In this document: positions 1-64,000 of the stretch, in pieces
How positions within the stretch are numbered: the first letter of the stretch is position 1
Layout: the number at the start of each line of letters is the position of its first letter
Origin: Nitrospirota bacterium
Lineage (GTDB): Bacteria; Nitrospirota; Nitrospiria; JACQBW01
NCBI GenBank assembly: GCA_016194305.1
Contig: JACQBW010000019.1
Location: 47,204 to 111,203, forward strand
Reading direction: 5' to 3'
Length of the DNA: 64,000 nucleotides
Translations under genes and position numbers: made by a program
The notes under the pieces: generated by a model
What the model was told of the DNA's origin: nothing
Databases searched by the model: none
The model's input: the letters and a program-made list of their open reading frames with translations, nothing else

Positions 1-150
1 GAGAACATAGCGAAAAGCAATTGACTCCGGACATCCGGCACAGAGGGAATGTTCTTCAATTAACTCCTTCGCGCTCCCGATATCTTTCCAGCCTCGACCT
101 TCTTTTCCATAGGTCGCATCGGCGACAAGCTCCCGATATTCAACCGGCAT
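1..150 (-). CDS. 2-oxoacid:ferredoxin oxidoreductase beta (TPP-binding) subunit, N-terminal fragment running off the window
   Basis: Not in ORF track because truncated. Minus-strand ATG at 150..148, 37 nt after the alpha-subunit stop, reads MPVEYRELVADATYGKEGRGWKDIGSAKELIEEHSLCAGCPESIAFRYVL. The alpha-then-beta order and the C-x-G-C segment are typical of OFOR beta subunits. Confidence 0.6.
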   Translation of the reverse strand, partial: MPVEYRELVADATYGKEGRGWKDIGSAKELIEEHSLCAGCPESIAFRYVL

Positions 151-187
151 GATATCTTCCAAAGAAGGACTGATCTTTATCTTATCT

Positions 188-1390
188 TTACCCATGGACG
201 AGCTCCTTTTTTCTAAGATGGATCTGCTTTTTAATTTCCTCGACGATGATTTCAGGTGGCAAGGTCATGCCGCCCGCAACATGCGGTCCCGCGATCACGC
301 GATCATTCCGATCGATCGATGCTTTGATTTCTCTCGCCATCCAACCGCTGACGTTAAACTCCGGCACAAATATCAACTTTGCATTTCGGGTAGCGCGGCG
401 AATCTCTTCAGTGGGAAATGGCCGAATGGTCTTAATTCTGACAATCCCGACTTTCAATCCTTCATCAGCCATCAGACGGATGGCTTCCCGTCCCTGGGCC
501 ACGGCAGTTCCAGACGAAACAATTAAAATATCTGCGTCGCTGTTTTCTTCTTCGATCAGACCTCCCAGATACTGGATCGAGTATTTTCGCGACCTTTCAA
601 TTGCGGCCCGGACTTCCTGCTGCCAGCTGGCATGGGTCGCATAACTAATATAATTACTTTTCATCACAAAAGGATCTCTCATCATCCGGACCGGAGGTGT
701 CTCCATATCCATGCAAGGGACGGGCGAGCGATATGGATCATAGGGGGGAATACAGATATCAGCCCCGGTCAACGAGACCATCTCCTTCGTATGACTGACA
801 AAGAACCCATCGATACAAACGGCAATCGGAAGATGAACATCGGGCTGTTCCGCTACGATAAAACCCTTTAACAGCATGTCAAAGAGCTCCTGGGCGGTTT
901 CCGCATGCCAGATAAGCATGCCGGTGTCCAGAAGAAAGGACATTTCGAGCGTATCCGGTTGAATATTCAATGGGGAATTAACTCCTCGAACCATCACATT
1001 GATCATGATCGGTAGCCTGGCACCTGACCACATCGGAAAATTTTCAAACGCGCGCAAAGTCCCCGGCCCGGAGGTCGTTGTAAAGACCCTGGCCCCCCCA
1101 AACGCCGCACCGGCGCATTCACTCATCACGCCGAATTCATTTTCACCTCTAAAATAATCTCCGACATAACCCTCTGTCCAAAGTTCACCGATCAGAGCAG
1201 AGGCTTCGCTTTGGGGAGTGATCGGGTAAGCGATGGAAATATCAACGCTCGCTCTCCGGATCGCCTCCTTCACGACTTCGCTCCCGGTCAAAAAATATTC
1301 TTGTCTGGGAGCCTCAAAAAACATATATTCCGGCTTCACAAACTTCTGCCCTTTTTTATTCAATGTTCCTATGATATTATTGCCAGCCAT
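188..1390 (-). CDS. 2-oxoacid (pyruvate/2-oxoglutarate):ferredoxin oxidoreductase alpha subunit
   Basis: 400 aa. YPITPQSE and TTTSGPGT motifs typical of PorA/KorA-type alpha subunits. A beta subunit follows directly. Confidence 0.85.
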   Translation of the reverse strand: MAGNNIIGTLNKKGQKFVKPEYMFFEAPRQEYFLTGSEVVKEAIRRASVDISIAYPITPQSEASALIGELWTEGYVGDYFRGENEFGVMSECAGAAFGGARVFTTTSGPGTLRAFENFPMWSGARLPIMINVMVRGVNSPLNIQPDTLEMSFLLDTGMLIWHAETAQELFDMLLKGFIVAEQPDVHLPIAVCIDGFFVSHTKEMVSLTGADICIPPYDPYRSPVPCMDMETPPVRMMRDPFVMKSNYISYATHASWQQEVRAAIERSRKYSIQYLGGLIEEENSDADILIVSSGTAVAQGREAIRLMADEGLKVGIVRIKTIRPFPTEEIRRATRNAKLIFVPEFNVSGWMAREIKASIDRNDRVIAGPHVAGGMTLPPEIIVEEIKKQIHLRKKELVHG

Positions 1391-1695
1391 GAGTCATTCC
1401 TCCCCTTGTCGAAGCAGTCGTTTATTTTTATCTACTCGAAATACTGTGCTAAAAAAGAGTTAAATCTTAGTCAGAGCCTTGATCAAAGTCAAGAAGAAAC
1501 TTGCCAGGAATCATACACTTAAATGACTGAAAATACATTAATACCAGTACAAAAATGGTTAATCTACTATCCCCAATTTTAGTGATAAAGTGGACTCGAG
1601 TCAACAAGAATCGGATTTTGACCCTATTTTTCTTTAGTATAGATCTGGATGAATATGATATAAAGGATAAATTATTGACTTAAGGAGGTTTTTCA

Positions 1696-3105
1696 ATGCT
1701 TTTAATGAAGTTCAAGAGGTCGTCAAAATGGACACATTTAATCACATTTTTACTGGTCTCATTCAGCATGATCATGATTATTCCGGCTTCGGCAAAAAGC
1801 GCGGGATTGGATGAAGCGGTCAAGACTCTCGAACAATTTCAAACGATTTTTATAGAAATCGCGGCTAAATCCAAACCTGCCGTCGTCAATATCTCCCCGG
1901 TCCAGACCTCTTCACATTCCGCAAAATCAGACGACTCGAGCCCCGAAAGGAAGCGCCCCGATGTTCCTCAAGGCTCTGGATCCGGCGTCATTATCGATAA
2001 AAAAGGAACGATTATCACCAATCAGCATGTGGTATCCGATGCAAAGGAAGTGGAAGTCCGGCTTTCAGATAAACGCAAATTTATCGGCAAAGTGATCGGA
2101 CGAGACAATGATACGGATGTGGCCGTGGTCAAAATAGAGGCGCCGGGAGACCTCCCCTCGCTGGCCATCGGAGATTCAACCAAGGTGAAAGTGGGTCAAT
2201 GGGCAATCGCCGTTGGAAATCCTTTCGGATTAGAAGGGACCGTGACGCTCGGCGTTATCAGCGCAACGGGTCGGGAAAGCGTCAATCTCTCCCGGTACGA
2301 AGATTTCATCCAAACGGATGCGTCCATCAATCCGGGCAATAGCGGGGGTCCGCTTCTCAATTTAAAAGGGGAAGTCATTGGCATCAATACGGCCATCATC
2401 AATTTTGCCCAGGGCATTGGATTCGCTATCCCCTCCAACATGGTCCAGGAGGTCATTACGCAATTAATAAAGACCGGAAAGGTAACGCGGGGATGGCTCG
2501 GAATAGGGATCCAGGAAGTCAGTTCTGATCTTGCCGACAAGTTTCACATCAAGGAGGGAGAGGGCATTCTGGTCAGCGAAGTCTTTGAAGGGGAACCTGC
2601 TTTTAAAGCCGGCGTTCAGCCAGGCGATATTATCACCCGGATAGATGGCCGGGAAATTACTTCAACCAGCACACTATCACGCATCGTTGCCAGCATCACT
2701 CCGGGAAAGAAAATTGAATTGGCTATACTCCGGGACGGGAAGGCGAAAAATCTACCCATTATTTTGGGAGAACGAAAGGAAGATCCGAAGCTCGCAAGCG
2801 TACAGAAACAGAATGAGACACTTCTCGGAATTACGGTGACCGAAATCACGCCTGAGTTAAAAGAGAAATACAAGCTTAAAGCAGATAAAGGTGTTCTGAT
2901 CACCCGGTTGGATCCCGACAGCCGCTTTGAGATTGAGGGTTTGAAGGAGGGAGACGTCATTAAGGAACTCAACAAACAGAAAATTGAAAGCGTCAGTGAA
3001 TTCAACGAAGCAGCAAAAAAAATAAAAGAGAGTGATTCTCCTCTCATTTACATCAACCGGGAATCGAGATCATTTTTTATCGTACTTAAAGCAAAAGAAA
3101 AATAG
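1696..3105 (+). CDS. htrA: periplasmic serine endoprotease, HtrA/DegP/DegQ family (protease domain plus two PDZ-like segments)
   Basis: 469 aa with a signal peptide. Trypsin-like triad context: TNQHVV, DTDVAVVKI, GNSGGPL. AAGGAGG RBS 7 nt upstream of the ATG. Confidence 0.9.
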   Translation: MLLMKFKRSSKWTHLITFLLVSFSMIMIIPASAKSAGLDEAVKTLEQFQTIFIEIAAKSKPAVVNISPVQTSSHSAKSDDSSPERKRPDVPQGSGSGVIIDKKGTIITNQHVVSDAKEVEVRLSDKRKFIGKVIGRDNDTDVAVVKIEAPGDLPSLAIGDSTKVKVGQWAIAVGNPFGLEGTVTLGVISATGRESVNLSRYEDFIQTDASINPGNSGGPLLNLKGEVIGINTAIINFAQGIGFAIPSNMVQEVITQLIKTGKVTRGWLGIGIQEVSSDLADKFHIKEGEGILVSEVFEGEPAFKAGVQPGDIITRIDGREITSTSTLSRIVASITPGKKIELAILRDGKAKNLPIILGERKEDPKLASVQKQNETLLGITVTEITPELKEKYKLKADKGVLITRLDPDSRFEIEGLKEGDVIKELNKQKIESVSEFNEAAKKIKESDSPLIYINRESRSFFIVLKAKEK

Positions 3106-3110
3106 CCAGC

Positions 3111-4307
3111 ATGAGTCAGACATCTCCTCAAATACTCATTTCGGTGTCAGGACCTGACAAACCTGGCATTACGGCCGGACTGGTCGGCCTCATATCCGAG
3201 ATGGGTGCGAATCTGCTTGATATTGAGCAGGTGGTTACCCGTTCTCTCCTGTCGCTTTCCATGATCGTGAGCCTCGATCCGGGCAAAAAGAGTCAAGATC
3301 TCATTAAAGAACTGTTGTTCAAGGCCCATGAACTTGGCATCCAGGTTCGATTCGATATCCTTGAGGAAAAGGCATTCGATAAACTGGCCCAAAGGCAATC
3401 CTATGTCATTACCTGCCTGGGTGATGAAGTCAACGCAAAAGTCATCGCAAAACTCAGTCTTCTCCTATTTGAAGAGGGAATCAATATAGAGAAAATCGGC
3501 AAATTGACTGAGGAAAAATTAAATTGTATCGAAATGATCATCAATGCTGAAAAAACGATTCATCCGCGCGACATGACCAAAAAATTACTCCATTTAAATG
3601 CAGAGTTTGGCGTTGACATCTCTGTCCAGAAAGAAACCCTCTTCCGGAGAGCAAAGCGGCTGATTGTGATGGATATGGATTCCACACTGGTCCAGATGGA
3701 AGGAATAGATGAACTGGCAAAGGAGGCGGGCGTCGGCCTTAAAGTGGCCGAGATCACCGAACGGGCCATGAACGGAGAACTCAATTTTAAAGAAGCGTTG
3801 AGAGAACGTGTCCGGCTGCTAAAGGGTCTTCCCGAGGAGACCCTGCAAAAGGTATATTCCCGGATTCCCTTTACGCCGGGTGCAAGAGAACTGATCCGCA
3901 TTCTTCAAAAAATGGGGTATAAGACGGCTGTCCTGAGCGGAGGATTCAGTTATTTTACCGATCGTCTGAAGAAGGAACTCAATCTCGATTATGCTTATTC
4001 CAATCAATTGGAAATCATCAACGGAAAGTTGACCGGCGAGGTCGTCGGGGAAATTGTCGATGGCTTGAAAAAATCTGACCTTTTGGAAGAGATTGCAGCC
4101 AAGGAAGGAATTTCACTCGATCAGGCCATTGCAATCGGCGACGGGGCCAATGACCTGATGATGATCGGTAAGGCCGGGTTGGGTATCGCATTCAACGCCA
4201 AGCCGAAAGTTCGTGCGGCCGCCCAGCATAGCATTACCCGAAAAAACCTTGATTCAATTCTTTATCTCCTTGGAATCAGCGACAAGGATATCGCTCAGCT
4301 CAACTGA
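3111..4307 (+). CDS. serB: phosphoserine phosphatase with N-terminal ACT-like regulatory repeats
   Basis: 398 aa. HAD motif I DMDSTLV and GDGANDL motif. The roughly 180-aa N-terminal region resembles ACT repeats (ISVSGPDKPGITA). Confidence 0.85.
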   Translation: MSQTSPQILISVSGPDKPGITAGLVGLISEMGANLLDIEQVVTRSLLSLSMIVSLDPGKKSQDLIKELLFKAHELGIQVRFDILEEKAFDKLAQRQSYVITCLGDEVNAKVIAKLSLLLFEEGINIEKIGKLTEEKLNCIEMIINAEKTIHPRDMTKKLLHLNAEFGVDISVQKETLFRRAKRLIVMDMDSTLVQMEGIDELAKEAGVGLKVAEITERAMNGELNFKEALRERVRLLKGLPEETLQKVYSRIPFTPGARELIRILQKMGYKTAVLSGGFSYFTDRLKKELNLDYAYSNQLEIINGKLTGEVVGEIVDGLKKSDLLEEIAAKEGISLDQAIAIGDGANDLMMIGKAGLGIAFNAKPKVRAAAQHSITRKNLDSILYLLGISDKDIAQLN

Positions 4308-4348
4308 TTTCTATTTTCGCGCAGGCCTTGTCGTGTGCTTAATCGCTT

Positions 4349-4846
4349 TTATTTGATCGGCATACGACAGTGCCGGGGAAGCCTTCGAGAGAGCTCTTCC
4401 CCAACCTGGTTAAAGATCTCCTGCTTAAGCCCTTCCTGAACCTTAGGGAAAAGCTCTCTTTCCTCAAAGCGGACATGGTGAACAATCAACTCGGAAAATC
4501 GAATCAGTTTATCGACCTGCCGGCGATCTGCATCGGGAAAATCCCCATGAGGGCCCGAAATTTCGAAGTAAAGTCGAGTTATTTCCTCAAACTCACGGTT
4601 CAGAATTTCTAATTCACTTTTAAACTGAATCTCTTGATACAAAGATAGAAATAGAACTTCCTTTTCCACCTCAATATGGAGCCGCAACACGCCGTCCCAA
4701 ATCCGTTTACTCTTTTCTATAAGTTCCTTCACCGAATGACGATAAGCGGGATGGTCTGTTGTCAAAGCCATCTTGACCCGGTCGGCATAGACCAGGAGTT
4801 CGTGATGTCCCCAGGAAAGAGGAACCAGTCTTTTATCGCGTTTCAT
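4349..4846 (-). CDS. hemerythrin-like (HHE cation-binding) domain protein
   Basis: 165 aa. WGHHELL near the N-terminus and HHVRFEERELFP near the C-terminus match the H/HxxxE pattern of hemerythrin domains. 4-nt overlap with the upstream gene. Confidence 0.55.
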   Translation of the reverse strand: MKRDKRLVPLSWGHHELLVYADRVKMALTTDHPAYRHSVKELIEKSKRIWDGVLRLHIEVEKEVLFLSLYQEIQFKSELEILNREFEEITRLYFEISGPHGDFPDADRRQVDKLIRFSELIVHHVRFEERELFPKVQEGLKQEIFNQVGEELSRRLPRHCRMPIK

Positions 4847-5373
4847 TGAATTCTTTCAGACTTTCCTTCGCGATGGTTCCAAACCTCCTGAATGAGGCCC
4901 TTTGCATCATAGACCCTTGTTTCGCCAATCTGTTTTCCTTCCTGAAACTCCCCTTCGACTCTCACGACGCCGCTGACATAATATTCTGTGGCCCTGCCGT
5001 GCGGTTTACCCTTTTGATAGTTCCATTCTCCTTTAATTTCTCCCCCCTCATAGTATTCACGGATAACCCCCTCGCGTTTACCATTGCGATAGTTCCATTC
5101 CGACTTCAGGAAACCACTTTCGTAAAATTCCCGGCCTTTGCCTACCGGTTTTCCTCGATGATATTCGCGCTCATTTCGAAGCCGTCCTCCTGAGTAATAC
5201 CCTTTGGCCATCCCTTCCAAAATGCCGTTTTTAAACCTCAATTCACTTTTCAATTCACCTGTTTCAAAGTAGGTGCGCAATAATCCGTCCTTGCGGTCTT
5301 TCTTCCACTCCGTTTCCGATTTAATTGAACCATCCGCATAAGTTTCTCTCTTGATCGATCTATCTCGATTCAT
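4843..5373 (-). CDS. MORN-repeat (YwqK-like) protein
   Basis: 176 aa built of tandem ~23-aa repeats of the form G-x-x-x-E-W/Y-x-Y-x-N/K-G-K-x-x-G. Confidence 0.7.
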   Translation of the reverse strand: MNRDRSIKRETYADGSIKSETEWKKDRKDGLLRTYFETGELKSELRFKNGILEGMAKGYYSGGRLRNEREYHRGKPVGKGREFYESGFLKSEWNYRNGKREGVIREYYEGGEIKGEWNYQKGKPHGRATEYYVSGVVRVEGEFQEGKQIGETRVYDAKGLIQEVWNHREGKSERIQ

Positions 5374-5412
5374 TTTTCTGGTTTCGCCCGAATTTAAAAA
5401 AAAACGATGTGA

Positions 5413-6048
5413 TTAATCGGGCCGCCTCATTTCGAGCGCGAGATATTCAAACAGGAATTCGAAAGCTTCCACATTTCGCTTCGCTTCATGGAGCGTCGCG
5501 CCCCAGGCATATAGGCCATGACCCCTGATCAAAATGCCGGGCGTCGACGACTGGATCACTTTTCCAGCCGACCGGGCCAGTTCCTCCAGGTTGCTCGCAT
5601 TGGGAACGATGGGAATTCGCACAACGGGATTGTCGCCTCCGATACCCAGTCCTTTTATCATCTCCAAATCCTGTATTAAAAACAGATCCGGATCCGGTGA
5701 GTGAAGTGAGATGTAAGTATTATAAAGTGAATGGACATGCAAGACCACACCGGGAGAACACTTCCTGTAAATCTCGGCATGAACCCCGACTTCAGCCGAA
5801 GGGCTGAGATTCTTCAGCCCTTTTCTCCCCTTCTCCCTCTTCACCTCTCCTCTCTCATTGACCCGAATAAAATCGTCTGCTCGATTGATCGATTTATCCC
5901 TCCCGCTAACCGAAATGAAAAATTCAAGAGGGTCATCCTGAACTCGGAGAGAAAAGTTTCCGCTCGTAGCTCTCATCCAGCCCCGGGACGCAAAAAGACT
6001 CTTGACACCGCCTAGGTCTTGAAGTGTTTTAGAATAACGAGGGGTCAT
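5413..6048 (-). CDS. mtnB: methylthioribulose-1-phosphate dehydratase (class II aldolase/adducin fold)
   Basis: 211 aa. HVHS and RGHGLYAWG motifs. Third gene of an overlapping mtnW-mtnX-mtnB string, the same order as in Bacillus. Confidence 0.8.
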   Translation of the reverse strand: MTPRYSKTLQDLGGVKSLFASRGWMRATSGNFSLRVQDDPLEFFISVSGRDKSINRADDFIRVNERGEVKREKGRKGLKNLSPSAEVGVHAEIYRKCSPGVVLHVHSLYNTYISLHSPDPDLFLIQDLEMIKGLGIGGDNPVVRIPIVPNASNLEELARSAGKVIQSSTPGILIRGHGLYAWGATLHEAKRNVEAFEFLFEYLALEMRRPD

Positions 6049-6703
6049 CTCTCAGGGTCTGAATCACATCATAAAATTCATTGAATGGAACGGCCGGAAT
6101 GCCGATCTTCTGGCATTCGGCCATCAGGGCATCACGGGCGAAAACCCGGTCAGCCACCGTGGCCGCTCCAAAGTCTGTCACGCTGTCCCCTAAGAGAATG
6201 CGAAAGAACCGGGAAGGATCATAGCGCCGGATAAAACTTGTTTTGCAGATTCCGCAATCGAGATGACAATAGGAATCGCATGGACTGTTCCAGTTAATCC
6301 GGATATTCGCCCCAGAAAAGTCACCCTGATTGCAAAGGATGTTTTCCCGAGGAATGACTTTTTCCAACAAGGGATAGATATAGAAGTCGATCCCTCCGCT
6401 CAGGACCTTGTATTCGATTTGCATTTCCGAACACCAGTGCAGAAATTCCAGAAATCCCGCTCTAAAAATGGTCTGTTTTTTTACAAAGGCGATGATTTCC
6501 TCCTTTTGACTTGAACCTAAAAGTGAAAACATCTCTCCAACACCCTTCCGGACACTGATCTGGCGTGAAAGAGTCAGATCCTTTAACTCGATCCAGCTTT
6601 CAGGAGCAAATCTTTCCATAATGGCGATCAAGCTGTCTTTTTCTGTAATCGTCCCGTCAAAATCCATAAAAACAAAAGGGCGTCTGCTTAACATGACTTC
6701 CAA
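6029..6703 (-). CDS. mtnX: 2-hydroxy-3-keto-5-methylthiopentenyl-1-phosphate phosphatase (HAD)
   Basis: 224 aa. HAD motif I FMDFDGTIT, SGGIDFYIYPLLE, Cys-rich CDSYCHLDCGICK block and GDSVTD, parallel to B. subtilis MtnX as I recall it. Confidence 0.8.
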   Translation of the reverse strand: MEVMLSRRPFVFMDFDGTITEKDSLIAIMERFAPESWIELKDLTLSRQISVRKGVGEMFSLLGSSQKEEIIAFVKKQTIFRAGFLEFLHWCSEMQIEYKVLSGGIDFYIYPLLEKVIPRENILCNQGDFSGANIRINWNSPCDSYCHLDCGICKTSFIRRYDPSRFFRILLGDSVTDFGAATVADRVFARDALMAECQKIGIPAVPFNEFYDVIQTLRDDPSLF

Positions 6704-7884
6704 ATGGAGAGAGCCTCTTTTAGAGCAGGTGACTTTTCTGCGATGCGGTTAATCTCAATCCCTTCGCTGAGTCCATTGATGGCATCGAGAAAAGCCTTCG
6801 CCCCGTTGCGGGTACCGGAAGGGTGATGATGTATGCCTCCTCCCGCATTGACCACAACGTCTTTGCCAAAATCGATCATCATTTGCGGAATCATACCGGG
6901 ATGAATCCCCGCTGAAGGGACCGGAAAGGAACTTTTAAACATCGATTTTTCCGAGAGCCGTCCGGCGATTTCAAGCGCATCGTCTTTAGGCAACGAAACG
7001 TTTCCATAGGGCGATGGAAACAAGGCCAGGTCCGCACCCGACATTCTCATCAAACTCCCCAGCAGCAGCGGAGCGGAAATGCCATGCCGCGAAGAAGGGT
7101 AAAAGCATCCTGCCAGTGCGGGATGCGCTAACAAAATGACATTTATTTTTGAATGCTCTGCCAACTCCTGCATGACATTCCAGCCGTAGGCCAGCACGTT
7201 CACCAGCAGGGCGTTCGCTCCTTCGTCCACCAGGTGGCACGCTGTTTCTATTAATTTACTGGGCGGGGCTGACAAATTCACGGCGTAAAGGACCTGACGA
7301 TTTTCGTTCCGTGAGATATCATCGATGACCTTCCGGCAATGTTTCACTCTTTCAAGCCGGTCTTTCTCGTCAAAATTGATTTCGTCGTCTTTCACGATAT
7401 CGACACCACCGCTCACCTGCTCTCCAAAAGCCTCGGCATATTCTTCCGGAGAAAGATCAAATCCGCTTTTAAATATGCTCATCAGGAGGGGCCGGTGGAA
7501 CTGTCTTAAGTGTTTCCGGACTCCCTCGATTCCAAATTTCGGACCTGGAAATTCTTTGGCCATTTCACTGGGAAAAAAGAGATCGACCAGTTTGATCTCT
7601 CCGTCCATGGAAAGCTTTCCGAAAACGGCAACTAGAATCTCACTGAGTCGAACAGGGAAATTCGATATCGGAAATCCGATTCTTAATTGAACTTTTTCTT
7701 CCGAATTCAAAAATACATTTTCAGAACCGAGATAAACGCCGGCATATCGGGATTGCCGATCTTGCTGGGCGGACGAAATGCCGCTCCAGGAGCCAATGGT
7801 CATTCCCAGGGCTATTCCCCGTCCTCGTTTATCCGGATCCGGACACCGGGAAGCCGGAATCTGGTAAGTCGCGATGACTTTCAT
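6688..7884 (-). CDS. mtnW: RuBisCO-like protein (form IV), 2,3-diketo-5-methylthiopentyl-1-phosphate enolase type
   Basis: 398 aa. GGVDIVKDDE carbamyl-lysine motif of the RuBisCO large-subunit family. Short length and linkage to mtnX/mtnB indicate an RLP rather than a carboxylase. Confidence 0.85.
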   Translation of the reverse strand: MKVIATYQIPASRCPDPDKRGRGIALGMTIGSWSGISSAQQDRQSRYAGVYLGSENVFLNSEEKVQLRIGFPISNFPVRLSEILVAVFGKLSMDGEIKLVDLFFPSEMAKEFPGPKFGIEGVRKHLRQFHRPLLMSIFKSGFDLSPEEYAEAFGEQVSGGVDIVKDDEINFDEKDRLERVKHCRKVIDDISRNENRQVLYAVNLSAPPSKLIETACHLVDEGANALLVNVLAYGWNVMQELAEHSKINVILLAHPALAGCFYPSSRHGISAPLLLGSLMRMSGADLALFPSPYGNVSLPKDDALEIAGRLSEKSMFKSSFPVPSAGIHPGMIPQMMIDFGKDVVVNAGGGIHHHPSGTRNGAKAFLDAINGLSEGIEINRIAEKSPALKEALSIWKSC

Positions 7885-7929
7885 TTTCGATCTTTCTCTG
7901 AGTTACTCAAGAATGGTGATGTCTGCCGG

Positions 7930-7958
7930 ATATTATCTAAACCATTACGTCAAGTCAA
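7930..7958 (-). promoter_or_regulatory. candidate sigma70 promoter for mtnW-mtnX-mtnB
   Basis: On the minus strand: TTGACT (7958..7953), 17-nt spacer, TAATAT (7935..7930), about 45 nt upstream of the mtnW ATG. Confidence 0.4.
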
Positions 7959-7990
7959 TGGGAGGCAATTTGAAACGGAGAACGCAGGCT

Positions 7991-9340
7991 TCAGGCGAGA
8001 TTTTTGGGGAGAGTAAAGAATACAGTTGCGCCTTTTCCTTTTTCAGATTCAATCCATATTTCACCTCCCGCCATATCGATGATTTTTTTTACTATTGAAA
8101 GTCCTATACCGGTTCCCTCGACGGCGACATCTTCAAGTCGCTGGAACACACCGAACACCTTTTTATGGTAGGCGGGATCAATACCAATTCCGTTGTCTCT
8201 GACATAATACTCAATTCTGTCTCTGTCCTGCCATCCCCCGATACTCACTTTCGGAAATGCCTGGTTCCCGACAAACTTCACTGCATTGGAAATCAGATTT
8301 TGGAAGATCTGTTGAAGCTGAGTTCGTTCAAAGACAAGGTCAGGGAGGTCACTTTCCACTGTCACTTCCACGTTTCTGGATTTAAATGATTCCTGGTTAA
8401 TCAGGAGGAGATCCTGGAGGACTTTCGAGACTGAAGCCATCTCCATTTTTTCAGATTTTCTGCCGGCTCGCGACAGGAGAAGCAACCCCTGAATCAAGTC
8501 TTCCATAAACCCTGCATTCGCGATGATCCTGTCGATATAATATTTTCCCTTTTCGTCGATCTGTCCCCCGTAGTCCTTTTTGAACAACGAAGCCATCCCC
8601 TGCATTGAAACTACAGGTGATTTCAAGTCATGTGACACGGTATAGACAAATGCCTCCAGCTCTTTAACCTTTTTCTCCAGCTTTTCGTTGGATACCGTTA
8701 AGCTTTTATTGAGAAAGAGTATATACCATAAGAATCCGCCGATAATAATGAGTCCCAGGACAACCGTCCCGATTTCGATCCGAAGCGTCAGCAGAGAGTT
8801 CTCTCTTGAACGGACCAGTTTCTTTCTAAACTCGTCCTCTCCCAATTTACTGAGCGTCTCGTACATATCATTGATTTCCTTTGCCTTTTTGCTCAGTTCC
8901 GTGAGCACCGGCCTGGAGCTTTCAAATTTCATCGTTTTCTGAATTAAATCCTGCCCGACCCGGTTCGATAGCTGAATATAATTCAAGGTCTGTTTTTCAA
9001 TCTGAGTGTAAAATTCTTTTTCCTCAATATAGGGCTGAGTCTCCTTGAGAAGGTCCATCAGCTCCGAACTCGCCATCTCGACCCTTAGAAATGCGTCCCA
9101 GTCTTCTTGCGTAATCGCGTAGTAGAACTGAGACTGAATTGATTTGATCTGAATTTTTAAAAGGGTGCTATTTTGAAGAAGTGGATAGGTATTTTTCTGT
9201 ATTTCCAGGAGGCTTGCCGAATTATTATTCGAGACCATGACCGTAAAGAGAAGGCCGCTCACAAAAATAAGGCCTACCAGGAGGGGAATATATTTTTTTG
9301 GATCGATCCAGAGATGAATCCATTTCTTGAGCTTTTCCAT
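7991..9340 (-). CDS. membrane sensor histidine kinase
   Basis: 449 aa. Two TM segments flank a ~170-aa extracytoplasmic region. H-box VSHDLKSPV, N-box NLISNAVKF, G-boxes DNGIGI and GTGIGL. Confidence 0.85.
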   Translation of the reverse strand: MEKLKKWIHLWIDPKKYIPLLVGLIFVSGLLFTVMVSNNNSASLLEIQKNTYPLLQNSTLLKIQIKSIQSQFYYAITQEDWDAFLRVEMASSELMDLLKETQPYIEEKEFYTQIEKQTLNYIQLSNRVGQDLIQKTMKFESSRPVLTELSKKAKEINDMYETLSKLGEDEFRKKLVRSRENSLLTLRIEIGTVVLGLIIIGGFLWYILFLNKSLTVSNEKLEKKVKELEAFVYTVSHDLKSPVVSMQGMASLFKKDYGGQIDEKGKYYIDRIIANAGFMEDLIQGLLLLSRAGRKSEKMEMASVSKVLQDLLLINQESFKSRNVEVTVESDLPDLVFERTQLQQIFQNLISNAVKFVGNQAFPKVSIGGWQDRDRIEYYVRDNGIGIDPAYHKKVFGVFQRLEDVAVEGTGIGLSIVKKIIDMAGGEIWIESEKGKGATVFFTLPKNLA

Positions 9341-9347
9341 TAGAACC

Positions 9348-9788
9348 CTATCGGTCTCCGGTTATCTGGACCTTCCTGATAGTGGCATCGAGATTTCTGG
9401 CGTGAATATAGGCGATTGAACCGGGATGGGAAGCGACATATTCCTTGACGAGCTGTTCGTTTTTCAATTCTAAAGGGGGGACGCCGCGTCCGGTAAAAAT
9501 CTGTTGAACCCAATAATATTTTAAACTCGAAAGAGATTTGTTCAAATAAGTGATATCGAATTTTTCACGTAACGGATCCGCTTCATCGAGATCCACCGGA
9601 ATAATTCCCTTGCCGTCTTCCCATTCCTTTTTTTCACCGAGATAAATGGATTTGAGTTCCGCATCGAGAATCTTGTTTCGCCGATTTTCAGGCGAAACGA
9701 TGATGACGATCTCTTCGTCCCCCGTCGGCAATGCCGGACCAGGAAACATGGCTAACATAAACAGGAGATAAAGAACGGTTTTTTTCAT
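9348..9788 (-). CDS. small periplasmic substrate-binding-like (PstS/PBP-like, half-size) protein
   Basis: 146 aa with a signal peptide. The pattern ELKSIYLGEKKEW..G..I.PV...YW..QIFTGRG..P...HPGSIAY resembles PBP-like domains. Family assignment is tentative. Confidence 0.45.
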   Translation of the reverse strand: MKKTVLYLLFMLAMFPGPALPTGDEEIVIIVSPENRRNKILDAELKSIYLGEKKEWEDGKGIIPVDLDEADPLREKFDITYLNKSLSSLKYYWVQQIFTGRGVPPLELKNEQLVKEYVASHPGSIAYIHARNLDATIRKVQITGDR

Positions 9789-9789
9789 A

Positions 9790-10851
9790 TTAAAACAGGA
9801 ACGTGACGGTTGTTATAAAAATATTCCAGTTCTCTTCCGGAGAGGGATTTGGAACTTCCGAATCGAGCAATGCAGCGCCCTGTACGAAATGGAATTCTCC
9901 TTTCCAGGTCAGAAAATCGGAAATACGATAGTTGAGACCTGCGACGGTCTCTTTCTGATAATCGGTGATCAAATTATCCTTCCCGCGTAACGGATAGAAC
10001 AGGTCATACCGAAGGACTGGCAGCCAGGCATCATTGATCTGATAGGTCATTTCAACATAATAACCCACGCTCGCATTGCCATTTTCCTCCTGATGCAGGG
10101 CGTATTCGCTCCTCAAATTAAAATGACTGAGGTAGCGATATTCAAGGGAGACTTGATAATGGGAGAGTCCGATATTGGCCAGAGATTGAGGCGAAACAAT
10201 TAACCCGCGAAAATAACTCAGGCCAAGTTTCAAATTGTCCTCGGGTGAAAGAATCCAGACTCTCGATCCCACCAGGTTTTCGACCTGAAGATGTGTCGCG
10301 GTATCTATATCTCCCCCGCTCCTGCCTCCGAAGAGATCATAGGTCAATTTCAGATTCCTCTGGTTCAGGCGTCCTGTAAACGATATGCCTTTGAGTTCAT
10401 CGGGAGACAGGTTCGCCGTATCCAGGTAGATTAACGGCAGGATTGAAGTCGGGAGAATCGGATAAACACCGCCTATTTCAGAATAGATGCCGAGAGGCAT
10501 TTTGACCTTTCCGATTCTGATCTGGAGGCGGTCATTCAGGTAATATTCGCCAAAGGCCCACGTCACTTCCACTGCGTCCTTAATATCGGAATAGGCAAAC
10601 AATTTTAACCAGACTCTGAAATGGGGATCGACATCGGCTTTCATCACAAGGTTCAGGGCGTTGAAATTAAATGTCCCCTGTGTATCATTGGGGCCCAAAT
10701 AATTATTCTTGCTCGTTATGTAATATCCCTGCATTCCGAACCCATCGATTCGAAGGGAATTGGTGACCTGCATCGACAGGCCTGGATGCGGATTCACCAG
10801 GGCGATAAACATAAAGACAATCCATCCGTAAACAATCATTTTCTTATTCAT
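9790..10851 (-). CDS. outer-membrane beta-barrel (porin-like) protein
   Basis: 353 aa with a signal peptide. Alternating aromatic/hydrophilic beta-strand pattern and a C-terminal ...TVTFLF ending in Phe (OMP beta-signal). Confidence 0.5.
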   Translation of the reverse strand: MNKKMIVYGWIVFMFIALVNPHPGLSMQVTNSLRIDGFGMQGYYITSKNNYLGPNDTQGTFNFNALNLVMKADVDPHFRVWLKLFAYSDIKDAVEVTWAFGEYYLNDRLQIRIGKVKMPLGIYSEIGGVYPILPTSILPLIYLDTANLSPDELKGISFTGRLNQRNLKLTYDLFGGRSGGDIDTATHLQVENLVGSRVWILSPEDNLKLGLSYFRGLIVSPQSLANIGLSHYQVSLEYRYLSHFNLRSEYALHQEENGNASVGYYVEMTYQINDAWLPVLRYDLFYPLRGKDNLITDYQKETVAGLNYRISDFLTWKGEFHFVQGAALLDSEVPNPSPEENWNIFITTVTFLF

Positions 10852-10889
10852 ATTTGATTACCTTTTTATAGAATGAAATATACCCGGCG

Positions 10890-12299
10890 CTAAGAGGCTT
10901 TGACAATATCCTGATATTTGCAAATTCTGTTTCTTCCATTTTTTTTGCAATAATAGAGGGCCTCATCGGCCGCATTGATTAGCCCTTCTGTTCCCCCGGA
11001 ATCATGTGGAAAGGATGCGATTCCGATGCTGACTGAAAGGTGCTCGCGGACCTCATGAGGTAATAGGAAATGTCCTCCGTTGACCGCCTTCAAAACACGA
11101 TCGGCGACAAGCTTCGCCTGACTCCCGTCAGATTCCGGCAAAATAACCACAAATTCCTCTCCACCATATCGAGCCATCAAATCAAAATTCCGAATACATC
11201 CCTGGATTCTATTCACGGTCTCGATAATGACCGAATCGCCGGAGGGATGACCATAGGTATCATTAATTCTCTTAAAATGATCAATATCGATCATCAGCAG
11301 CGAAAATGGGCTCTGGTTTCTTAAGCTTCTCTCATATTCAATTGAAAATCGTTTTTGAAATTCCAGTCTGTTATTCAGTCCGGTCAGACTATCCGTAACG
11401 GCCTGCTTTTCCTTCTCTTGAATAAAACGGGCGTTGTCAAAAGCGACACCTGCGTTAATCGTCAATGTCAACAGCGCATCCAGATCTTCCTGAGTAAATC
11501 CCAAACCATTATTTCGATTCAGGCCGACAAGGACTCCTCCAATTTTCCCCTGCTGAATCAGCGGGACCGAAATGAGCTGTTTCGGCATTGGTTTGATCTC
11601 GGGCGTCTCATTCCAGAAAGGATCCTTTTCAGGGCTATCCGTTATGAAAGGTTTCCGGTTAAGATATGAAGTGCCAAGGAGTCCGATTGTGTCTATTTTC
11701 GAATTAAAAGCGGCCCATGCCATATCCACGCCAAAGGAGGAGGTAAAGTTGATCTGAGCGCTTTGGGGATCGATTAAGAAAAGGATGCTTCCCTCACATT
11801 CCAGCAGGTCGGAAACTCCTTTGACCAGCATATTGGCCAGTGTCTCCAGATTTCTTTCAGAAGTCAGGGACAATGAAACTTCCTGCAACTTCCTGAGTCT
11901 GAGAGAGGATTTCTCCAGTTTCTCTTTAAGTTGACTTTTCTCAATGGCCTTTTGAATGACTCGCGGAATATTCTCAAAATAATGTCCCGTCTTGATAATA
12001 TAATCGTACGCTCCCAGTTTCATGGCTTCGACCGCAATCGATTCCGCCCCCTGTCCAGTCACCATAATAACGGGAGTTCCGGGATATTTCAGATGGATTT
12101 GACCCAGGACTTCCAGCCCTGTCATGGTAGGGAGACTGTAATCCAGTACAACCGCATCAACCCGATTATTTTCCAAATAGTCCAAAGCCGCGACACCCTC
12201 TTTCGCCGCTTCAATGGCATATTCCGGAAGAGCCTGCTCGCACGCCCTTCTGATCAAAAGCTGCTGATCTAGATTGTCTTCTATCAACAAAATCTTCAA
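10890..12299 (-). CDS. response regulator with REC-GAF-GGDEF architecture (diguanylate cyclase)
   Basis: 469 aa. Receiver (ILLIEDN, VVLDYSLP, KTG). GGEEF active site preceded by RNFD at PleD-like I-site spacing (RNFDLMARYGGEEF). Confidence 0.9.
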   Translation of the reverse strand: MKILLIEDNLDQQLLIRRACEQALPEYAIEAAKEGVAALDYLENNRVDAVVLDYSLPTMTGLEVLGQIHLKYPGTPVIMVTGQGAESIAVEAMKLGAYDYIIKTGHYFENIPRVIQKAIEKSQLKEKLEKSSLRLRKLQEVSLSLTSERNLETLANMLVKGVSDLLECEGSILFLIDPQSAQINFTSSFGVDMAWAAFNSKIDTIGLLGTSYLNRKPFITDSPEKDPFWNETPEIKPMPKQLISVPLIQQGKIGGVLVGLNRNNGLGFTQEDLDALLTLTINAGVAFDNARFIQEKEKQAVTDSLTGLNNRLEFQKRFSIEYERSLRNQSPFSLLMIDIDHFKRINDTYGHPSGDSVIIETVNRIQGCIRNFDLMARYGGEEFVVILPESDGSQAKLVADRVLKAVNGGHFLLPHEVREHLSVSIGIASFPHDSGGTEGLINAADEALYYCKKNGRNRICKYQDIVKAS

Positions 12300-12742
12300 G
12301 CGCTCTCCGGTCCTCTATTGATCTTGGTCCAATATTCTTTAATCGACCGGACTTTCTCATAGAATTCTTCAAATTTGACAGGCTTTACAATAAAACTGTT
12401 GACCCCTAACTGGTAGCAGCCGATGATCTCTTCGGACCGGTCTGAAGTCGTAAGCATGATAATGGGAACATTCTTAAGATTGTCATTTTCCTTAACCTTT
12501 TTAAGAACTTCCAGACCGTTTAATTTGGGAAGCTTAATATCAAGTAGAATGAAATGGGGCAGTTGGGACATTTTATTTTTTTCAATGAAGAGCAGGTAAT
12601 CCAGTGCCTCCTGTCCATTTTTCAGCCACTGAATCCGGCAGGGAAAATTCTCATCTTTTAAAGCTCGAAGGGTCAATTCGGCGTGGTCGGGATTGTCTTC
12701 AACAAGAAGTATTTCCATATTCTTATTCATCGCTTTTTCCAT
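12296..12742 (-). CDS. single-domain response regulator (CheY/Rcp1-like)
   Basis: 148 aa. ILLVEDNPDH, ILLDIKLPKLNG, IIMLTTS, FIVKP. 4-nt overlap with the downstream GGDEF gene. Confidence 0.9.
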   Translation of the reverse strand: MEKAMNKNMEILLVEDNPDHAELTLRALKDENFPCRIQWLKNGQEALDYLLFIEKNKMSQLPHFILLDIKLPKLNGLEVLKKVKENDNLKNVPIIMLTTSDRSEEIIGCYQLGVNSFIVKPVKFEEFYEKVRSIKEYWTKINRGPESA

Positions 12743-12854
12743 CCATTTCTCCGGGACCGGTCGGATTGAACGATATTTCGGAAACGGTATTCTCTCTCAT
12801 CGTGTTCTAAACCCATGGAAAATGTCCTATTAAATATTATCAGCTCTCATCGTA

Positions 12855-12889
12855 TTGTCAAATGACCCATTTCCGGGTCATATTGACAA
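12855..12889. promoter_or_regulatory. 35-nt near-perfect inverted repeat (candidate operator) in a divergent promoter region
   Basis: TTGTCAAATGACCC (12855-12868), loop ATTTCC, GGGTCATATTGACAA (12875-12889). Lies between the divergent receiver gene (start 12742) and the HAD gene (start 12908). Confidence 0.4.
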
Positions 12890-12907
12890 CTCCGTCTTAA
12901 AACCTTT

Positions 12908-13666
12908 ATGATAAAAACAATGAAAAAATATCAGGTGGTTATATTCGACCTCTTCGGAACGCTTGTCCATTTCGATGTCTCCAGGCTCCCCCTTTTCGAG
13001 TTTCAAAATGAGGAAATACGCTGTACAACGCAGCCTCTGTATGAACTGGCATTCCAGACTCAAAATGGCTATTCGGTAGATTTCTTTCACCAGACACTTA
13101 CCGATATTATTTTCCGTCTCAGAAATGAAAAGTCGCTACGGCTGAAAGAATTCAGTTGTTTAACCCGAATGAAGATCCTGTTAAGCCACCTGCGTTTTCC
13201 TGAAAACAACGAGACTGAAAGACTCGCATTTCAGATGAAAGAAACCCATATGAGGTGGATGAAGCAGTGCGTCTATCTGCCCGAGGGATATCGTCCATTT
13301 ATGGAAAAATTGACGCCTCTTCGAATCGGACTTTTGTCCAATTTTGACGACACCACGACGGGCAAACAGATTCTGGATGAACTGGACCTGTCCCGATTCT
13401 TTCACACCATCCTGTTTTCAGAAGAAGCCGGTATGATTAAACCTCATGCCGATCTTTTCGGTCAGATCGTGGCGAGAATGGGAGTGACCCCCTCGGATGT
13501 CTTATTTGTAGGTGATACTCCGGAAGCTGATATACTTGGACCTAAGAAACTGGGGATGGGAACGGCCTGGATCAATCCGGGTCAATACCCGTTTCCGGAT
13601 GTGGGACAGTCTCCCGACATCGAAATAAAAACAATTACGGAACTTGAATCGTATGTTCAAATCTAA
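12908..13666 (+). CDS. HAD-superfamily hydrolase
   Basis: 252 aa. Motif I VIFDLFGTL, LLSNFD, VGDTPEADI. The start could instead be the internal MKKY at 12920. Confidence 0.75.
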   Translation: MIKTMKKYQVVIFDLFGTLVHFDVSRLPLFEFQNEEIRCTTQPLYELAFQTQNGYSVDFFHQTLTDIIFRLRNEKSLRLKEFSCLTRMKILLSHLRFPENNETERLAFQMKETHMRWMKQCVYLPEGYRPFMEKLTPLRIGLLSNFDDTTTGKQILDELDLSRFFHTILFSEEAGMIKPHADLFGQIVARMGVTPSDVLFVGDTPEADILGPKKLGMGTAWINPGQYPFPDVGQSPDIEIKTITELESYVQI

Positions 13667-13683
13667 TAGTGAGGACTTATCCG

Positions 13684-14046
13684 ATGTTTAATAAGATCAA
13701 TTACATCACACTTGTCGTGAAAGATATGCAAAAATCCATCTCGTTTTACAAGGAAGTACTCGGCCTTACGGTCAAAATGAACATGCCGCAATGGGCCGAG
13801 TTCGAAATGGAAGGAACCTCTCTCGCGCTAACTCCTGAAACGGCTGAAACCAAGATTGACCCCATGAATAATGATTCGGGCATTTCCCTGGGGTTTCAGG
13901 TTAAAGACCTGGACCGAACCTATTCCGATCTGAGAAAAAAAGGGGCAACGTTTCCCATGCCTCCCATGGATCAAGGTTATGGTTTTTCGGCCACTTTTGA
14001 GGACCCCAATGGATACAAAATCACACTGACCCAGTCCAAATGGTAA
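13684..14046 (+). CDS. glyoxalase/VOC-family protein
   Basis: The ORF track starts at GTG 13669. I prefer ATG 13684, which is preceded by GAGGA. INYITLVVKDMQKSISFYKEVLGL is a typical VOC beta-alpha-beta start. Confidence 0.75.
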   Translation: MFNKINYITLVVKDMQKSISFYKEVLGLTVKMNMPQWAEFEMEGTSLALTPETAETKIDPMNNDSGISLGFQVKDLDRTYSDLRKKGATFPMPPMDQGYGFSATFEDPNGYKITLTQSKW

Positions 14047-14050
14047 AAAT

Positions 14051-14929
14051 GTGAAACATTTAAGAAAATCAATTCTGGAACTTATTCGAAAAACCTCTAC
14101 CGAGCTTCCTAAAGATATTCAGAGAGGGATTGCGAGCGGAGCCCAATCGGAAAAGTCGGATTCGCGTGGAAGATATGCCCTTGAGGTCATTCAGGAAAAC
14201 ATTCAGATCGCCTCCGACACCTCCCTTCCCTTGTGTCAGGATACCGGAACGATCACTTTTTATCTTCACGCCCCTGTGGGTTTTGACCAGGTTTCTTTTA
14301 TCAAAGCGGCCCAGAAAGCGGTCAGCGAGGCAACCCGGATCGGATATTTACGACAGAATTCGGTCGACTCCATGACCGGAGATAACTCGGGAAATAATTT
14401 AGGTCCCGGAACCCCGGTTTTTCACTTTGAACAGTGGAAGAAGAAGTCGGTCGAACTCAAGTTGATCCTCAAAGGGGGTGGATGCGAAAATGTCAGCGCG
14501 CAGTATTCACTTCCTGACAGCAATGTCAATGCCGGAAGAGACTGGGAAGGCGTATTAAAAGTCTCGCTGGATGCCGTATTGCAGGCGCAGGGGAAAGGAT
14601 GCGGTCCTGGCATTCTGGGAATTTGCGTCGGCGGGGACCGGACAACGGGATATGAGCATGCCAAAAAACAGTTTCTGAGATTCCTGGATGACCGTTCTCC
14701 TGATCCCTCTCTTGAAAAACTGGAACAGACGATTCTTGACATGGGAAATCAACTTGGAATCGGACCCATGGGATTTGGGGGGAAAACAACCCTACTGGGT
14801 GTGAAGGCCTCTAAATTGAATCGATTGCCTGCAAGTTTTTTTGTATCGATCTCCTATATGTGCTGGGCCTTCAGGAGGCAGGGAGTTCACCTCGATTCAT
14901 CTGGAAAAATCAAGAAATGGCTTTATTAA
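14051..14929 (+). CDS. Fe-S type hydro-lyase alpha subunit (class I fumarate hydratase / tartrate dehydratase family)
   Basis: 292 aa with a GTG start. PLCQDTGT motif and GGGCEN. Followed 1 nt later by the beta subunit. Confidence 0.85.
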   Translation: MKHLRKSILELIRKTSTELPKDIQRGIASGAQSEKSDSRGRYALEVIQENIQIASDTSLPLCQDTGTITFYLHAPVGFDQVSFIKAAQKAVSEATRIGYLRQNSVDSMTGDNSGNNLGPGTPVFHFEQWKKKSVELKLILKGGGCENVSAQYSLPDSNVNAGRDWEGVLKVSLDAVLQAQGKGCGPGILGICVGGDRTTGYEHAKKQFLRFLDDRSPDPSLEKLEQTILDMGNQLGIGPMGFGGKTTLLGVKASKLNRLPASFFVSISYMCWAFRRQGVHLDSSGKIKKWLY

Positions 14930-14930
14930 A

Positions 14931-15515
14931 ATGAGACTCACTCCCCCCTACACCGAAGAAAAAATAAGAAGTTTACATGTCGGAGACCGGATTGAAATAG
15001 ACGGTATCCTCTTTACCGGAAGGGACGCCGTACATAAGTATCTCTACGAAGGGGGTAAAATACCCATCTCGCTCAACAATCAGATTATTTATCACTGCGG
15101 TCCGGTCATGGTCAAAGAGAAAAACCGGTGGGTCACAAAAGCCGCCGGTCCGACGACTTCTATTCGAGAAGAACCTTATCAGGCTGAAATTATCGAAAAA
15201 TTCGGAATCAGGGCGGTCATTGGAAAAGGCGGAATGGGACAAAAGACCCTGAAGGCATGTCAAAGGTTTGGATGCGTCTATCTCCATGCCGTGGGAGGAG
15301 CCGCACAGGTGCTGGCCCGAGCGGTAAAGAAAGTTAACGGAGTCACGCTTCTTGAAAAATTTGGGACGCCGGAAGCGATTTGGGAATTCGAAGTTGAAAA
15401 CTTTTCGGCTATCGTTACAATGGATGCCCATGGAAAGAGCCTCCATGAAGGCATTATGGCAGACTCCAGGAAGAAACTGGATGAGTTGCTTGCAGCACGC
15501 TCCGTTAAAGTATAA
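14931..15515 (+). CDS. Fe-S type hydro-lyase beta subunit (class I fumarate hydratase family)
   Basis: The ORF-track start 14841 overlaps the alpha subunit. ATG 14931 directly follows the alpha stop. GILFTGRDAVHKYL and AVIGKGGMG are typical of this subunit. Confidence 0.85.
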   Translation: MRLTPPYTEEKIRSLHVGDRIEIDGILFTGRDAVHKYLYEGGKIPISLNNQIIYHCGPVMVKEKNRWVTKAAGPTTSIREEPYQAEIIEKFGIRAVIGKGGMGQKTLKACQRFGCVYLHAVGGAAQVLARAVKKVNGVTLLEKFGTPEAIWEFEVENFSAIVTMDAHGKSLHEGIMADSRKKLDELLAARSVKV

Positions 15516-16218
15516 AAGAGATACCCTTGCCGATCAAATACCCCACCAGCGCTGCTAAACCTCCCAATAAAGTGACTTGCATACCGCTTTTAAACCAGTT
15601 CGTCTTGGTTAAAGAAGATTTTCCGACTCCAATCATAAAGAAAACGAAAACAGAAAGAAGAATGCTTGTCTTAAGCGCCAGAAGAGTATCCTCAAAAAAA
15701 AAGTAAGGTATCAAAGGGAAAATTCCGCCTGCCAGGAAGGTTCCACCCATGATCATCCCCGCTTTCATCGGATTTTCCATTTCTTCTTCAAGAATGCCAA
15801 GTTCTTCTCTCATCATAAACCTCACCCACAGTTTTTCATCGGAAGTAATTCGATTGACGATCATTTCGATTTCGTCCCGTTTAAAACCCATCTGGTCATA
15901 AATATCCCGAATTTCCTGCTTTTCTACTTCAGGAATCTCCTTTATTTCTCTTTTTTCCCGCGCGATCTCCTTGTAGAAAAACTCTTGCTGGGACTTGTTT
16001 GAAAGATAAGCGCCAATATACATTGCGACACCGCCTGCCGCAAGCTGGGCGATTCCCGTCAGGATGATCACCTTGGTTTGAAAAACCGCTCCGGTTACCC
16101 CTGACACAAAGCCGATTGAGGTGACCAGGCCATCATTCAGTCCGAAAATAACATCCCGAAGCAATTTTCCTTCAGGAGTGTGCCAATCTTCCTGGTGATA
16201 TTTTTGCAAAATACTCAT
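15505..16218 (-). CDS. VIT1/CCC1-family iron/manganese transporter
   Basis: 237 aa. LRDVIFGLNDGLVTSIGFVSG motif and C-terminal TM helices. 11-nt convergent overlap with the fumarase beta gene. Confidence 0.8.
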   Translation of the reverse strand: MSILQKYHQEDWHTPEGKLLRDVIFGLNDGLVTSIGFVSGVTGAVFQTKVIILTGIAQLAAGGVAMYIGAYLSNKSQQEFFYKEIAREKREIKEIPEVEKQEIRDIYDQMGFKRDEIEMIVNRITSDEKLWVRFMMREELGILEEEMENPMKAGMIMGGTFLAGGIFPLIPYFFFEDTLLALKTSILLSVFVFFMIGVGKSSLTKTNWFKSGMQVTLLGGLAALVGYLIGKGISFIL

Positions 16219-16243
16219 GATTGGGAGAATTGGAAAAAGAAGT

Positions 16244-17119
16244 TTATAAAGATCGATCTCCGGAGGACCCGAATGTCTGAACCTGTTCTACGACTTCGTC
16301 AATAAGCCATTGGGGCGTCGAAGCACCTGCAGTAATACCCACTTTCGTAACGGAATTGAACCAATCCGGTATCAGTTCGTCACGGGTCTCAATATAATAT
16401 GTGCGTGTATATTTTTGACAAATCTCGGCAAGCCTCTGAGTATTACCGCTATTCCTGCCTCCGATGACCAGCATGAGATCGACCCGTCGAGCCAACTCGT
16501 CTGCTGAATATTGATTGCTTTTGGTAGCGCCGCAAATCGTATTTTTTATTTTCCAGTTCTTTTTCTGGCTTTCTTTTAAATGCTGTTCGAATCGCTTGAA
16601 TTTGCTGTATTCCTGGGTCGTTTGAAAAACAATGCCAGCCTTTTCCGGATTGAGTTCCAGTAGATCATTCAAGTTCTCAATCACACTGACCTCTGCATCG
16701 GGACAGGCATGAAGGGCATGACCTACAATTCCTTTGACTTCCGCATGGTGCTTTTCACCGACGACAATCAAGTGGTATCCTCTTTTGCAAAATTCAATGG
16801 CATATTCCTGAACATCGACGACAAACCGGCAGGTTGCATCAATGACATTAAGATTATTTCCTTTCGCTTTTTCATATTCCTCCGGCGGAACCCCGTGGGC
16901 ACGGATAACAAGATTTCCATCAAAAAACTCGTCAAAGGATTCCACTTTTTCAATTCCGTATTGATCCTGAAGCCTCTTGATTTCCTGAGGATTATGAATC
17001 AAGGGACCGTAAGACTTAGTCGGAAGCGTCGAGTGTGCAGCAGCCTCGGTGGCTTTGACGATGGCTTCCTTGACGCCAAAACAGAATCCTGAATGATGTG
17101 CAATTTCAATTTCAATCAT
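16244..17119 (-). CDS. ispH: 4-hydroxy-3-methylbut-2-enyl diphosphate reductase
   Basis: 291 aa. GFCFGV, YGPLIHNP, CRFV and GGRNSGNT motifs of IspH/LytB. Confidence 0.9.
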   Translation of the reverse strand: MIEIEIAHHSGFCFGVKEAIVKATEAAAHSTLPTKSYGPLIHNPQEIKRLQDQYGIEKVESFDEFFDGNLVIRAHGVPPEEYEKAKGNNLNVIDATCRFVVDVQEYAIEFCKRGYHLIVVGEKHHAEVKGIVGHALHACPDAEVSVIENLNDLLELNPEKAGIVFQTTQEYSKFKRFEQHLKESQKKNWKIKNTICGATKSNQYSADELARRVDLMLVIGGRNSGNTQRLAEICQKYTRTYYIETRDELIPDWFNSVTKVGITAGASTPQWLIDEVVEQVQTFGSSGDRSL

Positions 17120-17266
17120 TTTGTCTCACCTTACTGTGTTGTGGAAGGATGGCAAAGTATATCATCCGGTCAATTTTGAAATCAAATGAATTACAAGGGA
17201 TTGAGATGGTTATCGTGCTCAAAGAATGATAAAATAAAAGCAATTACTTTCAGAAATAAAGGATCG

Positions 17267-18484
17267 ATGCTTAAAGTCGGAGTTGGAATTTCAAAACATA
17301 AAGAATCTGATTATGCCGCCAGAGAAGCGGGTTCGGCGGCCATGAAACAAGCAGGCATTAAAAAGGCAGATTTAATCCTGGTTTTCGCCACCTCTCATTA
17401 TCACCACGACTATCTCCTCATTTTAAATGTTTTACATGACCTCGCTACTCCAAAACAGCTCTGCGGATGTTCGGCATATGGTGTCCTGACCGAAAAAGAA
17501 GAAGTCGAACAGGGGCCTTCTATTGTCGTTCTGGCGCTCTCATCGAAATCCATAGTCGTAGATACCTTTCTCATACAGAATATCTTCAACAGGCAGACCG
17601 AGGCAGGAGCAGAGGTATCGAGACTTCTTGCGTCAGATTCTCGTGTGAGTCCGCTCATGCTTCTTTTTCCAGATACCTTTAATTTCCAGTTCGATCATTT
17701 TTATCAAGGCTTTCTAAACGCGATACAATCCTCCAACGACCCTATTCCTGAAATGATTGGAGGAGGAGCATCTGAAGATGGAAGTTCGAATGAGACGTTC
17801 CAGTTCCATGGACGTGGCGTCACGTCAAACGCGATCGCGGGGCTTCTGATTTCCGGTAATTTTCAATACGAAGCCGGAGTGACCCACGCCTGCCATCCGA
17901 TTGGAACGCCTTTGATGGTTACGAAATCAAAAGGGAATGTCGTCTACGAGATTTGCGGCAAGCCTGCCACCCAATCCTTTACAGAACTGTTCAAGGATAA
18001 GTTGCATCACCAGGAGGAGTTGGAAGACGCTGCATCTCTTATTCTTGTCGGCTTGGGGTTCAACCCCTGCAATACCTCGCTTCAGAATAAGGAATATGTG
18101 GTTCGAAATATACTCTCTCTCAATCCGGAAGAAGGAACACTGACTGTCAGCGGCCATATCGAGGAGGGGAAAGTGATCTCTTACATGGTTCGCGACCCGA
18201 AGCGGGCCTATCAAGAGGCTGAGGAAATGGTGACCGCGCTTGCCAGCAAGTTCCCGGACAATGTCCCGAAATTTGGCATTTATATCAATTGCTGCGGCCG
18301 GGGAAATTCGCTCTATGGCAAAAAAAATGTCGATACCGCACTCATTCGAAAACATTTCGGAAATATGCCGCTGATCGGATTCTTCAGCTACGCAGAGATC
18401 GCCCCGACTTCATGCGGACCACAATGGCATAACTATTCAGGCGTTCTTGTTGTCTTTTCGGAAACACGCCTTGTGGAATATTAG
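17267..18484 (+). CDS. FIST-domain (FIST_N/FIST_C) sensory protein
   Basis: The ORF track starts at 17186. I prefer ATG 17267 (AAGGA RBS). A ~405-aa product with MLKVGVGIS...LILVFAT...CGCSAYG...INCCGRG..LYG matches FIST proteins. Confidence 0.65.
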   Translation: MLKVGVGISKHKESDYAAREAGSAAMKQAGIKKADLILVFATSHYHHDYLLILNVLHDLATPKQLCGCSAYGVLTEKEEVEQGPSIVVLALSSKSIVVDTFLIQNIFNRQTEAGAEVSRLLASDSRVSPLMLLFPDTFNFQFDHFYQGFLNAIQSSNDPIPEMIGGGASEDGSSNETFQFHGRGVTSNAIAGLLISGNFQYEAGVTHACHPIGTPLMVTKSKGNVVYEICGKPATQSFTELFKDKLHHQEELEDAASLILVGLGFNPCNTSLQNKEYVVRNILSLNPEEGTLTVSGHIEEGKVISYMVRDPKRAYQEAEEMVTALASKFPDNVPKFGIYINCCGRGNSLYGKKNVDTALIRKHFGNMPLIGFFSYAEIAPTSCGPQWHNYSGVLVVFSETRLVEY

Positions 18485-18486
18485 CG

Positions 18487-19089
18487 TTGGCAGTTAATCA
18501 CCTGATATTCGATCTCGGAAACACTCTGATTAACTTCAATCTTCACCTCGCTTCAGAAAGGCTTGCGAAGGAATTTCAAATGCCGGAAGAGGAAATATAT
18601 CATTACCTCTTCCGGTCCGATTTTTTTGTCCAGTTTGAGAAGGGAGATATCGGTCCCGTCGAACTGGTGTCCAAATTCAATCAAAAGTTTGACCAGGATT
18701 TGACCGTCTCCGCATTTGATGACGCTTTTTCTCCTATCTTTTCTCCGCGGACCGAAATGATAAGCTTAGTCGAAACCCTGGTCGGGAAATATGAACTCTC
18801 GATTCTCTCGAATACCAATGTCTTGCACTGGCGGTATCTCGAGGGGAACTATCCTTTCCTGATGCAGTTTGACAATCGATTCTATTCTTTTATCATGCGG
18901 GCATTGAAACCCAATCCTGATATTTTCAATAGGGTACTGTCACAGACGCGAACCGAACCCGGTGAATGTCTGTTTATTGACGATCTTGAAATACATGTCG
19001 AAGGAGCACGACGTTCGGGAATTGACGCAATACACTTTCAGGGGGAGGAGAAACTTAGAGATACCTTGCGTGAAAAAGGAATCAATTAG
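18487..19089 (+). CDS. HAD-superfamily hydrolase
   Basis: 200 aa with a TTG start. Motif I LIFDLGNTL, ILSNTN, FIDDLEIHVEGA. Confidence 0.7.
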   Translation: MAVNHLIFDLGNTLINFNLHLASERLAKEFQMPEEEIYHYLFRSDFFVQFEKGDIGPVELVSKFNQKFDQDLTVSAFDDAFSPIFSPRTEMISLVETLVGKYELSILSNTNVLHWRYLEGNYPFLMQFDNRFYSFIMRALKPNPDIFNRVLSQTRTEPGECLFIDDLEIHVEGARRSGIDAIHFQGEEKLRDTLREKGIN

Positions 19090-19122
19090 TAGGCCGGCCC
19101 TGCGTTGACAAAACCGGCCTAC
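19089..19122. terminator. bidirectional stem-loop between convergent genes
   Basis: GTAGGCCGG (19089-19097) pairs with CCGGCCTAC (19114-19122) around a 16-nt loop. Located between the stops at 19089 (+) and 19136 (-). No clear U-tract. Confidence 0.4.
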
Positions 19123-19135
19123 TATCCTTTCCAGG

Positions 19136-19720
19136 CTATTTAAGCAGATTGGGGTTCTGGTAGATCATCAAATGAGCATAGGGCGTTCCTTCAAACATCA
19201 CATAACTCCCGAACTTTCCTGGCAATGCGGGAATTCCGCTGGCTTTGGAATCCACCGGCCAGAACACCATCCAATGTGGCGGTTCGCTGACTCGTTTTGC
19301 ACCTTCCTCAGGTTTCATCAAGATTTTTCCGCCCTTCTCAAAATGCCAACCCCCTTTTGCCATGTAAGAAATACCGGGTACCGTATTCGTCGGCTTGGGT
19401 GCGCCACTCATTAAATCGTTGATCCATTGGGAAGCGGCCTGATCGGCACAGATGGGGTCGGGAACATCCTGACCATCCACATCTGGAAAACAGGTGAATC
19501 CATTATTCCCTTTTTTCCCTTCCGTCATCTTTCCATCTTCTCCGGGCACCATCACAGTGGCGTCTTTGGCAATGGCGGCGGGCGCGGCACTTAAGGCGAG
19601 CTTTACGAGATCGTCCTTGCTCATCCCTTTAAGGGGACTCCCCTTTTTTTCTTCGCCTTTTGAAACGGCTGTTAATCCGATTAAGAACACGACTGCGAAC
19701 AGAACGTGAAGATATTTCAT
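19136..19720 (-). CDS. hypothetical exported protein
   Basis: Start moved to ATG 19720, preceded by AAGGAGGAGG. Signal peptide MKYLHVLFAVVFLIGLTAVSKG. No family recognised. Confidence 0.5.
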   Translation of the reverse strand: MKYLHVLFAVVFLIGLTAVSKGEEKKGSPLKGMSKDDLVKLALSAAPAAIAKDATVMVPGEDGKMTEGKKGNNGFTCFPDVDGQDVPDPICADQAASQWINDLMSGAPKPTNTVPGISYMAKGGWHFEKGGKILMKPEEGAKRVSEPPHWMVFWPVDSKASGIPALPGKFGSYVMFEGTPYAHLMIYQNPNLLK

Positions 19721-19818
19721 ACTTTTCCTCCTCCTTAACATGAAATAATTTTAAATCAGCAAACGAAATAGTGGCTTTTTCCAATCAGAATGTCAAGCTT
19801 TTGTAAATACCAGGTAAC

Positions 19819-20505
19819 CTATTCTTCCTGAAACTTGAAATGCATCTCTTCCTGCATCTTTTTTAGACGATCGATCACAAAATCCACCATTTTCTGACTG
19901 GTTTCAAGGGTAGGACAGGCGGGTTCATAAGGTTTGAATTCTACAGGAGCCCCATAATAAATCCTTGTTTTTTTCCCTCTTACGGGAATGATCCTCCCTT
20001 TTGGAAGTATCCAGTTGGTTCCCTCAACCACAACCGGAATGATTCTGTCGGGCTTTGCCTCCCAGATTATTTTTCCGACTCCGGGCCTCCCAGTCAATAA
20101 ACAACCATCCCGCGAACGGGTCCCTTCGGGGAATATGACCATGACACTCTCTTTTAACATTTCAGCCATCTGCTTCATAGCAACCGTGTCTCCTTTTCCC
20201 CGCCGAACGGGAAATGCGCCCCAGGCCGAAATGATATTTCGGACAACCGGATAATGAAACAATTCCTCCTTTGCGGGAGCGCGCCATCGAACCGGAGAAA
20301 AAATCGTATAGGAGGTAACCGCAATGAGAAAGGGATCGATCGCCGAGATATGATTGGAGAGGAGAAGAATAGATTTCTCTCCATATTGAGGCCGGTTATC
20401 TTTTCCAAGGATTTCGATTTTGTTGAAGACTTTGAAAACAATGATCCAGAAACCGATTCCTATTCCGCACCAGCATTTGATTAGAAAGCCGCGTATCCCG
20501 GACAT
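19819..20505 (-). CDS. plsC: 1-acyl-sn-glycerol-3-phosphate acyltransferase
   Basis: 228 aa. NHISAIDP (HX4D) and FPEGTRS motifs. Confidence 0.8.
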   Translation of the reverse strand: MSGIRGFLIKCWCGIGIGFWIIVFKVFNKIEILGKDNRPQYGEKSILLLSNHISAIDPFLIAVTSYTIFSPVRWRAPAKEELFHYPVVRNIISAWGAFPVRRGKGDTVAMKQMAEMLKESVMVIFPEGTRSRDGCLLTGRPGVGKIIWEAKPDRIIPVVVEGTNWILPKGRIIPVRGKKTRIYYGAPVEFKPYEPACPTLETSQKMVDFVIDRLKKMQEEMHFKFQEE

Positions 20506-20514
20506 GATAACGAA

Positions 20515-22281
20515 TCAGACGGGTGGGACGTTCAGTTTGATCCCAAGTTCCTTAAGTTGTTTGGCATCAACCTGGGAAGGGGCATCCGTCATTAAACAGC
20601 TTCCCTTTTGTGTCTTGGGAAATGCAATCACTTCACGAATGGAGTTCATTCCGGTCATGATCATGGCCAGACGGTCTAATCCGAAGGCAATTCCTCCATG
20701 AGGAGGCGCACCATATTCGAGCGCTTCAAGTAAAAAACCGAATTTCTTGACAGCTTGTTCTTCGGAAATTCCAAGAAGCGAAAAGATTTTACTCTGGAGT
20801 TCTTTACGGTGAATTCGAATGCTCCCGCCTCCAATTTCAGTCCCGTTCAATACCATATCATAAGCTTTTGCCATGAGCTTGAGAGGTTCTTTTTCCAGAG
20901 AAGAGAGGTCCTCATCCATCGGAGAGGTAAACGGATGATGCATCGCAACATACCTTTTTTCATCCGAATCATATTCCAGGAGAGGAAAGTCTGTCACCCA
21001 GAGAAACTGGTAACTGTCTACGGGCACAAGATTAAGTCTTCCCGCAAGGGAAATTCTGAGATTCCCGAGGGTTTTGTAAACAACCTCCGCCGAGTCTGCA
21101 ATAAAGAGGAGAAGGTCCCCTGGTTCACCGGCAAGCTTTTTGACGATTGCCATTCGAATTTCCTCGTTAAAGAATTTTGCGATCGGAGACTCGACGCCCT
21201 GCCCGGTCACCTTCATCCAGGCCATCCCTTTTGCTCCGAAGCTTTTGGCTTCCTCGGTCAATTCATCGAGTTCTTTTCTGGATAGACCGGATAGACCTTT
21301 CGCGTTGAGTCCTTTTACTTTGCCCCCTTTTTCAATGGCATCTTTAAAAACCTTGAAATCACTTATGTTGGCGCTTGTTGAAATATCTTTGAGTTCGAGA
21401 CCAAAACGGATATCGGGTTTATCTGATCCAAACCGGTCCATCGATTCGCGATAAGTAAGTCTCTTAAAGGGAGTTTGAATTGCAAATCCTTTGATTTCAC
21501 GGAAAATCTTGGCTATCATTTCCTCCATCAGGTTCATGATGTCTTCCCTCTCGATAAAAGACATTTCGATATCGATCTGGGTAAATTCAGGCTGGCGATC
21601 TGCTCGTAAATCCTCATCTCTGAAACAGCGGACGATTTGATAATAACGGTCAAAACCCGCAACCATCAAAATCTGTTTAAAAAGCTGGGGCGACTGGGGA
21701 AGCGCAAAAAATGTTCCCGGATTCAGTCGGCTGGGGACTAGAAAATCTCTTGCTCCTTCGGGCGTGCTTTTAGTTAGACAGGGCGTCTCGATGTCCAGAA
21801 ATCCGTTGTCGTCAAGAAATTCCCGTGTCAACCGGGTAATCCGATGCCGGATTTTGAGATTCTCCTGCATTTCTGCCCGTCGCAAATCAAGATACCGATA
21901 TTGAAGTCTGAGGGTTTCATTGGCCATCTCTGACCCTTTTTCTATCGAGAAAGGAGGCGTCTTGGAGGTATTGAGTATTTCAAGCTGGCTCACGTGAACC
22001 TCGATTTTGCCGCTTTTGAGATGTGGATTTTCCGTCCCTTGAGGACGGGCAACGACTTCTCCGGTCACCGATAACACAAACTCGCCTCGAACCTCCTTTG
22101 CTGTTTCATAAGCCGATTTTTCCCTCGGATCGATGACAATCTGGACGATGCCTTCCCGATCTCGAAGATCAATAAATATCAGTCCGCCATGGTCGCGCCT
22201 TTTGTGGAGCCATCCGGATAAAATGACCTTTCTGCCAATGAATCGATCGTCGATGTGACCGCAATAGTCTGTTCTTTTCAT
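20515..22281 (-). CDS. aspS: aspartate--tRNA ligase
   Basis: 588 aa. N-terminal OB fold ([19 protein letters not shown]), class II motifs ([35 protein letters not shown]) and a bacterial insertion domain. Confidence 0.95.
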
Positions 22282-22349
22282 GATTTTCTCTATTGGGAAA
22301 GTCCCAGTTCGACCCTATCGGAAATCTATGCGATCAAACTGCGGAAGAG

Positions 22350-23156
22350 TTAGTGGCCAGGCCTGTGAAGAGGCGATTCAAGACCATTGAATTGATTGAC
22401 GGCTCTCCTAGGAACTCGACGAATTGCAGGTGCAAGGGGCACTGCAAGATTCTTGAGCATTTTAATCTCCTTGGAATCGAGATACCGAAACATCCCTGTC
22501 GGAACGTCATTTAAATCAAGAAATGCGTATCGGGTTCTCTTGATTTTCAGAACCGGATGTCTCAATTTCAAGAGCATATTTTTAATCTGACGATTTTTAC
22601 CCTCATGAATTTTCATTTCAATCCAGGAGTTTTCTTCGGTAATGCCCAGCTTTTTTATTGAAGCCGGAGCGGTTTTTTTTCCGAACAGAACGACCCCCTC
22701 CTCCAGCTTCTTGATTTCTCCCTCTTCCAATACCCCTTTTAATTTGACCTGATAGGTTTTCTGAATTTCGCTTTTGGGATGCATCAATGCGTTGGCCAGA
22801 TCTCCGTCGTTGGTCAGCAACAAAAGACCTTCCGTATCGTAATCGAGCCTTCCAACCGGATAAACCCTCCCTTTAATTCCCTTTAATAGCGACAGGACCG
22901 TCGGACGACCTTCAGGATCACTCATCGAAGTGATATAGTTTTTAGGCTTGTTCAGTAGAATACAAACTTTGGTCTGTTTGGGATTGATCAGCTTGCCATT
23001 CACTTTGATATGATCCTGGTCTGAATCCGCCTTGCTTCCCATTTCAGTCACGACTTTGCCGTTGACGGTGACCAGGCCGCTCAGGATCAATTCTTCCGCT
23101 TTCCTTCGGGAAGTCACCCCCGATTTGGATATGATTTTCTGTAATCGTTCTAACAC
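22350..23156 (-). CDS. rluB: 23S rRNA pseudouridine synthase, RsuA/RluB family
   Basis: 268 aa. S4 domain (RLQKIISKSGVTSRRKAEELI) and catalytic GRLDYDTEGLLLLTNDG. Confidence 0.85.
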   Translation of the reverse strand: MLERLQKIISKSGVTSRRKAEELILSGLVTVNGKVVTEMGSKADSDQDHIKVNGKLINPKQTKVCILLNKPKNYITSMSDPEGRPTVLSLLKGIKGRVYPVGRLDYDTEGLLLLTNDGDLANALMHPKSEIQKTYQVKLKGVLEEGEIKKLEEGVVLFGKKTAPASIKKLGITEENSWIEMKIHEGKNRQIKNMLLKLRHPVLKIKRTRYAFLDLNDVPTGMFRYLDSKEIKMLKNLAVPLAPAIRRVPRRAVNQFNGLESPLHRPGH

Positions 23157-23322
23157 TCTTCTTTTTCCTTATATCAGACTCAGGTTAACATGCTTGCTCA
23201 AAAACTTCAGAGATCCCCTGCCGGGGACTTCCCCCATTAAACTTTTGGAGGAGGGTCGCAAGACCACAGTTCCGAAGATGACCAACATCCTTCATAAGGG
23301 CCATTCAGAAGGGGTCATATGC

Positions 23323-23422
23323 AAGGCGGAGCAAAGCCTTGTACCGGAGTGTACAATGTAAGTACATGAGGATCAAGGCTGAAGCGACAACACCGCAGAT
23401 GGCTCCTTATCAAGGGACCAAG
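23323..23422 (+). repeat. structured intergenic element, copy E
   Basis: Shares the AAGGC.. / hairpin TGTAC (23350-54) : GTACA (23362-66) / TGAGGA / ..GCGACAACACCGCAGA blocks with the other copies. An extra outer stem pairs AGCCTTG (23335-41) with CAAGGCT (23374-80). The right end abuts the guaA stop. Confidence 0.6.
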
Positions 23423-24991
23423 TTATTCCCATTCAATGGTTGCGGGTGGCTTTGAACTGATATCATAGACGACCCGGTTGACGCCTTTTACTTCATTAAT
23501 AATTCTATTCGAAAGGCTCCCAAGGAGTTCGTAAGGCAACCGGACCCAATCGGCTGTCATCCCATCCTGGCTGGTGACGGCACGAATCGCCAGTACATTT
23601 TCATAGGTTCTTTCATCACCCATCACGCCCACTGTCTTAATGGGAAGGAGAACCCCAAATGACTGCCAAATTGTCTTGTAAATCGGAAATTTTTGAACTT
23701 CGTCACTGACGATGGCATCCGCTTCCTTAAGTATTTCCAGCCGGTTCTTAGTGACCTCGCCTATGATTCGAACGGCCAACCCAGGTCCGGGAAAGGGCTG
23801 ACGCCACAAAATTTCATCCGGCACGCCCAATTCATGGCCTAACTTTCTGACTTCATCTTTAAAAAGTTCTCTGAGCGGCTCGATGATTTTGAATTTCATC
23901 TTCTTGGGAAGACCACCTACATTGTGATGGGTTTTAATTTTGGCCGACGGACCTTTAAACGAAACTGATTCGATCACGTCGGGATAAAGCGTCCCCTGAA
24001 CCAGAAACTTGACTCTGCCCACTTTCTTCAATTTTTTGGCCTCTTGCTCAAAGACCTTTATAAATTCTGTTCCAATCAGTTTTCTCTTTCTTTCCGGATC
24101 AACGATCTTTTTTAATTTCAATAGGAATCGTTTTGAGGCATCGACATACTGAAGGTTAAACTTTAAGTTATTCTTATAAGTATGTACAACTCTTTCAACT
24201 TCACCCTTTCTTAGAAGTCCATTATTGACAAAAATACAGGTCAGCTGGTTGCCCACTGCGCGATGAACGATCGAGGCCGCGACGGTCGAATCCACTCCGC
24301 CGCTTAACGCACAGATGACATGGTCATTTCCCACAAATTCCTGAATTTCCTTCGAGACTTTATGCAAAAGAGACGAGACCGTCCAGGTTGGTGAACATCC
24401 GCAGACACCGTATACAAAATTTTGAAGAATTTTGATTCCCATCGGGGTATGAGCCACTTCGGGATGAAACTGAATGCCGTAGAATCTTTTTTTGGCCTCT
24501 TTCATCGCCGCGATGGGGGAATTTTCAGTGTGCCCCGCTCTAATAAAACCCGGGGGCATTTTTTCAATCTTGTCTCCGTGGCTCATCCAGACGGTGATCA
24601 CCGAGGACAGCGTAAAGGTGGTAATATCCTTGAAAAGATCGGAAGAGTCGTCAATAAACATATCAGACTTTCCAAACTCCCTTCGGACTGACTTGATGAC
24701 TTCGCCTCCCAACACTTTGGTCATGAGTTGCATCCCATAGCAGATACCGAGTATCGGAACTTTCATGTCAAAGACGCGTTTGTCGCAAAGAGGAGATTTC
24801 GCCGTGTAAACCGAGGCCGGACCGCCCGATAGGATAATACCCTTCGGTTGAAACTCTTTTATTCTGGAATAGGGAGCGTTATAGGGGAAAATTTCGCAAT
24901 AGACACTGCTCTCCCTGATTCGACGGGCGATCAGCTGCGTGTACTGCGAACCAAAATCAAGGATAACGACCTTTTCTCGATCCTCATGCAT
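23423..24991 (-). CDS. guaA: GMP synthase (glutamine-hydrolysing)
   Basis: 522 aa. GATase domain (ILGICYGMQ), PP-loop SGGVDS, C-terminal ...KPPATIEWE. Confidence 0.95.
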
Positions 24992-26473
24992 TTAGCGGTC
25001 CCATTCTCTTTGATAGTTCGGCGCTTCTTTAGTAATGATGACATCGTGCGCATGGCTTTCTCTCAATCCCGCCTGAGTGAGCCGGATGAATTTTCCATTC
25101 TTCCTAAGTTCTTCAATCGTTTCGCAACCGCAATATCCCATGCCTGATCGAAGACCGCCCACCAGCTGATAAACAATGGCAGACATCGAACCTTTATAAG
25201 GCACTCTTCCTTCAATCCCTTCAGGCACTAATTTATGCTGAGGCTCCCCTTCCTGAAAATATCGGTCTCTCCCCCCGCGTTCCATCGCACCGAGGGATCC
25301 CATACCCCGGTAGACTTTATAGCTTCTCCCCTGGTAAATCACAGATTCTCCCGGTGATTCCTCAGTACCCGCAAACATACCCCCGATCATCACGGAATTG
25401 GCTCCCGCGGCAATGGCTTTAGTAATATCCCCCGAAAACTTGATCCCGCCGTCAGCGATGACAGGAATTTTTCCTTTAGCCGCCACTTCGGCGACTTTAG
25501 AAATGGCAGTAATCTGGGGAACGCCTGCTCCCGCAACAATGCGGGTTGTACAAATTGAACCCGGACCGACACCCACTTTCAGGCCATTCACACCTGCCTT
25601 CATTAAAGCGGCGGCCGCCTCCCCTGTTGCAATATTTCCTCCGACAACCTCTAATCTCGGATGTTTCCTTTTGACGTTTCTGACGGTATCGAGAACCGAC
25701 TGCGCATGTCCATGGGCTGTATCGACAATGACGACATCGACCGCCGCCTTCACCAGGGCATCCACTCTCTCCATTGAATCGCGTCCGACTCCAACCGCCG
25801 CACCGACTCTGAGTCGGCCTAATTTATCTTTGCAGGAGTGGGGATAAACAATTTCTTTTTCAATATCTTTAATGGTAATCAATCCCTTCAACTCAAATTT
25901 TCTGTTTACGACGGGAAGTTTTTCGATACGATTTTTCTGCAGAATTTCACGAGCTTCCATCAAAGTCGTTCCTTCTGGAACGGTAATCAAATTCTCCTTC
26001 GTCATGACTTCGGAAACTTTTAGATTCATTCTCTTTTCAAACCTGAGATCACGATTGGTCAAAATGCCGACCAGCTTATTATTTAACACAACCGGAATTC
26101 CCGAAATATGGAACTGCGACATGATTGCAAAAGCGTCACCGATTTTCTGTTCCGGAGAGATCGTAATCGGATTGATAATCATCCCGCTTTCGGATTTCTT
26201 CACCTGTTCGACCTCCGCCACCTGTTCCTTGATCGAAAAAGCCCGATGAATGATTCCAATTCCCCCTTCGCGGGCCAGTGCGATCGCCAGGCGTGATTCC
26301 GTAACGGTATCCATCGCGGCGCTGACAATCGGAATTTTTAACGCGATATTTTGGGTCAATAACGTTTCGGTGTTCACCTCTCTCGGAAGCGTATTGCTAT
26401 AGGCAGGGAGCAACAAGACATCGTCAAACGTCAGGCCGATTTCGATTTCTTTTGAATGATTTTCTTTAGGCAA
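24992..26473 (-). CDS. guaB: IMP dehydrogenase
   Basis: 493 aa with a TTG start. CBS pair inserted in a TIM barrel. Catalytic [11 protein letters not shown] loop. Zero-nt gap to guaA. Confidence 0.95.
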
Positions 26474-26637
26474 TTTGACGCTCTTTTCCAGTTAAACTAA
26501 TTGATTTTACAAGAACTTTTTAATGCGGATTTCGATTGACTTTAAAATGATTAAGATTGTCAAGTTTAACAAAGTTAAAAATAGAGGTCAAGAAAAACAT
26601 TTTCCTTTGAAAATTCAGAGGCTTTTGAAGGAAATCA

Positions 26638-28027
<1,390 letters not shown>

Positions 28028-28067
28028 CTTGCATTAATTGATTTGTTAAATTAGCTCTCTTGTTTTA

Positions 28068-28140
28068 GAGCCGCTAGCTCAGTTGGTAGAGCACCGCCCT
28101 TTTAAGGCGGGTGTCGTTGGTTCGAATCCAACGCGGCTCA
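28068..28140 (+). tRNA. tRNA-Lys (anticodon UUU)
   Basis: Hand-folded cloverleaf. Acceptor GAGCCGC/GCGGCTC, D-arm GCTC/GAGC, anticodon stem CCGCC/GGCGG with loop CTTTTAA, T-arm GTTGG-TTCGAAT-CCAAC, discriminator A. No encoded CCA. Confidence 0.9.
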
Positions 28141-28149
28141 TATTATATT

Positions 28150-28195
28150 TGGGGGCCCGTGAGGATTCGCAAAGCGCAATCCTCCGATGCCCCCA
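28150..28195 (+). other. strong nested stem-loop directly after tRNA-Lys
   Basis: TGGGGGC (28150-56) pairs with GCCCCCA (28189-95). GAGGATT (28161-67) pairs with AATCCTC (28178-84). An inner CGC-AAA-GCG completes the fold. Confidence 0.5.
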
Positions 28196-28257
28196 AACCG
28201 CAGATTTTTGAGCGGCTAACAGTTACACAAGCAGATTGGTCAAAAAGGTCCAGCGAC

Positions 28258-28356
28258 AAGGCCCGAGAAACGAGGCAACGCAGGCGTACTTTTCGGTACG
28301 TTGAGGAAGCCGAGATTCGAGAAAGACGTCGATGGTCCCTTTTTCAGCAATCTGCC
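28258..28356 (+). repeat. structured intergenic element, copy A (inside the tRNA-Lys/tRNA-Glu spacer)
   Basis: AAGGCCCGAGAAACGAGGCAACGCAGG, then hairpin CGTAC (28285-89) : GTACG (28296-300), then TTGAGGAAGCCGAGATTCGAGAA...TTTTTCAGCAATCTGCC. Ends 5 nt before tRNA-Glu. Confidence 0.6.
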
Positions 28357-28361
28357 ACAGG

Positions 28362-28436
28362 GTCCCCATCGTCTAGCCCGGCCCAGGACATCGCCCTTTC
28401 ACGGCGGTAACACGAGTTCAAATCTCGTTGGGGACA
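28362..28436 (+). tRNA. tRNA-Glu (anticodon UUC)
   Basis: Hand-folded. Acceptor GTCCCCA/TGGGGAC, anticodon stem TCGCC/GGCGG with loop CTTTCAC, T-arm ACGAG-TTCAAAT-CTCGT, discriminator A. No encoded CCA. Confidence 0.9.
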
Positions 28437-28812
28437 TTACCTTGCTAGATGAGCGGAGCGGTCTCTTCTTCAGCGGAGCTATCTAATCCCGACAGTCTTC
28501 TTTGGTCCCGTCTAATCGCTTGTTGTGTAAAGGAGACCCTTTTCCCCGCTAAATCCCTTGTCCTCAAATTTTCAGGACGTTTTAATCACTCCCATGCACA
28601 CTCGACTCGCGCTCTCTAGAATCATTTCGGCATTTTCTTATTCCCAACTCAAAAACTCATTCTAACTTTAATCTTTTTATTTATTCCTTCTTTCCAAACT
28701 GTTTTCGATCCGCAATGAGTTGATGAAAAAGAGAATATCGATTTCTCTATATAGAAAATGATATTCTACCTCTTTATCGATTTGGAAATAATATTCTTCG
28801 CGCGAGGTCGAC

Positions 28813-31800
28813 TTGATGAGCGTAAACCTAATAAGAGTCTTATTGGTCGAAAGCAGTCCAAATGAAAGAAAAAAATTAGTCAAACTGATAGTCGGGACAA
28901 AAGAAACCCCAATTAAAACGATTCAAAAATCTTCCATAAAAACCGCTTCTTCCATTCTAAAGGAGAAAAAGTTCGATCTTATTCTTCTCTCTGTGCAAAC
29001 TGAGGGTCCTCAGCACTCTTTGTCAATCAATGAAATTAGAACGGTGGCTGCTCTGAATGTTCCTCTCATCATCCTCATGGATCGAGTCGATAAGAACTTT
29101 GCGAACGAGACTCTCCAATTGGGTGCTCAGGACTGCCTGTTCAAAAATAAATTAGATCCCCAATTATTGTTTCAAGCCATCAATTACGCGATAAAATTCA
29201 AGAAGATGGAAATATCACTCCATAAAATGGAGGGACAGCTTGCCAAAAAATCCCGGCTTCAGACAAAACATCAGGAGTACCATGATCTGCTCCTCGCCCT
29301 TATGGAAGAAACAACAGATACGATTTTCGTCAAAGACAATGAGGGTCGGTTTTTACTGCTCAATTCAACTGCCGCAGGCAACCTCGGGAAAAGACCTGAG
29401 GAGATGATTGGGAAGACAAACCGAGATTTGCCAATCCCGAGTATGAGCAAAAACTCCATGGAAGAAACGGACCAGGCGGTTTTTCAAACAGGGAAATCAA
29501 TATCGTACGAAGTGACTCTCAATGGACCTGAGGGGCCTAGAACCATGTTCACGACGAAATCGCCCTTTCGCGACCATCATGGAAAAATTATCGGGCTGAT
29601 CGGTATCAGTCGGGATATTACCCAACAGAAACTCGCTGAGGAAACTCTTCGGACGGAACATGCCTATCGTAAACCGATCGAAGAAGCCATGCAGGCAGGC
29701 GTTGTGGCGATGGCCAACATAACCCGAAAGATCATATACGTGAGCCCTGCATTTTGTAAAATCGTGGGATGGAGTGAACAGGAACTGCTCGGGCAGACTC
29801 CCCCCTTCCCATTTTGGCCACCCGAAGACACGGATAAGATCTTCGAGATTTTAAAGAGCCGTTTTCTGACCGACAGTCCACCGGAAATTGAAATCCGGTT
29901 TCAGAGAAAGGATGGTGAACGTTTTCCTGTTCTCATCAAGAGCGCTCCTCTTACGGACGGGCACGGAAACAAGATTGGAATGGTTTCCACAATAGCTGAC
30001 ATCACCAATCAAAAACTGTCCGAAACCAGGCTGAGAGAGGGTCATAACTTATTAAGATCAATCGTGGAAGGAACAAATGATTCGATTTATTTAATTGATC
30101 TTGATGGACGTTATTTAATGATTAATTCCAGTGCGTCGCGAATTCTCGGAAAGCCTTCCGAAGAAATCGTCGGGAAACATATGTCAGAATTCTTTTCACC
30201 CCAATACGTCCGAATTTTCGAAGAAAAAGACCGGATGATCCTGAAGTCTGGGAAAATAGATACCAGTGAAACCAGGATATCGATCAATGGAACGGACCGT
30301 ACTTTCTTAACAACAAGAGGACCCGTCCGGAACCATGAAGATAAAATAATCGGATTTTTTGGTATTAGCCGGGACGTTACGGAAAAGAAAAACGCCGAAG
30401 AAATCCTGCAGAAAAGCGAAGAGAGACTTCGTGCCGTAATCGATAACTCGACTGCCGTCATATATCTGAAAGACCTCGACGGCAAGTATTTGCTGGTTAA
30501 CAGAAAATTTAAAGAATTATTCCTCATTTCAAAAAATGACGTCGTCGGAAAAACGGACTACGATATTTTTCCGGCCGAACTGGCAGAAAAATTTCGAGCC
30601 AATGATCGGGAGGTCATCAAAAAGAAAGCGCCCCTGGAATTCGATGAGACCGCACCTCATGGTGATGGAGTTCATTACTATATTTCTGTAAAATTCCCGC
30701 TGGTAGACAATCATGGAGACGTATACGCTGTGTGTGGTGTCTCTACCGATATTACGGATCGCAGAAGCCGGGAGGAGGACGAGATGAAGATAGAAAAACT
30801 CGAGTCTTTGGGACTTCTGGCAGGAGGAATTGCCCATGATTTCAACAATATCTTAACAGCGGTTTTGGGAAATATCTCGCTCGCCAAATCTTTCCTCGAG
30901 TCAAGATCGCAGCTCTTGACCAGATTGGACGAGGCGGAACGGGCCACCTTGCGGGCCTCAGAACTCGCAAAACAGCTTCTTACCTTTTCCAAAGGGGGAG
31001 CGCCTATCAAGAAGATCGTTTCCATTCAAACCCTGATTGAGCACTCCGTCCAGTTTGCCCTGACGGGCTCGAATGTCCAATGCCAGCATTTCTTTCAAGA
31101 AGGCCTCTGGCCGATTGAAGCAGATGAGGGACAGATCATCCAGGTCATTCAAAATTTGACGATCAATGCGAAACAGGCGATGCCGTCCGGAGGGGCGATT
31201 CGAATTGAAGCCGGTAACCATTCGGTGGAAGATTCGGCCACACATGAGATGGCCATCCGAAAGGGAAATTACCTGCTCATCACGATAAAGGATCAAGGGG
31301 TCGGCATTCCGAAAGAACACCTTTTAAAGATTTTTGATCCCTATTTTACGACCAAAACCCATGGGAGCGGTCTGGGTCTTTCGATCACGCATTCGATTAT
31401 CAAAAGACATCAGGGATATATTACGGCGGAATCCAATTCGGAAGGGGGAACCACCTTTTTTATCTATCTGCCTGCCGCACCTCTCGCCGTTATTCCTCAA
31501 GAAGTTATTGAGTCCGATACCATGACCAGAGGAAATGGGAGGATTCTCGTCGTGGATGATGAAGAGAGTATCCTTAGTCTCGCCGGCGAAATTCTGACTT
31601 ATCTCGGATATTCCGCCAAATTAGTCAAAAAAGGAACCGAAGCTGTTCAAATCTATAAAGATGAATTAAATTCCGGTCATCCGTTTGATCTGGTCATCAC
31701 AGATCTGACTGTTCCGGGAGATATGGGCGGAGTCGAGATCCTGCAAATGCTGCGCGATCTCGAACCCCGGGTGAAAGTGATTGTTTCAAGTGGTTATTCA

Positions 31801-31926
31801 AATGATCCGGCCATGTCCGATTTTAACCGTTTTGGCTTTTCAGATCGACTCAAGAAACCGTACCGCGCCTTTGAAGTGAGCGAGGCCGTGAAGCGGGTCT
31901 TGAAAACAAGACGATCGGGAGATTAA
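28813..31926 (+). CDS. hybrid sensor histidine kinase: degenerate N-terminal receiver, ~4 PAS/PAC modules, HisKA, HATPase, canonical C-terminal receiver
   Basis: 1037 aa. Repeated ISRDIT(Q/E)(Q/K)K PAC ends. H-box IAHDFNNIL, N-box QNLTINAKQA, DQGVGI, GSGLGL. C-terminal REC with VVDDE, ITDLTVPG, SSGY, KKP. Confidence 0.9.
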   Translation: MMSVNLIRVLLVESSPNERKKLVKLIVGTKETPIKTIQKSSIKTASSILKEKKFDLILLSVQTEGPQHSLSINEIRTVAALNVPLIILMDRVDKNFANETLQLGAQDCLFKNKLDPQLLFQAINYAIKFKKMEISLHKMEGQLAKKSRLQTKHQEYHDLLLALMEETTDTIFVKDNEGRFLLLNSTAAGNLGKRPEEMIGKTNRDLPIPSMSKNSMEETDQAVFQTGKSISYEVTLNGPEGPRTMFTTKSPFRDHHGKIIGLIGISRDITQQKLAEETLRTEHAYRKPIEEAMQAGVVAMANITRKIIYVSPAFCKIVGWSEQELLGQTPPFPFWPPEDTDKIFEILKSRFLTDSPPEIEIRFQRKDGERFPVLIKSAPLTDGHGNKIGMVSTIADITNQKLSETRLREGHNLLRSIVEGTNDSIYLIDLDGRYLMINSSASRILGKPSEEIVGKHMSEFFSPQYVRIFEEKDRMILKSGKIDTSETRISINGTDRTFLTTRGPVRNHEDKIIGFFGISRDVTEKKNAEEILQKSEERLRAVIDNSTAVIYLKDLDGKYLLVNRKFKELFLISKNDVVGKTDYDIFPAELAEKFRANDREVIKKKAPLEFDETAPHGDGVHYYISVKFPLVDNHGDVYAVCGVSTDITDRRSREEDEMKIEKLESLGLLAGGIAHDFNNILTAVLGNISLAKSFLESRSQLLTRLDEAERATLRASELAKQLLTFSKGGAPIKKIVSIQTLIEHSVQFALTGSNVQCQHFFQEGLWPIEADEGQIIQVIQNLTINAKQAMPSGGAIRIEAGNHSVEDSATHEMAIRKGNYLLITIKDQGVGIPKEHLLKIFDPYFTTKTHGSGLGLSITHSIIKRHQGYITAESNSEGGTTFFIYLPAAPLAVIPQEVIESDTMTRGNGRILVVDDEESILSLAGEILTYLGYSAKLVKKGTEAVQIYKDELNSGHPFDLVITDLTVPGDMGGVEILQMLRDLEPRVKVIVSSGYSNDPAMSDFNRFGFSDRLKKPYRAFEVSEAVKRVLKTRRSGD

Positions 31927-31970
31927 TAAATTTTATTTGAAATAATTTGATTTTGTACTTACGGATTATT

Positions 31971-32153
31971 CTATGGAATTATTTTCTGGAGAATATTACT
32001 GAGATCAATCAGGCTGTGAGCCCTTGCGATAAAACCTGAAAATCCATACGATTTATAATTCGCAACTGAAGGGTCCCGATTACGATCGACATTCCAGATC
32101 TTTTTCGGGCTATTTTCGACGAGAAGAAGTTTGATGGGGCTGGATGACTCCAA
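31971..32153 (-). pseudogene. relic of a receiver-domain gene (internal deletion)
   Basis: The 60-codon ORF reads IKLLLVENSPKKI (beta1/acid pocket), then jumps directly to DPSVANYKSYGFSGFIARAHSLIDLSNILQKI. That tail aligns with the C-terminal ends of the receivers at 31.8 kb (DPAMSDFNRFGFSDRLKKPYRAFEV) and 60.0 kb (DPIMADYKRHGFLGVMVKPYTVHDL). The middle ~80 aa, including the phospho-Asp, is missing. Confidence 0.45.
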
Positions 32154-32215
32154 TGTTCAAAAGGAGGCAATCTCCTTATACTATTGATTCTTCCCATTCT
32201 TTCACTCCGGCCGGT

Positions 32216-32656
32216 TCAAGGTTGAACGGGAGAACCGCAGTGCGCACATCTTTTTGCTGCAATCGGAATTTCAGACAGACACTCCAGACATGGCTTCGTC
32301 GTTATTTCTTTTGGGACTGCGACTTCTCCCTTTCTCAAACGATTCATCGCTTTAACCACCATAAATATTGCGGCAGAAACAATTAAAAAATCAACAAGGG
32401 AATTAATGAAAACCCCATACCGTAATGTGGGGGCTCCAGCCGCCTGTGCGGCTGCCAACGTCGGAAAGGATTCCCCTCTGAGGGTAATAAATAGATTGCT
32501 GAAATCAACGCCACCTATCAGGAGGCCTATCGGCGGCAATAAAACATCGTTCACCAAAGAAGCCACGATTTTGCCGAATGCGGCCCCAACGACAATTCCC
32601 ACTGCCATATCGACTACATTACCCCTCATGATAAAAGCTTTAAATTCTTTAATCAT
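32216..32656 (-). CDS. mscL: large-conductance mechanosensitive channel with a C-terminal CxxC..CxxC tail
   Basis: 146 aa. [31 protein letters not shown]...[12 protein letters not shown] is a classic MscL N-terminus. The tail is [22 protein letters not shown]. Confidence 0.9.
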
Positions 32657-32724
32657 TTTGAGTCTCCCTATATGAATGCCTAAATCAATATGGCGTTTCT
32701 ATTACGGATTAAATCAAGTTCGGG

Positions 32725-33303
32725 TCAACCAATCAATTTCTTCTTTTCGAGAACCTGCTCCCAAAATAAACTCTCTGTCTCGAGCAGACGTATAATATAA
32801 TGATCGTTTCTGGCAATTTGAAGATGTATATCCGGCTTATCCGGAAGGTAACAGTAAAAATCGATGACGGGAAGATCAGTGACTGCCAGAATATGCTGTA
32901 ACTGACCGTAGTAATAGTCTGGCACTTTTCGATAAATTGAAGCCTTGCGGTAAACACTCTCGCCGCATTTAATTTCGACAACCGTATTTCCATTCCTGGC
33001 TAAACCATCGACACTTGCACGGAGCCATTCGTATTCAACACTTTGAAGGCAGGCGGGATCGACCTGAATGCCAACTTTGGCCTCGAACTGTTTTCTTGCC
33101 AAAGGTTCAAGCGCCGTCCCTCTTATCATCGCAGCATTCGGGCCTTCTCTTTTGCCTCCACATTTCTCGGACAGAAGTTCCTCGGGTGTCTTCCAGGGAT
33201 TTTCTCCCATAATCGTCGGAGCATCCGACGCTCCTATTCCTTGACATCGCCAGTCGAGCCATTCCCTCTCACCTTGTTGGAGAGCCACGATTGTATAGGT
33301 CAT
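32725..33303 (-). CDS. YqaJ-like (lambda-exonuclease-type, PD-(D/E)xK) nuclease domain protein
   Basis: 192 aa. GIGASDAPTIMG..PWKTP..L, G..LEP.AR, SVDGL and VEIKC motifs typical of the YqaJ viral recombinase family. No RecT/Erf partner nearby. Confidence 0.75.
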   Translation of the reverse strand: MTYTIVALQQGEREWLDWRCQGIGASDAPTIMGENPWKTPEELLSEKCGGKREGPNAAMIRGTALEPLARKQFEAKVGIQVDPACLQSVEYEWLRASVDGLARNGNTVVEIKCGESVYRKASIYRKVPDYYYGQLQHILAVTDLPVIDFYCYLPDKPDIHLQIARNDHYIIRLLETESLFWEQVLEKKKLIG

Positions 33304-33426
33304 ATGTACCTCGAGTGAGCATGCGCTGAACTTCTAATCCAGGTAACATACAATGTTTTTAACGTTAAGGCTACTCCGAAGTTGAAAATCTGATCCAATT
33401 ATGATTACATCATATAGGACAATCTT

Positions 33427-33942
33427 GTGACCGACTCAAAATTGAATATAACAGAACAGCACTGGCTTTTGAAATCAGAACCTTCCACATTCTCGATTGA
33501 GGATCTGGAAAAGTCCAGAAATGGTACGGCTTCGTGGGACGGCGTCCGGAATTACCAGGCGAGAAACTTTCTGCGGGACCAGATAAAAAAAGGCGACGGC
33601 GTTCTTTTTTATCATAGCAGTTCAGATTCCATCGGAATTGCGGGTGAAGCAGTCGTGGTACGGGAGGGATATCCAGATCCCTCTGCATTCAATCCGGCAG
33701 ATCCTCATTACGATCCCAAGAGCGTTTCGAAATCGCCCACCTGGTTCACAATCGAGATTATGTTGGTCCGAAAATGTCGCGAAATCATTTCTCTGAAACA
33801 GCTCCGTACGATTCCGTCTCTTCAAGAGATGAAATTGCTCCAGCGCGGAATGCGGCTTTCAGTACAACCCGTCACGGCCAGGGAATGGGAAGTCATCATG
33901 ACTCTTCCGCAGTGGGGTCCGGTCAGGAAGTCTAAAGGGTGA
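33427..33942 (+). CDS. EVE-domain (PUA-like) protein
   Basis: 171 aa with a GTG start. HWLLKSEPSTFSIEDL...WDGVRNYQARNFLRDQIKKGDGVLFYHS...RLSVQPV is the canonical EVE signature. Confidence 0.85.
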   Translation: MTDSKLNITEQHWLLKSEPSTFSIEDLEKSRNGTASWDGVRNYQARNFLRDQIKKGDGVLFYHSSSDSIGIAGEAVVVREGYPDPSAFNPADPHYDPKSVSKSPTWFTIEIMLVRKCREIISLKQLRTIPSLQEMKLLQRGMRLSVQPVTAREWEVIMTLPQWGPVRKSKG

Positions 33943-34607
33943 CGATCACCGGAAAGAAAAGTTTGAATGTTGATATTGTTTCGGATCTGGTCTGCCCCTG
34001 GTGTTTTATCGGGAAAAGGCATCTCGAAAAAGCGTTGACTCTCGTTTCAACTTCTTCGGAACTGAAACTCTCCTGGAAACCATTTGAACTCAACCCTCAC
34101 CTTCCGCAAGGTGGTGTCAATTATCACGAATATCTATCAAATAAATTTGGAGATGAGGAGGAGTTTCAAAATGTTCAGCATCGGGTTCAGGAAGCCGCCG
34201 GATCAATAGGACTGCATCTTGAATTTGATCGTATCGAGCGTCTGCCCAATACATTTGATGCGCATCGTCTGGTCTGGTTTTCCAACCGGACAGGCCGGCA
34301 GAATCAACTCGTAGAGGCTCTTTTTAGAGCCGTGTTTCTTGAAGGGAAATTTATTGGAGATCATCATACACTCGTTGAAATCGCCATAACCGCGGGGCTT
34401 GACCCCGCCGAAGTGAGACCATTTCTCGATTCATCCCAGGGAAAAGATGAGGTTCAAGTCGAAAAAGCGCTCTCTCACAACAGAGGCGTCCTGGGGGTGC
34501 CGAACATTCTGATCAACGGCCGTTACGTCGTCCGGGGAGCCCAGCCACCCGAATTCATAGCAAGATTTCTGGAAAAGGCACTTCATGATTCAACCGAACC
34601 GTTTTGA
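33939..34607 (+). CDS. DsbA-family thiol oxidoreductase (FrnE-like)
   Basis: 222 aa. VSDLVCPWCFIGKRHLE with a CPWC active site. GTGA start/stop overlap with the EVE gene. Confidence 0.8.
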   Translation: MTITGKKSLNVDIVSDLVCPWCFIGKRHLEKALTLVSTSSELKLSWKPFELNPHLPQGGVNYHEYLSNKFGDEEEFQNVQHRVQEAAGSIGLHLEFDRIERLPNTFDAHRLVWFSNRTGRQNQLVEALFRAVFLEGKFIGDHHTLVEIAITAGLDPAEVRPFLDSSQGKDEVQVEKALSHNRGVLGVPNILINGRYVVRGAQPPEFIARFLEKALHDSTEPF

Positions 34608-34652
34608 GAAATTCCGCCTCAAGCCCAAGTTCGGGAACCGAGCTTTCCAAAG

Positions 34653-35597
34653 TTAGTGGTCGTGTCGATGGACACAGTACGGTCCTTCACAGCCCATGAG
34701 ATCTTCTTTCGGACGATAACCGGGACCAATGCGGAACTGTTCCTGCGTTTCATATAAGGGGCGTTCAACTTCCTGAGATTCAAATTCAAAATCAAGATCA
34801 ACTGCCCCCTGAGGTGGAATCACAATCTCTTTCTCTACCGGCTTCATATGCGGGTGCCACGCCGTAACGTGGTAACTCCCAGGCGGAATTCGATCAATCA
34901 TATACTTCCCGTCTTTCCCCGTTTTAGCATAGTAAGGATTGTCCACAATCCAACCCCAAGTCTGCATATATTCGTGCATGCCGCAAATCATCTGTGCTAT
35001 TTTCATTCCCTCTTCAAAGTGGAGACTCCCGCCATGCCTATTGTCGGCGACCGGTATCGGAAAGTTCAAGATGACATTGCCTTTTTCCGGCTGATACACT
35101 TGTCCATTGTGCACGATTGGATCACGATTTAAAACAGCTAACGGAGAATCGTTTCTCAGAATCATCACGAGAGGATGGACATGGGTCAATGTTCCTTCAT
35201 GGGTCTCAAACTGTTCGGCATCAGCTACATCGTAGGGGTGAAACATACAATTCACAGCTACGAATTCATTTTTAATATATCGAAATGGTTTTCCTCTTTT
35301 TACATCCTGAATGGCAATCACGACATCCTGCAATCCTCCTTCAAGATCAACATGGAATTCTTTCAGGAGTACATGTCCGTTTCCATCAGAAATCTTTTTG
35401 CAATAGACGCCATATTCATAAAGGGCGATCGGAAACGTTCGATTTTCAGGAACAGGCCCCCTCAATTTGACCTTCCCTGTCAGAGATCCACCATGGAGTG
35501 TCTCTCCCATTTCATACGCAAAACCCGGGACACTCCCGAATCCTGTGAGGAGAAATCCGGTCATCACGACTTTCAACAAGAAATAGAATCGTTTCAT
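34653..35597 (-). CDS. exported protein with cupredoxin-like type-1 copper ligand pattern, an Ig-like C-terminal module and a Cys/His-rich tail
   Basis: Start moved to ATG 35597 (signal peptide MKRFYFLLKVVMTGFLL). Candidate ligand set is VHN, then 42 residues, then CGMHEYM (nt 34985..34965), i.e. C-x2-H-x2-M as in amicyanin. The tail is MGCEGPYCVHRHDH. Confidence 0.5.
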   Translation of the reverse strand: MKRFYFLLKVVMTGFLLTGFGSVPGFAYEMGETLHGGSLTGKVKLRGPVPENRTFPIALYEYGVYCKKISDGNGHVLLKEFHVDLEGGLQDVVIAIQDVKRGKPFRYIKNEFVAVNCMFHPYDVADAEQFETHEGTLTHVHPLVMILRNDSPLAVLNRDPIVHNGQVYQPEKGNVILNFPIPVADNRHGGSLHFEEGMKIAQMICGMHEYMQTWGWIVDNPYYAKTGKDGKYMIDRIPPGSYHVTAWHPHMKPVEKEIVIPPQGAVDLDFEFESQEVERPLYETQEQFRIGPGYRPKEDLMGCEGPYCVHRHDH

Positions 35598-35813
35598 TTC
35601 AAACCCTCTGAGGTCACTTCGATTTTCCATCATAATAAAATTCATCTTGTTTTTAAACCATTACTTTCATGGGTGCCAAGCTGGCCAAGTTTTTTCTGGC
35701 CCTCAAAGATCTAAATATGTTAGGCTACCCACTTCAGCGTCTTGAATGAGAACTTGAGAGAATTCGCTCAAATTAACAATCCATTAATAACGGGAATCAA
35801 AAAGGAGGCAATT

Positions 35814-36245
35814 ATGTCCATCAATCGCAAAGCATCAGCCGCATGGAACGGAAATTTAAAGGAAGGAAAAGGAACGATTTCAACGCCGAGCGGAGTATTG
35901 AAAAACACCCAGTATTCATTCGGAACACGCTTCGAAAATGCTGCGGGAACAAATCCTGAAGAATTAATCGCGGCCGCCCATGCTGGATGTTTCTCAATGG
36001 CTCTTTCAGGACAGCTAGGCAATGCTGGCATGACCGCTGAAAGTATTGAAACAACGGCCTCTTTGACGATGGAAAAACTGGAAGCGGGATTTACCATCAC
36101 TTCAATTCATTTGAATACGACCGTTAAAATTCCGGGAGCCGACAAATCTAAATTTGAAACAGCCGCCAACAATGCAAAAGCCGGTTGTCCCATCTCTCGT
36201 CTGCTAAATGCCAAGATCACGATGGATGCAAAACTGATCGCTTAG
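35814..36245 (+). CDS. osmC: OsmC-family peroxiredoxin
   Basis: The ORF track starts at 35742. ATG 35814 has an AAGGAGG RBS. MSINRKASAAWNGNLKEGKGTIST...AAHAGCFSMAL...GCPIS is the OsmC pattern with two Cys. Confidence 0.85.
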   Translation: MSINRKASAAWNGNLKEGKGTISTPSGVLKNTQYSFGTRFENAAGTNPEELIAAAHAGCFSMALSGQLGNAGMTAESIETTASLTMEKLEAGFTITSIHLNTTVKIPGADKSKFETAANNAKAGCPISRLLNAKITMDAKLIA

Positions 36246-36260
36246 AATCTTGTGAGGAGA

Positions 36261-36319
36261 CAGGGGTGAAGCGTCGGGGGCAAAGTTCAGGTCTTGATAT
36301 CCCTTGCCCTTTACCCCTG
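36261..36319 (+). other. long imperfect stem-loop downstream of osmC
   Basis: CAGGGGTGAAG (36261-71) pairs with CTTTACCCCTG (36309-19), with one G.U. An inner GGGCAA/TTGCCC stem follows. No U-tract. Confidence 0.3.
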
Positions 36320-36371
36320 ACACCTTACAGAAGGACTCATTCTTCCCTTCCGATTCTGAAACTTTTTCAGC

Positions 36372-36782
36372 ATGCCAAAACAGATTACCCTTAAAGAGTC
36401 CAAGAGCATCGACATCGCTCTTCTGAAAGAACTCTATCAACATGCCCCCTGGGCCAAAGATCGTTCACTTGCTGACATCAAAAGAGCCCTCGCACAATCT
36501 ACTTTGGTGATTTCTGCATGGGAAAGGGACCTGTTGGTCGGTTTCGCACGAGTTTTGTCGGACAAAGTTTTTCGAGCAACTATCTGGGATGTCATCGTTC
36601 GTCCAGATTACCAACAAGAAGGGATCGGATCGATGATCGTTGAAAAAATCATTGCCCATCCCTCACTCAGAAACGTCGATCGGTTCTGGTTAAACACCAA
36701 ACAGCCGGAATTTTACAAAAAATTCGGTTTTGTTCCGAGCCAGGAAGCGATGCTTCTTGCCCGAAAGACAAGAATCCCTTAA
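36372..36782 (+). CDS. GNAT-family N-acetyltransferase
   Basis: 136 aa. VRPDYQQEGIGSMIV (the Q/RxxGxG/A acetyl-CoA motif) and FYKKFGF. Confidence 0.85.
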   Translation: MPKQITLKESKSIDIALLKELYQHAPWAKDRSLADIKRALAQSTLVISAWERDLLVGFARVLSDKVFRATIWDVIVRPDYQQEGIGSMIVEKIIAHPSLRNVDRFWLNTKQPEFYKKFGFVPSQEAMLLARKTRIP

Positions 36783-36854
36783 TCTGCTCAAAAAGGTTTA
36801 GATGTCGCCTGTGGAGGACTTCCACTATTGGATTAAAACTGGTCGTAGGTCGTC

Positions 36855-36949
36855 AGGCCGCAATTTTTCGAGCGACGAAGGCGTACGATTACGGTACGTT
36901 GAGAGGACTGGAAGGCGAGAACGTAACAGATAAATCTTTTTTCAGCGGA
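36855..36949 (+). repeat. structured intergenic element, copy B
   Basis: CAGGCCGC..CGAGCGACGAAGG, then hairpin CGTAC (36882-86) : GTACG (36894-98), then TTGAGAGGACTGGAAGGCGAGAACGTAACAGA..TTTTTTCAGCGG. The right end abuts the stop of the pilR-like gene. Confidence 0.55.
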
Positions 36950-38329
36950 TTACGAGGGTTGTTTGTCGATCTGGTACTTGTCGAGCCTGTACCTAAAGGA
37001 TCTGAAATTCAGATGGAGCAATTTAGCTGCCTCCGTCTTTACCCAGCGGGTCTTTTCCAGCGCCTTAATTAAAATGTCCTTTTCGACTTCTTCAATATAT
37101 TTTTCCAGATCCACTCCAGCTTCCGGAATTTCCCGAATCTTTACAGAATCCGACAACGCGATAGGACGCATGCTCGCCAATACATCTTCTTTCATGATCC
37201 TGGAATTTGAGGTGAGCGAGACAACTCTCTCAAGCATATTTTCAAGTTCTCGAACGTTTCCTTTCCACTCCTGTTCCATCAAGACATTAATCGCTTCCTG
37301 ATCAATACCGAGAAGTTGCTTATTTAAAAGCTTATTGAATTTTTTTAGAAAGAAGTCGGACAACAGCGGAATATCATCTTTTCGCTCTCTTAAAGGAGGA
37401 AGGAAAACCGGAATCACATCAAGACGGTAAAAGAGATCTTCCCGAAATGAGCTTTCGGCAACAGCTTTTACCAAATCTTTATTCGTCGCGGCGACAATCC
37501 GCACGTCAACTTTAATATCTTTCGTCCCGCCCACTCTTCTAAACTCCCTTTCCTGGAGGACTCGGAGCAGTTTGACCTGTATGGATAACGACGTATCCCC
37601 TATTTCATCCAGGAAGAGTGTTCCGCCATCCGCAATCTCGAACAGTCCCTGTTTATTCATAACGGCCCCGGTGAAAGATCCTTTCATATGTCCGAAAAGT
37701 TCGCTTTCCAGCAGGTTCTCTGGGAGAGCGCTGCAGTTTACGGTCACAAAAGGTTTTTCCCTTCGTCCCGATCTTTCGTGAATAGCACGGGCCACCAGCT
37801 CCTTTCCGGTTCCGCTCTCTCCCGTAATCAGGATATTGCTGCTGCTATCAGAGATTTTTTCGATCAAATCGAGAATTTTACTCAAAGCCTGGCTTTTTCC
37901 AACAATATTTCGTGGCGAAACCAGTTCATTCAAGGAATGGCGCAGCTGACTGTTTTCCTTGCGGAGAGACTGTTTTTCGAGCGCATTTCGAATGATCAGC
38001 TTTACCTCGTCAATTTTGAACGGTTTTATCAAATAATTGTAGGCTCCCTGCTTCATGGCCTCTATCGCGGTTTCTGTCGTCGCAAATGCAGTTATCATTA
38101 AGACAAGGGTGTCCGGAGAGACTTCTTTGACCCCTTTTAATACATCCAGGCCGCTCATTTTCGGCATCTTGATATCCGTAATGACGAGATCAAAAATGTC
38201 CTTTCCGATCTGCTGAATGGCCTCCTCACCGTCAGATGCGGTCGTCACGGCATATCCTTCGTTGGAGAGAACAATGCCCAGGAATTCCCTCATGCTTTTC
38301 TCGTCATCGACAATCAGAATTTTAGCCAA
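36950..38329 (-). CDS. pilR: sigma54-dependent response regulator (NtrC family), PilR-like by synteny
   Basis: 459 aa. REC (ILIVDDE, VITDIKMP), AAA+ with GESGTGKE and the GAFTGA-type loop (GSFTGA), and a C-terminal Fis-type HTH. Follows pilS with an 8-nt overlap. Confidence 0.8.
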   Translation of the reverse strand: MAKILIVDDEKSMREFLGIVLSNEGYAVTTASDGEEAIQQIGKDIFDLVITDIKMPKMSGLDVLKGVKEVSPDTLVLMITAFATTETAIEAMKQGAYNYLIKPFKIDEVKLIIRNALEKQSLRKENSQLRHSLNELVSPRNIVGKSQALSKILDLIEKISDSSSNILITGESGTGKELVARAIHERSGRREKPFVTVNCSALPENLLESELFGHMKGSFTGAVMNKQGLFEIADGGTLFLDEIGDTSLSIQVKLLRVLQEREFRRVGGTKDIKVDVRIVAATNKDLVKAVAESSFREDLFYRLDVIPVFLPPLRERKDDIPLLSDFFLKKFNKLLNKQLLGIDQEAINVLMEQEWKGNVRELENMLERVVSLTSNSRIMKEDVLASMRPIALSDSVKIREIPEAGVDLEKYIEEVEKDILIKALEKTRWVKTEAAKLLHLNFRSFRYRLDKYQIDKQPS

Positions 38330-40091
38330 TCAAATACTCCTTGACGCGATCCACGATTAACGTTTGTTCATCTTGCAAAATTGGAAAAACAAGTTTGAAT
38401 TCGGTTCCTTCACCGGAACCACTTTTAACGGATATCTTTCCGCCATTTTCTTCAACAATCCGGTGAACAATGGATAGACCGAGTCCGGTGCCATGATCTT
38501 TAGTGGAATAGAATGGATTAAATACCCTACCAATTGAATTGCTCGGAATTCCGATACCATTGTCCTCAAATGAAAGAAACCAATACGACTTTTCATTTTT
38601 CGAAGGTTCCTTTCCGGCTCGAATTTTTATGATTCCCCCGTTCGGCATGGCTTCAGATGCGTTTAACAGGAGATTCCAGAACACCTGTTTGATCATATCC
38701 TGATCTAAAAACACAGTGGCTAACAGGGGGTCCAGGATCAGGTCAACTTGAACCCCCTGAGCACAGGCTCCGGAGTTCTGAAAGAAAAAGATTTCTTCCT
38801 CAATATAGGATTTTATTTGTGTCATCGTTCTTTGTGGGGAGCGAGGCCTCGCGTAATTCAGAAAATCGGAGATCAAATGATTTAATCTCTCTGCCTCCTT
38901 CAGCGCAATTTCCATCAATTTATGTTGATGGTCCTTTAAGTTCAATTCTTGCCTGAGGACTTCCATTGAACCGCTCAAGGACGCCAGTGGATTCCTGATC
39001 TCATGGGCAATACCTGCGGCCATCTCTCCTAAGTGAGCCAGCCGTTCCTTAAGTTTAATAGACTCTTCCATCTCTCTAATTTTGGTTAAGTCCTGAAAGG
39101 TTCCGACAAAACCCCTTTGTTCACCCTCATCGTTTTTTAACGCCGATAACGTCATGCCAATCAGGAGACGAGTTCCATTTTTCTTTTTGCCTTCCTTGTC
39201 AAATCGAATCGTTCCGAATTTCATTTCCCACTGCTCCTGGGAAACGGGAATTCCCGGCCACCCGAAAACAGTCCACCATTTTTTATCGATAACCTCTTCC
39301 CGAAGATAACCCGAAATGGTTTCAGCGGCCGTATTAAAGGATAGAATGCTTCCCTTCAGGTCCGTGGTTAATAATCCGCTACCCATGCTGCGTACCACAT
39401 TTTCATGAAAAGCCCGTAACGCCAATAATCCCCGATCCCGTTCAGCCAGTTCCTTTCGGGTCCTGTTCAATTTCTCGGAAAGGAGACCACTCATCAATGC
39501 AACCGTAAAGAAAATAATAAGGTAAAGAAAAAAAGAGTAAAACACCTCGCGTTCTGAAATATTAGTCGGACTGAAATAGCCAAACACGCCCCATTTAAAG
39601 TACTCCAGGTCAACCACGGTACCGTATAATATGAATGCAAGCGATGCGACAAAAAAGGCTCCAAAACGATTTAATAAGAGAGCCCCGGATATAATGGAAA
39701 GGATATAAAGAAACGAGAACGGACTTTCAACAGATCCGGTAAACATCACCAGCAAGGTCTCAATAAACACGTCTATCGAAAGCTGAACCAGTGAAAGATG
39801 GACGAGATTTTCCATCCGATTTAACAGATAAAAATAGCCCAAAGTGAGAAAATAAATATAACCGAGCAAGACGGAGGGAAAATAGAGAGACAGAGGTGAA
39901 TTAATGGTCCCGATCTGAAAAAGGAGAGAGGCTCCGAAAAGAAGCGTCATCAGGGAGACTCTGACGATGTTTAACCACTTGATTCTTTCCTTCAGGTCCT
40001 CCATTCGAATATTGAGTTTCTCTTCCGCCGTGGCAATTTTCATAAAAAATGGGATTTGAAAGGATAAACGACTCGGTAGAGGGTTATCCAA
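38322..40091 (-). CDS. pilS: polytopic membrane PAS histidine kinase, PilS-like by synteny
   Basis: 589 aa. About six N-terminal TM helices, a PAS module, H-box IAHEIRNPL, N-box WNLLLNASEA, DNGIGI, GTGLGL. 8-nt overlap with pilC. Confidence 0.75.
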   Translation of the reverse strand: MDNPLPSRLSFQIPFFMKIATAEEKLNIRMEDLKERIKWLNIVRVSLMTLLFGASLLFQIGTINSPLSLYFPSVLLGYIYFLTLGYFYLLNRMENLVHLSLVQLSIDVFIETLLVMFTGSVESPFSFLYILSIISGALLLNRFGAFFVASLAFILYGTVVDLEYFKWGVFGYFSPTNISEREVFYSFFLYLIIFFTVALMSGLLSEKLNRTRKELAERDRGLLALRAFHENVVRSMGSGLLTTDLKGSILSFNTAAETISGYLREEVIDKKWWTVFGWPGIPVSQEQWEMKFGTIRFDKEGKKKNGTRLLIGMTLSALKNDEGEQRGFVGTFQDLTKIREMEESIKLKERLAHLGEMAAGIAHEIRNPLASLSGSMEVLRQELNLKDHQHKLMEIALKEAERLNHLISDFLNYARPRSPQRTMTQIKSYIEEEIFFFQNSGACAQGVQVDLILDPLLATVFLDQDMIKQVFWNLLLNASEAMPNGGIIKIRAGKEPSKNEKSYWFLSFEDNGIGIPSNSIGRVFNPFYSTKDHGTGLGLSIVHRIVEENGGKISVKSGSGEGTEFKLVFPILQDEQTLIVDRVKEYLIG

Positions 40092-41286
40092 CTACAGAGG
40101 CCATTTTAAAGATCGGCAGGTACATTGCAATCACGATGAACCCGATCGTCACTCCGAGAAACACCATGAGCATTGGCTCAAGAAGAGAAGTGAGCGCCGT
40201 CACAGCCGAATCGACTTCATCATCATAAAAGTCGGCTATTTTCTCCAACATGGCATCCAGGGCGCCGGTAGACTCCCCGACACCGATCATCTGAACCACC
40301 ATCGGAGGGAAGACATTCGTCTTTTTCAACGGTTCAGCAATAGTTTTTCCTTCGCTGATACTCTGTTTCACTGACAACAAAGCTTCTTCGACCACTTTAT
40401 TTCCTGCGGTCTTTGCCACAATGGAAAGTCCCTCGAGAATGGGAACGCCTGAACTGATGAGCGTGCCCAGGGTTCTTGTAAATCCGGCCACAGAGGCTTT
40501 CCTGATCAGATCTCCTGCAACGGGCGTTTTAAGAAGGAGTCCGTCCACAAGGCGTCTTCCTTTGGGCGTTTTATAGTACCTCTTGAATACATAGCCTATC
40601 GCCACCAGGATCATCACGATATAAACAATGTTGTGCTGCATGAATTCGCTAATTGAAATGACGATGACCGTCGGGAGAGGAAGAGTTCCTCCAAAATCAG
40701 TGAACATTTTTGCAAATTGCGGGATGACCCACACCATCAATACCGTGATCACGATGACCGCAACGCTGACAATCACACCCGGATAAACCATAGCGGATTT
40801 TATCTGTTTCTTGAGTTTCATATTTTTTTCAATATGTTTGGAAAGCCGGTTTAAAATTGTATCTAAGATTCCTCCGGCCTCGCCGGCGGCGACCATATTG
40901 ACATAAAGATCATCAAACACTTTAGGATGTTTTCTCAGTGAATCTGCGTAGGTAGCTCCCCCTTCCACATCTTGACGAACCTGGACGAGCGTCTTCGCCA
41001 ATAGTTTGTTCTCGGACTGGGTCGAGATGATTTCAAGACATTGGACCAGTGGAAGGCCTGCATCGATCATCGTGGCAAATTGCCGTGTAAAGATAACAAT
41101 GTCCTTTTCGTTAACCTTACCTCCTCCAAACGAAAGACTAATTCCTGCCGGTTTCGGATTGACAGTCGTCACCAGAATATTCTGCTTTCTCAGAATATTG
41201 ACCACCTCATCTTTATTGGCAGCGGCGACTTCCCCTTTTTGAACTCCCCCTTGCCTTGTTCTTCCTGTCCAGACAAATGTTGCCAT
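40084..41286 (-). CDS. pilC: type IV pilus assembly platform protein PilC (GspF family)
   Basis: 400 aa. Duplicated GspF domain (FTRQFATMIDAGLPL..., FTRTLGTLISSGVPIL) and three TM segments. Confidence 0.9.
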   Translation of the reverse strand: MATFVWTGRTRQGGVQKGEVAAANKDEVVNILRKQNILVTTVNPKPAGISLSFGGGKVNEKDIVIFTRQFATMIDAGLPLVQCLEIISTQSENKLLAKTLVQVRQDVEGGATYADSLRKHPKVFDDLYVNMVAAGEAGGILDTILNRLSKHIEKNMKLKKQIKSAMVYPGVIVSVAVIVITVLMVWVIPQFAKMFTDFGGTLPLPTVIVISISEFMQHNIVYIVMILVAIGYVFKRYYKTPKGRRLVDGLLLKTPVAGDLIRKASVAGFTRTLGTLISSGVPILEGLSIVAKTAGNKVVEEALLSVKQSISEGKTIAEPLKKTNVFPPMVVQMIGVGESTGALDAMLEKIADFYDDEVDSAVTALTSLLEPMLMVFLGVTIGFIVIAMYLPIFKMASVVG

Positions 41287-41384
41287 AACGTTCCTCTTTC
41301 TATCAATAAACCGAAACCAGACACCCGCTCTCGCGAAGTGCGAATTGTACTTGCACAGTTAGACTTTGAATCCCCATTTTGAGA

Positions 41385-42497
41385 TCAGACATGCGCCATT
41401 TTTCCATCTTTCATGCCGCCGGGAGTCGGCGTTAATCCACCACGGTTGAACATCGCGTTGAGTTCGTCCTGGGCACTGGACCTTTGCAATGCCACTTCTT
41501 TGGAAATCTGCTTTCGGACCACGAGTTCATATAAAGCCTGGTTCATTGTCTGCATTCCATATTTTCCTTGACCCGTCTGCATTGTTGAATAAATCTGATG
41601 AAGCTTGTCTTCACGTATCAGATTTCGAATGGCCGCATTCGGAATCATGATTTCCATGGCCAGACATCTTCCTCCCCCGTGTTTTTCAATCAGTTGTTGG
41701 GAGACCACGCCCTCTAATACCATCGAAAGTTGAGCACGAACCTGGGGCTGTTGAATGGGAGGAAACACGTCTATAATACGATTCATGGTCTGAACGCAGG
41801 AATTGGTATGAAGCGTTCCCAGGGTAAGATGCCCTGTTTCGGCAATAGTCAGAGCGGCTTCAATCGTCTCCAGATCCCGCATTTCTCCAACCAAAACGAC
41901 GTCAGGATCCTGCCGTAGTATATACTTAAGGGCAGACTTAAAGGATTTCGTGTCTTGCTTGACCTCGCGCTGATTGACAATCGATTTCTTATGCGGATGA
42001 ATGTATTCGATCGGATCTTCCACGGTGATAATGTGTGAATGATTGTCCGAGTTGATTTTATCGATTATGGCGGCAAGCGTTGTTGATTTTCCGCTCCCGG
42101 TCTGTCCAGTCACGAGAACCAGGCCTCGCGGCCTCTCGCTGAGATCCTTAATCACCTTTGGCAAACCCAGTTCTTCAAAAGATCTGATTTTAAACGGAAT
42201 CACACGAATGGCTGCCGCGCAGGCTCCCCGTTGCATGAAGACGTTCACTCTGAACCGGCTTAGACCCTGAAGTCCAAATGCAAAATCGAGCTCATTTTCT
42301 TCTTCAAAGGAATGTTTCTGGGCATCTGTTAATATGCTATAAATCAGCTGTTTGGTATCAACTGGCGACAAGGGGGGTACTGCCATGGGGACCATGGAGC
42401 CGTCAATGCGCATCTGGGGAGGGGTCCCGGTGGTAATATGTAAATCCGTTCCCTTTTTCTCCAATAAGGCTTGTAATAATTGCTGTAAATTCGCCAT
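41385..42497 (-). CDS. pilT: type IV pilus retraction ATPase PilT
   Basis: 370 aa. Walker A GQTGSGKST, Asp box, Walker B DPDVVLVGEMRD, His box TGHLTLGTLHT, AIRNLIRE motif. Confidence 0.9.
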   Translation of the reverse strand: MANLQQLLQALLEKKGTDLHITTGTPPQMRIDGSMVPMAVPPLSPVDTKQLIYSILTDAQKHSFEEENELDFAFGLQGLSRFRVNVFMQRGACAAAIRVIPFKIRSFEELGLPKVIKDLSERPRGLVLVTGQTGSGKSTTLAAIIDKINSDNHSHIITVEDPIEYIHPHKKSIVNQREVKQDTKSFKSALKYILRQDPDVVLVGEMRDLETIEAALTIAETGHLTLGTLHTNSCVQTMNRIIDVFPPIQQPQVRAQLSMVLEGVVSQQLIEKHGGGRCLAMEIMIPNAAIRNLIREDKLHQIYSTMQTGQGKYGMQTMNQALYELVVRKQISKEVALQRSSAQDELNAMFNRGGLTPTPGGMKDGKMAHV

Positions 42498-42593
42498 GTT
42501 AGTCCTCTCTTATGAATGTACTACTTTAATAATTTAAAAGACGCTCTTCGTCTTTCTCATTCCCTCAATCCACCGTAACCCGGATTGAATAGA

Positions 42594-42645
42594 GACGGAG
42601 TGTCATGAGGCTGAAACATGGCCCGTTAAATACCACCATCAGGAG
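42594..42645 (+). repeat. possible eroded copy (F) of the structured intergenic element
   Basis: GACGGAGTGT-CATGAGG-CTGAAAC resembles copy E (CCGGAGTGT[hairpin]CATGAGG..CTGAAGC) with the hairpin deleted. It also abuts a minus-strand stop, that of pilB. Confidence 0.25.
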
Positions 42646-44343
42646 TCAGTCCGTAAACGTGGAACCTTCCACTTCTTCAACGGATGTCAACCCCTCTCTT
42701 ATTTTTTCAAGCCCGCTCATTCGCAAGGTTTTCATTCCTACCGCAATGGCTTTTTTCTTGAGCTCATCCGCGTTCGCTCCCTGCAAAATCAAAGCCTTAA
42801 TCTCGTCTCCAACTGGAAGTACCTCGTAGAGGCCAAGCCTTCCTTTGTATCCTTTATTGCTGCATGCGGTACAACCCTTACCCTTGTAACAAACGATAGA
42901 ACCGGCTTCTTCCTTTGAAAAGCCCATGAGGATGAGAGTCTCGGCGGGGACTTTTTCAACCTCTTTGCACTGTTGGCAGACTCTCCTAACAAGTCGTTGG
43001 GCCAGGATCAGCACACAGGAGGATGCCACCATGAATGGCTCTATTCCCATATTTAATAGACGGTTAATCGTTCCGGGCGCGTCATTGGTATGAAGGGTAC
43101 TCAGGACGAGATGACCCGTCAGAGCGGCTTTCACCGCAATTTCTGCGGTTTCAAAATCACGGATTTCCCCCACCATCACCACATCCGGATCCTGACGGAG
43201 AAATGACCGAAGTGCTGCTGCGAAATTCAGGCCGATATCTTCTTTCATTTGAACCTGGTTAATCCCTTCCAGGTTATATTCGACAGGATCTTCAGCTGTC
43301 ATAATATTGATATCGACGGTATTGATATGATGCATCGCGGAATAAAGAGTTGTCGTCTTTCCGCTTCCGGTTGGTCCGGTCACGAGCACCATTCCCCAGG
43401 GACTTTCGATTGCTTTCAGGAAATTTTCCATTGCCTTGGGCTCAAAACCAAGTTTTTTCAAGTCCACGTTCAGATTCCCTTTGTCCAAAATTCTCATCAC
43501 GATCTTTTCACCGAAGAGACAGGGGAGAATGGAAACGCGGAGATCGACCTCCTTTTCTGTCATTTTTAGCTTGATTCTTCCGTCTTGGGGAAGACGCCGT
43601 TCGGAAATATCGAGGTTTGACATGATTTTAATTCTTGAAGTCAGAGCAGCCTTCAGCTTCATGGGAGGCGCCATGACTTCCTGCAATTCGCCGTCCAATC
43701 GATAACGCACCCGGAATTTCTTCTCATAACATTCAATATGAATGTCGCTCACTCCTTTTTTGATTGCCTCGGTCAAGATAAGATTCACCAATTTAATCAC
43801 CGGAGCATCTTCAACCTCGGCCTTTAACTTATTCAGATCGACATCGTCATCCTCATCCTGGAGGACGTCCACCTCTTCTTCTTCAATATCCTGAAGCATG
43901 GTATTGATCTGATCCGAGGAATTATAATATTTTGTCATGGCAGACAAAATGCCACTTTCTGACGCGAGAACCGGCGAGACATCATAACCGGTCATAAATT
44001 TGATATCGTCAATGGCAAAAATATTGGATGGATCGATCATGGCAATATGAAGCAGAGCGCCCGATCTCTTGACCGGAATAATTTTGTATTTCTGGACAAG
44101 CTCTGAAGGAACCAGTTTGATCACGCTGGATTCAATCTCTACTTTAGTTAAATCAATGTAAGGCAGTCTCAGCTGTGTGCTCAAAAACTGAAGGAGTTTA
44201 ATTTCCTCGATGGCACCCATTTTGACTAATACGGAGTCGAATATACCTCCGTCTTTCTTATGCGAAACGAGCGCCTTTTGATAATTGTCTTCGGAAATGA
44301 GATTGCCCTGCACAAGTAATTTTCCCAATTTTTCAGGAACCAT
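42646..44343 (-). CDS. pilB: type IV pilus assembly ATPase PilB (GspE family)
   Basis: 565 aa. N-terminal T2SSE_N-like domain, Walker A GPTGSGKTT, DPDVVMVGEIRD, TGHLVLSTLHT, and a tetra-Cys cluster CQQC...CTAC. Confidence 0.9.
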   Translation of the reverse strand: MVPEKLGKLLVQGNLISEDNYQKALVSHKKDGGIFDSVLVKMGAIEEIKLLQFLSTQLRLPYIDLTKVEIESSVIKLVPSELVQKYKIIPVKRSGALLHIAMIDPSNIFAIDDIKFMTGYDVSPVLASESGILSAMTKYYNSSDQINTMLQDIEEEEVDVLQDEDDDVDLNKLKAEVEDAPVIKLVNLILTEAIKKGVSDIHIECYEKKFRVRYRLDGELQEVMAPPMKLKAALTSRIKIMSNLDISERRLPQDGRIKLKMTEKEVDLRVSILPCLFGEKIVMRILDKGNLNVDLKKLGFEPKAMENFLKAIESPWGMVLVTGPTGSGKTTTLYSAMHHINTVDINIMTAEDPVEYNLEGINQVQMKEDIGLNFAAALRSFLRQDPDVVMVGEIRDFETAEIAVKAALTGHLVLSTLHTNDAPGTINRLLNMGIEPFMVASSCVLILAQRLVRRVCQQCKEVEKVPAETLILMGFSKEEAGSIVCYKGKGCTACSNKGYKGRLGLYEVLPVGDEIKALILQGANADELKKKAIAVGMKTLRMSGLEKIREGLTSVEEVEGSTFTD

Positions 44344-44542
44344 TGTGACTCCAAAATGTAAAAAGAAGGAGAAAAAAAGGTGTCCAAACTGACTGACAAC
44401 CTGATAAGAAGTGTATCCACGAACCTTTTTTTTGTCAAACCAGCACGGGGGACTTTCATCCGGACTGAACGGAGGATTCGAGGGCTCTTGGAAATGAAAA
44501 CTTACATGACACGAAAGGGGAATTATAATTTGGAGGAAAGGA

Positions 44543-45406
44543 CTATTTTAAGAAAGATGACCGGATTGAAAGAACTCCGGACATGGCACGCAATGGGGCC
44601 CGTTTACCGGTCCAGATCTGAAAAGCCAAGGCACCCTGAAAAAGGAGCATTCCTGCCCCATTAATCACGGAACACCTCCTTTTCCGGGCTGCTTTCAAAA
44701 AGGCGGTTGAAGGGGGATTGTAGATGAGATCACAAACCTTTAATTTCGCATGAAAATAGTGAGAGGGAATCGGCGAAGGTTCACCCGGAAAAAGTCCGAC
44801 CGAAGTCGTGTTAACGAGAAGATCTGAATTCAAAATGAGCTTTTTTAATTCAGGATCGTGGAGAGATAAGGAAACAACCTTAATGCCGGGAAAATACCGA
44901 TTGAGCGTTTTTTTAAGTTTCATCCCGTTTTCTGCTGTCCGATTCGCGATTCCGATGACTTTAATTTTTTCGAGACAAAGCTGAATCGCGACAGCTCTCG
45001 CCGCACCCCCCGCGCCGAGTATCACCGCGGTTCTCGCTTTCGCCGAGAAGTTCCATTTTTTTTTAAGAGATGCTAAAAAGCCTGCTCCGTCTGTATTGAA
45101 TCCTTTTAATTTTCCGTTTTCAATCAGGACGGTGTTCACCGCACCGATCATTTTCGCTTCCGGAGAAATTTGATCCAGGAAGGGCATGATTTTTTCTTTA
45201 AAAGGAAGGGTTACATTGAAACCCCTAAATCCCAGGTTCTTGAGTGCTTGAATTCCGTTTTTAAGGTTTAGTGGGGAAATCTCAAAGGAAAGATAACGAT
45301 AGTTAAGATTCAGCTTTTTAAACGCGGCTTCGTGCATTTGGGGTGAGAGGGAATGCGAAACGGGATGGCCAATAATGGCCAGGTAAGTGGTATTTTCTCC
45401 CTTCAT
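44543..45406 (-). CDS. aroE: shikimate dehydrogenase
   Basis: 287 aa. GHPVSHSLSPQMH, NVTLPFK, NTDG, GAGGAARA Rossmann motif. Confidence 0.9.
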   Translation of the reverse strand: MKGENTTYLAIIGHPVSHSLSPQMHEAAFKKLNLNYRYLSFEISPLNLKNGIQALKNLGFRGFNVTLPFKEKIMPFLDQISPEAKMIGAVNTVLIENGKLKGFNTDGAGFLASLKKKWNFSAKARTAVILGAGGAARAVAIQLCLEKIKVIGIANRTAENGMKLKKTLNRYFPGIKVVSLSLHDPELKKLILNSDLLVNTTSVGLFPGEPSPIPSHYFHAKLKVCDLIYNPPSTAFLKAARKRRCSVINGAGMLLFQGALAFQIWTGKRAPLRAMSGVLSIRSSFLK

Positions 45407-46731
45407 CCCAGATTCTCTATAAATTCCGCGAGTCCTTTCGCCGTTGATTCAACCAGAATGGTCTCAACACCCAGAACCTTTTCCAGATTTTCAAAAGGCG
45501 TCTCGTCAAGAAATAACTGATTAAATTCATTAAGTGCAACAGATGGAATGAGCAGAACATCGCCCAAATCCCTGTCTTTAAGCTGCGCCAGGATGTCGCC
45601 GCCTGCAATTAATCCGGTCATCGTAACCGAATGCCCTAAAAAATCATTTTGAATCTGAAAAAGCTGGAAAGTCACTCCGTCGATTTGAATTTGATCCAAA
45701 ATCTTTTTCAAATAGGGATAAAATGAGGCCCCCGTGATCAGGGAAACTGTTTTCTTTCCCTCGATTTTATCCGGAAATTGACCTATAAACATCTCCATTT
45801 CCGATAAAAATGCGGTCACCATTCCAACACCGTTCTCAAGTTGAGGAAAATCAGCATAATAGTCCAAAGAAGGGAGTGGAAGTTCTCCGATAATAAACAT
45901 TTCATCCGCCGGAAAGAGAAACGGATAGTCTATCTCCCGCTTCAATTCCTCTCGCCAGGCTTCAATGGCAAGAATGGTTTTTCTGGCATATTCGGGGGTA
46001 AATGTCGGCAGAGAAGGGAGATTTTCACGATGTTTCGTGAGCCCGACTGGAACGATCGCGAGCGACATGACACCCGGGTAGAATTTCGCCAGGTCTCTCA
46101 CGCTCCTTTCCAGATAATCGCCATCGTTGAGTTGCGGCGTCAGGACGATCTGGGTATGAAGACGAATTCCTTGTGCGGTCAATTCCGAAATCTGTGGCAG
46201 GATGGGAGGAGCATGTTCATTTTTCAGGAGGTCTTTTCTTAGCTCGACATCGGTTGTATGAACAGAAATATATAGGGGAGAGAGCTTCTGTTCGTATATT
46301 CGCTCCTTATCTTTCCTGGAAAGATTGGTTAAGGTAATATAATTTCCAAACATAAACGAAAAACGATAGTCCTCGTCACGAATGTAAAGGGATTTGCGAT
46401 ATCCATCCGGCATCTGATCGACGAAACAAAATTCACACTCATTCGGACACTGTCGAATCTTCATAGGAGAGAACTCGATACCCAACCCTTCATCGAATTC
46501 CTTTTCGATCTCGATCTCCCAGATTTCGCCATCTTGTTTCGCCAGTTCGACTGTGATCACTTCTTCAGTTGAATAGAATTTATAATCGATAACGTCCCGG
46601 AGAAATTTGCCATTGACAGTCAAAAGCTCATCCTCTTTTTCGATGCCCACCTCTTCGGCAATGCTTCCAGGTTCCACATTGACGATGAGCAGACCCTTTG
46701 GCCTCATTGTTTTGACTTCAGCAATCTTCAT
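45403..46731 (-). CDS. PDZ-domain radical-SAM-like protein (DUF512 family)
   Basis: 442 aa. N-terminal PDZ (VEPGSIAEEVGIEKEDELLTVNG) and a CPNECEFC (Cx3Cx2C) cluster motif. 4-nt overlap with aroE. Confidence 0.7.
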   Translation of the reverse strand: MKIAEVKTMRPKGLLIVNVEPGSIAEEVGIEKEDELLTVNGKFLRDVIDYKFYSTEEVITVELAKQDGEIWEIEIEKEFDEGLGIEFSPMKIRQCPNECEFCFVDQMPDGYRKSLYIRDEDYRFSFMFGNYITLTNLSRKDKERIYEQKLSPLYISVHTTDVELRKDLLKNEHAPPILPQISELTAQGIRLHTQIVLTPQLNDGDYLERSVRDLAKFYPGVMSLAIVPVGLTKHRENLPSLPTFTPEYARKTILAIEAWREELKREIDYPFLFPADEMFIIGELPLPSLDYYADFPQLENGVGMVTAFLSEMEMFIGQFPDKIEGKKTVSLITGASFYPYLKKILDQIQIDGVTFQLFQIQNDFLGHSVTMTGLIAGGDILAQLKDRDLGDVLLIPSVALNEFNQLFLDETPFENLEKVLGVETILVESTAKGLAEFIENLG

Positions 46732-46971
46732 TTATTTAATAAAACCTCGGTATATATAATGGAACCTTTTCCCACCAGGGTCGGAGTAATATTGACCTCG
46801 ATCTGAACCTTTTCCAGAATTATTGCGCCCATGACCAAAACGACATCCCGGCTCACTAGAATAACAGAGACTTATACCGGGATCAATTTGATAATCAACG
46901 TAGACCAGGCAATTGATGAAAAAAGGGATGAGCAGGTTTCCAAAGAGCGAAATTGAATACGGAATATGCAT
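46732..46971 (-). CDS. possible small membrane protein (weak call)
   Basis: 79-codon ORF with a hydrophobic N-terminus (ISLFGNLLIPFFINCLVYV). Its TAA stop is immediately followed by the DUF512 ATG. There is no recognisable RBS, and it may be spurious within an AT-rich promoter region. Confidence 0.25.
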   Translation of the reverse strand: MHIPYSISLFGNLLIPFFINCLVYVDYQIDPGISLCYSSEPGCRFGHGRNNSGKGSDRGQYYSDPGGKRFHYIYRGFIK

Positions 46972-47170
46972 CAGGGAACAAGGGTAAGATTATAGGGTCA
47001 ATTTGATTTACATGTCAACCCAGGTTCGAGTAAAATGATAAGTTTTGCTTTACAAAAACAGAAAATTAATGTATAACTCACCCTAAATATAACTCTTTGA
47101 TTTTTAACTATTTTTATGAGTTTATTCCCCTATATTATGAATTCTCATAGGCCTGGAATTTGGAGCGGAT

Positions 47171-47446
47171 ATGGAACCGGTTGAAATTCATCAGATTGAA
47201 GGATTTGACCCAAGAAACCGAATGTTTAACAGAAATATTTCTGTCTACAGGAAAGAAAGGAGCTTTTCCGCTCAGCTTTCTTATGAAGAGCTATTTCTGG
47301 AGTCACCTCATTACCCCACCCCCGGAGAAGCCGTGAGAGAACTTGTTAAATTGGTCCTCGGTGAAAAATTTTCCCGGATAAGAACCCGACTCAATTTTAA
47401 AGGAAAGAAATATTTGACCGAGCTTGAGCCCTGGATCGAGTTTTAG
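47171..47446 (+). CDS. hypothetical 91-aa protein
   Basis: ORF with a GGAG-containing leader. Its TAG stop directly abuts the ATG of the PilZ gene. No family recognised. Confidence 0.45.
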   Translation: MEPVEIHQIEGFDPRNRMFNRNISVYRKERSFSAQLSYEELFLESPHYPTPGEAVRELVKLVLGEKFSRIRTRLNFKGKKYLTELEPWIEF

Positions 47447-47953
47447 ATGGATTTCTTGATAACGGAATCATCAGAGCACAGGAAACATTTTTTTAGAATT
47501 GAACCGGGAAAAGAAATTGTTTCCCTTTTCGACGGAGAAGGTAATTTTCTCAAATCCGCGACTTTCGATGAAATGGCGAGCCTGTTGCTTGAATCAAAAA
47601 TGGGAACCCGAAGAAAGCATTTGAGAACAACCATGGCCGTCAAGATAAAATATCAGAGTGAAAATGGTTCCTGGAAAGAAAGTATAACCGGAACTTTGGG
47701 TACCGGAGGGCTGTTTATTGAAACCCCTTCACCCTTTGACAAAGGCTCCGACATCGCCCTTGAACTGTTTCTTCCTGACAGTCCTCCCCAAACCGTTAAA
47801 ACAAAGGGAAAAGTGGTCTGGACAAGAAACCAGTTTGAAAAGGTTCTTCACTTTCCCGGAATGGGAATCGAATTTAGCAAAATTTCGGGCAACGAGCGCG
47901 ACGCCATAGAACGCCTCATCAAGACCATCAACCGGTCTAGAGGAATGGAATAG
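47447..47953 (+). CDS. PilZ-domain (c-di-GMP binding) protein
   Basis: 168 aa. RRKHLR (RxxxR) followed by the TLGTGGLFIET (D/N-x-S-x-x-G-like) motif at typical spacing. Confidence 0.75.
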   Translation: MDFLITESSEHRKHFFRIEPGKEIVSLFDGEGNFLKSATFDEMASLLLESKMGTRRKHLRTTMAVKIKYQSENGSWKESITGTLGTGGLFIETPSPFDKGSDIALELFLPDSPPQTVKTKGKVVWTRNQFEKVLHFPGMGIEFSKISGNERDAIERLIKTINRSRGME

Positions 47954-48097
47954 CCGGGCATTGCGATAAAATGATCCGCCTGGATTTCTCTTCTATCATG
48001 TTAAGACTTGCCTAAAACAATAACCCGTGGTACATTCAGCGGATTATTATTAATCTTAACCATCACTTGGTCTTTAACAAGAAGATAGGAGAAAACT

Positions 48098-48895
48098 GTG
48101 AAAAGAATGCCGTTTTTAACACTCTGCGCCATTGCGTTGCTTTCAGTTAATTATCCCGCTGTTGCCGAAGAGCTGGCCAATGTCAATGGCACATCGATTA
48201 CCACCGAAGATTACAAAAAGAATATGGCCCAGGTTCCGCCCCAAATGAAAAGTCAATTCTCAACACTTGAGGAAAAGAAAAAGTTTCTGAATATTATTGT
48301 CGATCGGGAAGTCCTCTCCCAGGAAGCTAAAAAGGCCGGAATGGATAAAGATCCTGCCTATCTGGAAGAAGTGGAATTGGCCAAAAAAGAGATCTTGGTC
48401 AATATTATGGCTCAGAAATTAAACAAAGACAAAGTCAGTGACGATGCGATCAAGGCTTATTTCAATAAAAATATTAAGGAATTTCAGCTAGTCCATGCGA
48501 GCCACATCTTAGTCAAAACAGAAGAAGAAGCTCAGAAAATCAAGAAGGAACTCGCTGCGGGAGGAGATTTTGCGGAACTTGCAAAAAAATATTCCACCGA
48601 TCCCGGATCGGGTTCAAAAGGGGGAGACCTTTCATTTTTCAGTCGGAAACAGATGGTTCCCGCTTTTTCGGACCTTGCATTCAAATTAAAGCCAGGGGAA
48701 ATGGGCGGGCCCGTCAAGACCCAATTTGGATTCCACCTGATTAAAGTCCTGGAAGTTAAAAATCAAAAATTTGAGGAGTTAACCCAGGAAAATACCAGAA
48801 CCATTCGTACCGCGATTATTAATGACGAAATTGAAAAATTGAAATCTAAGGGAAAAGTTACCATAAACGAGGAAGCGCTGAAAAAGGCAGAATAA
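48098..48895 (+). CDS. parvulin-type peptidyl-prolyl isomerase (PrsA/SurA-like), exported
   Basis: 265 aa with a GTG start and a signal peptide. ASHILV...GGDLSFFSRKQMVPAF...FGFHLIKV is the PpiC rotamase signature. Confidence 0.85.
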   Translation: MKRMPFLTLCAIALLSVNYPAVAEELANVNGTSITTEDYKKNMAQVPPQMKSQFSTLEEKKKFLNIIVDREVLSQEAKKAGMDKDPAYLEEVELAKKEILVNIMAQKLNKDKVSDDAIKAYFNKNIKEFQLVHASHILVKTEEEAQKIKKELAAGGDFAELAKKYSTDPGSGSKGGDLSFFSRKQMVPAFSDLAFKLKPGEMGGPVKTQFGFHLIKVLEVKNQKFEELTQENTRTIRTAIINDEIEKLKSKGKVTINEEALKKAE

Positions 48896-48916
48896 CCCCT
48901 GATAGGGCCGAATAGA

Positions 48917-49753
48917 ATGGGATCAAAAAGTCGTTTTCACCTATTAGTCCTTCTGGCATTCCTTTTTTTCCTGAACTCAATTTCCGCCGCGGCGGAAATC
49001 GGAAAAAAGTTTGAAATCACCTGGCTAGGCCAGGCGGGATTTAAAATTGTGTCACCCAGCGGAACGGTTATTCTTATTGATCCCTGGGCCAAAGGGAATA
49101 ATCTCTACCCCTACAAAAATTCGACCGGAGAACCTGATCTTTCTCCGCTTCTATCCGCCGATATCATTCTCATAACTCACGGGCATCTTGATCATTTGGG
49201 AGACACCATTCCGATTGCGAATGATCCTGGATCTAAGAAAGAGTTAAAAATAGTCTCTATTTTTGAACTCATGACTTACCTGTGGCAGGAAGGCGTCGAT
49301 CAAAAGAAACTCGTACCGATGAATATCGGGGGAAGCGTAAAGGTGAATGACGTTCAAATCACGATGGTCCGGGCGGTTCATAGTTCAGGTATCGGACCTT
49401 TTTCTCCAAAAAGTCTCACTTACGGAGGTGAAGCGGCGGGATTTATTATTGAAATGAATAACGGATTTAAAATTTATCATACAGGCGATACGGCACTTTT
49501 TGGTGAAATGAAAACCTACAATACTTACTATCATCCCAATCTGATGCTGGTTCCAATCGGAGGCGTGTATACCATGGGTCCGAAGGAGGCCGCAATGGCC
49601 GTGGAACTGGTTCACCCCCAATATGTCATCCCCATGCACTATGGTGGCACTTTTAATCTTCCCGGCACTCCCTCTGAATTTAAAACCGCTCTGAACAAAA
49701 GAGGTAAAGGAATCAAGTTGATTGTTCCCACGCCCGGCAAAGCAATTAATTAA
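48917..49753 (+). CDS. metallo-beta-lactamase-fold hydrolase, exported
   Basis: 278 aa with a signal peptide. ITHGHLDHLGD (HxHxDH) and a later HTGDT motif. Confidence 0.75.
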   Translation: MGSKSRFHLLVLLAFLFFLNSISAAAEIGKKFEITWLGQAGFKIVSPSGTVILIDPWAKGNNLYPYKNSTGEPDLSPLLSADIILITHGHLDHLGDTIPIANDPGSKKELKIVSIFELMTYLWQEGVDQKKLVPMNIGGSVKVNDVQITMVRAVHSSGIGPFSPKSLTYGGEAAGFIIEMNNGFKIYHTGDTALFGEMKTYNTYYHPNLMLVPIGGVYTMGPKEAAMAVELVHPQYVIPMHYGGTFNLPGTPSEFKTALNKRGKGIKLIVPTPGKAIN

Positions 49754-49810
49754 GTCTTTAAAGTGAACAGAAACCTATGACGTCTAAACCGAAGAGAATG
49801 GATTAGATGC

Positions 49811-49896
49811 AAGGCCGCAGGCGCGAGGCATCCGGAATGTACATCATCAGTACATGAGGATTGCCGAGTGGCGAGAACGCAGCAGATAGTCCATGA
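49811..49896 (+). repeat. structured intergenic element, copy D
   Basis: AAGGCCGCAGGCGCGAGGCA, then hairpin (A)TGTAC (49837-42) : GTACA(T) (49850-55), then GAGGATTGCCGAGTGGCGAGAACGCAGCAGA. GAGAACGCAGCAGA (49873-86) is identical to 54181-94. The right end abuts the DUF971 stop. Confidence 0.6.
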
Positions 49897-50223
49897 TCAT
49901 CGGTTGTGACTCATGCAGGATTCGCATGGGCAGATCTTCCGGAGCAGATCAAAAGAATAAATTCCGGTGGTATGCCCGTCGCTCCAGTTAATTTGAATCG
50001 CGTAATTTCCAACCGGGAAGAGGTCTTCCGGGTGAATGTCCTTCGGAATACTTTCCCGTTTAATCAGCGATTCTCCTGTCCATTCGTCAACGCATGCCGC
50101 GCATTGGCAGGAAACTCTTAAATATTCATACGAATAATCGCTCAAGTGACCATCTTCCCAGGTCATATGAATACCAACACCCCGTATATTTTTTATTTCA
50201 CTGGGTCTGATATATTCTTTCAT
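49897..50223 (-). CDS. DUF971 (gamma-butyrobetaine hydroxylase-like N-terminal domain) protein
   Basis: 108 aa. W.DGH..DYSYEYLRVSCQCAACVDEWTG and NYAIQINWSDGHTTGIYSF. ATGA overlap with hemH. Confidence 0.75.
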   Translation of the reverse strand: MKEYIRPSEIKNIRGVGIHMTWEDGHLSDYSYEYLRVSCQCAACVDEWTGESLIKRESIPKDIHPEDLFPVGNYAIQINWSDGHTTGIYSFDLLRKICPCESCMSHNR

Positions 50224-51212
50224 TTGGACTTTCCAGCCACAATCTCTGTGAGAGCTCGGATAAAAGTAGGAGAAGCGTTGAGAGACGGCATACGATAGAA
50301 AAACGGAATATGAAGCTCGTCGGCAATCTTTTTGAACATGATATCAATTTCATAAAGCGTTTCAGAATGGTCAGAGACAAAACTAATGGGCACGACCAGG
50401 ATCTTTTTTATCTTGAGATCGGCCAGCTCTCTTAATTTTTCTTCTACAGACGGACCGATCCATTTCAATCGTCCGACTTTACTCTGATAGGCCAGGTGAA
50501 TTCTCTCCCCGTTTTCCAAATTTTTCCGCACCAACTCAACCGTCTCTTCGATCTGTCTTTGATAGGGGTCGCCTTTCATGATGATCTTTTCCGGCACGCC
50601 GTGGGCCGAAAAAAGGATATGAATCTCTCCTGGAACCTCTTCTGGAAAGGACTTTTTACCGATCTGAATATTTTCAACCACGGCTTGAATATAGGTCGGG
50701 TGGGAATACCAGTCCCGTATGACAACCGTTTGAAGCTGAACTTTCCTTTTCTCAACCAAGCGGTTCCACTCGTTCACGCCCGAACCGGACGAAGTGATAG
50801 AGTATTGCGGAAACAAGGGGAGAAGGACAACCTGTCTAATTCCTTCCCGAATAATCTGGTCCAGAGCCGATTCAAGGTTGGGACGCCAGTACCGCATCCC
50901 GACGACGACACGGTATTTTCCAGCCGTTCCAAGAGCCTTTTCTAATGCGGATCTCTGATCCTCTGTCAGTTCCGCAATGGGGGATTTCCCTCCCATGGCC
51001 CGATAATACCCTTTCGCGATTGGACTTCTTCGCCGCGAGATCCAACGTGCCAAAAAAGGGAGCATCCACTGAAATCCGAACGGCAATGCGATGATATCGG
51101 GATCGGAAAAGAGATTAAAAAGAAAGGGCTCCACTGCTTCCAAAGAGTCCGGCCCTCCCAAATTAATCAGTACCACACCCGTCACTTCCGATGAGTTAAA
51201 GGGAGGAGTCAT
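50220..51212 (-). CDS. hemH: ferrochelatase
   Basis: 330 aa. VLINLGGPDS, LPLFPQYSITSSGS and FSAHGVP motifs. Confidence 0.9.
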   Translation of the reverse strand: MTPPFNSSEVTGVVLINLGGPDSLEAVEPFLFNLFSDPDIIALPFGFQWMLPFLARWISRRRSPIAKGYYRAMGGKSPIAELTEDQRSALEKALGTAGKYRVVVGMRYWRPNLESALDQIIREGIRQVVLLPLFPQYSITSSGSGVNEWNRLVEKRKVQLQTVVIRDWYSHPTYIQAVVENIQIGKKSFPEEVPGEIHILFSAHGVPEKIIMKGDPYQRQIEETVELVRKNLENGERIHLAYQSKVGRLKWIGPSVEEKLRELADLKIKKILVVPISFVSDHSETLYEIDIMFKKIADELHIPFFYRMPSLNASPTFIRALTEIVAGKSK

Positions 51213-52213
51213 TTTTCGAACCTTTTAATAATCTTCCAATTTTCGCCGCTATCCGTCGATTTATAGAGACCGTTCTGTGTACCGGCAAATAAAATTTCCG
51301 GTCTGGATTGATTAAGTGCGATAGAACGAACGACTTTGGACTCAAGTCCCCTGTTTTTTTGCGACCAACTTCGCCCTCCATCGAAAGATTTATAGACTCC
51401 CAAATCCGTTCCGGCATAGACAGTCTTGCCATCTTTTTCATCCAGTTCGAGACCAATGACAAACCGGGAACCTATTCCTTCCGTCATTTTCGACCAGTGG
51501 TCGCCGCCGTCCTGACTCTTGAAAATTCCGGCAGTTGTCCCAATGAGAATCTCATTCGCGATTTTTGGATTCATCAGGATGCTATTCACACCCAGCGCCA
51601 TTGCGCTACCGACATCGCTCTTGATTAAACCTTCATTCTTCTTTTCCCAGCGTTCACCCAAGTCACTGCTCCTATAAATTCCACCGCTCGTTCCGACAAA
51701 AAGAATGTCCGGATTATGGGGATTGAACAGGAGAGAAACCGTATAAACAGACTCCATGCTTCCCACTTTTTCTATCCATTCTCCTCCTTCGTTCGGACTT
51801 TTAAATATTCCCACAGTCGTTGCCGTAAAAATAGTTTTAGGATCTTTGGGATAGAACGCAAAGCCGTTGACGACCGAAACATGCCCCTTGAGTCCAATAT
51901 TTGCCGGATACCATTGTTGACCTCCGTCCTGGGTCTTATAGATCGCATCTCCAAAAGTTCCCGCATAAACGGTTGAAGAAGATGCGGGATCAATACCGAG
52001 GGACAAGACGTGCGCATCTCCCAAACCCTGGCTCCGAAATTCCCAGGTTTCACCCCCATCTCTGCTTTTGTAAACTCCTTTCATCGTTGCAATGTACATG
52101 ATGTCCGGATTCGAAGGATTCATAGCAATAGTAAAAACAGTAGGCTCTTTGTGTTCGCATCCCGTGACCAAGAAAACCATGCATATCGCCAGGACCAGGA
52201 ATCGAGTTTTCAT
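51209..52213 (-). CDS. Ycf48/BNR-type seven-bladed beta-propeller lipoprotein
   Basis: The ORF-track start 52357 overlaps the upstream gene. ATG 52213 gives MKTRFLVLAICMVFLVTGC (lipobox). Seven Asp-boxes: SRDGGETW, TQDGGQQW, SPNEGGEW, SSDLGERW, SQDGGDHW, SFDGGRSW, STDSGENW. About 334 aa, like cyanobacterial Ycf48. Confidence 0.8.
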   Translation of the reverse strand: MKTRFLVLAICMVFLVTGCEHKEPTVFTIAMNPSNPDIMYIATMKGVYKSRDGGETWEFRSQGLGDAHVLSLGIDPASSSTVYAGTFGDAIYKTQDGGQQWYPANIGLKGHVSVVNGFAFYPKDPKTIFTATTVGIFKSPNEGGEWIEKVGSMESVYTVSLLFNPHNPDILFVGTSGGIYRSSDLGERWEKKNEGLIKSDVGSAMALGVNSILMNPKIANEILIGTTAGIFKSQDGGDHWSKMTEGIGSRFVIGLELDEKDGKTVYAGTDLGVYKSFDGGRSWSQKNRGLESKVVRSIALNQSRPEILFAGTQNGLYKSTDSGENWKIIKRFEK

Positions 52214-53271
52214 TATAGACCGATTCCCACCCACACACCTCGATCGCCCGTTCCCAAAAGGAGAGTTCCGGGATAAGGAGAAAAAAAGCTTCTTGCGTCC
52301 ACCGAGGCCCCTTTTCCGATAGCAGGGTGCCATAACGTACCGGAATTGTCGCTCCAAAACGCTCCTTTGTCAGTACCGATCATGATCACTTTCTTCCCGT
52401 TGAGAGTTTCAACATCCAGAGTCTGACAGTTCAATCCGGCAGGGATATCAGGCAATGTTTTCCAGAAGAGATCCTGTTTCTCAAATTTCCCTTCATAAAT
52501 AGATTTTCCGGTCCAGATATAAAGATTGTCGTTAAAGTAGGCACCTCGAATATCTCCCTGAAGTTCCGGAAAGCTGATCGGCACTGGATTGGATTCCCCT
52601 TTTTGAATATAGAAAATTTCCTGATCGGAAATTGCAAAGAGCCTGCCTTTGCCTCCAGCCACCCATTTGATCGCCCTGTCTATTGGAAGTATCATTTTTT
52701 CCCAATAGTTAGAGACCACATCTCTCCTAAAAAGTCCGTTATCTGTCCCGCTGTATAAAACATTTTCCGAATCCAGATAGAGCGCGTGAATGCCTTTCTG
52801 ACCGATACCTTCCTTCATCAGAACCCAGCTTTTTTTAGCCCGGTCTCCCTTATAGATCCCCTCCTCTGTTAAGATGAACAGGGTGTGGGTTGCGTCTTCA
52901 ACAATTGAACGAACATTCAAATCTGCCAAACCTTCATTCATTGGAAACCAGGAGAATCCGCCGTCCTTGCTTCTATAAACCCCTTCGCCGTCCGTTCCGG
53001 CATAAAAGCCCCTTTCCGGATCTCCGGTTAAAGAGGACACGATAGGAAAAGTTATCCCTTTATCCAATTGAGTCCAATGAGTCTCATTCATCGGTTTTCG
53101 ATAGACCGCACTGGCTGTTCCGATATAAAGCTGATCGAGTGCCAGCATCATGGATTGAACATTCTTATCGGGCAGATCACCATTCACCGATCTCCAGTTT
53201 TCCCCTTCATTCGAACTGACAAAAATCCCTTCTCCTGTTCCGGTAATTAACGATCCATCAGGGCTCATCAC
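52213..53271 (-). CDS. BNR/Asp-box beta-propeller protein (the true 5' end probably lies upstream; see findings)
   Basis: 352 aa from GTG 53271. Asp-boxes SSNEGENW, SKDGGFSW, SDNSGTLW. The same frame stays open to 53481 and encodes another blade (LYAGTFGGGIFRSTDGGRRW) with no start codon. The TAATG junction overlaps the next gene. Confidence 0.7.
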   Translation of the reverse strand: MMSPDGSLITGTGEGIFVSSNEGENWRSVNGDLPDKNVQSMMLALDQLYIGTASAVYRKPMNETHWTQLDKGITFPIVSSLTGDPERGFYAGTDGEGVYRSKDGGFSWFPMNEGLADLNVRSIVEDATHTLFILTEEGIYKGDRAKKSWVLMKEGIGQKGIHALYLDSENVLYSGTDNGLFRRDVVSNYWEKMILPIDRAIKWVAGGKGRLFAISDQEIFYIQKGESNPVPISFPELQGDIRGAYFNDNLYIWTGKSIYEGKFEKQDLFWKTLPDIPAGLNCQTLDVETLNGKKVIMIGTDKGAFWSDNSGTLWHPAIGKGASVDARSFFSPYPGTLLLGTGDRGVWVGIGL

Positions 53272-53294
53272 GAGCGAACGTATGGAGTTATTGG

Positions 53295-54044
53295 TTAAGC
53301 CGGAATTGACCGGTATCCATCTTCGACCCCCGTCGGTTGACCGAAAAATGCCTCCTCCAAAGGTTCCCGCATAGAGAAAGTTTTTTGGAGATTGGACAAA
53401 AGCCCTGATATAATTTTCATTTCGAAATAGGTCCCTGAATGGTCGATGAGAAAAGCCCTGACCAGAGTCGATTCCATTCCCTTATTCAGGCCTTCCCAGC
53501 TCAATCCCTGATCCCTGCTTTTAAAAACACCGCTACCGGTTCCGATAAAATATTCGCCGTGATATTCCGTAATGGTCGCAATTTCAAAATTAGTCAATCC
53601 CGAATTCGAGGGGAGCCAGGTTTTTCCCTTATCCACGCTTCTAAAAATTCCCCCTTTGATCGTTCCGGCCAGAAAGACTCCGTCTTTTGACCTGCTGAGA
53701 GAAAGAAGAAAGGGATCTCTTATTCCTTTGCTTAGAGGTTCCCAAAGATCATCTTCCGGATTCTTGCGGTAGACTCCGTCTCCAAATATTCCGGCATAAA
53801 CAACACGATCTTCATGAATCAGGGCTGAAACACTTCCTCCGGCGATGGGTCCATTGGTCTGGTAAAAAGTGATTTCTCCATTTTTCGGTTTTTGATAACC
53901 CGGTTGATGCGTGATGTATTGAAATTGTTCCAGATATTTTGCCTCTTCCCGTGAACATTCACGGGGAATCATGACCGCCGTGAGCATGAGACCAAACATT
54001 GCGAGCAGCACTGATCTTGCCGCGTTTTGCATTTTATTATTCAT
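53295..54044 (-). CDS. BNR/Asp-box beta-propeller protein, exported; 3' end appears frame-disrupted
   Basis: 249 aa with a signal-like N-terminus. Asp-boxes SVDKGKTW and SRDQGLSW. The last ~45 residues (YFEMKIISGLLSNLQKTF...) lose propeller character, while the alternative frame keeps it. Confidence 0.65.
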   Translation of the reverse strand: MNNKMQNAARSVLLAMFGLMLTAVMIPRECSREEAKYLEQFQYITHQPGYQKPKNGEITFYQTNGPIAGGSVSALIHEDRVVYAGIFGDGVYRKNPEDDLWEPLSKGIRDPFLLSLSRSKDGVFLAGTIKGGIFRSVDKGKTWLPSNSGLTNFEIATITEYHGEYFIGTGSGVFKSRDQGLSWEGLNKGMESTLVRAFLIDHSGTYFEMKIISGLLSNLQKTFSMREPLEEAFFGQPTGVEDGYRSIPA

Positions 54045-54119
54045 AGAGTATAACTACCTATATCCTTAAGTATTTAGTGAAAGCAAAGTTTTACAGGTTG
54101 GTCAGAAAAGTCTTTATGC

Positions 54120-54214
54120 CAGGCCACAGAATCGAGGCGACGGAGGCGTATGAGGTTATACGTTGACGAAGCCGAGATTTGAGAACGCAGCAGAAAGCAT
54201 TTCTCAGCAACCTG
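54120..54214 (+). repeat. structured intergenic element, copy C
   Basis: CAGGCCACAGAATCGAGGCGACGGAGG, then hairpin CGTAT (54147-51) : ATACG (54158-62), then TTGACGAAGCCGAGATTTGAGAACGCAGCAGAAAGCATTTCTCAGCAACCTGC. The right end abuts the stop of the 54215..54475 ORF. Confidence 0.6.
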
Positions 54215-54475
54215 CTACGGAAGTTGTTTGAGGGCGGCTTCTATGAGATCCCACAGAACCTGCCTCGTCGTCGCATGACCAAACGGATAAGCCTTTCCGG
54301 TCATTTCCTGATAAAGCTTTTTTCCCTCTTCGATGGAGAGAACCTGAGGCGCACCCCGTTCTTGAAAAAAAACCTCTTTGGCATGAAATGAAATGAGGTG
54401 GGGATAACCCCTGCTATCTTTACAAATCAAGAATTCGTTACCGGTAGAGTCCTGAATCCATAAACCTATTTTCAT
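54215..54475 (-). CDS. hypothetical 86-aa protein
   Basis: ORF only. 38-nt overlap with the upstream membrane-protein gene. No family recognised. Confidence 0.35.
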   Translation of the reverse strand: MKIGLWIQDSTGNEFLICKDSRGYPHLISFHAKEVFFQERGAPQVLSIEEGKKLYQEMTGKAYPFGHATTRQVLWDLIEAALKQLP

Positions 54476-54776
54476 CGCTTCTTTTCCGCTGTTTCAAGAA
54501 ATTTTCGATAACAATTCCGGTAAAACCGCCCATTGCAGCACCTGTCCCCGCACAAATATCCAGTATTTCCCAGCCTCCAATGTAATACCCCGTGATCCCC
54601 AATATGAATGCGCCCGTTACCACAGAGAAAAAGAATATCCTGGCGCCCAATGCGCCGACAAATCCGCCGAGTAAAGCTCCCAAGATCGATCCAATCGAAA
54701 TAGAAATCCATTTCCCCAGGTAAAATCCGACCACCCCTCCCGTAAAGCCGAGAATGATCCCCCCTGCGATGATCAT
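54438..54776 (-). CDS. small glycine-zipper membrane protein
   Basis: Start moved to ATG 54776, 1 nt after the upstream TAA. MIIAGGIILGFTGGVVGFYLG...GALLGGFVGALGA... consists of repeated GxxxG transmembrane segments. Confidence 0.5.
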   Translation of the reverse strand: MIIAGGIILGFTGGVVGFYLGKWISISIGSILGALLGGFVGALGARIFFFSVVTGAFILGITGYYIGGWEILDICAGTGAAMGGFTGIVIENFLKQRKRSDENRFMDSGLYR

Positions 54777-54777
54777 A

Positions 54778-55239
54778 TTATGAGCAGTAATTTTTGATAA
54801 AGCGATCGGCATGTTCTTTTTTAGTGAGTTCAGCAAGTTTTCCGGATCGACTGGCAAAAAGATGAAAGAATTCGCAGGCTTTACGGGAATTGCCAATCTT
54901 TTCATAAGCCCAGGCGGTCATAAAGAGCGGCGTATAAAGAAGAGGCCTGCCGGTAATCTCATAGTCCGATCTGAGCTCTGAAGCCTGTCGAAACAGCACA
55001 ATCGCTTCCTCAAACTTGGCTTCCGACATATCGATCATGCCCTTTCGATTTAATTCATATGCTTTTTCTACGGAATCTTCGGCGAGTCCGGTTACGGGGA
55101 TCAGACAGACAATGACCCCGTAAAGAATTTGACTTAATAAAGCTGATGATTTGAAAATAAGAGCTCCTTGACGGAAACCTCTCCTCCATCCGAAAGGAAA
55201 ATTCTCCTTCTCCCCGGGAGATAGATTTCGTCGACGCAT
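54778..55239 (-). CDS. hypothetical exported protein with TPR-like helical repeat; start uncertain
   Basis: Signal-like ILYGVIVCLIPVTGLA, then an AYELNRKGM...FEEAIVLFRQA...AWAYEKIGN helical hairpin. The ORF-track ATG at 55239 overlaps the upstream gene by 106 nt, and no canonical internal start is seen. Confidence 0.4.
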   Translation of the reverse strand: MRRRNLSPGEKENFPFGWRRGFRQGALIFKSSALLSQILYGVIVCLIPVTGLAEDSVEKAYELNRKGMIDMSEAKFEEAIVLFRQASELRSDYEITGRPLLYTPLFMTAWAYEKIGNSRKACEFFHLFASRSGKLAELTKKEHADRFIKNYCS

Positions 55240-55805
55240 TTCGGGTCATCATTAAAACTTTCAACCTGTTTTAAATCCCCCTTTGGCGTAAAATAATAGA
55301 CCACATAGCGGGTATTCAGGTATTTTCCATCAGAAGTTTTGATCGAATCCTGGATATTAATCGTAAAACGAACAGGACCCATATTCCGATTAATCTGGAG
55401 GATCCGATTCTCTTTTATTCGGTATCGCGTGTTCAGACCATCTCCATGAATTCGGACGAGCTGCCCAAGTGGATGTAAATCGAACTCTCCTAAGCTCAAT
55501 GAATGCTTTCCGTCACCGGCATCAAAGAGACGGTAAGCCCTATGGACCGCCATCATTCCAATCTGTCCTTCTGCCCATTTTCCAGCCTCCATGTCACTCA
55601 GCAGGACTTTAACTTGATCAGGAAGCTGAACTTCGGCCCTCCCTTTATACGATTTTCCGTTTAGAATAACTTCAAGATCGGAGGAAAAACCTTTAAAACC
55701 TTTCTCCCAGCGATAGGTTGTTTCGTAAGCCCCTTTCAGGAGATTCCGAGCCTCGGGTTGATCGGGCGGAATAGCTCCTTCTTCTCCATTTCCGGCATTA
55801 TTCAT
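55134..55805 (-). CDS. hypothetical protein (~223 aa), divergent from the CbbQ-like gene
   Basis: Start moved to ATG 55805, preceded by AAGGGAGG. Soluble and beta-rich by composition. I half-recall a cyanobacterial DUF family but cannot support that. Confidence 0.5.
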   Translation of the reverse strand: MNNAGNGEEGAIPPDQPEARNLLKGAYETTYRWEKGFKGFSSDLEVILNGKSYKGRAEVQLPDQVKVLLSDMEAGKWAEGQIGMMAVHRAYRLFDAGDGKHSLSLGEFDLHPLGQLVRIHGDGLNTRYRIKENRILQINRNMGPVRFTINIQDSIKTSDGKYLNTRYVVYYFTPKGDLKQVESFNDDPKCVDEIYLPGRRRIFLSDGGEVSVKELLFSNHQLY

Positions 55806-55828
55806 TTTCAATCCTCCCTTTTTGGGCC

Positions 55829-55858
55829 TTGTCAGGCAAAAAGTTACTATGCTATATT
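55829..55858 (+). promoter_or_regulatory. candidate sigma70 promoter for the CbbQ/NorQ-like gene
   Basis: TTGTCA (55829-34), 18-nt spacer, TATATT (55853-58), about 32 nt upstream of the GTG at 55890. Confidence 0.4.
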
Positions 55859-55889
55859 TAAAAACTGAAATCAACTCTTAAAGAACGAG

Positions 55890-56672
55890 GTGCCCATTTC
55901 CAGCGAACCCTATTATCTCCCTACCGGCGACGAAGCACTTCTCTTTAAGATCGCCTTTCATTCCAAGATTCCTGTCATCCTAAAGGGCCCTACCGGATGC
56001 GGAAAAAGCCGATTTGTCGAATTTATGGCCCATCAGCTCAAAGTCCCGCTGATTACAGTTTCCTGCCATGAAGATCTTACCGCTTCCGACCTGGTTGGGA
56101 GATATCTCCTGAAAGGGAGCGAAACCGTCTGGATGGACGGTCCTCTCACGACTGCAGTAAAAGAAGGAGGCCTCTGCTATCTTGATGAAATTGTCGAGGC
56201 CAGAAAAGATACAACCGTGGTGATACATCCTCTGTCGGACAGCAGACGTCTGCTTCCGATTGAAAAAAGAGGGAGCGTTCTCGAAGCCCACCCTCAATTT
56301 ATGCTTGTTCTTTCCTACAATCCCGGGTATCAAAGCGTTTTAAAAGAATTGAAACAGAGTACAAAGCAAAGATTTCTCGCTTTGGAATTTAACTATCCCC
56401 TGTTTGAACAGGAGGTAGAAATTATCAGGCACGAGGCTGAAATTAAGGATGAACTGGCCAAGAAACTGGTCAAAATAGGCCACAAGATCCGAAACCTTAA
56501 GAACCAAGGCCTTGATGAGGGCGTCAGTACCCGTCTTCTGATCTACGCCGGCACTCTGATTCGAAATGGTATTGAGCCTCTACTCGCCTGCAGAACCGCA
56601 TTAGGTCAACCGGTCACCGACGACCCTGAAATGCAAAAGAGTATCGCAGAAATTGTATCTGCCATACTATGA
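55890..56672 (+). CDS. CbbQ/NorQ/NirQ-family (MoxR-class) AAA+ ATPase
   Basis: 260 aa with a GTG start. [10 protein letters not shown].., Walker [17 protein letters not shown], Walker [17 protein letters not shown]. Size and motifs match CbbQ/NorQ. Confidence 0.85.
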
Positions 56673-56863
56673 AAGGGGCTCGCGTCGCCCCCTCCAACGG
56701 CATAGCCTTATGGAGCCTCCCCTTCTCGCTCGCTTTGCTCGCTGGATCTCCAATAGGGGCTCGCGTCGTTCCGGGTGCTCACCGTCTCGCACCCGCGCAC
56801 AGGATTATTGGCACTTCTTCGTGCCAACGTGCGCACTATCCAAAGGCAAAACCGGATTCGTAA
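56673..56863 (+). other. GC-rich structured insert between the CbbQ-like gene and the downstream genes
   Basis: The 14-nt direct repeat AGGGGCTCGCGTCG occurs at 56674-87 and 56755-68. Hairpins: GGTGC (56774-78) with GCACC (56789-93), and a nested pair, GCGCAC (56795-800) with GTGCGC (56829-34) enclosing GGCAC (56810-14) with GTGCC (56821-25). Visibly richer in G+C than the flanks. Confidence 0.5.
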
Positions 56864-57229
56864 ATGAGTAGGCCATACGATATTATTCTTATTGGTTGGA
56901 TTTTTCTGACGAATCTCCTTCTCGACAGTTACCTCATTTTTGCCAATCCGACTTATTCTCTAAAAATATTTGGAACACATTTCTCGGGATGGGCGGGATG
57001 GGCCTTTAAAATTCAATCACCCATTTTACATGGCCTGCTTGGCATTGGATTCATAAGAACCAAACGATGGTCCTATCTCCTTTATATGGCCTATGCCGCA
57101 TTTGGACTCGTCAATGCATTTGCCAATCTCTATTTTTTGGGTTACGGAAGAATCCGTATGATCTTTATCGTTTCACTCCTGGTCATCTCGGGCTATATCT
57201 ACTTTCGGAGAAAGGCATTTCATGCCTAG
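56864..57229 (+). CDS. small polytopic membrane protein (about 4 TM)
   Basis: 121 aa and hydrophobic throughout (IILIGWIFLTNLLL.., GWAGWAF.., YLLYMAYAAFGLVNAF.., MIFIVSLLVISGYIYF). Its stop overlaps the VWA-gene ATG by 8 nt. Confidence 0.6.
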   Translation: MSRPYDIILIGWIFLTNLLLDSYLIFANPTYSLKIFGTHFSGWAGWAFKIQSPILHGLLGIGFIRTKRWSYLLYMAYAAFGLVNAFANLYFLGYGRIRMIFIVSLLVISGYIYFRRKAFHA

Positions 57230-59975
57230 TGAAATGGATAATTTTTATCACGATTTGAATGGCATCTCTCCAAAAGCCGCACGTGCGTTCCAGACGATCG
57301 GAGAAGAACTCCACGGAGAACTTTCATCCGAAGTGTTTCAATCCTGGTTTCACCTGGGTTCCGTGATTTCCTACTCTTCCTCTGCCAACGGAATACGATA
57401 TTTTAACGAAAGCGGCCAACAGATCAGAAAAATGGCCTCACACGCCTCTTTGAACCTTCTCCTTCAAAAGGGAATTCAACTCGGATTTGCTCAAAACAGC
57501 ATGGCGCTGGACTATTTCCGCATGCTCTCCGAATTGATTCATATTTATCCGGCAGAGGTCATCTCCCATTGGGCTGATATCGGGAAAGAGATTGCCGAAA
57601 CAGACTATTTGACAGGATCGGAATATTTCAAATCTGGATCGGCCATTCTAAATGTGTTGGATCCGCCCCTGCTGAAACCCTGGGGCAGTATCGGTCTCCT
57701 GCTATCTCAGGAAGATCGCCTCAATAAATCATTCATGACCCTGGAATATTTCCGTACGACCCCGGAGTTCTTCAGACAGGTCAAGAAAGCTTCTTTTTAC
57801 CCGCAATGCCTATACATCGGACACGCGCTCGCCTTGCAAGTGCCAAAGGATACCTTGTCCTATTTTAAAACGCTCCCGCAAATATTTAAAAACCTCCCTC
57901 AGAACGAAGGTACGGAACTTATTTTTTCACTTGCCGCAGAACTTGCGTTTCAGACGCCGGTCGCTGTTGTTGATTTCCTCACTCATGCAACAGACGTATT
58001 GAAAATGATGAATGGAAGTCTCCATTCATTAAAAAGGTTTGTCGAAACGGGCAGTCAGATGCATGCACCTCCTGACGCAATTAAATCCTTTTTCTCTCTA
58101 AAGTCAAAAAAATCGATTGAGGCAATTCAAGAGTTGTCCCATGCCATTTTTCTGTCCGAAGTCAGGAAACGTCTTACTTACTTTGCGGAGATGATTACCG
58201 GGCATCCGGTTGAAATTCTGCCGGGTCCCATTCCTTCAAGTTATTTTAAAAATCAAACGGGAACGATTCTTTTGCCGGAAAAAATTAATCGCTATACGAA
58301 CAAGGAAGACAATTATAAACTTTATAAAATGATGCTTTTACATGAGTCGGCTCATATCGAATTTGGAAGTTATGCGCCTCTCTCCCTCCACGCTCTCGAG
58401 GAACTCGAAACCCTCTTCCCTGGAAACAGGGGCCTTTCTGTAGATCCGTGTCCGGTCTGGAATTATTTTCCGGATCCGGTGCTAGCCCAGAATCTATGGA
58501 CCATTGCGGAGGAATCACGGATCGATTTTCTCCTTCGATCCGAGTATCCCGGAGCTGTTAAAGATTTGAGTCCTATTTTACAATCTCAAAAGTCAGTCCG
58601 GCCTGACCTGTTTAATCTCCCGGAAGAAAAAGGGATTATGGAGGCTCTCTTCCAGCTTTCCGTCCACGAAAATATCGTGGTTCCACTCCCGATTGCCAAT
58701 CTTGTCTCCTCTGTTTTTGCGGACCTGAAAACGCTCTGGCGCCCTGGAAGTTCGAACGAGAATACACTCCATACCGTTTGCGTTATTTATCAAAAGATCC
58801 AAAACAAGATCAACATATCCCTTCCTGGAGTCAAGACCCCGGAACTTATTCCAGTTGAAGAGATGATTCCAAATTACGGTATCATTCCCGAGAGTGCCTT
58901 TTCACATCATGGTCTGATCACACCTGAACTTGCGTTTCAGACTGATTCCGCGCAGAACAATTTCATCCGTAATCTGAACATGACCGAAAAAGACAATCTC
59001 TCTTCCAAACAGGGGAATCCTCTTGTTCCAAATGTTCAAGCAAATAAAGATGAAGCAAATCTTCCCTTGAACTGGAAAGGGAATAAATCAGAAGGTTTCA
59101 GTTACGACGAATGGGACTGGATGATTCAGGATTACAAACCCGGCTGGTGCAGCGTCATCGAAAAAAGGGTAGATTCTTCACAAAAGGCGTCCGCAGTGAT
59201 GGAAAGCTCCCGAGGATCCCTCCTTTCGATTCGGAGGTATTTTGAAAAATTGAAACCTGAAAATATTCATAAAACAAGAAAAGAGTATGAGGGAGAAGAA
59301 CTTGATTTTGATCGAATTGTCGACCTGGTCGTCGATATCCGGACCGGAACGCCGCCCTCTGAGAATTTCTATATCAGAAGAGCCAAGAGAGTCCGGAACA
59401 TCTCGGTCGCCTTATTGGTTGATTTGAGCGGTTCGACCGGCCAGGCGATTCCTGGAAGTAAGAAAAGAGTCATCGACATAGAAAAAGAGAGTCTGCACCT
59501 GATGGCCGAAGCGTTAAAAACAATCGGAGACGACTACGGTATATTCGGGTTCTCCGGACAATCCCGCAATTCGGTTGAATTCTATATCATTAAGGATTTC
59601 AATATGAAGAATGATTCTTCGATGCGAATCAATTTGGAATCCCTTGAACCACTCGGACAGAACCGGGATGGCGCGGCCATCCGTCACCTGATTGAAAAAC
59701 TTTCTCATCGGGACGCCAGGACGAAGCTATTTATTACCATTAGCGATGGCAAGCCATTGGATGACGACTATTCCGACCTCTATGCGCTCGAAGACACAAA
59801 ACAGGCGTTAAAAGAAGCAAGGCAGAAAGGAATCCACCCTTTTTGTATCACGGTGGACAAGCAGGCCAACGATTATATTAAGAAGATGTACCAGGATGTA
59901 AACTTTACTTATATTTCTGATATCGAAACTTTACCCATTAAACTTCCCCTGATCTACAAAAAATTGACGACTTGA
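57222..59975 (+). CDS. NorD/CbbO-like protein with C-terminal von Willebrand factor A domain and an internal HExxH motif
   Basis: 917 aa. The C-terminal ~200 aa carry the MIDAS motif LLVDLSGST, then GQNRDGAAIRH, ITISDGKPLD, EARQKGIHPFCITVD and LPLIYKKL, as in NorD/CbbO. HESAH is at nt 58341-58355. The N-terminal ~650 aa are helical with no recognised domain. Confidence 0.8.
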   Translation: MPSEMDNFYHDLNGISPKAARAFQTIGEELHGELSSEVFQSWFHLGSVISYSSSANGIRYFNESGQQIRKMASHASLNLLLQKGIQLGFAQNSMALDYFRMLSELIHIYPAEVISHWADIGKEIAETDYLTGSEYFKSGSAILNVLDPPLLKPWGSIGLLLSQEDRLNKSFMTLEYFRTTPEFFRQVKKASFYPQCLYIGHALALQVPKDTLSYFKTLPQIFKNLPQNEGTELIFSLAAELAFQTPVAVVDFLTHATDVLKMMNGSLHSLKRFVETGSQMHAPPDAIKSFFSLKSKKSIEAIQELSHAIFLSEVRKRLTYFAEMITGHPVEILPGPIPSSYFKNQTGTILLPEKINRYTNKEDNYKLYKMMLLHESAHIEFGSYAPLSLHALEELETLFPGNRGLSVDPCPVWNYFPDPVLAQNLWTIAEESRIDFLLRSEYPGAVKDLSPILQSQKSVRPDLFNLPEEKGIMEALFQLSVHENIVVPLPIANLVSSVFADLKTLWRPGSSNENTLHTVCVIYQKIQNKINISLPGVKTPELIPVEEMIPNYGIIPESAFSHHGLITPELAFQTDSAQNNFIRNLNMTEKDNLSSKQGNPLVPNVQANKDEANLPLNWKGNKSEGFSYDEWDWMIQDYKPGWCSVIEKRVDSSQKASAVMESSRGSLLSIRRYFEKLKPENIHKTRKEYEGEELDFDRIVDLVVDIRTGTPPSENFYIRRAKRVRNISVALLVDLSGSTGQAIPGSKKRVIDIEKESLHLMAEALKTIGDDYGIFGFSGQSRNSVEFYIIKDFNMKNDSSMRINLESLEPLGQNRDGAAIRHLIEKLSHRDARTKLFITISDGKPLDDDYSDLYALEDTKQALKEARQKGIHPFCITVDKQANDYIKKMYQDVNFTYISDIETLPIKLPLIYKKLTT

Positions 59976-59986
59976 GACCTGAAGGG

Positions 59987-60379
59987 CTATTTCGAACAAA
60001 TTTTGAGTTGATTGAGTTTCTTTTCTAAATCATGAACGGTATAAGGCTTGACCATGACGCCTAGAAAACCATGCCTCTTGTAGTCCGCCATAATGGGGTC
60101 GTTAAAATAGCCGCTCGAAATGATCACCTTCACGCCAGGATCAATTCCCTTCAATTGTTTCAAAATCTCAATACCGTCAAGATCTCCCGGTAGGGTCAAA
60201 TCCGTGATAACAAAGTCAAAATTCAGATTGGATTCATGATGTTTCTTGAAGTGATGGATGGCTTCTTTTCCACCCTCTGCCGTGGTGACTTCAAATCCAA
60301 GGTATCTAAGCATCTCCCGGACGACTTCCAGGACGCTCACTTCGTCATCGACGACCAGAACTCTCTTTTTTCCTGACAT
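59987..60379 (-). CDS. single-domain response regulator
   Basis: Start moved to ATG 60379 (MSGKKRVLVVDDE). ITDLTLPG, ISSGY, VKPY. A close paralogue of the C-terminal receiver of the 28813..31926 kinase. Confidence 0.8.
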   Translation of the reverse strand: MSGKKRVLVVDDEVSVLEVVREMLRYLGFEVTTAEGGKEAIHHFKKHHESNLNFDFVITDLTLPGDLDGIEILKQLKGIDPGVKVIISSGYFNDPIMADYKRHGFLGVMVKPYTVHDLEKKLNQLKICSK

Positions 60380-60735
60380 CCAGCGATCCTTTATTTCTTC
60401 CGAATCAAAAGACAAATGGGAATCGTGTCGGCTCTTCCGTTTGCCCGGGAAAATCTCTTTCTGTTCCTGAATAGAAATTTTCCATAAATTCATTTTAGGA
60501 CCTATTCTGAAGATAGATAGAAAGGATCTAAATTATTGCGAGTATAAAAGAGCATAAAGTATGCCCTAAAGAGGGAAATAGAAAAATTGAAAACGACGAA
60601 CTAAAATACCAAGCAATATCAGATAGTTAAATATTACATTGGCTTTTGGAGGCGAGCAAAAACGAAATTAATTGGAATTTTCTATTCAGGATTATTATCT
60701 AAACAGATACAAAGATAAATCGTAAAGGATACAAA

Positions 60736-62673
60736 CTAGTCAATCTCAACATTTAATTGCGCCAAAAGACGGCTTCCTATTTCATCGCCGAGCGGGTATT
60801 CCCTATGAACGGCATGTAAAAGATTGAAGACAGAAATTCCGAGTTCCATTTTATCTTTCCAGAACCGGTAACCCAATTTAAAATTCACCTGAGTATATGC
60901 AGGAATATCGGTCAGAACCACCGGGCCGACTAGCTCCGTTGTAGGAAAATGAACCGCTGTCTGGTAATAAATTTCCGTTCGAGCCGTAAAATTCCTCAAA
61001 AATTTAATTTCCCCACCTGCATTGATCTTCTGAGTCGGTCCGGCCCGGACAGCTGAATTATAAGGATTCAGGACCGTATCAAGACCTTCCAGTGATTGAT
61101 GAAGCTCCTGGTAGGCATAATTACCAAAGAGTTTTAGTCTTCTATTCACCGACAATTGGCCGGATATTTCTCCGCCATAGATATCCACATTGATGAGATT
61201 GGTAATCGAGATACCCTGAACATCGATCAGATCCTTTAACTGATTATAATAAAGATTTATTTCGGTAGTCAGTTGTTCAAAAAGAAGCACGGAGTAACCG
61301 GCCTCATAGGACTCGATCCGTTCGGGATTGAGATTCGAGGTTGGAAGGGCTATAAATGTTTGATACATCTCAAGAGGCGTCGGAGTGCGATACGCTTCGC
61401 TGTGAGACAATCGAATCCGTTGATGCCAGGTTTCAAATCGGTAAATCAGCGACTCGCGGGGTGACACGAGACGGGGATGCATCGTGTCAAAATTGATATC
61501 GTCATATCTCGCACCCGCGATAAGGGTGAGTGCATCTAGCGGAGTCCACTCTCCCTGGAAATAGGCTGCAAATAACTCGATTTGATGTCTTCCGCCGATC
61601 AGGTCGCCTCTCACGTCGGTCAATCGGTAGTTCGCTCCCGTGACGAGCTCGAATTCCGGGAAAAGGAGGAACAGATGTTGACCCTCCACATGATAGAGAT
61701 CAAAGGCATAATTGAGAAGGGGATCCGGATAATATGGAAGCTGACTCAGTGAGCTTGGAAAAAGTACGGGATCCGTATCGAAGTAATAAAAGTCGGTTTT
61801 ATAATTGAACGTATTCCAGTACACCCGAAGATAAGATTCCTTCTCTTCGTAACCTCCTTGAAGATAAGCCTGGCGAATCCCGCTCGAACCGAGTCCATTA
61901 TCGAATAGCGGGCCATCATAACGGGGCGTATCTGATATGCCGGCGGAAAAACTGACTTTTTTCCCTGGTTCAAATTCATGGAGTGCCAGGAAATTGCCTC
62001 GATAAACCTCCTTCCCGATAGCGCCCGAGTCCCTCCACTTTTTGAATCTTTCATAGCCCCCCGAGATTTTATATTCAACAGATCCTGTTTCTCCCCCGAA
62101 GAGGAAATGACCATTGGGATAATCTTTCCCATCGCCAGTGAGAAAAATGTGGATCCCTTTCACATCAGCGGGACTCTTGGAAATAATATTCACGACACCA
62201 TCAAAGGCATTGGCACCCCAGACGGCAGAACCCGGGCCTCGAATAATTTCAATCCGTTCAATTTCATTTAGACCAATCGGGAAAGAGCTCCAAAAAACCA
62301 GATTTTCAAGCTCTTCATGCACAGTTCTCCCGTCGATGAGGACAAGGAGCTTGTTTGCAAGGAGTTGATTGTCACCTCTGATGCTCACAATATGTTCGGC
62401 CGATGTGGTCTCCATCACTTCCATGCCTGGAACGCCTCGCAACAGATCCGGAAGATTCGTGGCGCCGCTCGCCTGAATTTCCTCGGCAGAAATGACTGAA
62501 ATCGTGGATGGGGACTGGTAGACAGATTGGAGGTGTCTCGAGGGGGTAACCACCATCTGTTCCTCGGACATAACAGATAACGCGTCGGAATCATGCGAAG
62601 AAAGGTCTTCCGAAAAGGCGTCATTATGTAAAATCAGAAGGAGCGATACGAAAACGAATATCTCTTTTCTCAT
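60736..62673 (-). CDS. TonB-dependent outer-membrane receptor
   Basis: 645 aa with a signal peptide. TonB-box-like MVVTPSR, plug motifs (NLPDLLRGVPGMEV, IRG, IDGR, IEIIRGPGSAVWGANAF) and a long beta-barrel. Confidence 0.9.
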   Translation of the reverse strand: MRKEIFVFVSLLLILHNDAFSEDLSSHDSDALSVMSEEQMVVTPSRHLQSVYQSPSTISVISAEEIQASGATNLPDLLRGVPGMEVMETTSAEHIVSIRGDNQLLANKLLVLIDGRTVHEELENLVFWSSFPIGLNEIERIEIIRGPGSAVWGANAFDGVVNIISKSPADVKGIHIFLTGDGKDYPNGHFLFGGETGSVEYKISGGYERFKKWRDSGAIGKEVYRGNFLALHEFEPGKKVSFSAGISDTPRYDGPLFDNGLGSSGIRQAYLQGGYEEKESYLRVYWNTFNYKTDFYYFDTDPVLFPSSLSQLPYYPDPLLNYAFDLYHVEGQHLFLLFPEFELVTGANYRLTDVRGDLIGGRHQIELFAAYFQGEWTPLDALTLIAGARYDDINFDTMHPRLVSPRESLIYRFETWHQRIRLSHSEAYRTPTPLEMYQTFIALPTSNLNPERIESYEAGYSVLLFEQLTTEINLYYNQLKDLIDVQGISITNLINVDIYGGEISGQLSVNRRLKLFGNYAYQELHQSLEGLDTVLNPYNSAVRAGPTQKINAGGEIKFLRNFTARTEIYYQTAVHFPTTELVGPVVLTDIPAYTQVNFKLGYRFWKDKMELGISVFNLLHAVHREYPLGDEIGSRLLAQLNVEID

Positions 62674-62698
62674 CGATAGGCATTATACTGATTTGAAA

Positions 62699-64000
62699 TC
62701 ATATTTCAAGACCTGATAATGGCAAGGTAAAAGAAAATCGACTCCCTTTTCCCAACTCACTCGATACCCATAGCTCGCCTCCATGGATCGAAATCAGCTT
62801 CTTGGTTATATATAATCCAAATCCTGTTCCTTTTGTCCCGGCTAAAGCATTATTTTTACCCCGGTAAAAACGATCAAATATCCGCTCGGCATCTTCCGGA
62901 GAAATTCCAATCCCCCGGTCACTGATCGTCGTCGTCATAAATCCGGCGTTTGTTTGAAACGAAACGCTAATGATGCCGGATGCAGGAGAAAATTTAATTG
63001 CGTTATCCAGCAAATTGATCAAAATCTCTTCAAGTTTGTCCTTGTCCCCGCGTACCATGACATCCCCCGGAGTTTCCACCTTTATTTCAATATTTTTTTC
63101 CTTCATCGGAGACAATAAGCCCAGGATAACTTCATCTAACAAGGAGCGAAATGCAATCGAGACCGGCACCATTTCAATCTTTCCCGATTCAATTCTGGAA
63201 ATTTCCAGGAGATCGTCAATTAAACGGATAAGGCGATCCGCGTTCTTTTTCATTCTTTCCAGATAGTCCGATTGTTTCTCAGTTAAGGGTCCTGGTATTC
63301 TATCCTGCAAGTTGTCGATGTATCCTTTGATTGAAGTTAATGGTGTCTTGAGCTCATGGGAGACGTGAGAGACAAACTCGGATTTTAGGCGATCAACCTC
63401 TTTCATCCGTGAAATATCATGAAATACCGCAACTTGTCCGAACGGAATTCCCGATTCATCCTGTATCGGCGCAATGGTCGCTCTGATCATTCGTGAGCTC
63501 TCGCCATTTCTTCCCGGAATTTCGATATCGTGGCTAAAAACGTGGCTTTCATTCCTAAAGACATCCTTTAAGAATTCCCCGCTCTGACCTGCAAACATCC
63601 TTTCGGCAGCGGGATTAATGAGCACGATGTCCCGTCTTTCATCCACCACGACTACACCATCGGCTATTTCTCGTATTATCCCTTCGCTTTTCTTTTTTTC
63701 ATATAACACCTCCTGCAAAACAGACTCCACTTTATTCGTTCTCTGAATCACTTTCTCTTCAAGAGTTGCATTGGCTTCGGCCAACTGCGCGTTCAGCACT
63801 TGTAACTTCTCCGCATTCGACTTGAGCTCGCGATTCCGGGAAGCGATAGACCGGGTCATCTGATTAAAAATCTCAGTGAGTTCGCCCACTTCATCCTGAT
63901 TGACAACGGGTGCAATTTGAGAAAGATCTCCTTCAGACACCTTTCTGGTAAAATAAGCAAGCGTTTCAAGAGGCTTGAAATATCGGGACGACAGTCCATA
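62699..64000 (-). CDS. HAMP-PAS sensor histidine kinase, N-terminus beyond the window end
   Basis: The ORF-track M at 63940 is a GTG inside a HAMP domain ([13 protein letters not shown]). The frame stays open to nt 64000 ([21 protein letters not shown]...). H-box [10 protein letters not shown]-box [21 protein letters not shown]. Confidence 0.85.

Follow-up and report, generated by a model that had tools for sequence, protein, structure and literature searches.

Correia elements are, as far as is known, so far described from Neisseria only. They occupy intergenic sites beside genes and their transcripts fold into a long RNA hairpin (PMC10969869, PMC5039591). Effects on mRNA ends have been documented for them through RNase III and for ERIC through RNase E, the effect of ERIC on mRNA stability depending on its orientation (PMC10969869), and Streptococcus pneumoniae harbours SPRITE and other small mobile repeats with a hairpin and a T-tract at gene ends (PMC10969869, PMC3049150). 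The window considered here, the whole 64,000-nt stretch of Nitrospirota bacterium DNA that was analysed, was found to carry five related repeats and a truncated copy, which rather likely represent a high-copy, non-coding and non-autonomous element of the MITE kind, distantly related to Correia. A literature search disclosed no description of a MITE or REP family of Nitrospira, and the core sequence string occurred in no paper; as far as could be found, the palindromic mobile repeat dealt with here, which is abundant in Nitrospirota and also present in certain other lineages, has not been described before.

An earlier note on this DNA had proposed five recurring copies of an intergenic element of about 95 nt. 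A covariance model (R1) was built from these five copies and every position of the window was scored with filters off; the copies scored 98–123 bits and the next unrelated match 11.5 bits. A degenerate core pattern, AGGC-N21-RYGTAY-N6/7-RTACRT-N17/18-GASAAM, matched four of the five copies against 0.00 expected, as no match occurred in 100 dinucleotide shuffles. The recurrence at the five sites was thus borne out by alignment and by R1, with chance excluded, at a mutual identity of approximately 60–65%. The 14-nt identity described between positions 49873–86 and 54181–94 is also correct, and alignment of the five copies recovered all three apical stem variants: the copies starting at 23323 and 49811 have TGTAC/GTACA, those at 28258 and 36855 have CGTAC/GTACG, and the one at 54120 has CGTAT/ATACG. 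The length had been underestimated, as folding with flanks gave for each copy one long imperfect hairpin of about 125 nt (117–130 nt), the outer stems of which covary as well. A possible eroded sixth copy at 42594–42645 gave no R1 match even at E ≤ 10 and is unsupported, given that the next unrelated R1 match reaches only 11.5 bits. Instead, a truncated sixth copy that had been overlooked was found at 23188–23286.

Copy A (23296..23422, + strand) lies between an rluB-like gene (22350–23156, − strand) and guaA (23423–24991, − strand), its 3' end abutting the guaA stop codon (23423–25); the C-terminus and stop of guaA were read directly. It scored 98.8 bits with R1 and 53 bits with R2, the family covariance model used beside R1, and its RNAfold energy was −46.4 kcal/mol on the + strand (z −4.1) and −38.8 on the − strand. 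Directly upstream of it on the + strand, the truncated copy at 23188–23286 consists of the left module (GCTCAAAAACTTCAGAGATCCCCTGCCGGGGACTTCC) and the 5' half of the hairpin (GGGTCGCAAGACCACAGTTCCGAAGATGACC); it gave no full-copy R1 match and aligns with the 5' half of the long form of copy C and with the guaA/rluB element of a metagenome locus, L126. Copy B (28231..28355, + strand) occupies the spacer between the genes for tRNA-Lys (28068–28140, +) and tRNA-Glu (28362–28436, +) and still has, at the base of its stem, both the A5 and the T5 tract. It scored 123.3 bits with R1 and 103.7 bits with R2 and folded at −46.5 kcal/mol (z −3.6); its outer stems GCAGATTGGTCAAAAAGG and CCTTTTTCAGCAATCTGC pair with each other, though outer stems differ among the copies.

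Copy C (36782..36950, + strand) is a long form of 169 nt, in which R1 matched the hairpin part at 36824–36953 with 97.6 bits. Directly after the TAA of a GNAT gene (+ strand, stop at 36780–82) it begins with the outer-left inverted repeat ATCTGCTCAAAAAGG, in which the left repeat occurs for a second time, and it continues with the left module and the hairpin, ending in ...CTTTTTTCAGCGGAT. On its right is the TAA (36950–52) of a convergent sigma-54 response regulator gene on the − strand, so that the copy exactly fills the gap between two TAA stops, with each of which it shares its terminal bases. The region 36780–36953 folded at −54.6 kcal/mol on the + strand (z −3.1), with the outer repeats paired, and at −36.6 on the − strand. 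Copy D (49784..49908, + strand), the copy singled out in the earlier note, has its structured part at approximately 49794–49898 and scored 105.6 bits with R1 and 74.2 bits with R2, with folds of −41.7 kcal/mol on the + strand (z −3.75) and −29.6 on the − strand. It is preceded by a gene for an MBL-fold hydrolase (48917–49753, +) and followed by a DUF971/GBBH-like_N gene (49897–50223, −), both assigned with Pfam, and the stop of the latter (49897–99) falls inside the 3' arm of the copy. Copy E (54093..54215, + strand; R1 118.4 bits, R2 93.9 bits; −46.0 kcal/mol, z −4.05) has TA on both sides, ttTA/CAGGTTGG...CAACCTGC/TA (slashes here and below mark the ends of the element). The 86-aa ORF beside it (54215–54475, −) has its stop at 54215–17, the TAG consisting of TA and the complement of the last base of the element. 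Four right ends therefore do touch stop codons of − strand genes, as had been noticed, namely those of guaA, the sigma-54 response regulator gene, the DUF971/GBBH-like_N gene and the 86-aa ORF.

The outer stems, or terminal inverted repeats, span 17–27 bp (for example GCAGGATGCTCAAAAAGG / CTTTTTCAGCATCCTGC), and helices 1–3 are 88–96% paired. Some copies are long forms of 169–210 nt with an extra 45–80-nt left module that opens with a second left inverted repeat. Both sizes remain below the approximately 300 bp taken as the upper limit for a bacterial MITE. Nitrospira copies are near-identical across species, with the consensus GCAGGATGCTCAAAAAGGCCGTCCAGCAAGGCCGCAGCGAGCGAAGAGGCGAGGCGTACGCTTCGGTACGTTGAGCCTCTGACGATGCGAGAACGCCGCTGGCGGACTTTTTCAGCATCCTGC. 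In the family consensus the G+C-rich base of the stem is flanked by an A5 tract and a T5 tract, which occur in the lineages of Nitrospira and of the window. The earlier statement that the element has no U-tract holds for copies A and D and fails for the family consensus, which has T5, and for copies B and C, which have T5–T6. In the consensus and in copies B and C this tract directly follows the G+C-rich inner stem, yet it is paired with the A-tract and 12 more paired bases come after it. A subfamily represented by locus L035 has the opposite polarity, with the T-tract 5' and the A-tract 3'. A hairpin can form in either orientation, and the sites are gene ends, operon spacers and positions between tRNA genes. 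Many copies follow the stop codon of one gene and precede, by 6–53 nt, the ribosome-binding site of another, and many are situated in apparent operons. Strong termination is unlikely because of these copies between a stop and the next ribosome-binding site and because of the subfamily with opposite tract polarity.

Direct reading of the copies agreed with the earlier view that no reading frame is conserved across them. A small peptide gene was considered and rejected, the 16-codon ATG..TGA frame of copies A, D and E being absent from B and C and its peptides unconserved. Among Nitrospira copies no frame is kept because 1-nt indels come as compensating pairs in the two arms. Sigma-54 or sigma-70 promoters in the upstream module are not supported: TGGCAC-like and AGAATAAC-like strings can be picked out by eye, but their spacing fits neither consensus and a scan stayed at background.

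The + strand folded better in all five window copies, by 1.6–12 kcal/mol, as the earlier note had suspected from G.T pairs on that strand, and in four of the five z lay between −3.6 and −4.1. RNAalifold gave 32 pairs for the five copies, 18 of them with compensatory changes. The covariation claimed for the hairpin was confirmed in a 100-sequence alignment, where 27 of the 32 pairs had changed on both sides and standard pairs filled 88.4% of cells, vs 34–50% when the 3' partners were slid by 1–3 columns; in 500 shuffles of this alignment none reached any of the observed pairing measures. Twenty-two representatives with less than 70% identity contained 74 G.T and 14 A.C combinations, a five-fold difference, and of 27 sequences 26 folded better as the + strand, with a mean advantage of 8.3 kcal/mol.

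Only three blocks are conserved among the 22 representatives, GC.AGGC, GAGGCGTAC-N6-GTACGT.GAG and CGAGAACG, while the stems vary freely; a core of about 75 nt is alignable across phyla at 50–120 bits. Analysis by mutual information disclosed a pair that is absent from the helix model, positions 32 and 90, which covary from C:G to G:C. These correspond to the last C of AAGGCC and the middle G of GAGAAC, replaced in other subfamilies by G with C (AGGCG ... GACAAC), with weighted counts of 14.1 and 9.4 for the two states and 1.5 for exceptions. Both bases belong to an asymmetric, purine-rich internal loop, CAAGGCC/CGAGAAC. Its strands are not reverse complements, so that the covariation cannot stem from symmetric recognition of two DNA ends; it can be explained by the folding of one strand, be it of RNA or of DNA. 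The strands beside the apex, GA/GA or GGA/GAG, would correspond to typical tandem purine pairs, as judged from their sequence. Variable terminal repeats around a constant core are the reverse of what a transposase binding terminal repeats would predict, an observation that speaks against a MITE.

The core pattern was scanned over one genome per species and matched at least 120 stretches. R1 gave 100 matches of up to 97 bits in the first 80 of these loci, and R2 about 60 more in the remaining 40 of the loci listed, so that the scan of related genomes proposed in the earlier note brings the total beyond the window, by pattern and models and among the matches listed, to at least about 160 copies. 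Nearly all of the matches listed come from MAGs labelled Nitrospira, Nitrospirota or Nitrospiraceae, and a minority carries the labels delta proteobacterium, Desulfobacteraceae, Desulfuromonadales, Syntrophorhabdales, Thermodesulfobacteriota, Gammaproteobacteria or Acidobacteria; the MAGs with divergent subfamilies bear the labels Desulfobacterota, deltaproteobacteria and gammaproteobacteria. Several MAGs supply many loci, with up to four copies in a single 8-kb block, and the density is about one copy per 13–25 kb; the 64 kb of the window contain five and a half copies. By our own extrapolation this would amount to one to a few hundred copies per genome. In a contrast set of 795 kb around guaA of unrelated bacteria, R2 found three matches. 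Among viruses there was one pattern match, which the model did not confirm, and a BLAST search of plasmids found no copy. Rfam 15 reported only two tRNAs for the window at the gathering threshold, nothing relevant for copy B at E ≤ 10 and nothing for eight diverse loci at E ≤ 0.01, in agreement with the earlier impression that the element belongs to no known RNA family.

Inspection of the ends related the element to a TA dinucleotide. The right end is followed by TA in 43 of 58 Nitrospira-type copies, and TA precedes the outer-left end (GCAGGCTGCGGAAAAAC...) in 16 of 19 long forms of about 205 nt. TA also flanks subfamilies with unrelated terminal repeats, as in TA/CCAAGTTG...CAACTTGG/TA and TTA/GAAGTGGTT...AACCACTTC/TAG. 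Copies A, B and D of the window are without clear TA flanks, and copy B has CACA on both sides. The terminal bases are usually G/C or A/T; a copy placed on a TAA or TAG stop with its terminal G or A next to TA therefore rebuilds the stop, as TA+G or TA+A. By crude ORF calls, about 20 opposite-strand ORFs overlap the right end by 1 nt at their stops and about 12 co-oriented ORFs terminate where the long form begins on its left, some 75 nt before the hairpin. The stop of such ORFs is made up of TA and the G (or A) with which the element ends, which in the window applies to copy E on one side and to copy C on both. Contact with a stop codon hence needs no UTR function, as the TA flanks and the terminal G or A suffice to rebuild TAG or TAA.

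Comparison of orthologous sites disclosed filled and empty states. The locus L019, from a Nitrospiria MAG, has a copy between DUF3386 and CbbQ-like genes; the corresponding site of the window, 55875–55889, is empty and the flanks are 65–75% identical. In a second pair, L010 reads ...CTGTA/GCAGG and its orthologue L119 ...CTGTAA, flank identity stopping exactly at the TA of the stop codon, and a further pair is formed by L066 and L054. None of the pairs found is close enough for both junctions to be read and for one TA to be seen at the empty site, and a second sweep of the Nitrospira loci for such pairs gave nothing new; duplication of TA is accordingly deduced and not seen. As for close orthologues of the window species, metagenome relatives of its GuaA reach at most 67% identity and an exact GuaA occurs only in the same species, the window protein being identical to that of the NCBI MAG GCA_016178565.1. 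In the metagenome locus L126 the gene order is guaB-guaA-element-rluB-aspS, with the same relative orientation of the element and a GuaA 65% identical to that of the window. By alignment, the window counterpart of the L126 element is the truncated copy at 23188–23286 and not copy A. The element could have been retained for a long time, or the site could be a favoured one into which insertion has occurred repeatedly; its presence beside a GuaA only 65% identical points to selection or repeated insertion rather than to plain selfish turnover.

Among about 80 copies with callable neighbours the orientation relative to genes is random: 24 copies are co-oriented with both neighbours and 24 antisense to both, 20 lie between convergent and 10 between divergent genes. 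GC skew on the strand of the element was positive for 38 and negative for 49 copies, which is not significant. The single orientation noted earlier thus stands within the window and fails for the family, with 24 co-oriented vs 24 antisense copies and no link to GC skew; in the window it is probably accidental, with a chance of about 1 in 8 by our own calculation. An orientation dependent on the replicating strand was considered, the window having negative GC skew and all of its copies on the + strand, and was rejected on the lack of bias in the family. The proposal of a strand-specific + RNA, or alternatively of a 3'-UTR element read from the − strand, is not supported, given the 24/24 split in tandem contexts and the GC-skew counts of 38 vs 49.

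No transposase was found near the copies, as had been reported for the window. In a small sample of about 0.9 Mb, pairs of inverted repeats 0.3–3 kb apart enclosed no transposase, and the ORFs inside them encode pentapeptide-repeat, YkuD, cytochrome c, RecR and cytidylyltransferase proteins. That no autonomous parent or transposase turned up, and that distant repeat pairs enclose ordinary genes, speaks against assignment to MITEs. Around the copies no promoter or terminator is conserved, and a simple terminator scan remained at background level.

A structured non-coding RNA family, made up of sRNA genes or of cis-acting 3'-UTR or processing elements with a functional + strand and multiplied by duplication rather than by transposition, would account for the very strong covariation, for the five-fold excess of G.U-type pairs on the strand that gave the stabler fold in 26 of 27 representatives, for a covarying pair in a conserved, non-palindromic loop that symmetric DNA recognition leaves unexplained and for the tandem G.A motifs that flank the apex. 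The position of copy B inside a + strand tRNA operon and the persistence of the guaA/rluB element in a distant relative would fit as well. It is nevertheless judged improbable on account of the random orientation (24 vs 24 in tandem contexts), the lack of a conserved promoter or terminator around the copies, a density of one copy per 13–25 kb, TA-flanked ends that rebuild stop codons, orthologous sites that are filled or empty, near-identical copies in different Nitrospira species and the absence of an Rfam match.

A mobile hairpin acting as single-stranded DNA, of the REP/REPIN-RAYT kind or derived from IS200/IS605 (PATE), in which an HUH tyrosine enzyme reads the folded core on one strand, is rated as quite improbable, although the same strand folds better throughout, the terminal repeats change freely around a conserved structured core, the loop pair covaries and no DDE-type parent was found. 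TA is present on both flanks, whereas IS200/IS605 families insert beside a one-sided target without duplication; in addition, GC skew gave no bias (38 vs 49), and elements of 125–205 nt with terminal inverted repeats of 17–27 bp are not REPs of 20–40 nt. Locally evolved bidirectional terminators or mRNA-stabilising hairpins, similar but neither homologous nor mobile, for which the A5/T5 tracts around the G+C-rich stem base of the consensus and the many copies at gene ends could be cited, are highly improbable and already contradicted by shared sequence homology, namely a 75-nt core alignable across phyla at 50–120 bits, and further by the many copies 6–53 nt from the next ribosome-binding site, where a strong terminator would be harmful, by the L035 subfamily with its T-tract 5' and A-tract 3' and by the terminator scan at background.

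On the best reading, the MITE-kind element behaves as a selfish insertion of low harm that rebuilds stops, its core being kept by its own propagation or by a host factor. Integration would target TA and duplicate it, and stop codons would be the main harmless TA targets, which would account for the many copies in contact with stops on either side. After insertion the element would be co-transcribed with its neighbours in either orientation and form a long hairpin, the + strand as written presumably being the strand selected to fold. The predicted core of this strand comprises the CAAGGCC/CGAGAAC loops with the covarying C:G pair and tandem G.A beside the GCGUAC...GUACGU apex. Retention of the core in subfamilies with entirely different terminal repeats suggests its recognition, in folded form, by a protein; the mobilising enzyme would be one candidate, a nuclease or RNA-binding protein of the host another. 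As an analogy with Correia and ERIC would lead one to expect, neighbouring genes may be affected through stabilisation or cleavage of the hairpin at 3' ends or through weak termination.

Nitrospira are the main nitrite oxidisers and include the complete nitrifiers. Given its sites on stop codons, in operon spacers and between tRNA genes, the element likely shapes mRNA ends and processing, breaks in MAG assemblies and gene calling at 3' ends. It joins the behaviour of a mobile element to a conservation of structure of functional-RNA grade, as seen from the strand-specific wobble pairs and from the pair that covaries within an asymmetric loop. To our knowledge, the enzyme behind the mobilisation of Correia elements has not been identified since 1988. 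If the link to Correia is true, that family would extend from Neisseria to several phyla, and the enzyme could perhaps be traced by phylogenetic profiling across Nitrospirota, Desulfobacterota and Neisseria.

Integron attC sites have R''/L''-L'/R' boxes (RYYYAAC...GTTRRRY) that flank short, promoterless cassettes in one orientation; no such boxes were found at the ends of the element, its orientation is random and its neighbours are housekeeping genes and tRNAs 5–13 kb apart, and this assignment was rejected. SPRITE differs by description, the T-tract of the Nitrospira-type family being buried in the 3' arm and absent from several subfamilies. REP and REPIN sequences are likewise high-copy extragenic palindromes of conserved structure that persist vertically and are probably recognised as folded single strands, but REPs have 20–40 nt, are tied to RAYT and lack TA flanks and long terminal inverted repeats. 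ERIC is an imperfect palindrome of about 127 bp at intergenic transcribed sites, with a central core conserved across genera and variants with internal insertions, and it shares by eye the short blocks AAGGCG, GGAGCNTAC..GTANGTGA and AACGCAGC. Homology with ERIC was rejected, since a genuine E. coli ERIC copy was negative by BLAST, R1, R2 and the family HMM; its best local alignment score was no better than that of shuffles, with a mean-score z of about 2.5.

The comparison with Correia was made on a 40-kb stretch of the N. gonorrhoeae chromosome containing exactly four Correia elements. Searched with R2 on both strands and with filters off, these ranked 1st, 2nd, 4th and 5th of all matches, at 19.5, 15.7, 12.9 and 12.8 bits (E 4e-4 to 0.1, the E-values being roughly calibrated). 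All four matches have CAAGGCG on the 5' side, and their opposite strands fell below the reporting limit. A plain terminator-like hairpin with A and T tracts obtained 13.2 bits in the same search, so that part of each Correia score is generic, due to the hairpin and the A/T tracts. With a Correia HMM, nhmmer found no member of the Nitrospira-type family. The earlier note had recognised no REP or MITE family, to which the MITE-like behaviour and the recovery of Neisseria Correia elements by the family model are now opposed.

By eye, both families have CAAGGCG..CGCAG..GTAC-N5/6-GTACG..CGAGG..CAACGC in the same order, R2 having skipped the centre of this series. Both are non-coding palindromes of about 100–155 nt with more than 100 copies per genome, by extrapolation for the Nitrospira-type family, and with terminal inverted repeats, just inside which lie an A-tract and a T-tract. 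Correia elements duplicate TA, and in the Neisseria stretch their terminal inverted repeats begin with TA. They differ in their 26-bp repeat, TATAG(C/T)GGATTAAC(A5 or ATTTAAA)..., which is unrelated to GCAGGATGCTCAAAAAGG and to the other Nitrospira-type variants, and in long forms whose central insert, about 50 nt in length, the Nitrospira-type family lacks, whereas the latter has extra internal stems and the optional left module; the hosts are Neisseria on the one side, and Nitrospirota and Desulfobacterota-type MAGs on the other. That the core of about 75 nt is a recognition module folded as a single strand and common to Correia, within a cross-phylum superfamily of 'hairpin MITEs' whose enzyme or host partner reads structure and core motif and not the terminal repeats, is a tentative idea that we regard as unlikely. 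Correia is accordingly taken as the closest known relative; homology is plausible, not proven, and the element is not filed as Correia. The repeats are assigned to a new, Correia-like family of the MITE kind, the folded core of which is strand-specific and unusually well conserved.

In the metagenome contig Ga0335082_10006061 (locus L126), the spacer between guaA and rluB (positions 9393-9678) was found to retain both the left module (GCTCAAAAAGCTCCAGATGCCCCCTCCGGGGACTTCC), the additional 5' part carried by longer forms of the element, and the conserved core of the element. The contig comes from a distant relative, with a GuaA protein 65% identical to that of the window; the gene order guaB-guaA-element-rluB-aspS and the orientation of the element are the same in both. 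At L019, a locus of a Nitrospiria MAG, a copy is present at approximately 5170-5307, and the counterpart in the window is empty, consisting of a 15-nt spacer (55875-55889) between the divergent genes for a DUF3386 protein (55134-55874, minus strand, on the left) and a CbbQ/NirQ-like AAA protein (55890-56672, plus strand, on the right).

Copy B of the window is bordered by CACAA on the left (28226-28230) and CACAG on the right (28356-28360), which may represent a 4-nt direct repeat; no TA is present, and these flanks are unlike the TA flanks of copies elsewhere. A separate strong hairpin, TTTGGGGGC...GAGGATTCGCAAAGCGCAATCCTC...GCCCCCAAA (28148-28197; fold -36.8 kcal/mol, z -5.0), lies between the tRNA-Lys gene, directly 3' of it, and copy B. 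After it comes GCAGATTTTTGAGCGGC, which resembles a piece of the element's terminal repeat in inverted orientation.

Each of copies A, D and E contains a 16-codon ATG...TGA frame (23320-23370, 49808-49858 and 54117-54167; MQGGAKPCTGVYNVST, MQGRRREASGMYIIST and MPGHRIEATEAYEVIR, respectively), whereas in copies B and C the start codon is absent or the frame is different. Such frames probably arise incidentally from two conserved strings, ATGCAAGG and GTAC(A/G)T(T)GA.

Some copies in Nitrospira carry an insert in place of the apex and measure 170-199 nt (7432-7630 in L032; 7140-7309 in L034). Another form, about 169 nt long and seen repeatedly, carries additional sequence separating the core from the terminal repeats, with repeat pairs at this distance at L031, L033, L054, L071, L094, L101 and L113. 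Correia elements for comparison were taken from two 2.17-Mb Neisseria gonorrhoeae replicons, NZ_CP119140.1 and NZ_CP119142.1, which are entered in PLSDB as plasmids and are evidently chromosomes. The size variants in Nitrospira are reminiscent of the insertion variants known from ERIC and Correia.

Follow-up and report, generated by a model that had tools for sequence, protein, structure and literature searches.

The locus described here encodes what is, judged by sequence, a MoxR-VWA motor and adaptor of the NorQD/CbbQO type, accompanied by a small membrane protein. It lies in a 64,000-nt stretch of contig JACQBW010000019.1 from a Nitrospirota bacterium (hereafter the window), and its ATPase, spacer, membrane protein and VWA protein, together with a divergent gene, were confirmed as a four-ORF locus (Table 1). 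By analogy with solved relatives, we consider it moderately probable that the products form a membrane-anchored remodelling chaperone of this type whose client is neither cNOR nor a form I/II RuBisCO. A first-pass annotation of the same DNA fared unevenly: the identities given to the ATPase and the VWA protein, the lack of a nearby client and the membrane partner held up, while the insert, the length of the VWA protein and the separation of the two genes lost the significance attached to them.

Table 1. Predicted features of the locus, with positions in the window
Feature	Position	Strand	Basis
TPR protein, 153 aa, N-terminal hydrophobic segment 27-45	54778..55239	-	Weak TPR matches
Divergent DUF3386 gene, 223 aa	55134..55805	-	Pfam 3.6e-46
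Sigma-70-like promoter match TTGTCA-18-TATATT, TG-extended	55829..55858	+	10/12 positions; consensus match only
CbbQ/NorQ-subfamily MoxR AAA+ ATPase, 260 aa, motor	55890..56672	+	AAA_5 and CbbQ_C; CbbQ/NorQ structures
GC-rich spacer, 191 nt, lineage-specific insertion of dispersed repeat	56673..56863	+
Complete repeat core unit	56675..56725	+	Covariance model R1, 71 bits, E 1e-11
Second repeat unit, degenerate/truncated	56756..56786	+	R1, 16 bits, E 0.73; internal direct repeats
Integral membrane protein, 121 aa, 3-4 TM	56864..57229	+	Hydrophobicity; family conservation
VWA adaptor, 917 aa	57222..59975	+	NorD-type C-terminal module
All-alpha solenoid extension, residues 1-305	57222..58136	+	AlphaFold2 pLDDT ~90
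Alpha/beta domain related to CobT/NorD N-terminal domains, residues 306-530	58137..58811	+	Model pLDDT 88, pTM 0.84
Disordered, poorly conserved linker, residues 531-641	58812..59144	+	pLDDT 22-45
NorD-type finger and VWA domain, residues 642-917	59145..59975	+	hmmsearch, Foldseek

Motor and adaptor

The ATPase gene starts with a GTG codon at 55890, and the Walker A (GPTGCGKS) and Walker B (YLDE) motifs can be read directly from its sequence. The protein matched AAA_5 (2e-32) and CbbQ_C (5.5e-32) in Pfam and, over its full length, the solved structures of CbbQ (5c3c, 1e-100; 6l1q, 8e-97) and NorQ (9qhd, 5e-95). Compared by identity and profile match, it was similarly close to both (55-58% identity to the solved CbbQ and NorQ, which are themselves 52-56% identical), and on these alignments it is a separate branch equidistant from the two. 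By score it was marginally nearest CbbQ (339 vs 321 bits); its 12-residue helix-2 insert fits the GRxLLxxxxT motif of PMC13036017 and is NorQ-like.

The last ~295 residues of the adaptor are, by homology, a NorD-type module of finger, VWA domain with intact MIDAS, and C-terminal tail. An hmmsearch against NorD (9qhd_G) gave 2.8e-68 with query residues 623-915 aligned to NorD 351-643, the best Foldseek matches were NorD VWA chains (E 2e-12, TM 0.70-0.74), and VWA/CobT_C Pfam matches covered residues 719-894. The MIDAS sequence DLSGST (59421-59438) is complemented by SDG and a conserved C-terminal tail, IYKKLTT; the residues DxSxS...SDG were invariant in the homologue alignment. The first-pass assignment of the ATPase to the CbbQ/NorQ type and of its VWA partner to the NorD-like proteins is thus borne out by the Pfam domains, the NorQ and CbbQ structure matches and the NorD C-terminal match. 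Public annotations label relatives 'NorD'.

Residues 1 to ~530 are dark to Pfam, with no match at E<=1 in residues 1-305. No counterpart of the alpha-solenoid was found in NorD; the adaptor's similarity to NorD is confined to its central domain and C-terminal region. [quoted passage not shown] This domain also carries the motif HExxHxE...EExRxD (HESAHIEFG at 58341-58367, then EESRID), which we read as a putative metal-binding site. The motif was invariant in the 11 homologues aligned. Among 109 members of the wider adaptor family, 66 have Q in place of E at its second position and the second His is variable (62/109); the motif is not universally required. The N-terminal domains of MoxR-associated VWA proteins have been proposed to fix client specificity (PMC9976466).

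The length of the adaptor, first taken as exceptional, proved ordinary: 900-1100 aa is the norm in a large, apparently Nitrospirota-centred family of more than 1,100 cluster representatives, whose named members are all Nitrospirota. Nor does the separation of ATPase and VWA genes distinguish this locus, because the two genes are directly adjacent in five relatives, up to ~9 kb apart in others and unlinked in canonical Nitrospira. Most genes in the neighbourhoods read are housekeeping ones whose order is stable; two relatives (L005 and L007) have toxin-antitoxin genes within a few kb, and the copy in Miltoncostaea is plasmid-borne, in the company of IS elements.

A conserved small membrane partner

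Gene order and conservation support the small membrane protein as a genuine conserved partner of the adaptor. The protein is strongly conserved and its gene is translationally coupled to that of the adaptor; in 13 of the 18 distinct loci the gene lies within the unit formed by the ATPase and VWA genes. As first noted, its stop codon (TAG, 57227-57229) lies within an 8-nt overlap with the VWA gene, whose ATG is at 57222; this overlap is kept in L003, L004, L005 and L020, while in L018 the coupling runs via a glycosyltransferase gene instead. The family comprises 54 clusters with a minimum identity of 55%, every one labelled 'hypothetical', seen in Nitrospirota only and none with a Pfam domain, and it never appeared outside the ATPase-VWA operon in the 13 contexts read. 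The gene is missing from the remaining loci (L007/L009, L008, L011, L016, L017), and in canonical Nitrospira (L021, L022) it is not beside the adaptor; where absent, it is therefore either dispensable or encoded elsewhere in the genome.

Hydrophobic segments are clear at residues ~7-27, 70-93 and 94-114 and weaker at ~46-66, so that the four-TM topology first proposed is plausible, not proven. The 121-aa protein is 60% identical to its 141-aa counterpart in clade B, compared with between-clade identities of 64% for the motor and 35% for the adaptor (25-27% in the alpha-solenoid and 16-22% in the linker), and the residues N17, D21, K49, S52, P53, H56, N88 and R98 are invariant. Clade B interleaves further envelope genes in the unit, encoding a 561-aa protein with a signal peptide and a PMT_2 glycosyltransferase.

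Divergent genes

The promoter match ends 32 nt upstream of the ATPase start, inside the 84-nt gap that separates this gene from the divergent DUF3386 gene. The suggestion that the divergent gene belongs to the same unit needs narrowing: its linkage to the ATPase gene holds in clade A, the closer clade, only. DUF3386 was found beside the ATPase in the window and in L003, L005, L007, L008, L010 and L019, and a PurU-like gene takes its place in clade B. Homologues of the TPR protein were detected upstream of the ATPase in both clades (tblastn; L003, L010, L011-L015 and others).

The divergent operon encodes DUF3386, the TPR protein, a glycine-rich membrane protein, an 86-aa protein, two BNR/Ycf48-like propellers, a ferrochelatase (4.6e-108) and DUF971, and it may be asked whether this is the client or pathway of the pair in clade A, the pair aiding haem/iron cofactor delivery to an envelope protein. 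The block is syntenic in the same loci that keep DUF3386 beside the ATPase, the TPR homologue is retained upstream in clade B as well, and L007 and L008 have lost TM121, TM155 and the TPR gene together. However, with adaptors that are 47-64% identical among these relatives, the shared gene order could reflect descent and not function; neither clade B nor Nitrospira has DUF3386, the propellers or the ferrochelatase beside the pair; and in the window the large propeller gene carries a frameshift. We regard this explanation as unlikely.

The GC-rich spacer

The spacer is a passenger: it consists of a complete unit of a dispersed tandem repeat and a second, degenerate one. It had been described as a structured insert, and it is indeed GC-rich (60% vs ~45% in the window, including the window's most GC-rich 150-nt stretch) and folds better than shuffled sequences (z-score -1.95 for the + strand, -3.2 for the - strand), yet it is not part of the system. 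The core unit consists of an invariant hairpin GGGGC-N7-GCCCC, then CUCC-[variable stem-loop]-GGAG, then CCUCCCC, with three stem pairs that covary across 35 distinct repeat units; further hairpins follow the second unit up to ~56835. The repeat family is widespread and not catalogued in Rfam. In two independent short-read assemblies a break falls at or close to the spacer, and the exact number of units in the window could be an assembly product.

The covarying hairpin motif, the folding and a 64-codon ORF that spans the spacer precisely, its ends meeting the stop of the ATPase gene (ATGA) and the start of the membrane gene (TAA-ATG), speak for a functional cis-regulatory RNA of the operon, such as an attenuator or a processing site ahead of the membrane gene. 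Such a role is quite improbable: the repeat is missing from every relative's operon, the spacers there being 20, 23 or 81 nt long or, in one form, 210 nt of unrelated sequence; tandem copies of the units, in either orientation, lie between genes of unrelated contigs of 39-63% GC; the spacer holds no terminator-like site; and its - strand folds better than the mRNA strand.

Search for a client

Pfam scans of essentially all ORFs of at least 150 aa found no nor, RuBisCO form I/II or carboxysome genes in the window, in agreement with the first-pass annotation, and no heme-copper oxidase or CobN genes; client genes were likewise absent from the fetched flanks of 18 related loci (up to 10 kb, often less). 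The strong match of the finger, VWA domain and tail to NorD, the NorQ-like helix-2 insert and the public naming of relatives would suit an ordinary NorQD pair whose cNOR (norCB) is encoded elsewhere in the genome. Against this, the N-terminal 530 residues of the adaptor, thought to give specificity, are not NorD-like beyond a weak motif, norB and norC are absent from the fetched flanks of those relatives, and the partner membrane protein has no Pfam match, so nothing relates it to NorE or NorF. Surveys of Nitrospirota genomes have already remarked, without explanation, on norQ and norD in the absence of norB (PMC11033732, PMC13032477), and we give an ordinary NorQD pair only a slim chance.

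An activase of the CbbQO type, acting on the form IV RuBisCO-like protein in the window or on a RuBisCO elsewhere, appears very unlikely. The ATPase is marginally nearest CbbQ and the window does contain one RuBisCO_large match, a 398-aa protein at 6688-7884, but this lies ~48 kb away beside a class II aldolase and a HAD hydrolase, a context that looks methionine-salvage-like; moreover, no RuBisCO_large gene is near the pair in any relative, and the membrane-protein coupling and interleaved envelope genes misfit a soluble client. Ternary systems of MoxR, VWA and propeller proteins are known (Pfam bpMoxR) and propeller genes are nearby, but a MoxR-VWA conflict or defence module is most improbable: PADLOC gave only generic AAA matches for the ATPase and none for the five other proteins, the ATPase falls in the CbbQ/NorQ subfamily, gene order is stable in the neighbourhoods read, and no phage or mobile-element gene was noted beside the operon in the window.

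Comparison with known systems and proposed mechanism

One close parallel is NorQ/NorD of Paracoccus denitrificans and Jhaorihella thermophila (PDB 9qh4-9qhg), which inserts FeB into cNOR, a membrane protein. The motor is 55-56% identical to NorQ and has the NorQ-like insert, and the adaptor resembles NorD in its finger, VWA/MIDAS, C-terminal docking tail (E 3e-68), disordered linker and weakly related N-terminal domain. In contrast to NorD, it is ~280 residues longer with the extra alpha-solenoid and bears HExxHxE in its N-terminal domain, none being seen where the NorD domain aligns; unlike NorQD, the locus has no norCB nearby, its membrane partner belongs to a separate, uncharacterised family and its ATPase to a separate branch. 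For the CbbQ/CbbO RuBisCO activase the comparison concerns the motor (57-58% identical over full length to CbbQ, PDB 5c3c and 6l1q); one VWA adaptor per hexamer is expected in both, whereas form I/II RuBisCO or carboxysome context is lacking and membrane coupling is present here. The cobaltochelatase CobS/CobT/CobN (PDB 9uka and related) shares the motor-adaptor-effector logic: the CobT N-terminal 'M48C' domain and the central domain have the ExARxE-containing motif (E 1.2e-6) and a three-stranded sheet followed by helices in common, and CobT_C matches the VWA domain. The ATPase is only distantly like CobS (2e-7), however, no CobN-like effector occurs in the neighbourhood, and HExxH is intact here. 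RavA/ViaA of E. coli is likewise a MoxR ATPase with a VWA partner at the inner membrane, acting on respiratory complexes (PMC9489729, PMC10585395); it differs in MoxR subfamily and domain architectures, and ViaA has no dedicated small membrane partner gene.

For the membrane-anchored remodelling chaperone that we favour, the solved NorQD and CobSTN structures suggest that one adaptor would bind one ATPase hexamer, with the finger entering the pore and the C-terminal tail docking on the motor. ATP-driven rotation of finger and VWA domain against the N-terminal domains would stretch the disordered linker and so force apart a client gripped by the MIDAS site on one side and the N-terminal domains on the other; in CobSTN, the CobT N-terminal domain binds both motor and effector (bioRxiv 10.64898/2026.07.21.739949). 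What would set the present system apart is its client-specifying N-terminal half, a 300-residue alpha-solenoid plus a CobT-N/NorD-N-like domain. The membrane protein may tether the complex to the inner membrane on its cytoplasmic side, or provide its docking site there. The complex may then help to assemble an integral-membrane or envelope-associated protein whose gene lies elsewhere; by analogy, and given which genes share the operon, insertion of a metal cofactor would be its most likely contribution. With its long adaptor, its own membrane protein and no known client nearby, the system probably serves a membrane-associated enzyme.

Operon organization

The operon under study encodes a CbbQ/NorQ-type ATPase (the motor), the 121-aa membrane protein TM121 and a VWA protein (the adaptor), and all reading frames were recovered at exactly the positions assigned to them in the first-pass annotation (see table). 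That annotation's other readings at this locus were also confirmed, namely the Walker A (GPTGCGKS) and Walker B (YLDE) motifs of the ATPase, the 8-nt overlap of the TM121 stop codon with the adaptor ATG, and the divergent 223-aa gene, identified here as DUF3386, sharing an 84-nt gap with the ATPase gene. This gap contains a good consensus match to a sigma-70-type promoter pointing at the ATPase gene; a search for sigma-54 promoters gave no excess over shuffled sequences and no site near the operon, and a TGGCAC in the spacer between the ATPase and TM121 genes was rejected as a sigma-54 element because it is mis-spaced and forms one arm of a hairpin. Of the four membrane segments ascribed to TM121, three are clear by hydropathy and the fourth is weaker.

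Features of the window and of related loci (L handles; positions within each locus)
Feature	Position	Properties
RuBisCO_large protein	6688-7884	398 aa
Two tRNA genes, then YqaJ-like recombinase and EVE-domain genes	28068-28436 and 32725-33942	within about 5 kb
BNR/Ycf48-like propeller gene	52213-54044 (-)	~640 aa, split; ~31 residues missing, frame change at ~53421-53424
TPR153 gene	54778-55239 (-)	153-aa TPR protein
DUF3386 gene	55134-55805 (-)	223 aa; Pfam 3.6e-46
ATPase gene	55890-56672	GTG start, 260 aa; Pfam AAA_5 2e-32, CbbQ_C 5.5e-32
Spacer	56673-56863	191 nt; 60% GC (window 43-48%); includes the window's most GC-rich 150-mer; stretch assigned to the repeat family 56675-56835
64-codon ORF	56669-56863 (+)	ATGA overlap with ATPase stop; TAA abuts TM121 ATG
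Full repeat unit	56675-56725	covariance model, 71 bits
Degenerate repeat unit	56756-56786	covariance model, 16 bits
TM121 gene	56864-57229	ends with TAG overlapping adaptor ATG by 8 nt
Adaptor gene	57222-59975	917 aa; VWA and CobT_C matches at residues 719-894
Adaptor solenoid	residues 1-305	all-alpha, confident (AlphaFold2)
Adaptor central domain	residues 306-530	alpha/beta (AlphaFold2)
Adaptor linker	residues 532-641	disordered (AlphaFold2)
Adaptor finger and VWA	residues 642-917	AlphaFold2
TonB-dependent receptor, ABC_sub_bind protein, histidine kinase, sigma-54 response regulator, small receiver	59987-64000 (-)	directly downstream of adaptor
Same type of module, clade B	L004 886-7539; L018 1220-7886	between ATPase gene and operon remainder
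Signal-peptide/glycosyltransferase region, clade B	L004 7821-9506; L006 72-5331; L012; L018 8210-12002; L020 8241-9926	
ATPase-TM121 spacer of a relative	L005 9433-9642	210 nt, different element
Adaptor genes, closed Nitrospira-type genomes	L021 10001-13606; L022 10001-13502	1026-1037 aa
Split adaptor locus, Miltoncostaea oceani	L071 7413-11123	plasmid NZ_CP064358.1

A motor and adaptor of the NorQD/CbbQO type

The proposed identity of the ATPase was upheld, as the protein combines an AAA_5 module with a CbbQ_C lid domain and both Walker motifs, and a phmmer search of the PDB matched residues 3-259 to solved CbbQ and NorQ proteins at E-values of 1e-95 to 1e-100 (CsoCbbQ, 5c3c, 1e-100, 58% identity; AfCbbQ2, 6l1q, 8e-97, 57%; JtNorQ, 9qhd, 5e-95, 55%; PdNorQ, 9qh4, 7e-95, 56%). 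Because this 55-58% identity to CbbQ and NorQ resembles the 52-56% between CbbQ and NorQ themselves, we place the ATPase on a branch of its own, the third in the subfamily. The helix-2 insert of the protein fits the NorQ-type motif GRxLLxxxxT, which grips the NorD finger (PMC13036017). CobS matched part of the protein at 2e-7, and the TIGR01650 score of 28 bits, against a cut-off of 558, argues against a CobS-type ATPase. NCBIfam returned sub-threshold matches alone for the ATPase (GvpN, 76 bits, cut-off 267) and nothing for the other three proteins, and PADLOC assigned no defence family.

The VWA partner had been called NorD/CbbO-like, and the NorD part of that call holds: an adaptor profile built from 11 homologues matched NorD (9qhd_G) at 2.8e-68, with residues 623-915 aligned to NorD 351-643 (hmmsearch). 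Besides the pre-VWA YxEWD segment, the match takes in the finger, VWA domain and tail, so that the finger, VWA/MIDAS and C-terminal docking tail of NorD-type adaptors are all present. The MIDAS motifs DxSGST (D734, S736, S738, T739) and SDG (S841-D842-G843) and the terminal LTT are invariant among the 11 homologues. NorD VWA chains were also the top Foldseek matches of the AlphaFold2 model (overall pLDDT 74; E 2e-12, TM 0.70-0.74). It is thus very probable that the two proteins form a motor-adaptor pair of the NorQD/CbbQO type.

The N-terminal half of the adaptor

Profile comparison found no NorD counterpart for residues 1-305. The central domain gave a short, weak match to the NorD N-terminal domain of about 240 residues (domain E about 1-2; NorD 34-121 and 156-205). 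Modelled alone (pLDDT 88, pTM 0.84), it shows a three-stranded sheet followed by a helix with H374-E-S-A-H378-I-E380; Foldseek against the PDB found no significant neighbour, the few zinc peptidases reaching E 0.15 at best, and there was no Pfam match at E<=1 and no Pfam peptidase. A profile of 28 family sequences matched NorD best (9e-95) and also CobT (1.2e-6), the latter match running through the motif around E430 (LAxxLFxxxExARxE) from CobT residue 97 onward. CobT_N has been described as an 'M48C' domain in which a three-stranded sheet touches CobN and helices bind the CobS small subdomain (bioRxiv 10.64898/2026.07.21.739949). Residues 306-530 are therefore read as the common NorD-N/CobT-N adaptor domain, in which a complete zincin-type ligand set appears to have been kept or regained in this lineage.

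The HExxH-type motif is invariant in the 11 close homologues. Across 109 long members of the wider family, E430, R433, Y442, G444 and N364 are nearly invariant, H374 is retained in 89, E380 in 95 and H378 in 62, and position 375, that of the zincin-like catalytic glutamate, holds Q in 66 members and E in 26. The domain is likely to hold a metal site; peptidase activity would be possible only in clades with E375. The variable N-terminal domains of MoxR-associated VWA proteins have been argued to confer client specificity (PMC9976466).

TM121 is a partner of the ATPase-adaptor pair

The related operons fall into two clades, as judged from a tblastn map covering all loci and from the tables of called genes. 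In clade A (adaptor 47-64% identical to that of the window), genes for DUF971, ferrochelatase, two BNR/Ycf48-like propellers and an 86-aa protein are followed by those for TM155 (a glycine-rich membrane protein), TPR153 and DUF3386 and then, divergently, by those for the ATPase, TM121 and the adaptor; TM155, TPR153 and TM121 are not always present. In clade B (adaptor 32-36% identical), the upstream genes are a TPR153 homologue and a PurU-like gene; the ATPase gene is followed by genes for a signal-peptide protein of 561 aa and a membrane protein of 141 aa, in some cases by one or two genes for PMT_2-family glycosyltransferases, and finally by the adaptor gene. The suggestion that the DUF3386 gene belongs to the same unit therefore agrees with the clade A layout and fails in clade B, where the PurU-like gene takes its place.

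TM121 is 60% identical to the clade-B 141-aa protein (E 2e-51). Between the clades the motors are 64% identical and the adaptors 35% overall (solenoid 25-27%, central domain 37-40%, linker 16-22%, VWA 45%). The TM121 family is made up of 54 clusters with identities of at least 55% throughout; none is named or has a Pfam domain, and the source is Nitrospirota wherever an organism is given. Polar residues in or beside its membrane segments are invariant (N17, D21, K49, S52, P53, H56, N88, R98), and a PYD motif predicted to be cytoplasmic is nearly so. In all contexts read, the gene of this family lies within the ATPase-adaptor unit, which is so in 13 of the 18 distinct loci, and both clades have examples in which it overlaps the gene that follows by 8 nt. 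TM121 is thus a real partner of the pair, in line with the first-pass annotation, which took its coupling to the VWA gene to suggest a membrane-associated client or anchor. The five remaining loci (L007, identical to L009, L008, L011, L016 and L017) have the ATPase and adaptor genes directly adjacent, so the separation of the two genes, previously thought distinctive, is not. Two of these, the clade-A loci L007 and L008, have lost TM121, TM155 and TPR153 together in comparison with the window, L003, L005, L010 and L019, which suggests that the three act as a unit.

Several further features of these neighbourhoods were recorded. The clade-B signal-peptide protein (549-564 aa) is conserved, with Asp/Gly-rich DxDGD-like motifs and no Pfam match, and in some clade-B operons genes for PMT_2/STT3-like glycosyltransferases show translational coupling to those of the membrane protein and adaptor. 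The TonB-receptor module downstream of the window operon has counterparts inside two clade-B operons; the receptors are just 26% identical, and the proximity could reflect a regulatory or metal-uptake link, or coincidence. The propeller gene that is split in the window is intact in L003, L005, L007 and L019, and is either a pseudogene or the result of assembly collapse in a repetitive gene.

The spacer is a copy of a dispersed repeat

The first-pass annotation had counted the spacer as a structured insert of the locus; its length and its GC-rich, structured character were confirmed, and its membership of the system was not, for it is absent from the relatives' operons. At the same position L003 has 81 nt, L005 an unrelated 210 nt, L010 20 nt and L019 23 nt, and loci lacking a TM121 gene have no such spacer. 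The L005 gap holds an element of its own with terminal inverted repeats (GAGGCTGTTCAAAAAG... / ...CTTTTTCAACAGCCTC), and this intergenic site seems to attract small insertions.

Searches with blastn found no second copy of the spacer in the window and none on plasmids. When metagenomes were scanned for the direct repeat inside the spacer (GGGGCTCGCGTCG, twice, 55-80 nt apart), 48 loci (L023-L070) were recovered, about 34 of which carry the same element; about a dozen matched by chance, in GC-rich coding tandem repeats whose periods are 24-30 nt, and were set aside. The 50-nt core reads GGGGCTCGCGTCGCCCCCTCC-[variable stem-loop]-GGAGCCTCCCCCTC, and the units, of 72-90 nt each, stand in tandem (2.7 copies at 99% identity in L034), mostly in intergenic positions, in both orientations and often at contig ends, on contigs of 39-63% GC from soil, peat and groundwater metagenomes. 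RNAalifold of 35 distinct units showed the first hairpin to be invariant, and inner pairs of the second were changed on both sides in 13, 17 and 5 sequences. A covariance model recovered one full and one degenerate unit in the spacer; no further unit turned up elsewhere in the window or across 19 related loci, a search of about 283 kb. About 85 nt of the first unit can be aligned to units of L029, L043, L053 and L030. Rfam 15 gave no match in the window at the gathering score or at E<=10, and none at E<=1 in seven other repeat-bearing loci; a literature search returned nothing for the core sequence or for DUF3386, the latter also having no match among PDB sequences. The spacer is therefore a passenger, which uncovers an uncatalogued family of structured tandem repeats, frequent in metagenomes from soil, peat and groundwater and prone to break assemblies; it may be a mobile element, an RNA motif or a protein-binding site.

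No terminator-like site was found in the spacer, so the three genes are probably still co-transcribed. The 64-codon ORF spanning it is not conserved in relatives and may be a chance product of GC-rich DNA; it could also carry ribosomes across the insertion, preserving translational coupling. Two independent short-read assemblies of the same organism (L001 and L002) break here, L002 beginning at ~56783 of the window and L001 beginning 31 nt into the TM121 gene, which fits a repeat that collapses or breaks assemblies, and the unit count in the window may accordingly be inexact.

Distribution of the long-adaptor family

Searched for exhaustively with an HMM of the adaptor's N-terminal 620 residues, the family has 1,164 cluster representatives at a threshold of E<=1e-3, of which 130 reach E<=1e-30. 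Its members are mostly 900-1100 aa long, with a C-terminal MIDAS and a ...YRRLTT end, so the 917-aa length singled out earlier is ordinary. All named members looked up were from Nitrospira, Nitrospirales or Nitrospiria and labelled 'VWA domain-containing' or 'NorD'; a word-indexed protein search found 13 full-length homologues, all from Nitrospiria or Nitrospirae, and a scan of GTDB species genomes with the same 620 residues found 10 loci, all in Nitrospirota. The adaptor sequence itself occurs in the Nitrospirota MAG GCA_016178565.1 and in the Logan assembly of SRR12113409, on contigs that both terminate at, or shortly within, the spacer or the TM121 gene.

Two closed Nitrospira-type genomes (L021 and L022) encode the adaptor alone, with no CbbQ-type gene within 10 kb. 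A conserved 133-134-aa gene downstream of it was considered as a TM121 equivalent and ruled out, its product being soluble and unrelated. On plasmids, tblastn gave about 265 NorD-type matches covering adaptor residues 626-901 only. The sole relative outside Nitrospirota seen with a central-domain match, on a 46.6-kb plasmid of Miltoncostaea oceani (Actinomycetota), aligned from residue 299 onward; there a CbbQ/NorQ gene precedes a 362-aa 'hypothetical' and a 548-aa VWA gene, which together make a split adaptor, and the plasmid has no nor or cbb genes.

No known client lies near the pair

In Pfam scans of essentially every ORF of at least 150 aa in the window, genes for heme-copper oxidase, form I/II RuBisCO, carboxysome shell proteins and CobN were all lacking; for the nor, RuBisCO and carboxysome genes this agrees with the first-pass annotation. 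The sole RuBisCO_large match, earlier designated an MtnW-type RuBisCO-like protein, lies 48 kb from the pair beside a class II aldolase and a HAD hydrolase, a methionine-salvage-like setting. A tRNA/YqaJ/EVE stretch elsewhere in the window may be a small integrated element. Neither the window nor the flanks fetched for 18 relatives (<=10 kb, often less) contained a COX1-type gene, and hence neither shows an association with norCB; no RuBisCO gene was found near the relatives' pairs, and no CobN-type effector in any neighbourhood examined. To our knowledge, only a handful of MoxR-VWA clients are known: RuBisCO, cNOR, cobalt/magnesium chelatases, CO dehydrogenase and the disputed RavA/ViaA targets.

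Such orphan genes have been noticed before. In the 9FT-COMBO-42-15 family norB is absent and 'norD and norQ ... are universally present' (PMC11033732), and Nitrospira MAGs encode norD and norQ, with norB and norC absent (PMC13032477).

Proposed mechanism and implications

By analogy with the NorQD and CobSTN structures, one adaptor would bind each ATPase hexamer, with its finger in the pore and its tail docked on the motor, and ATP-driven rotation would stretch the linker, thereby remodelling a client bound by the MIDAS site on one side and the N-terminal domains on the other. Gene content suggests that this would take place at the inner membrane, where TM121 would serve as anchor or receptor, and that a metal could be delivered via the HExxHxE/EExRxD site. 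Taken as a whole, we lean slightly towards a motor-adaptor chaperone that acts with a membrane partner on a client other than cNOR or form I/II RuBisCO; membrane-anchored metal insertion is a more tentative proposal, somewhat less likely than not. We consider it rather unlikely, though worth stating, that the long adaptor, the motor and the Nitrospirota-only TM121 constitute an undescribed MoxR-VWA maturation system for metal loading or proteolytic processing of a membrane respiratory or envelope complex peculiar to Nitrospirota.

The class of system is established. As far as the searched libraries and papers go, the adaptor architecture, the dedicated membrane-protein family and the assignment of the spacer to an uncatalogued family of structured repeats appear to be new. 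Records of norQ and norD without NO reductase recur in genome surveys of Nitrospirota, a phylum that includes nitrifiers of environmental importance, and some surveys take this as a hint of cryptic NO metabolism. Our analysis shows that these adaptors are a family of their own, with a distinct client-binding half and, in many lineages, a dedicated membrane partner, which argues against the use of these adaptors as denitrification markers. TM121, the HExxH site and the solenoid provide concrete handles for finding the real client, and an undescribed maturation system, if true, would explain the 'orphan norQ/norD' genes across the phylum, including those of nitrite-oxidising and comammox Nitrospira.
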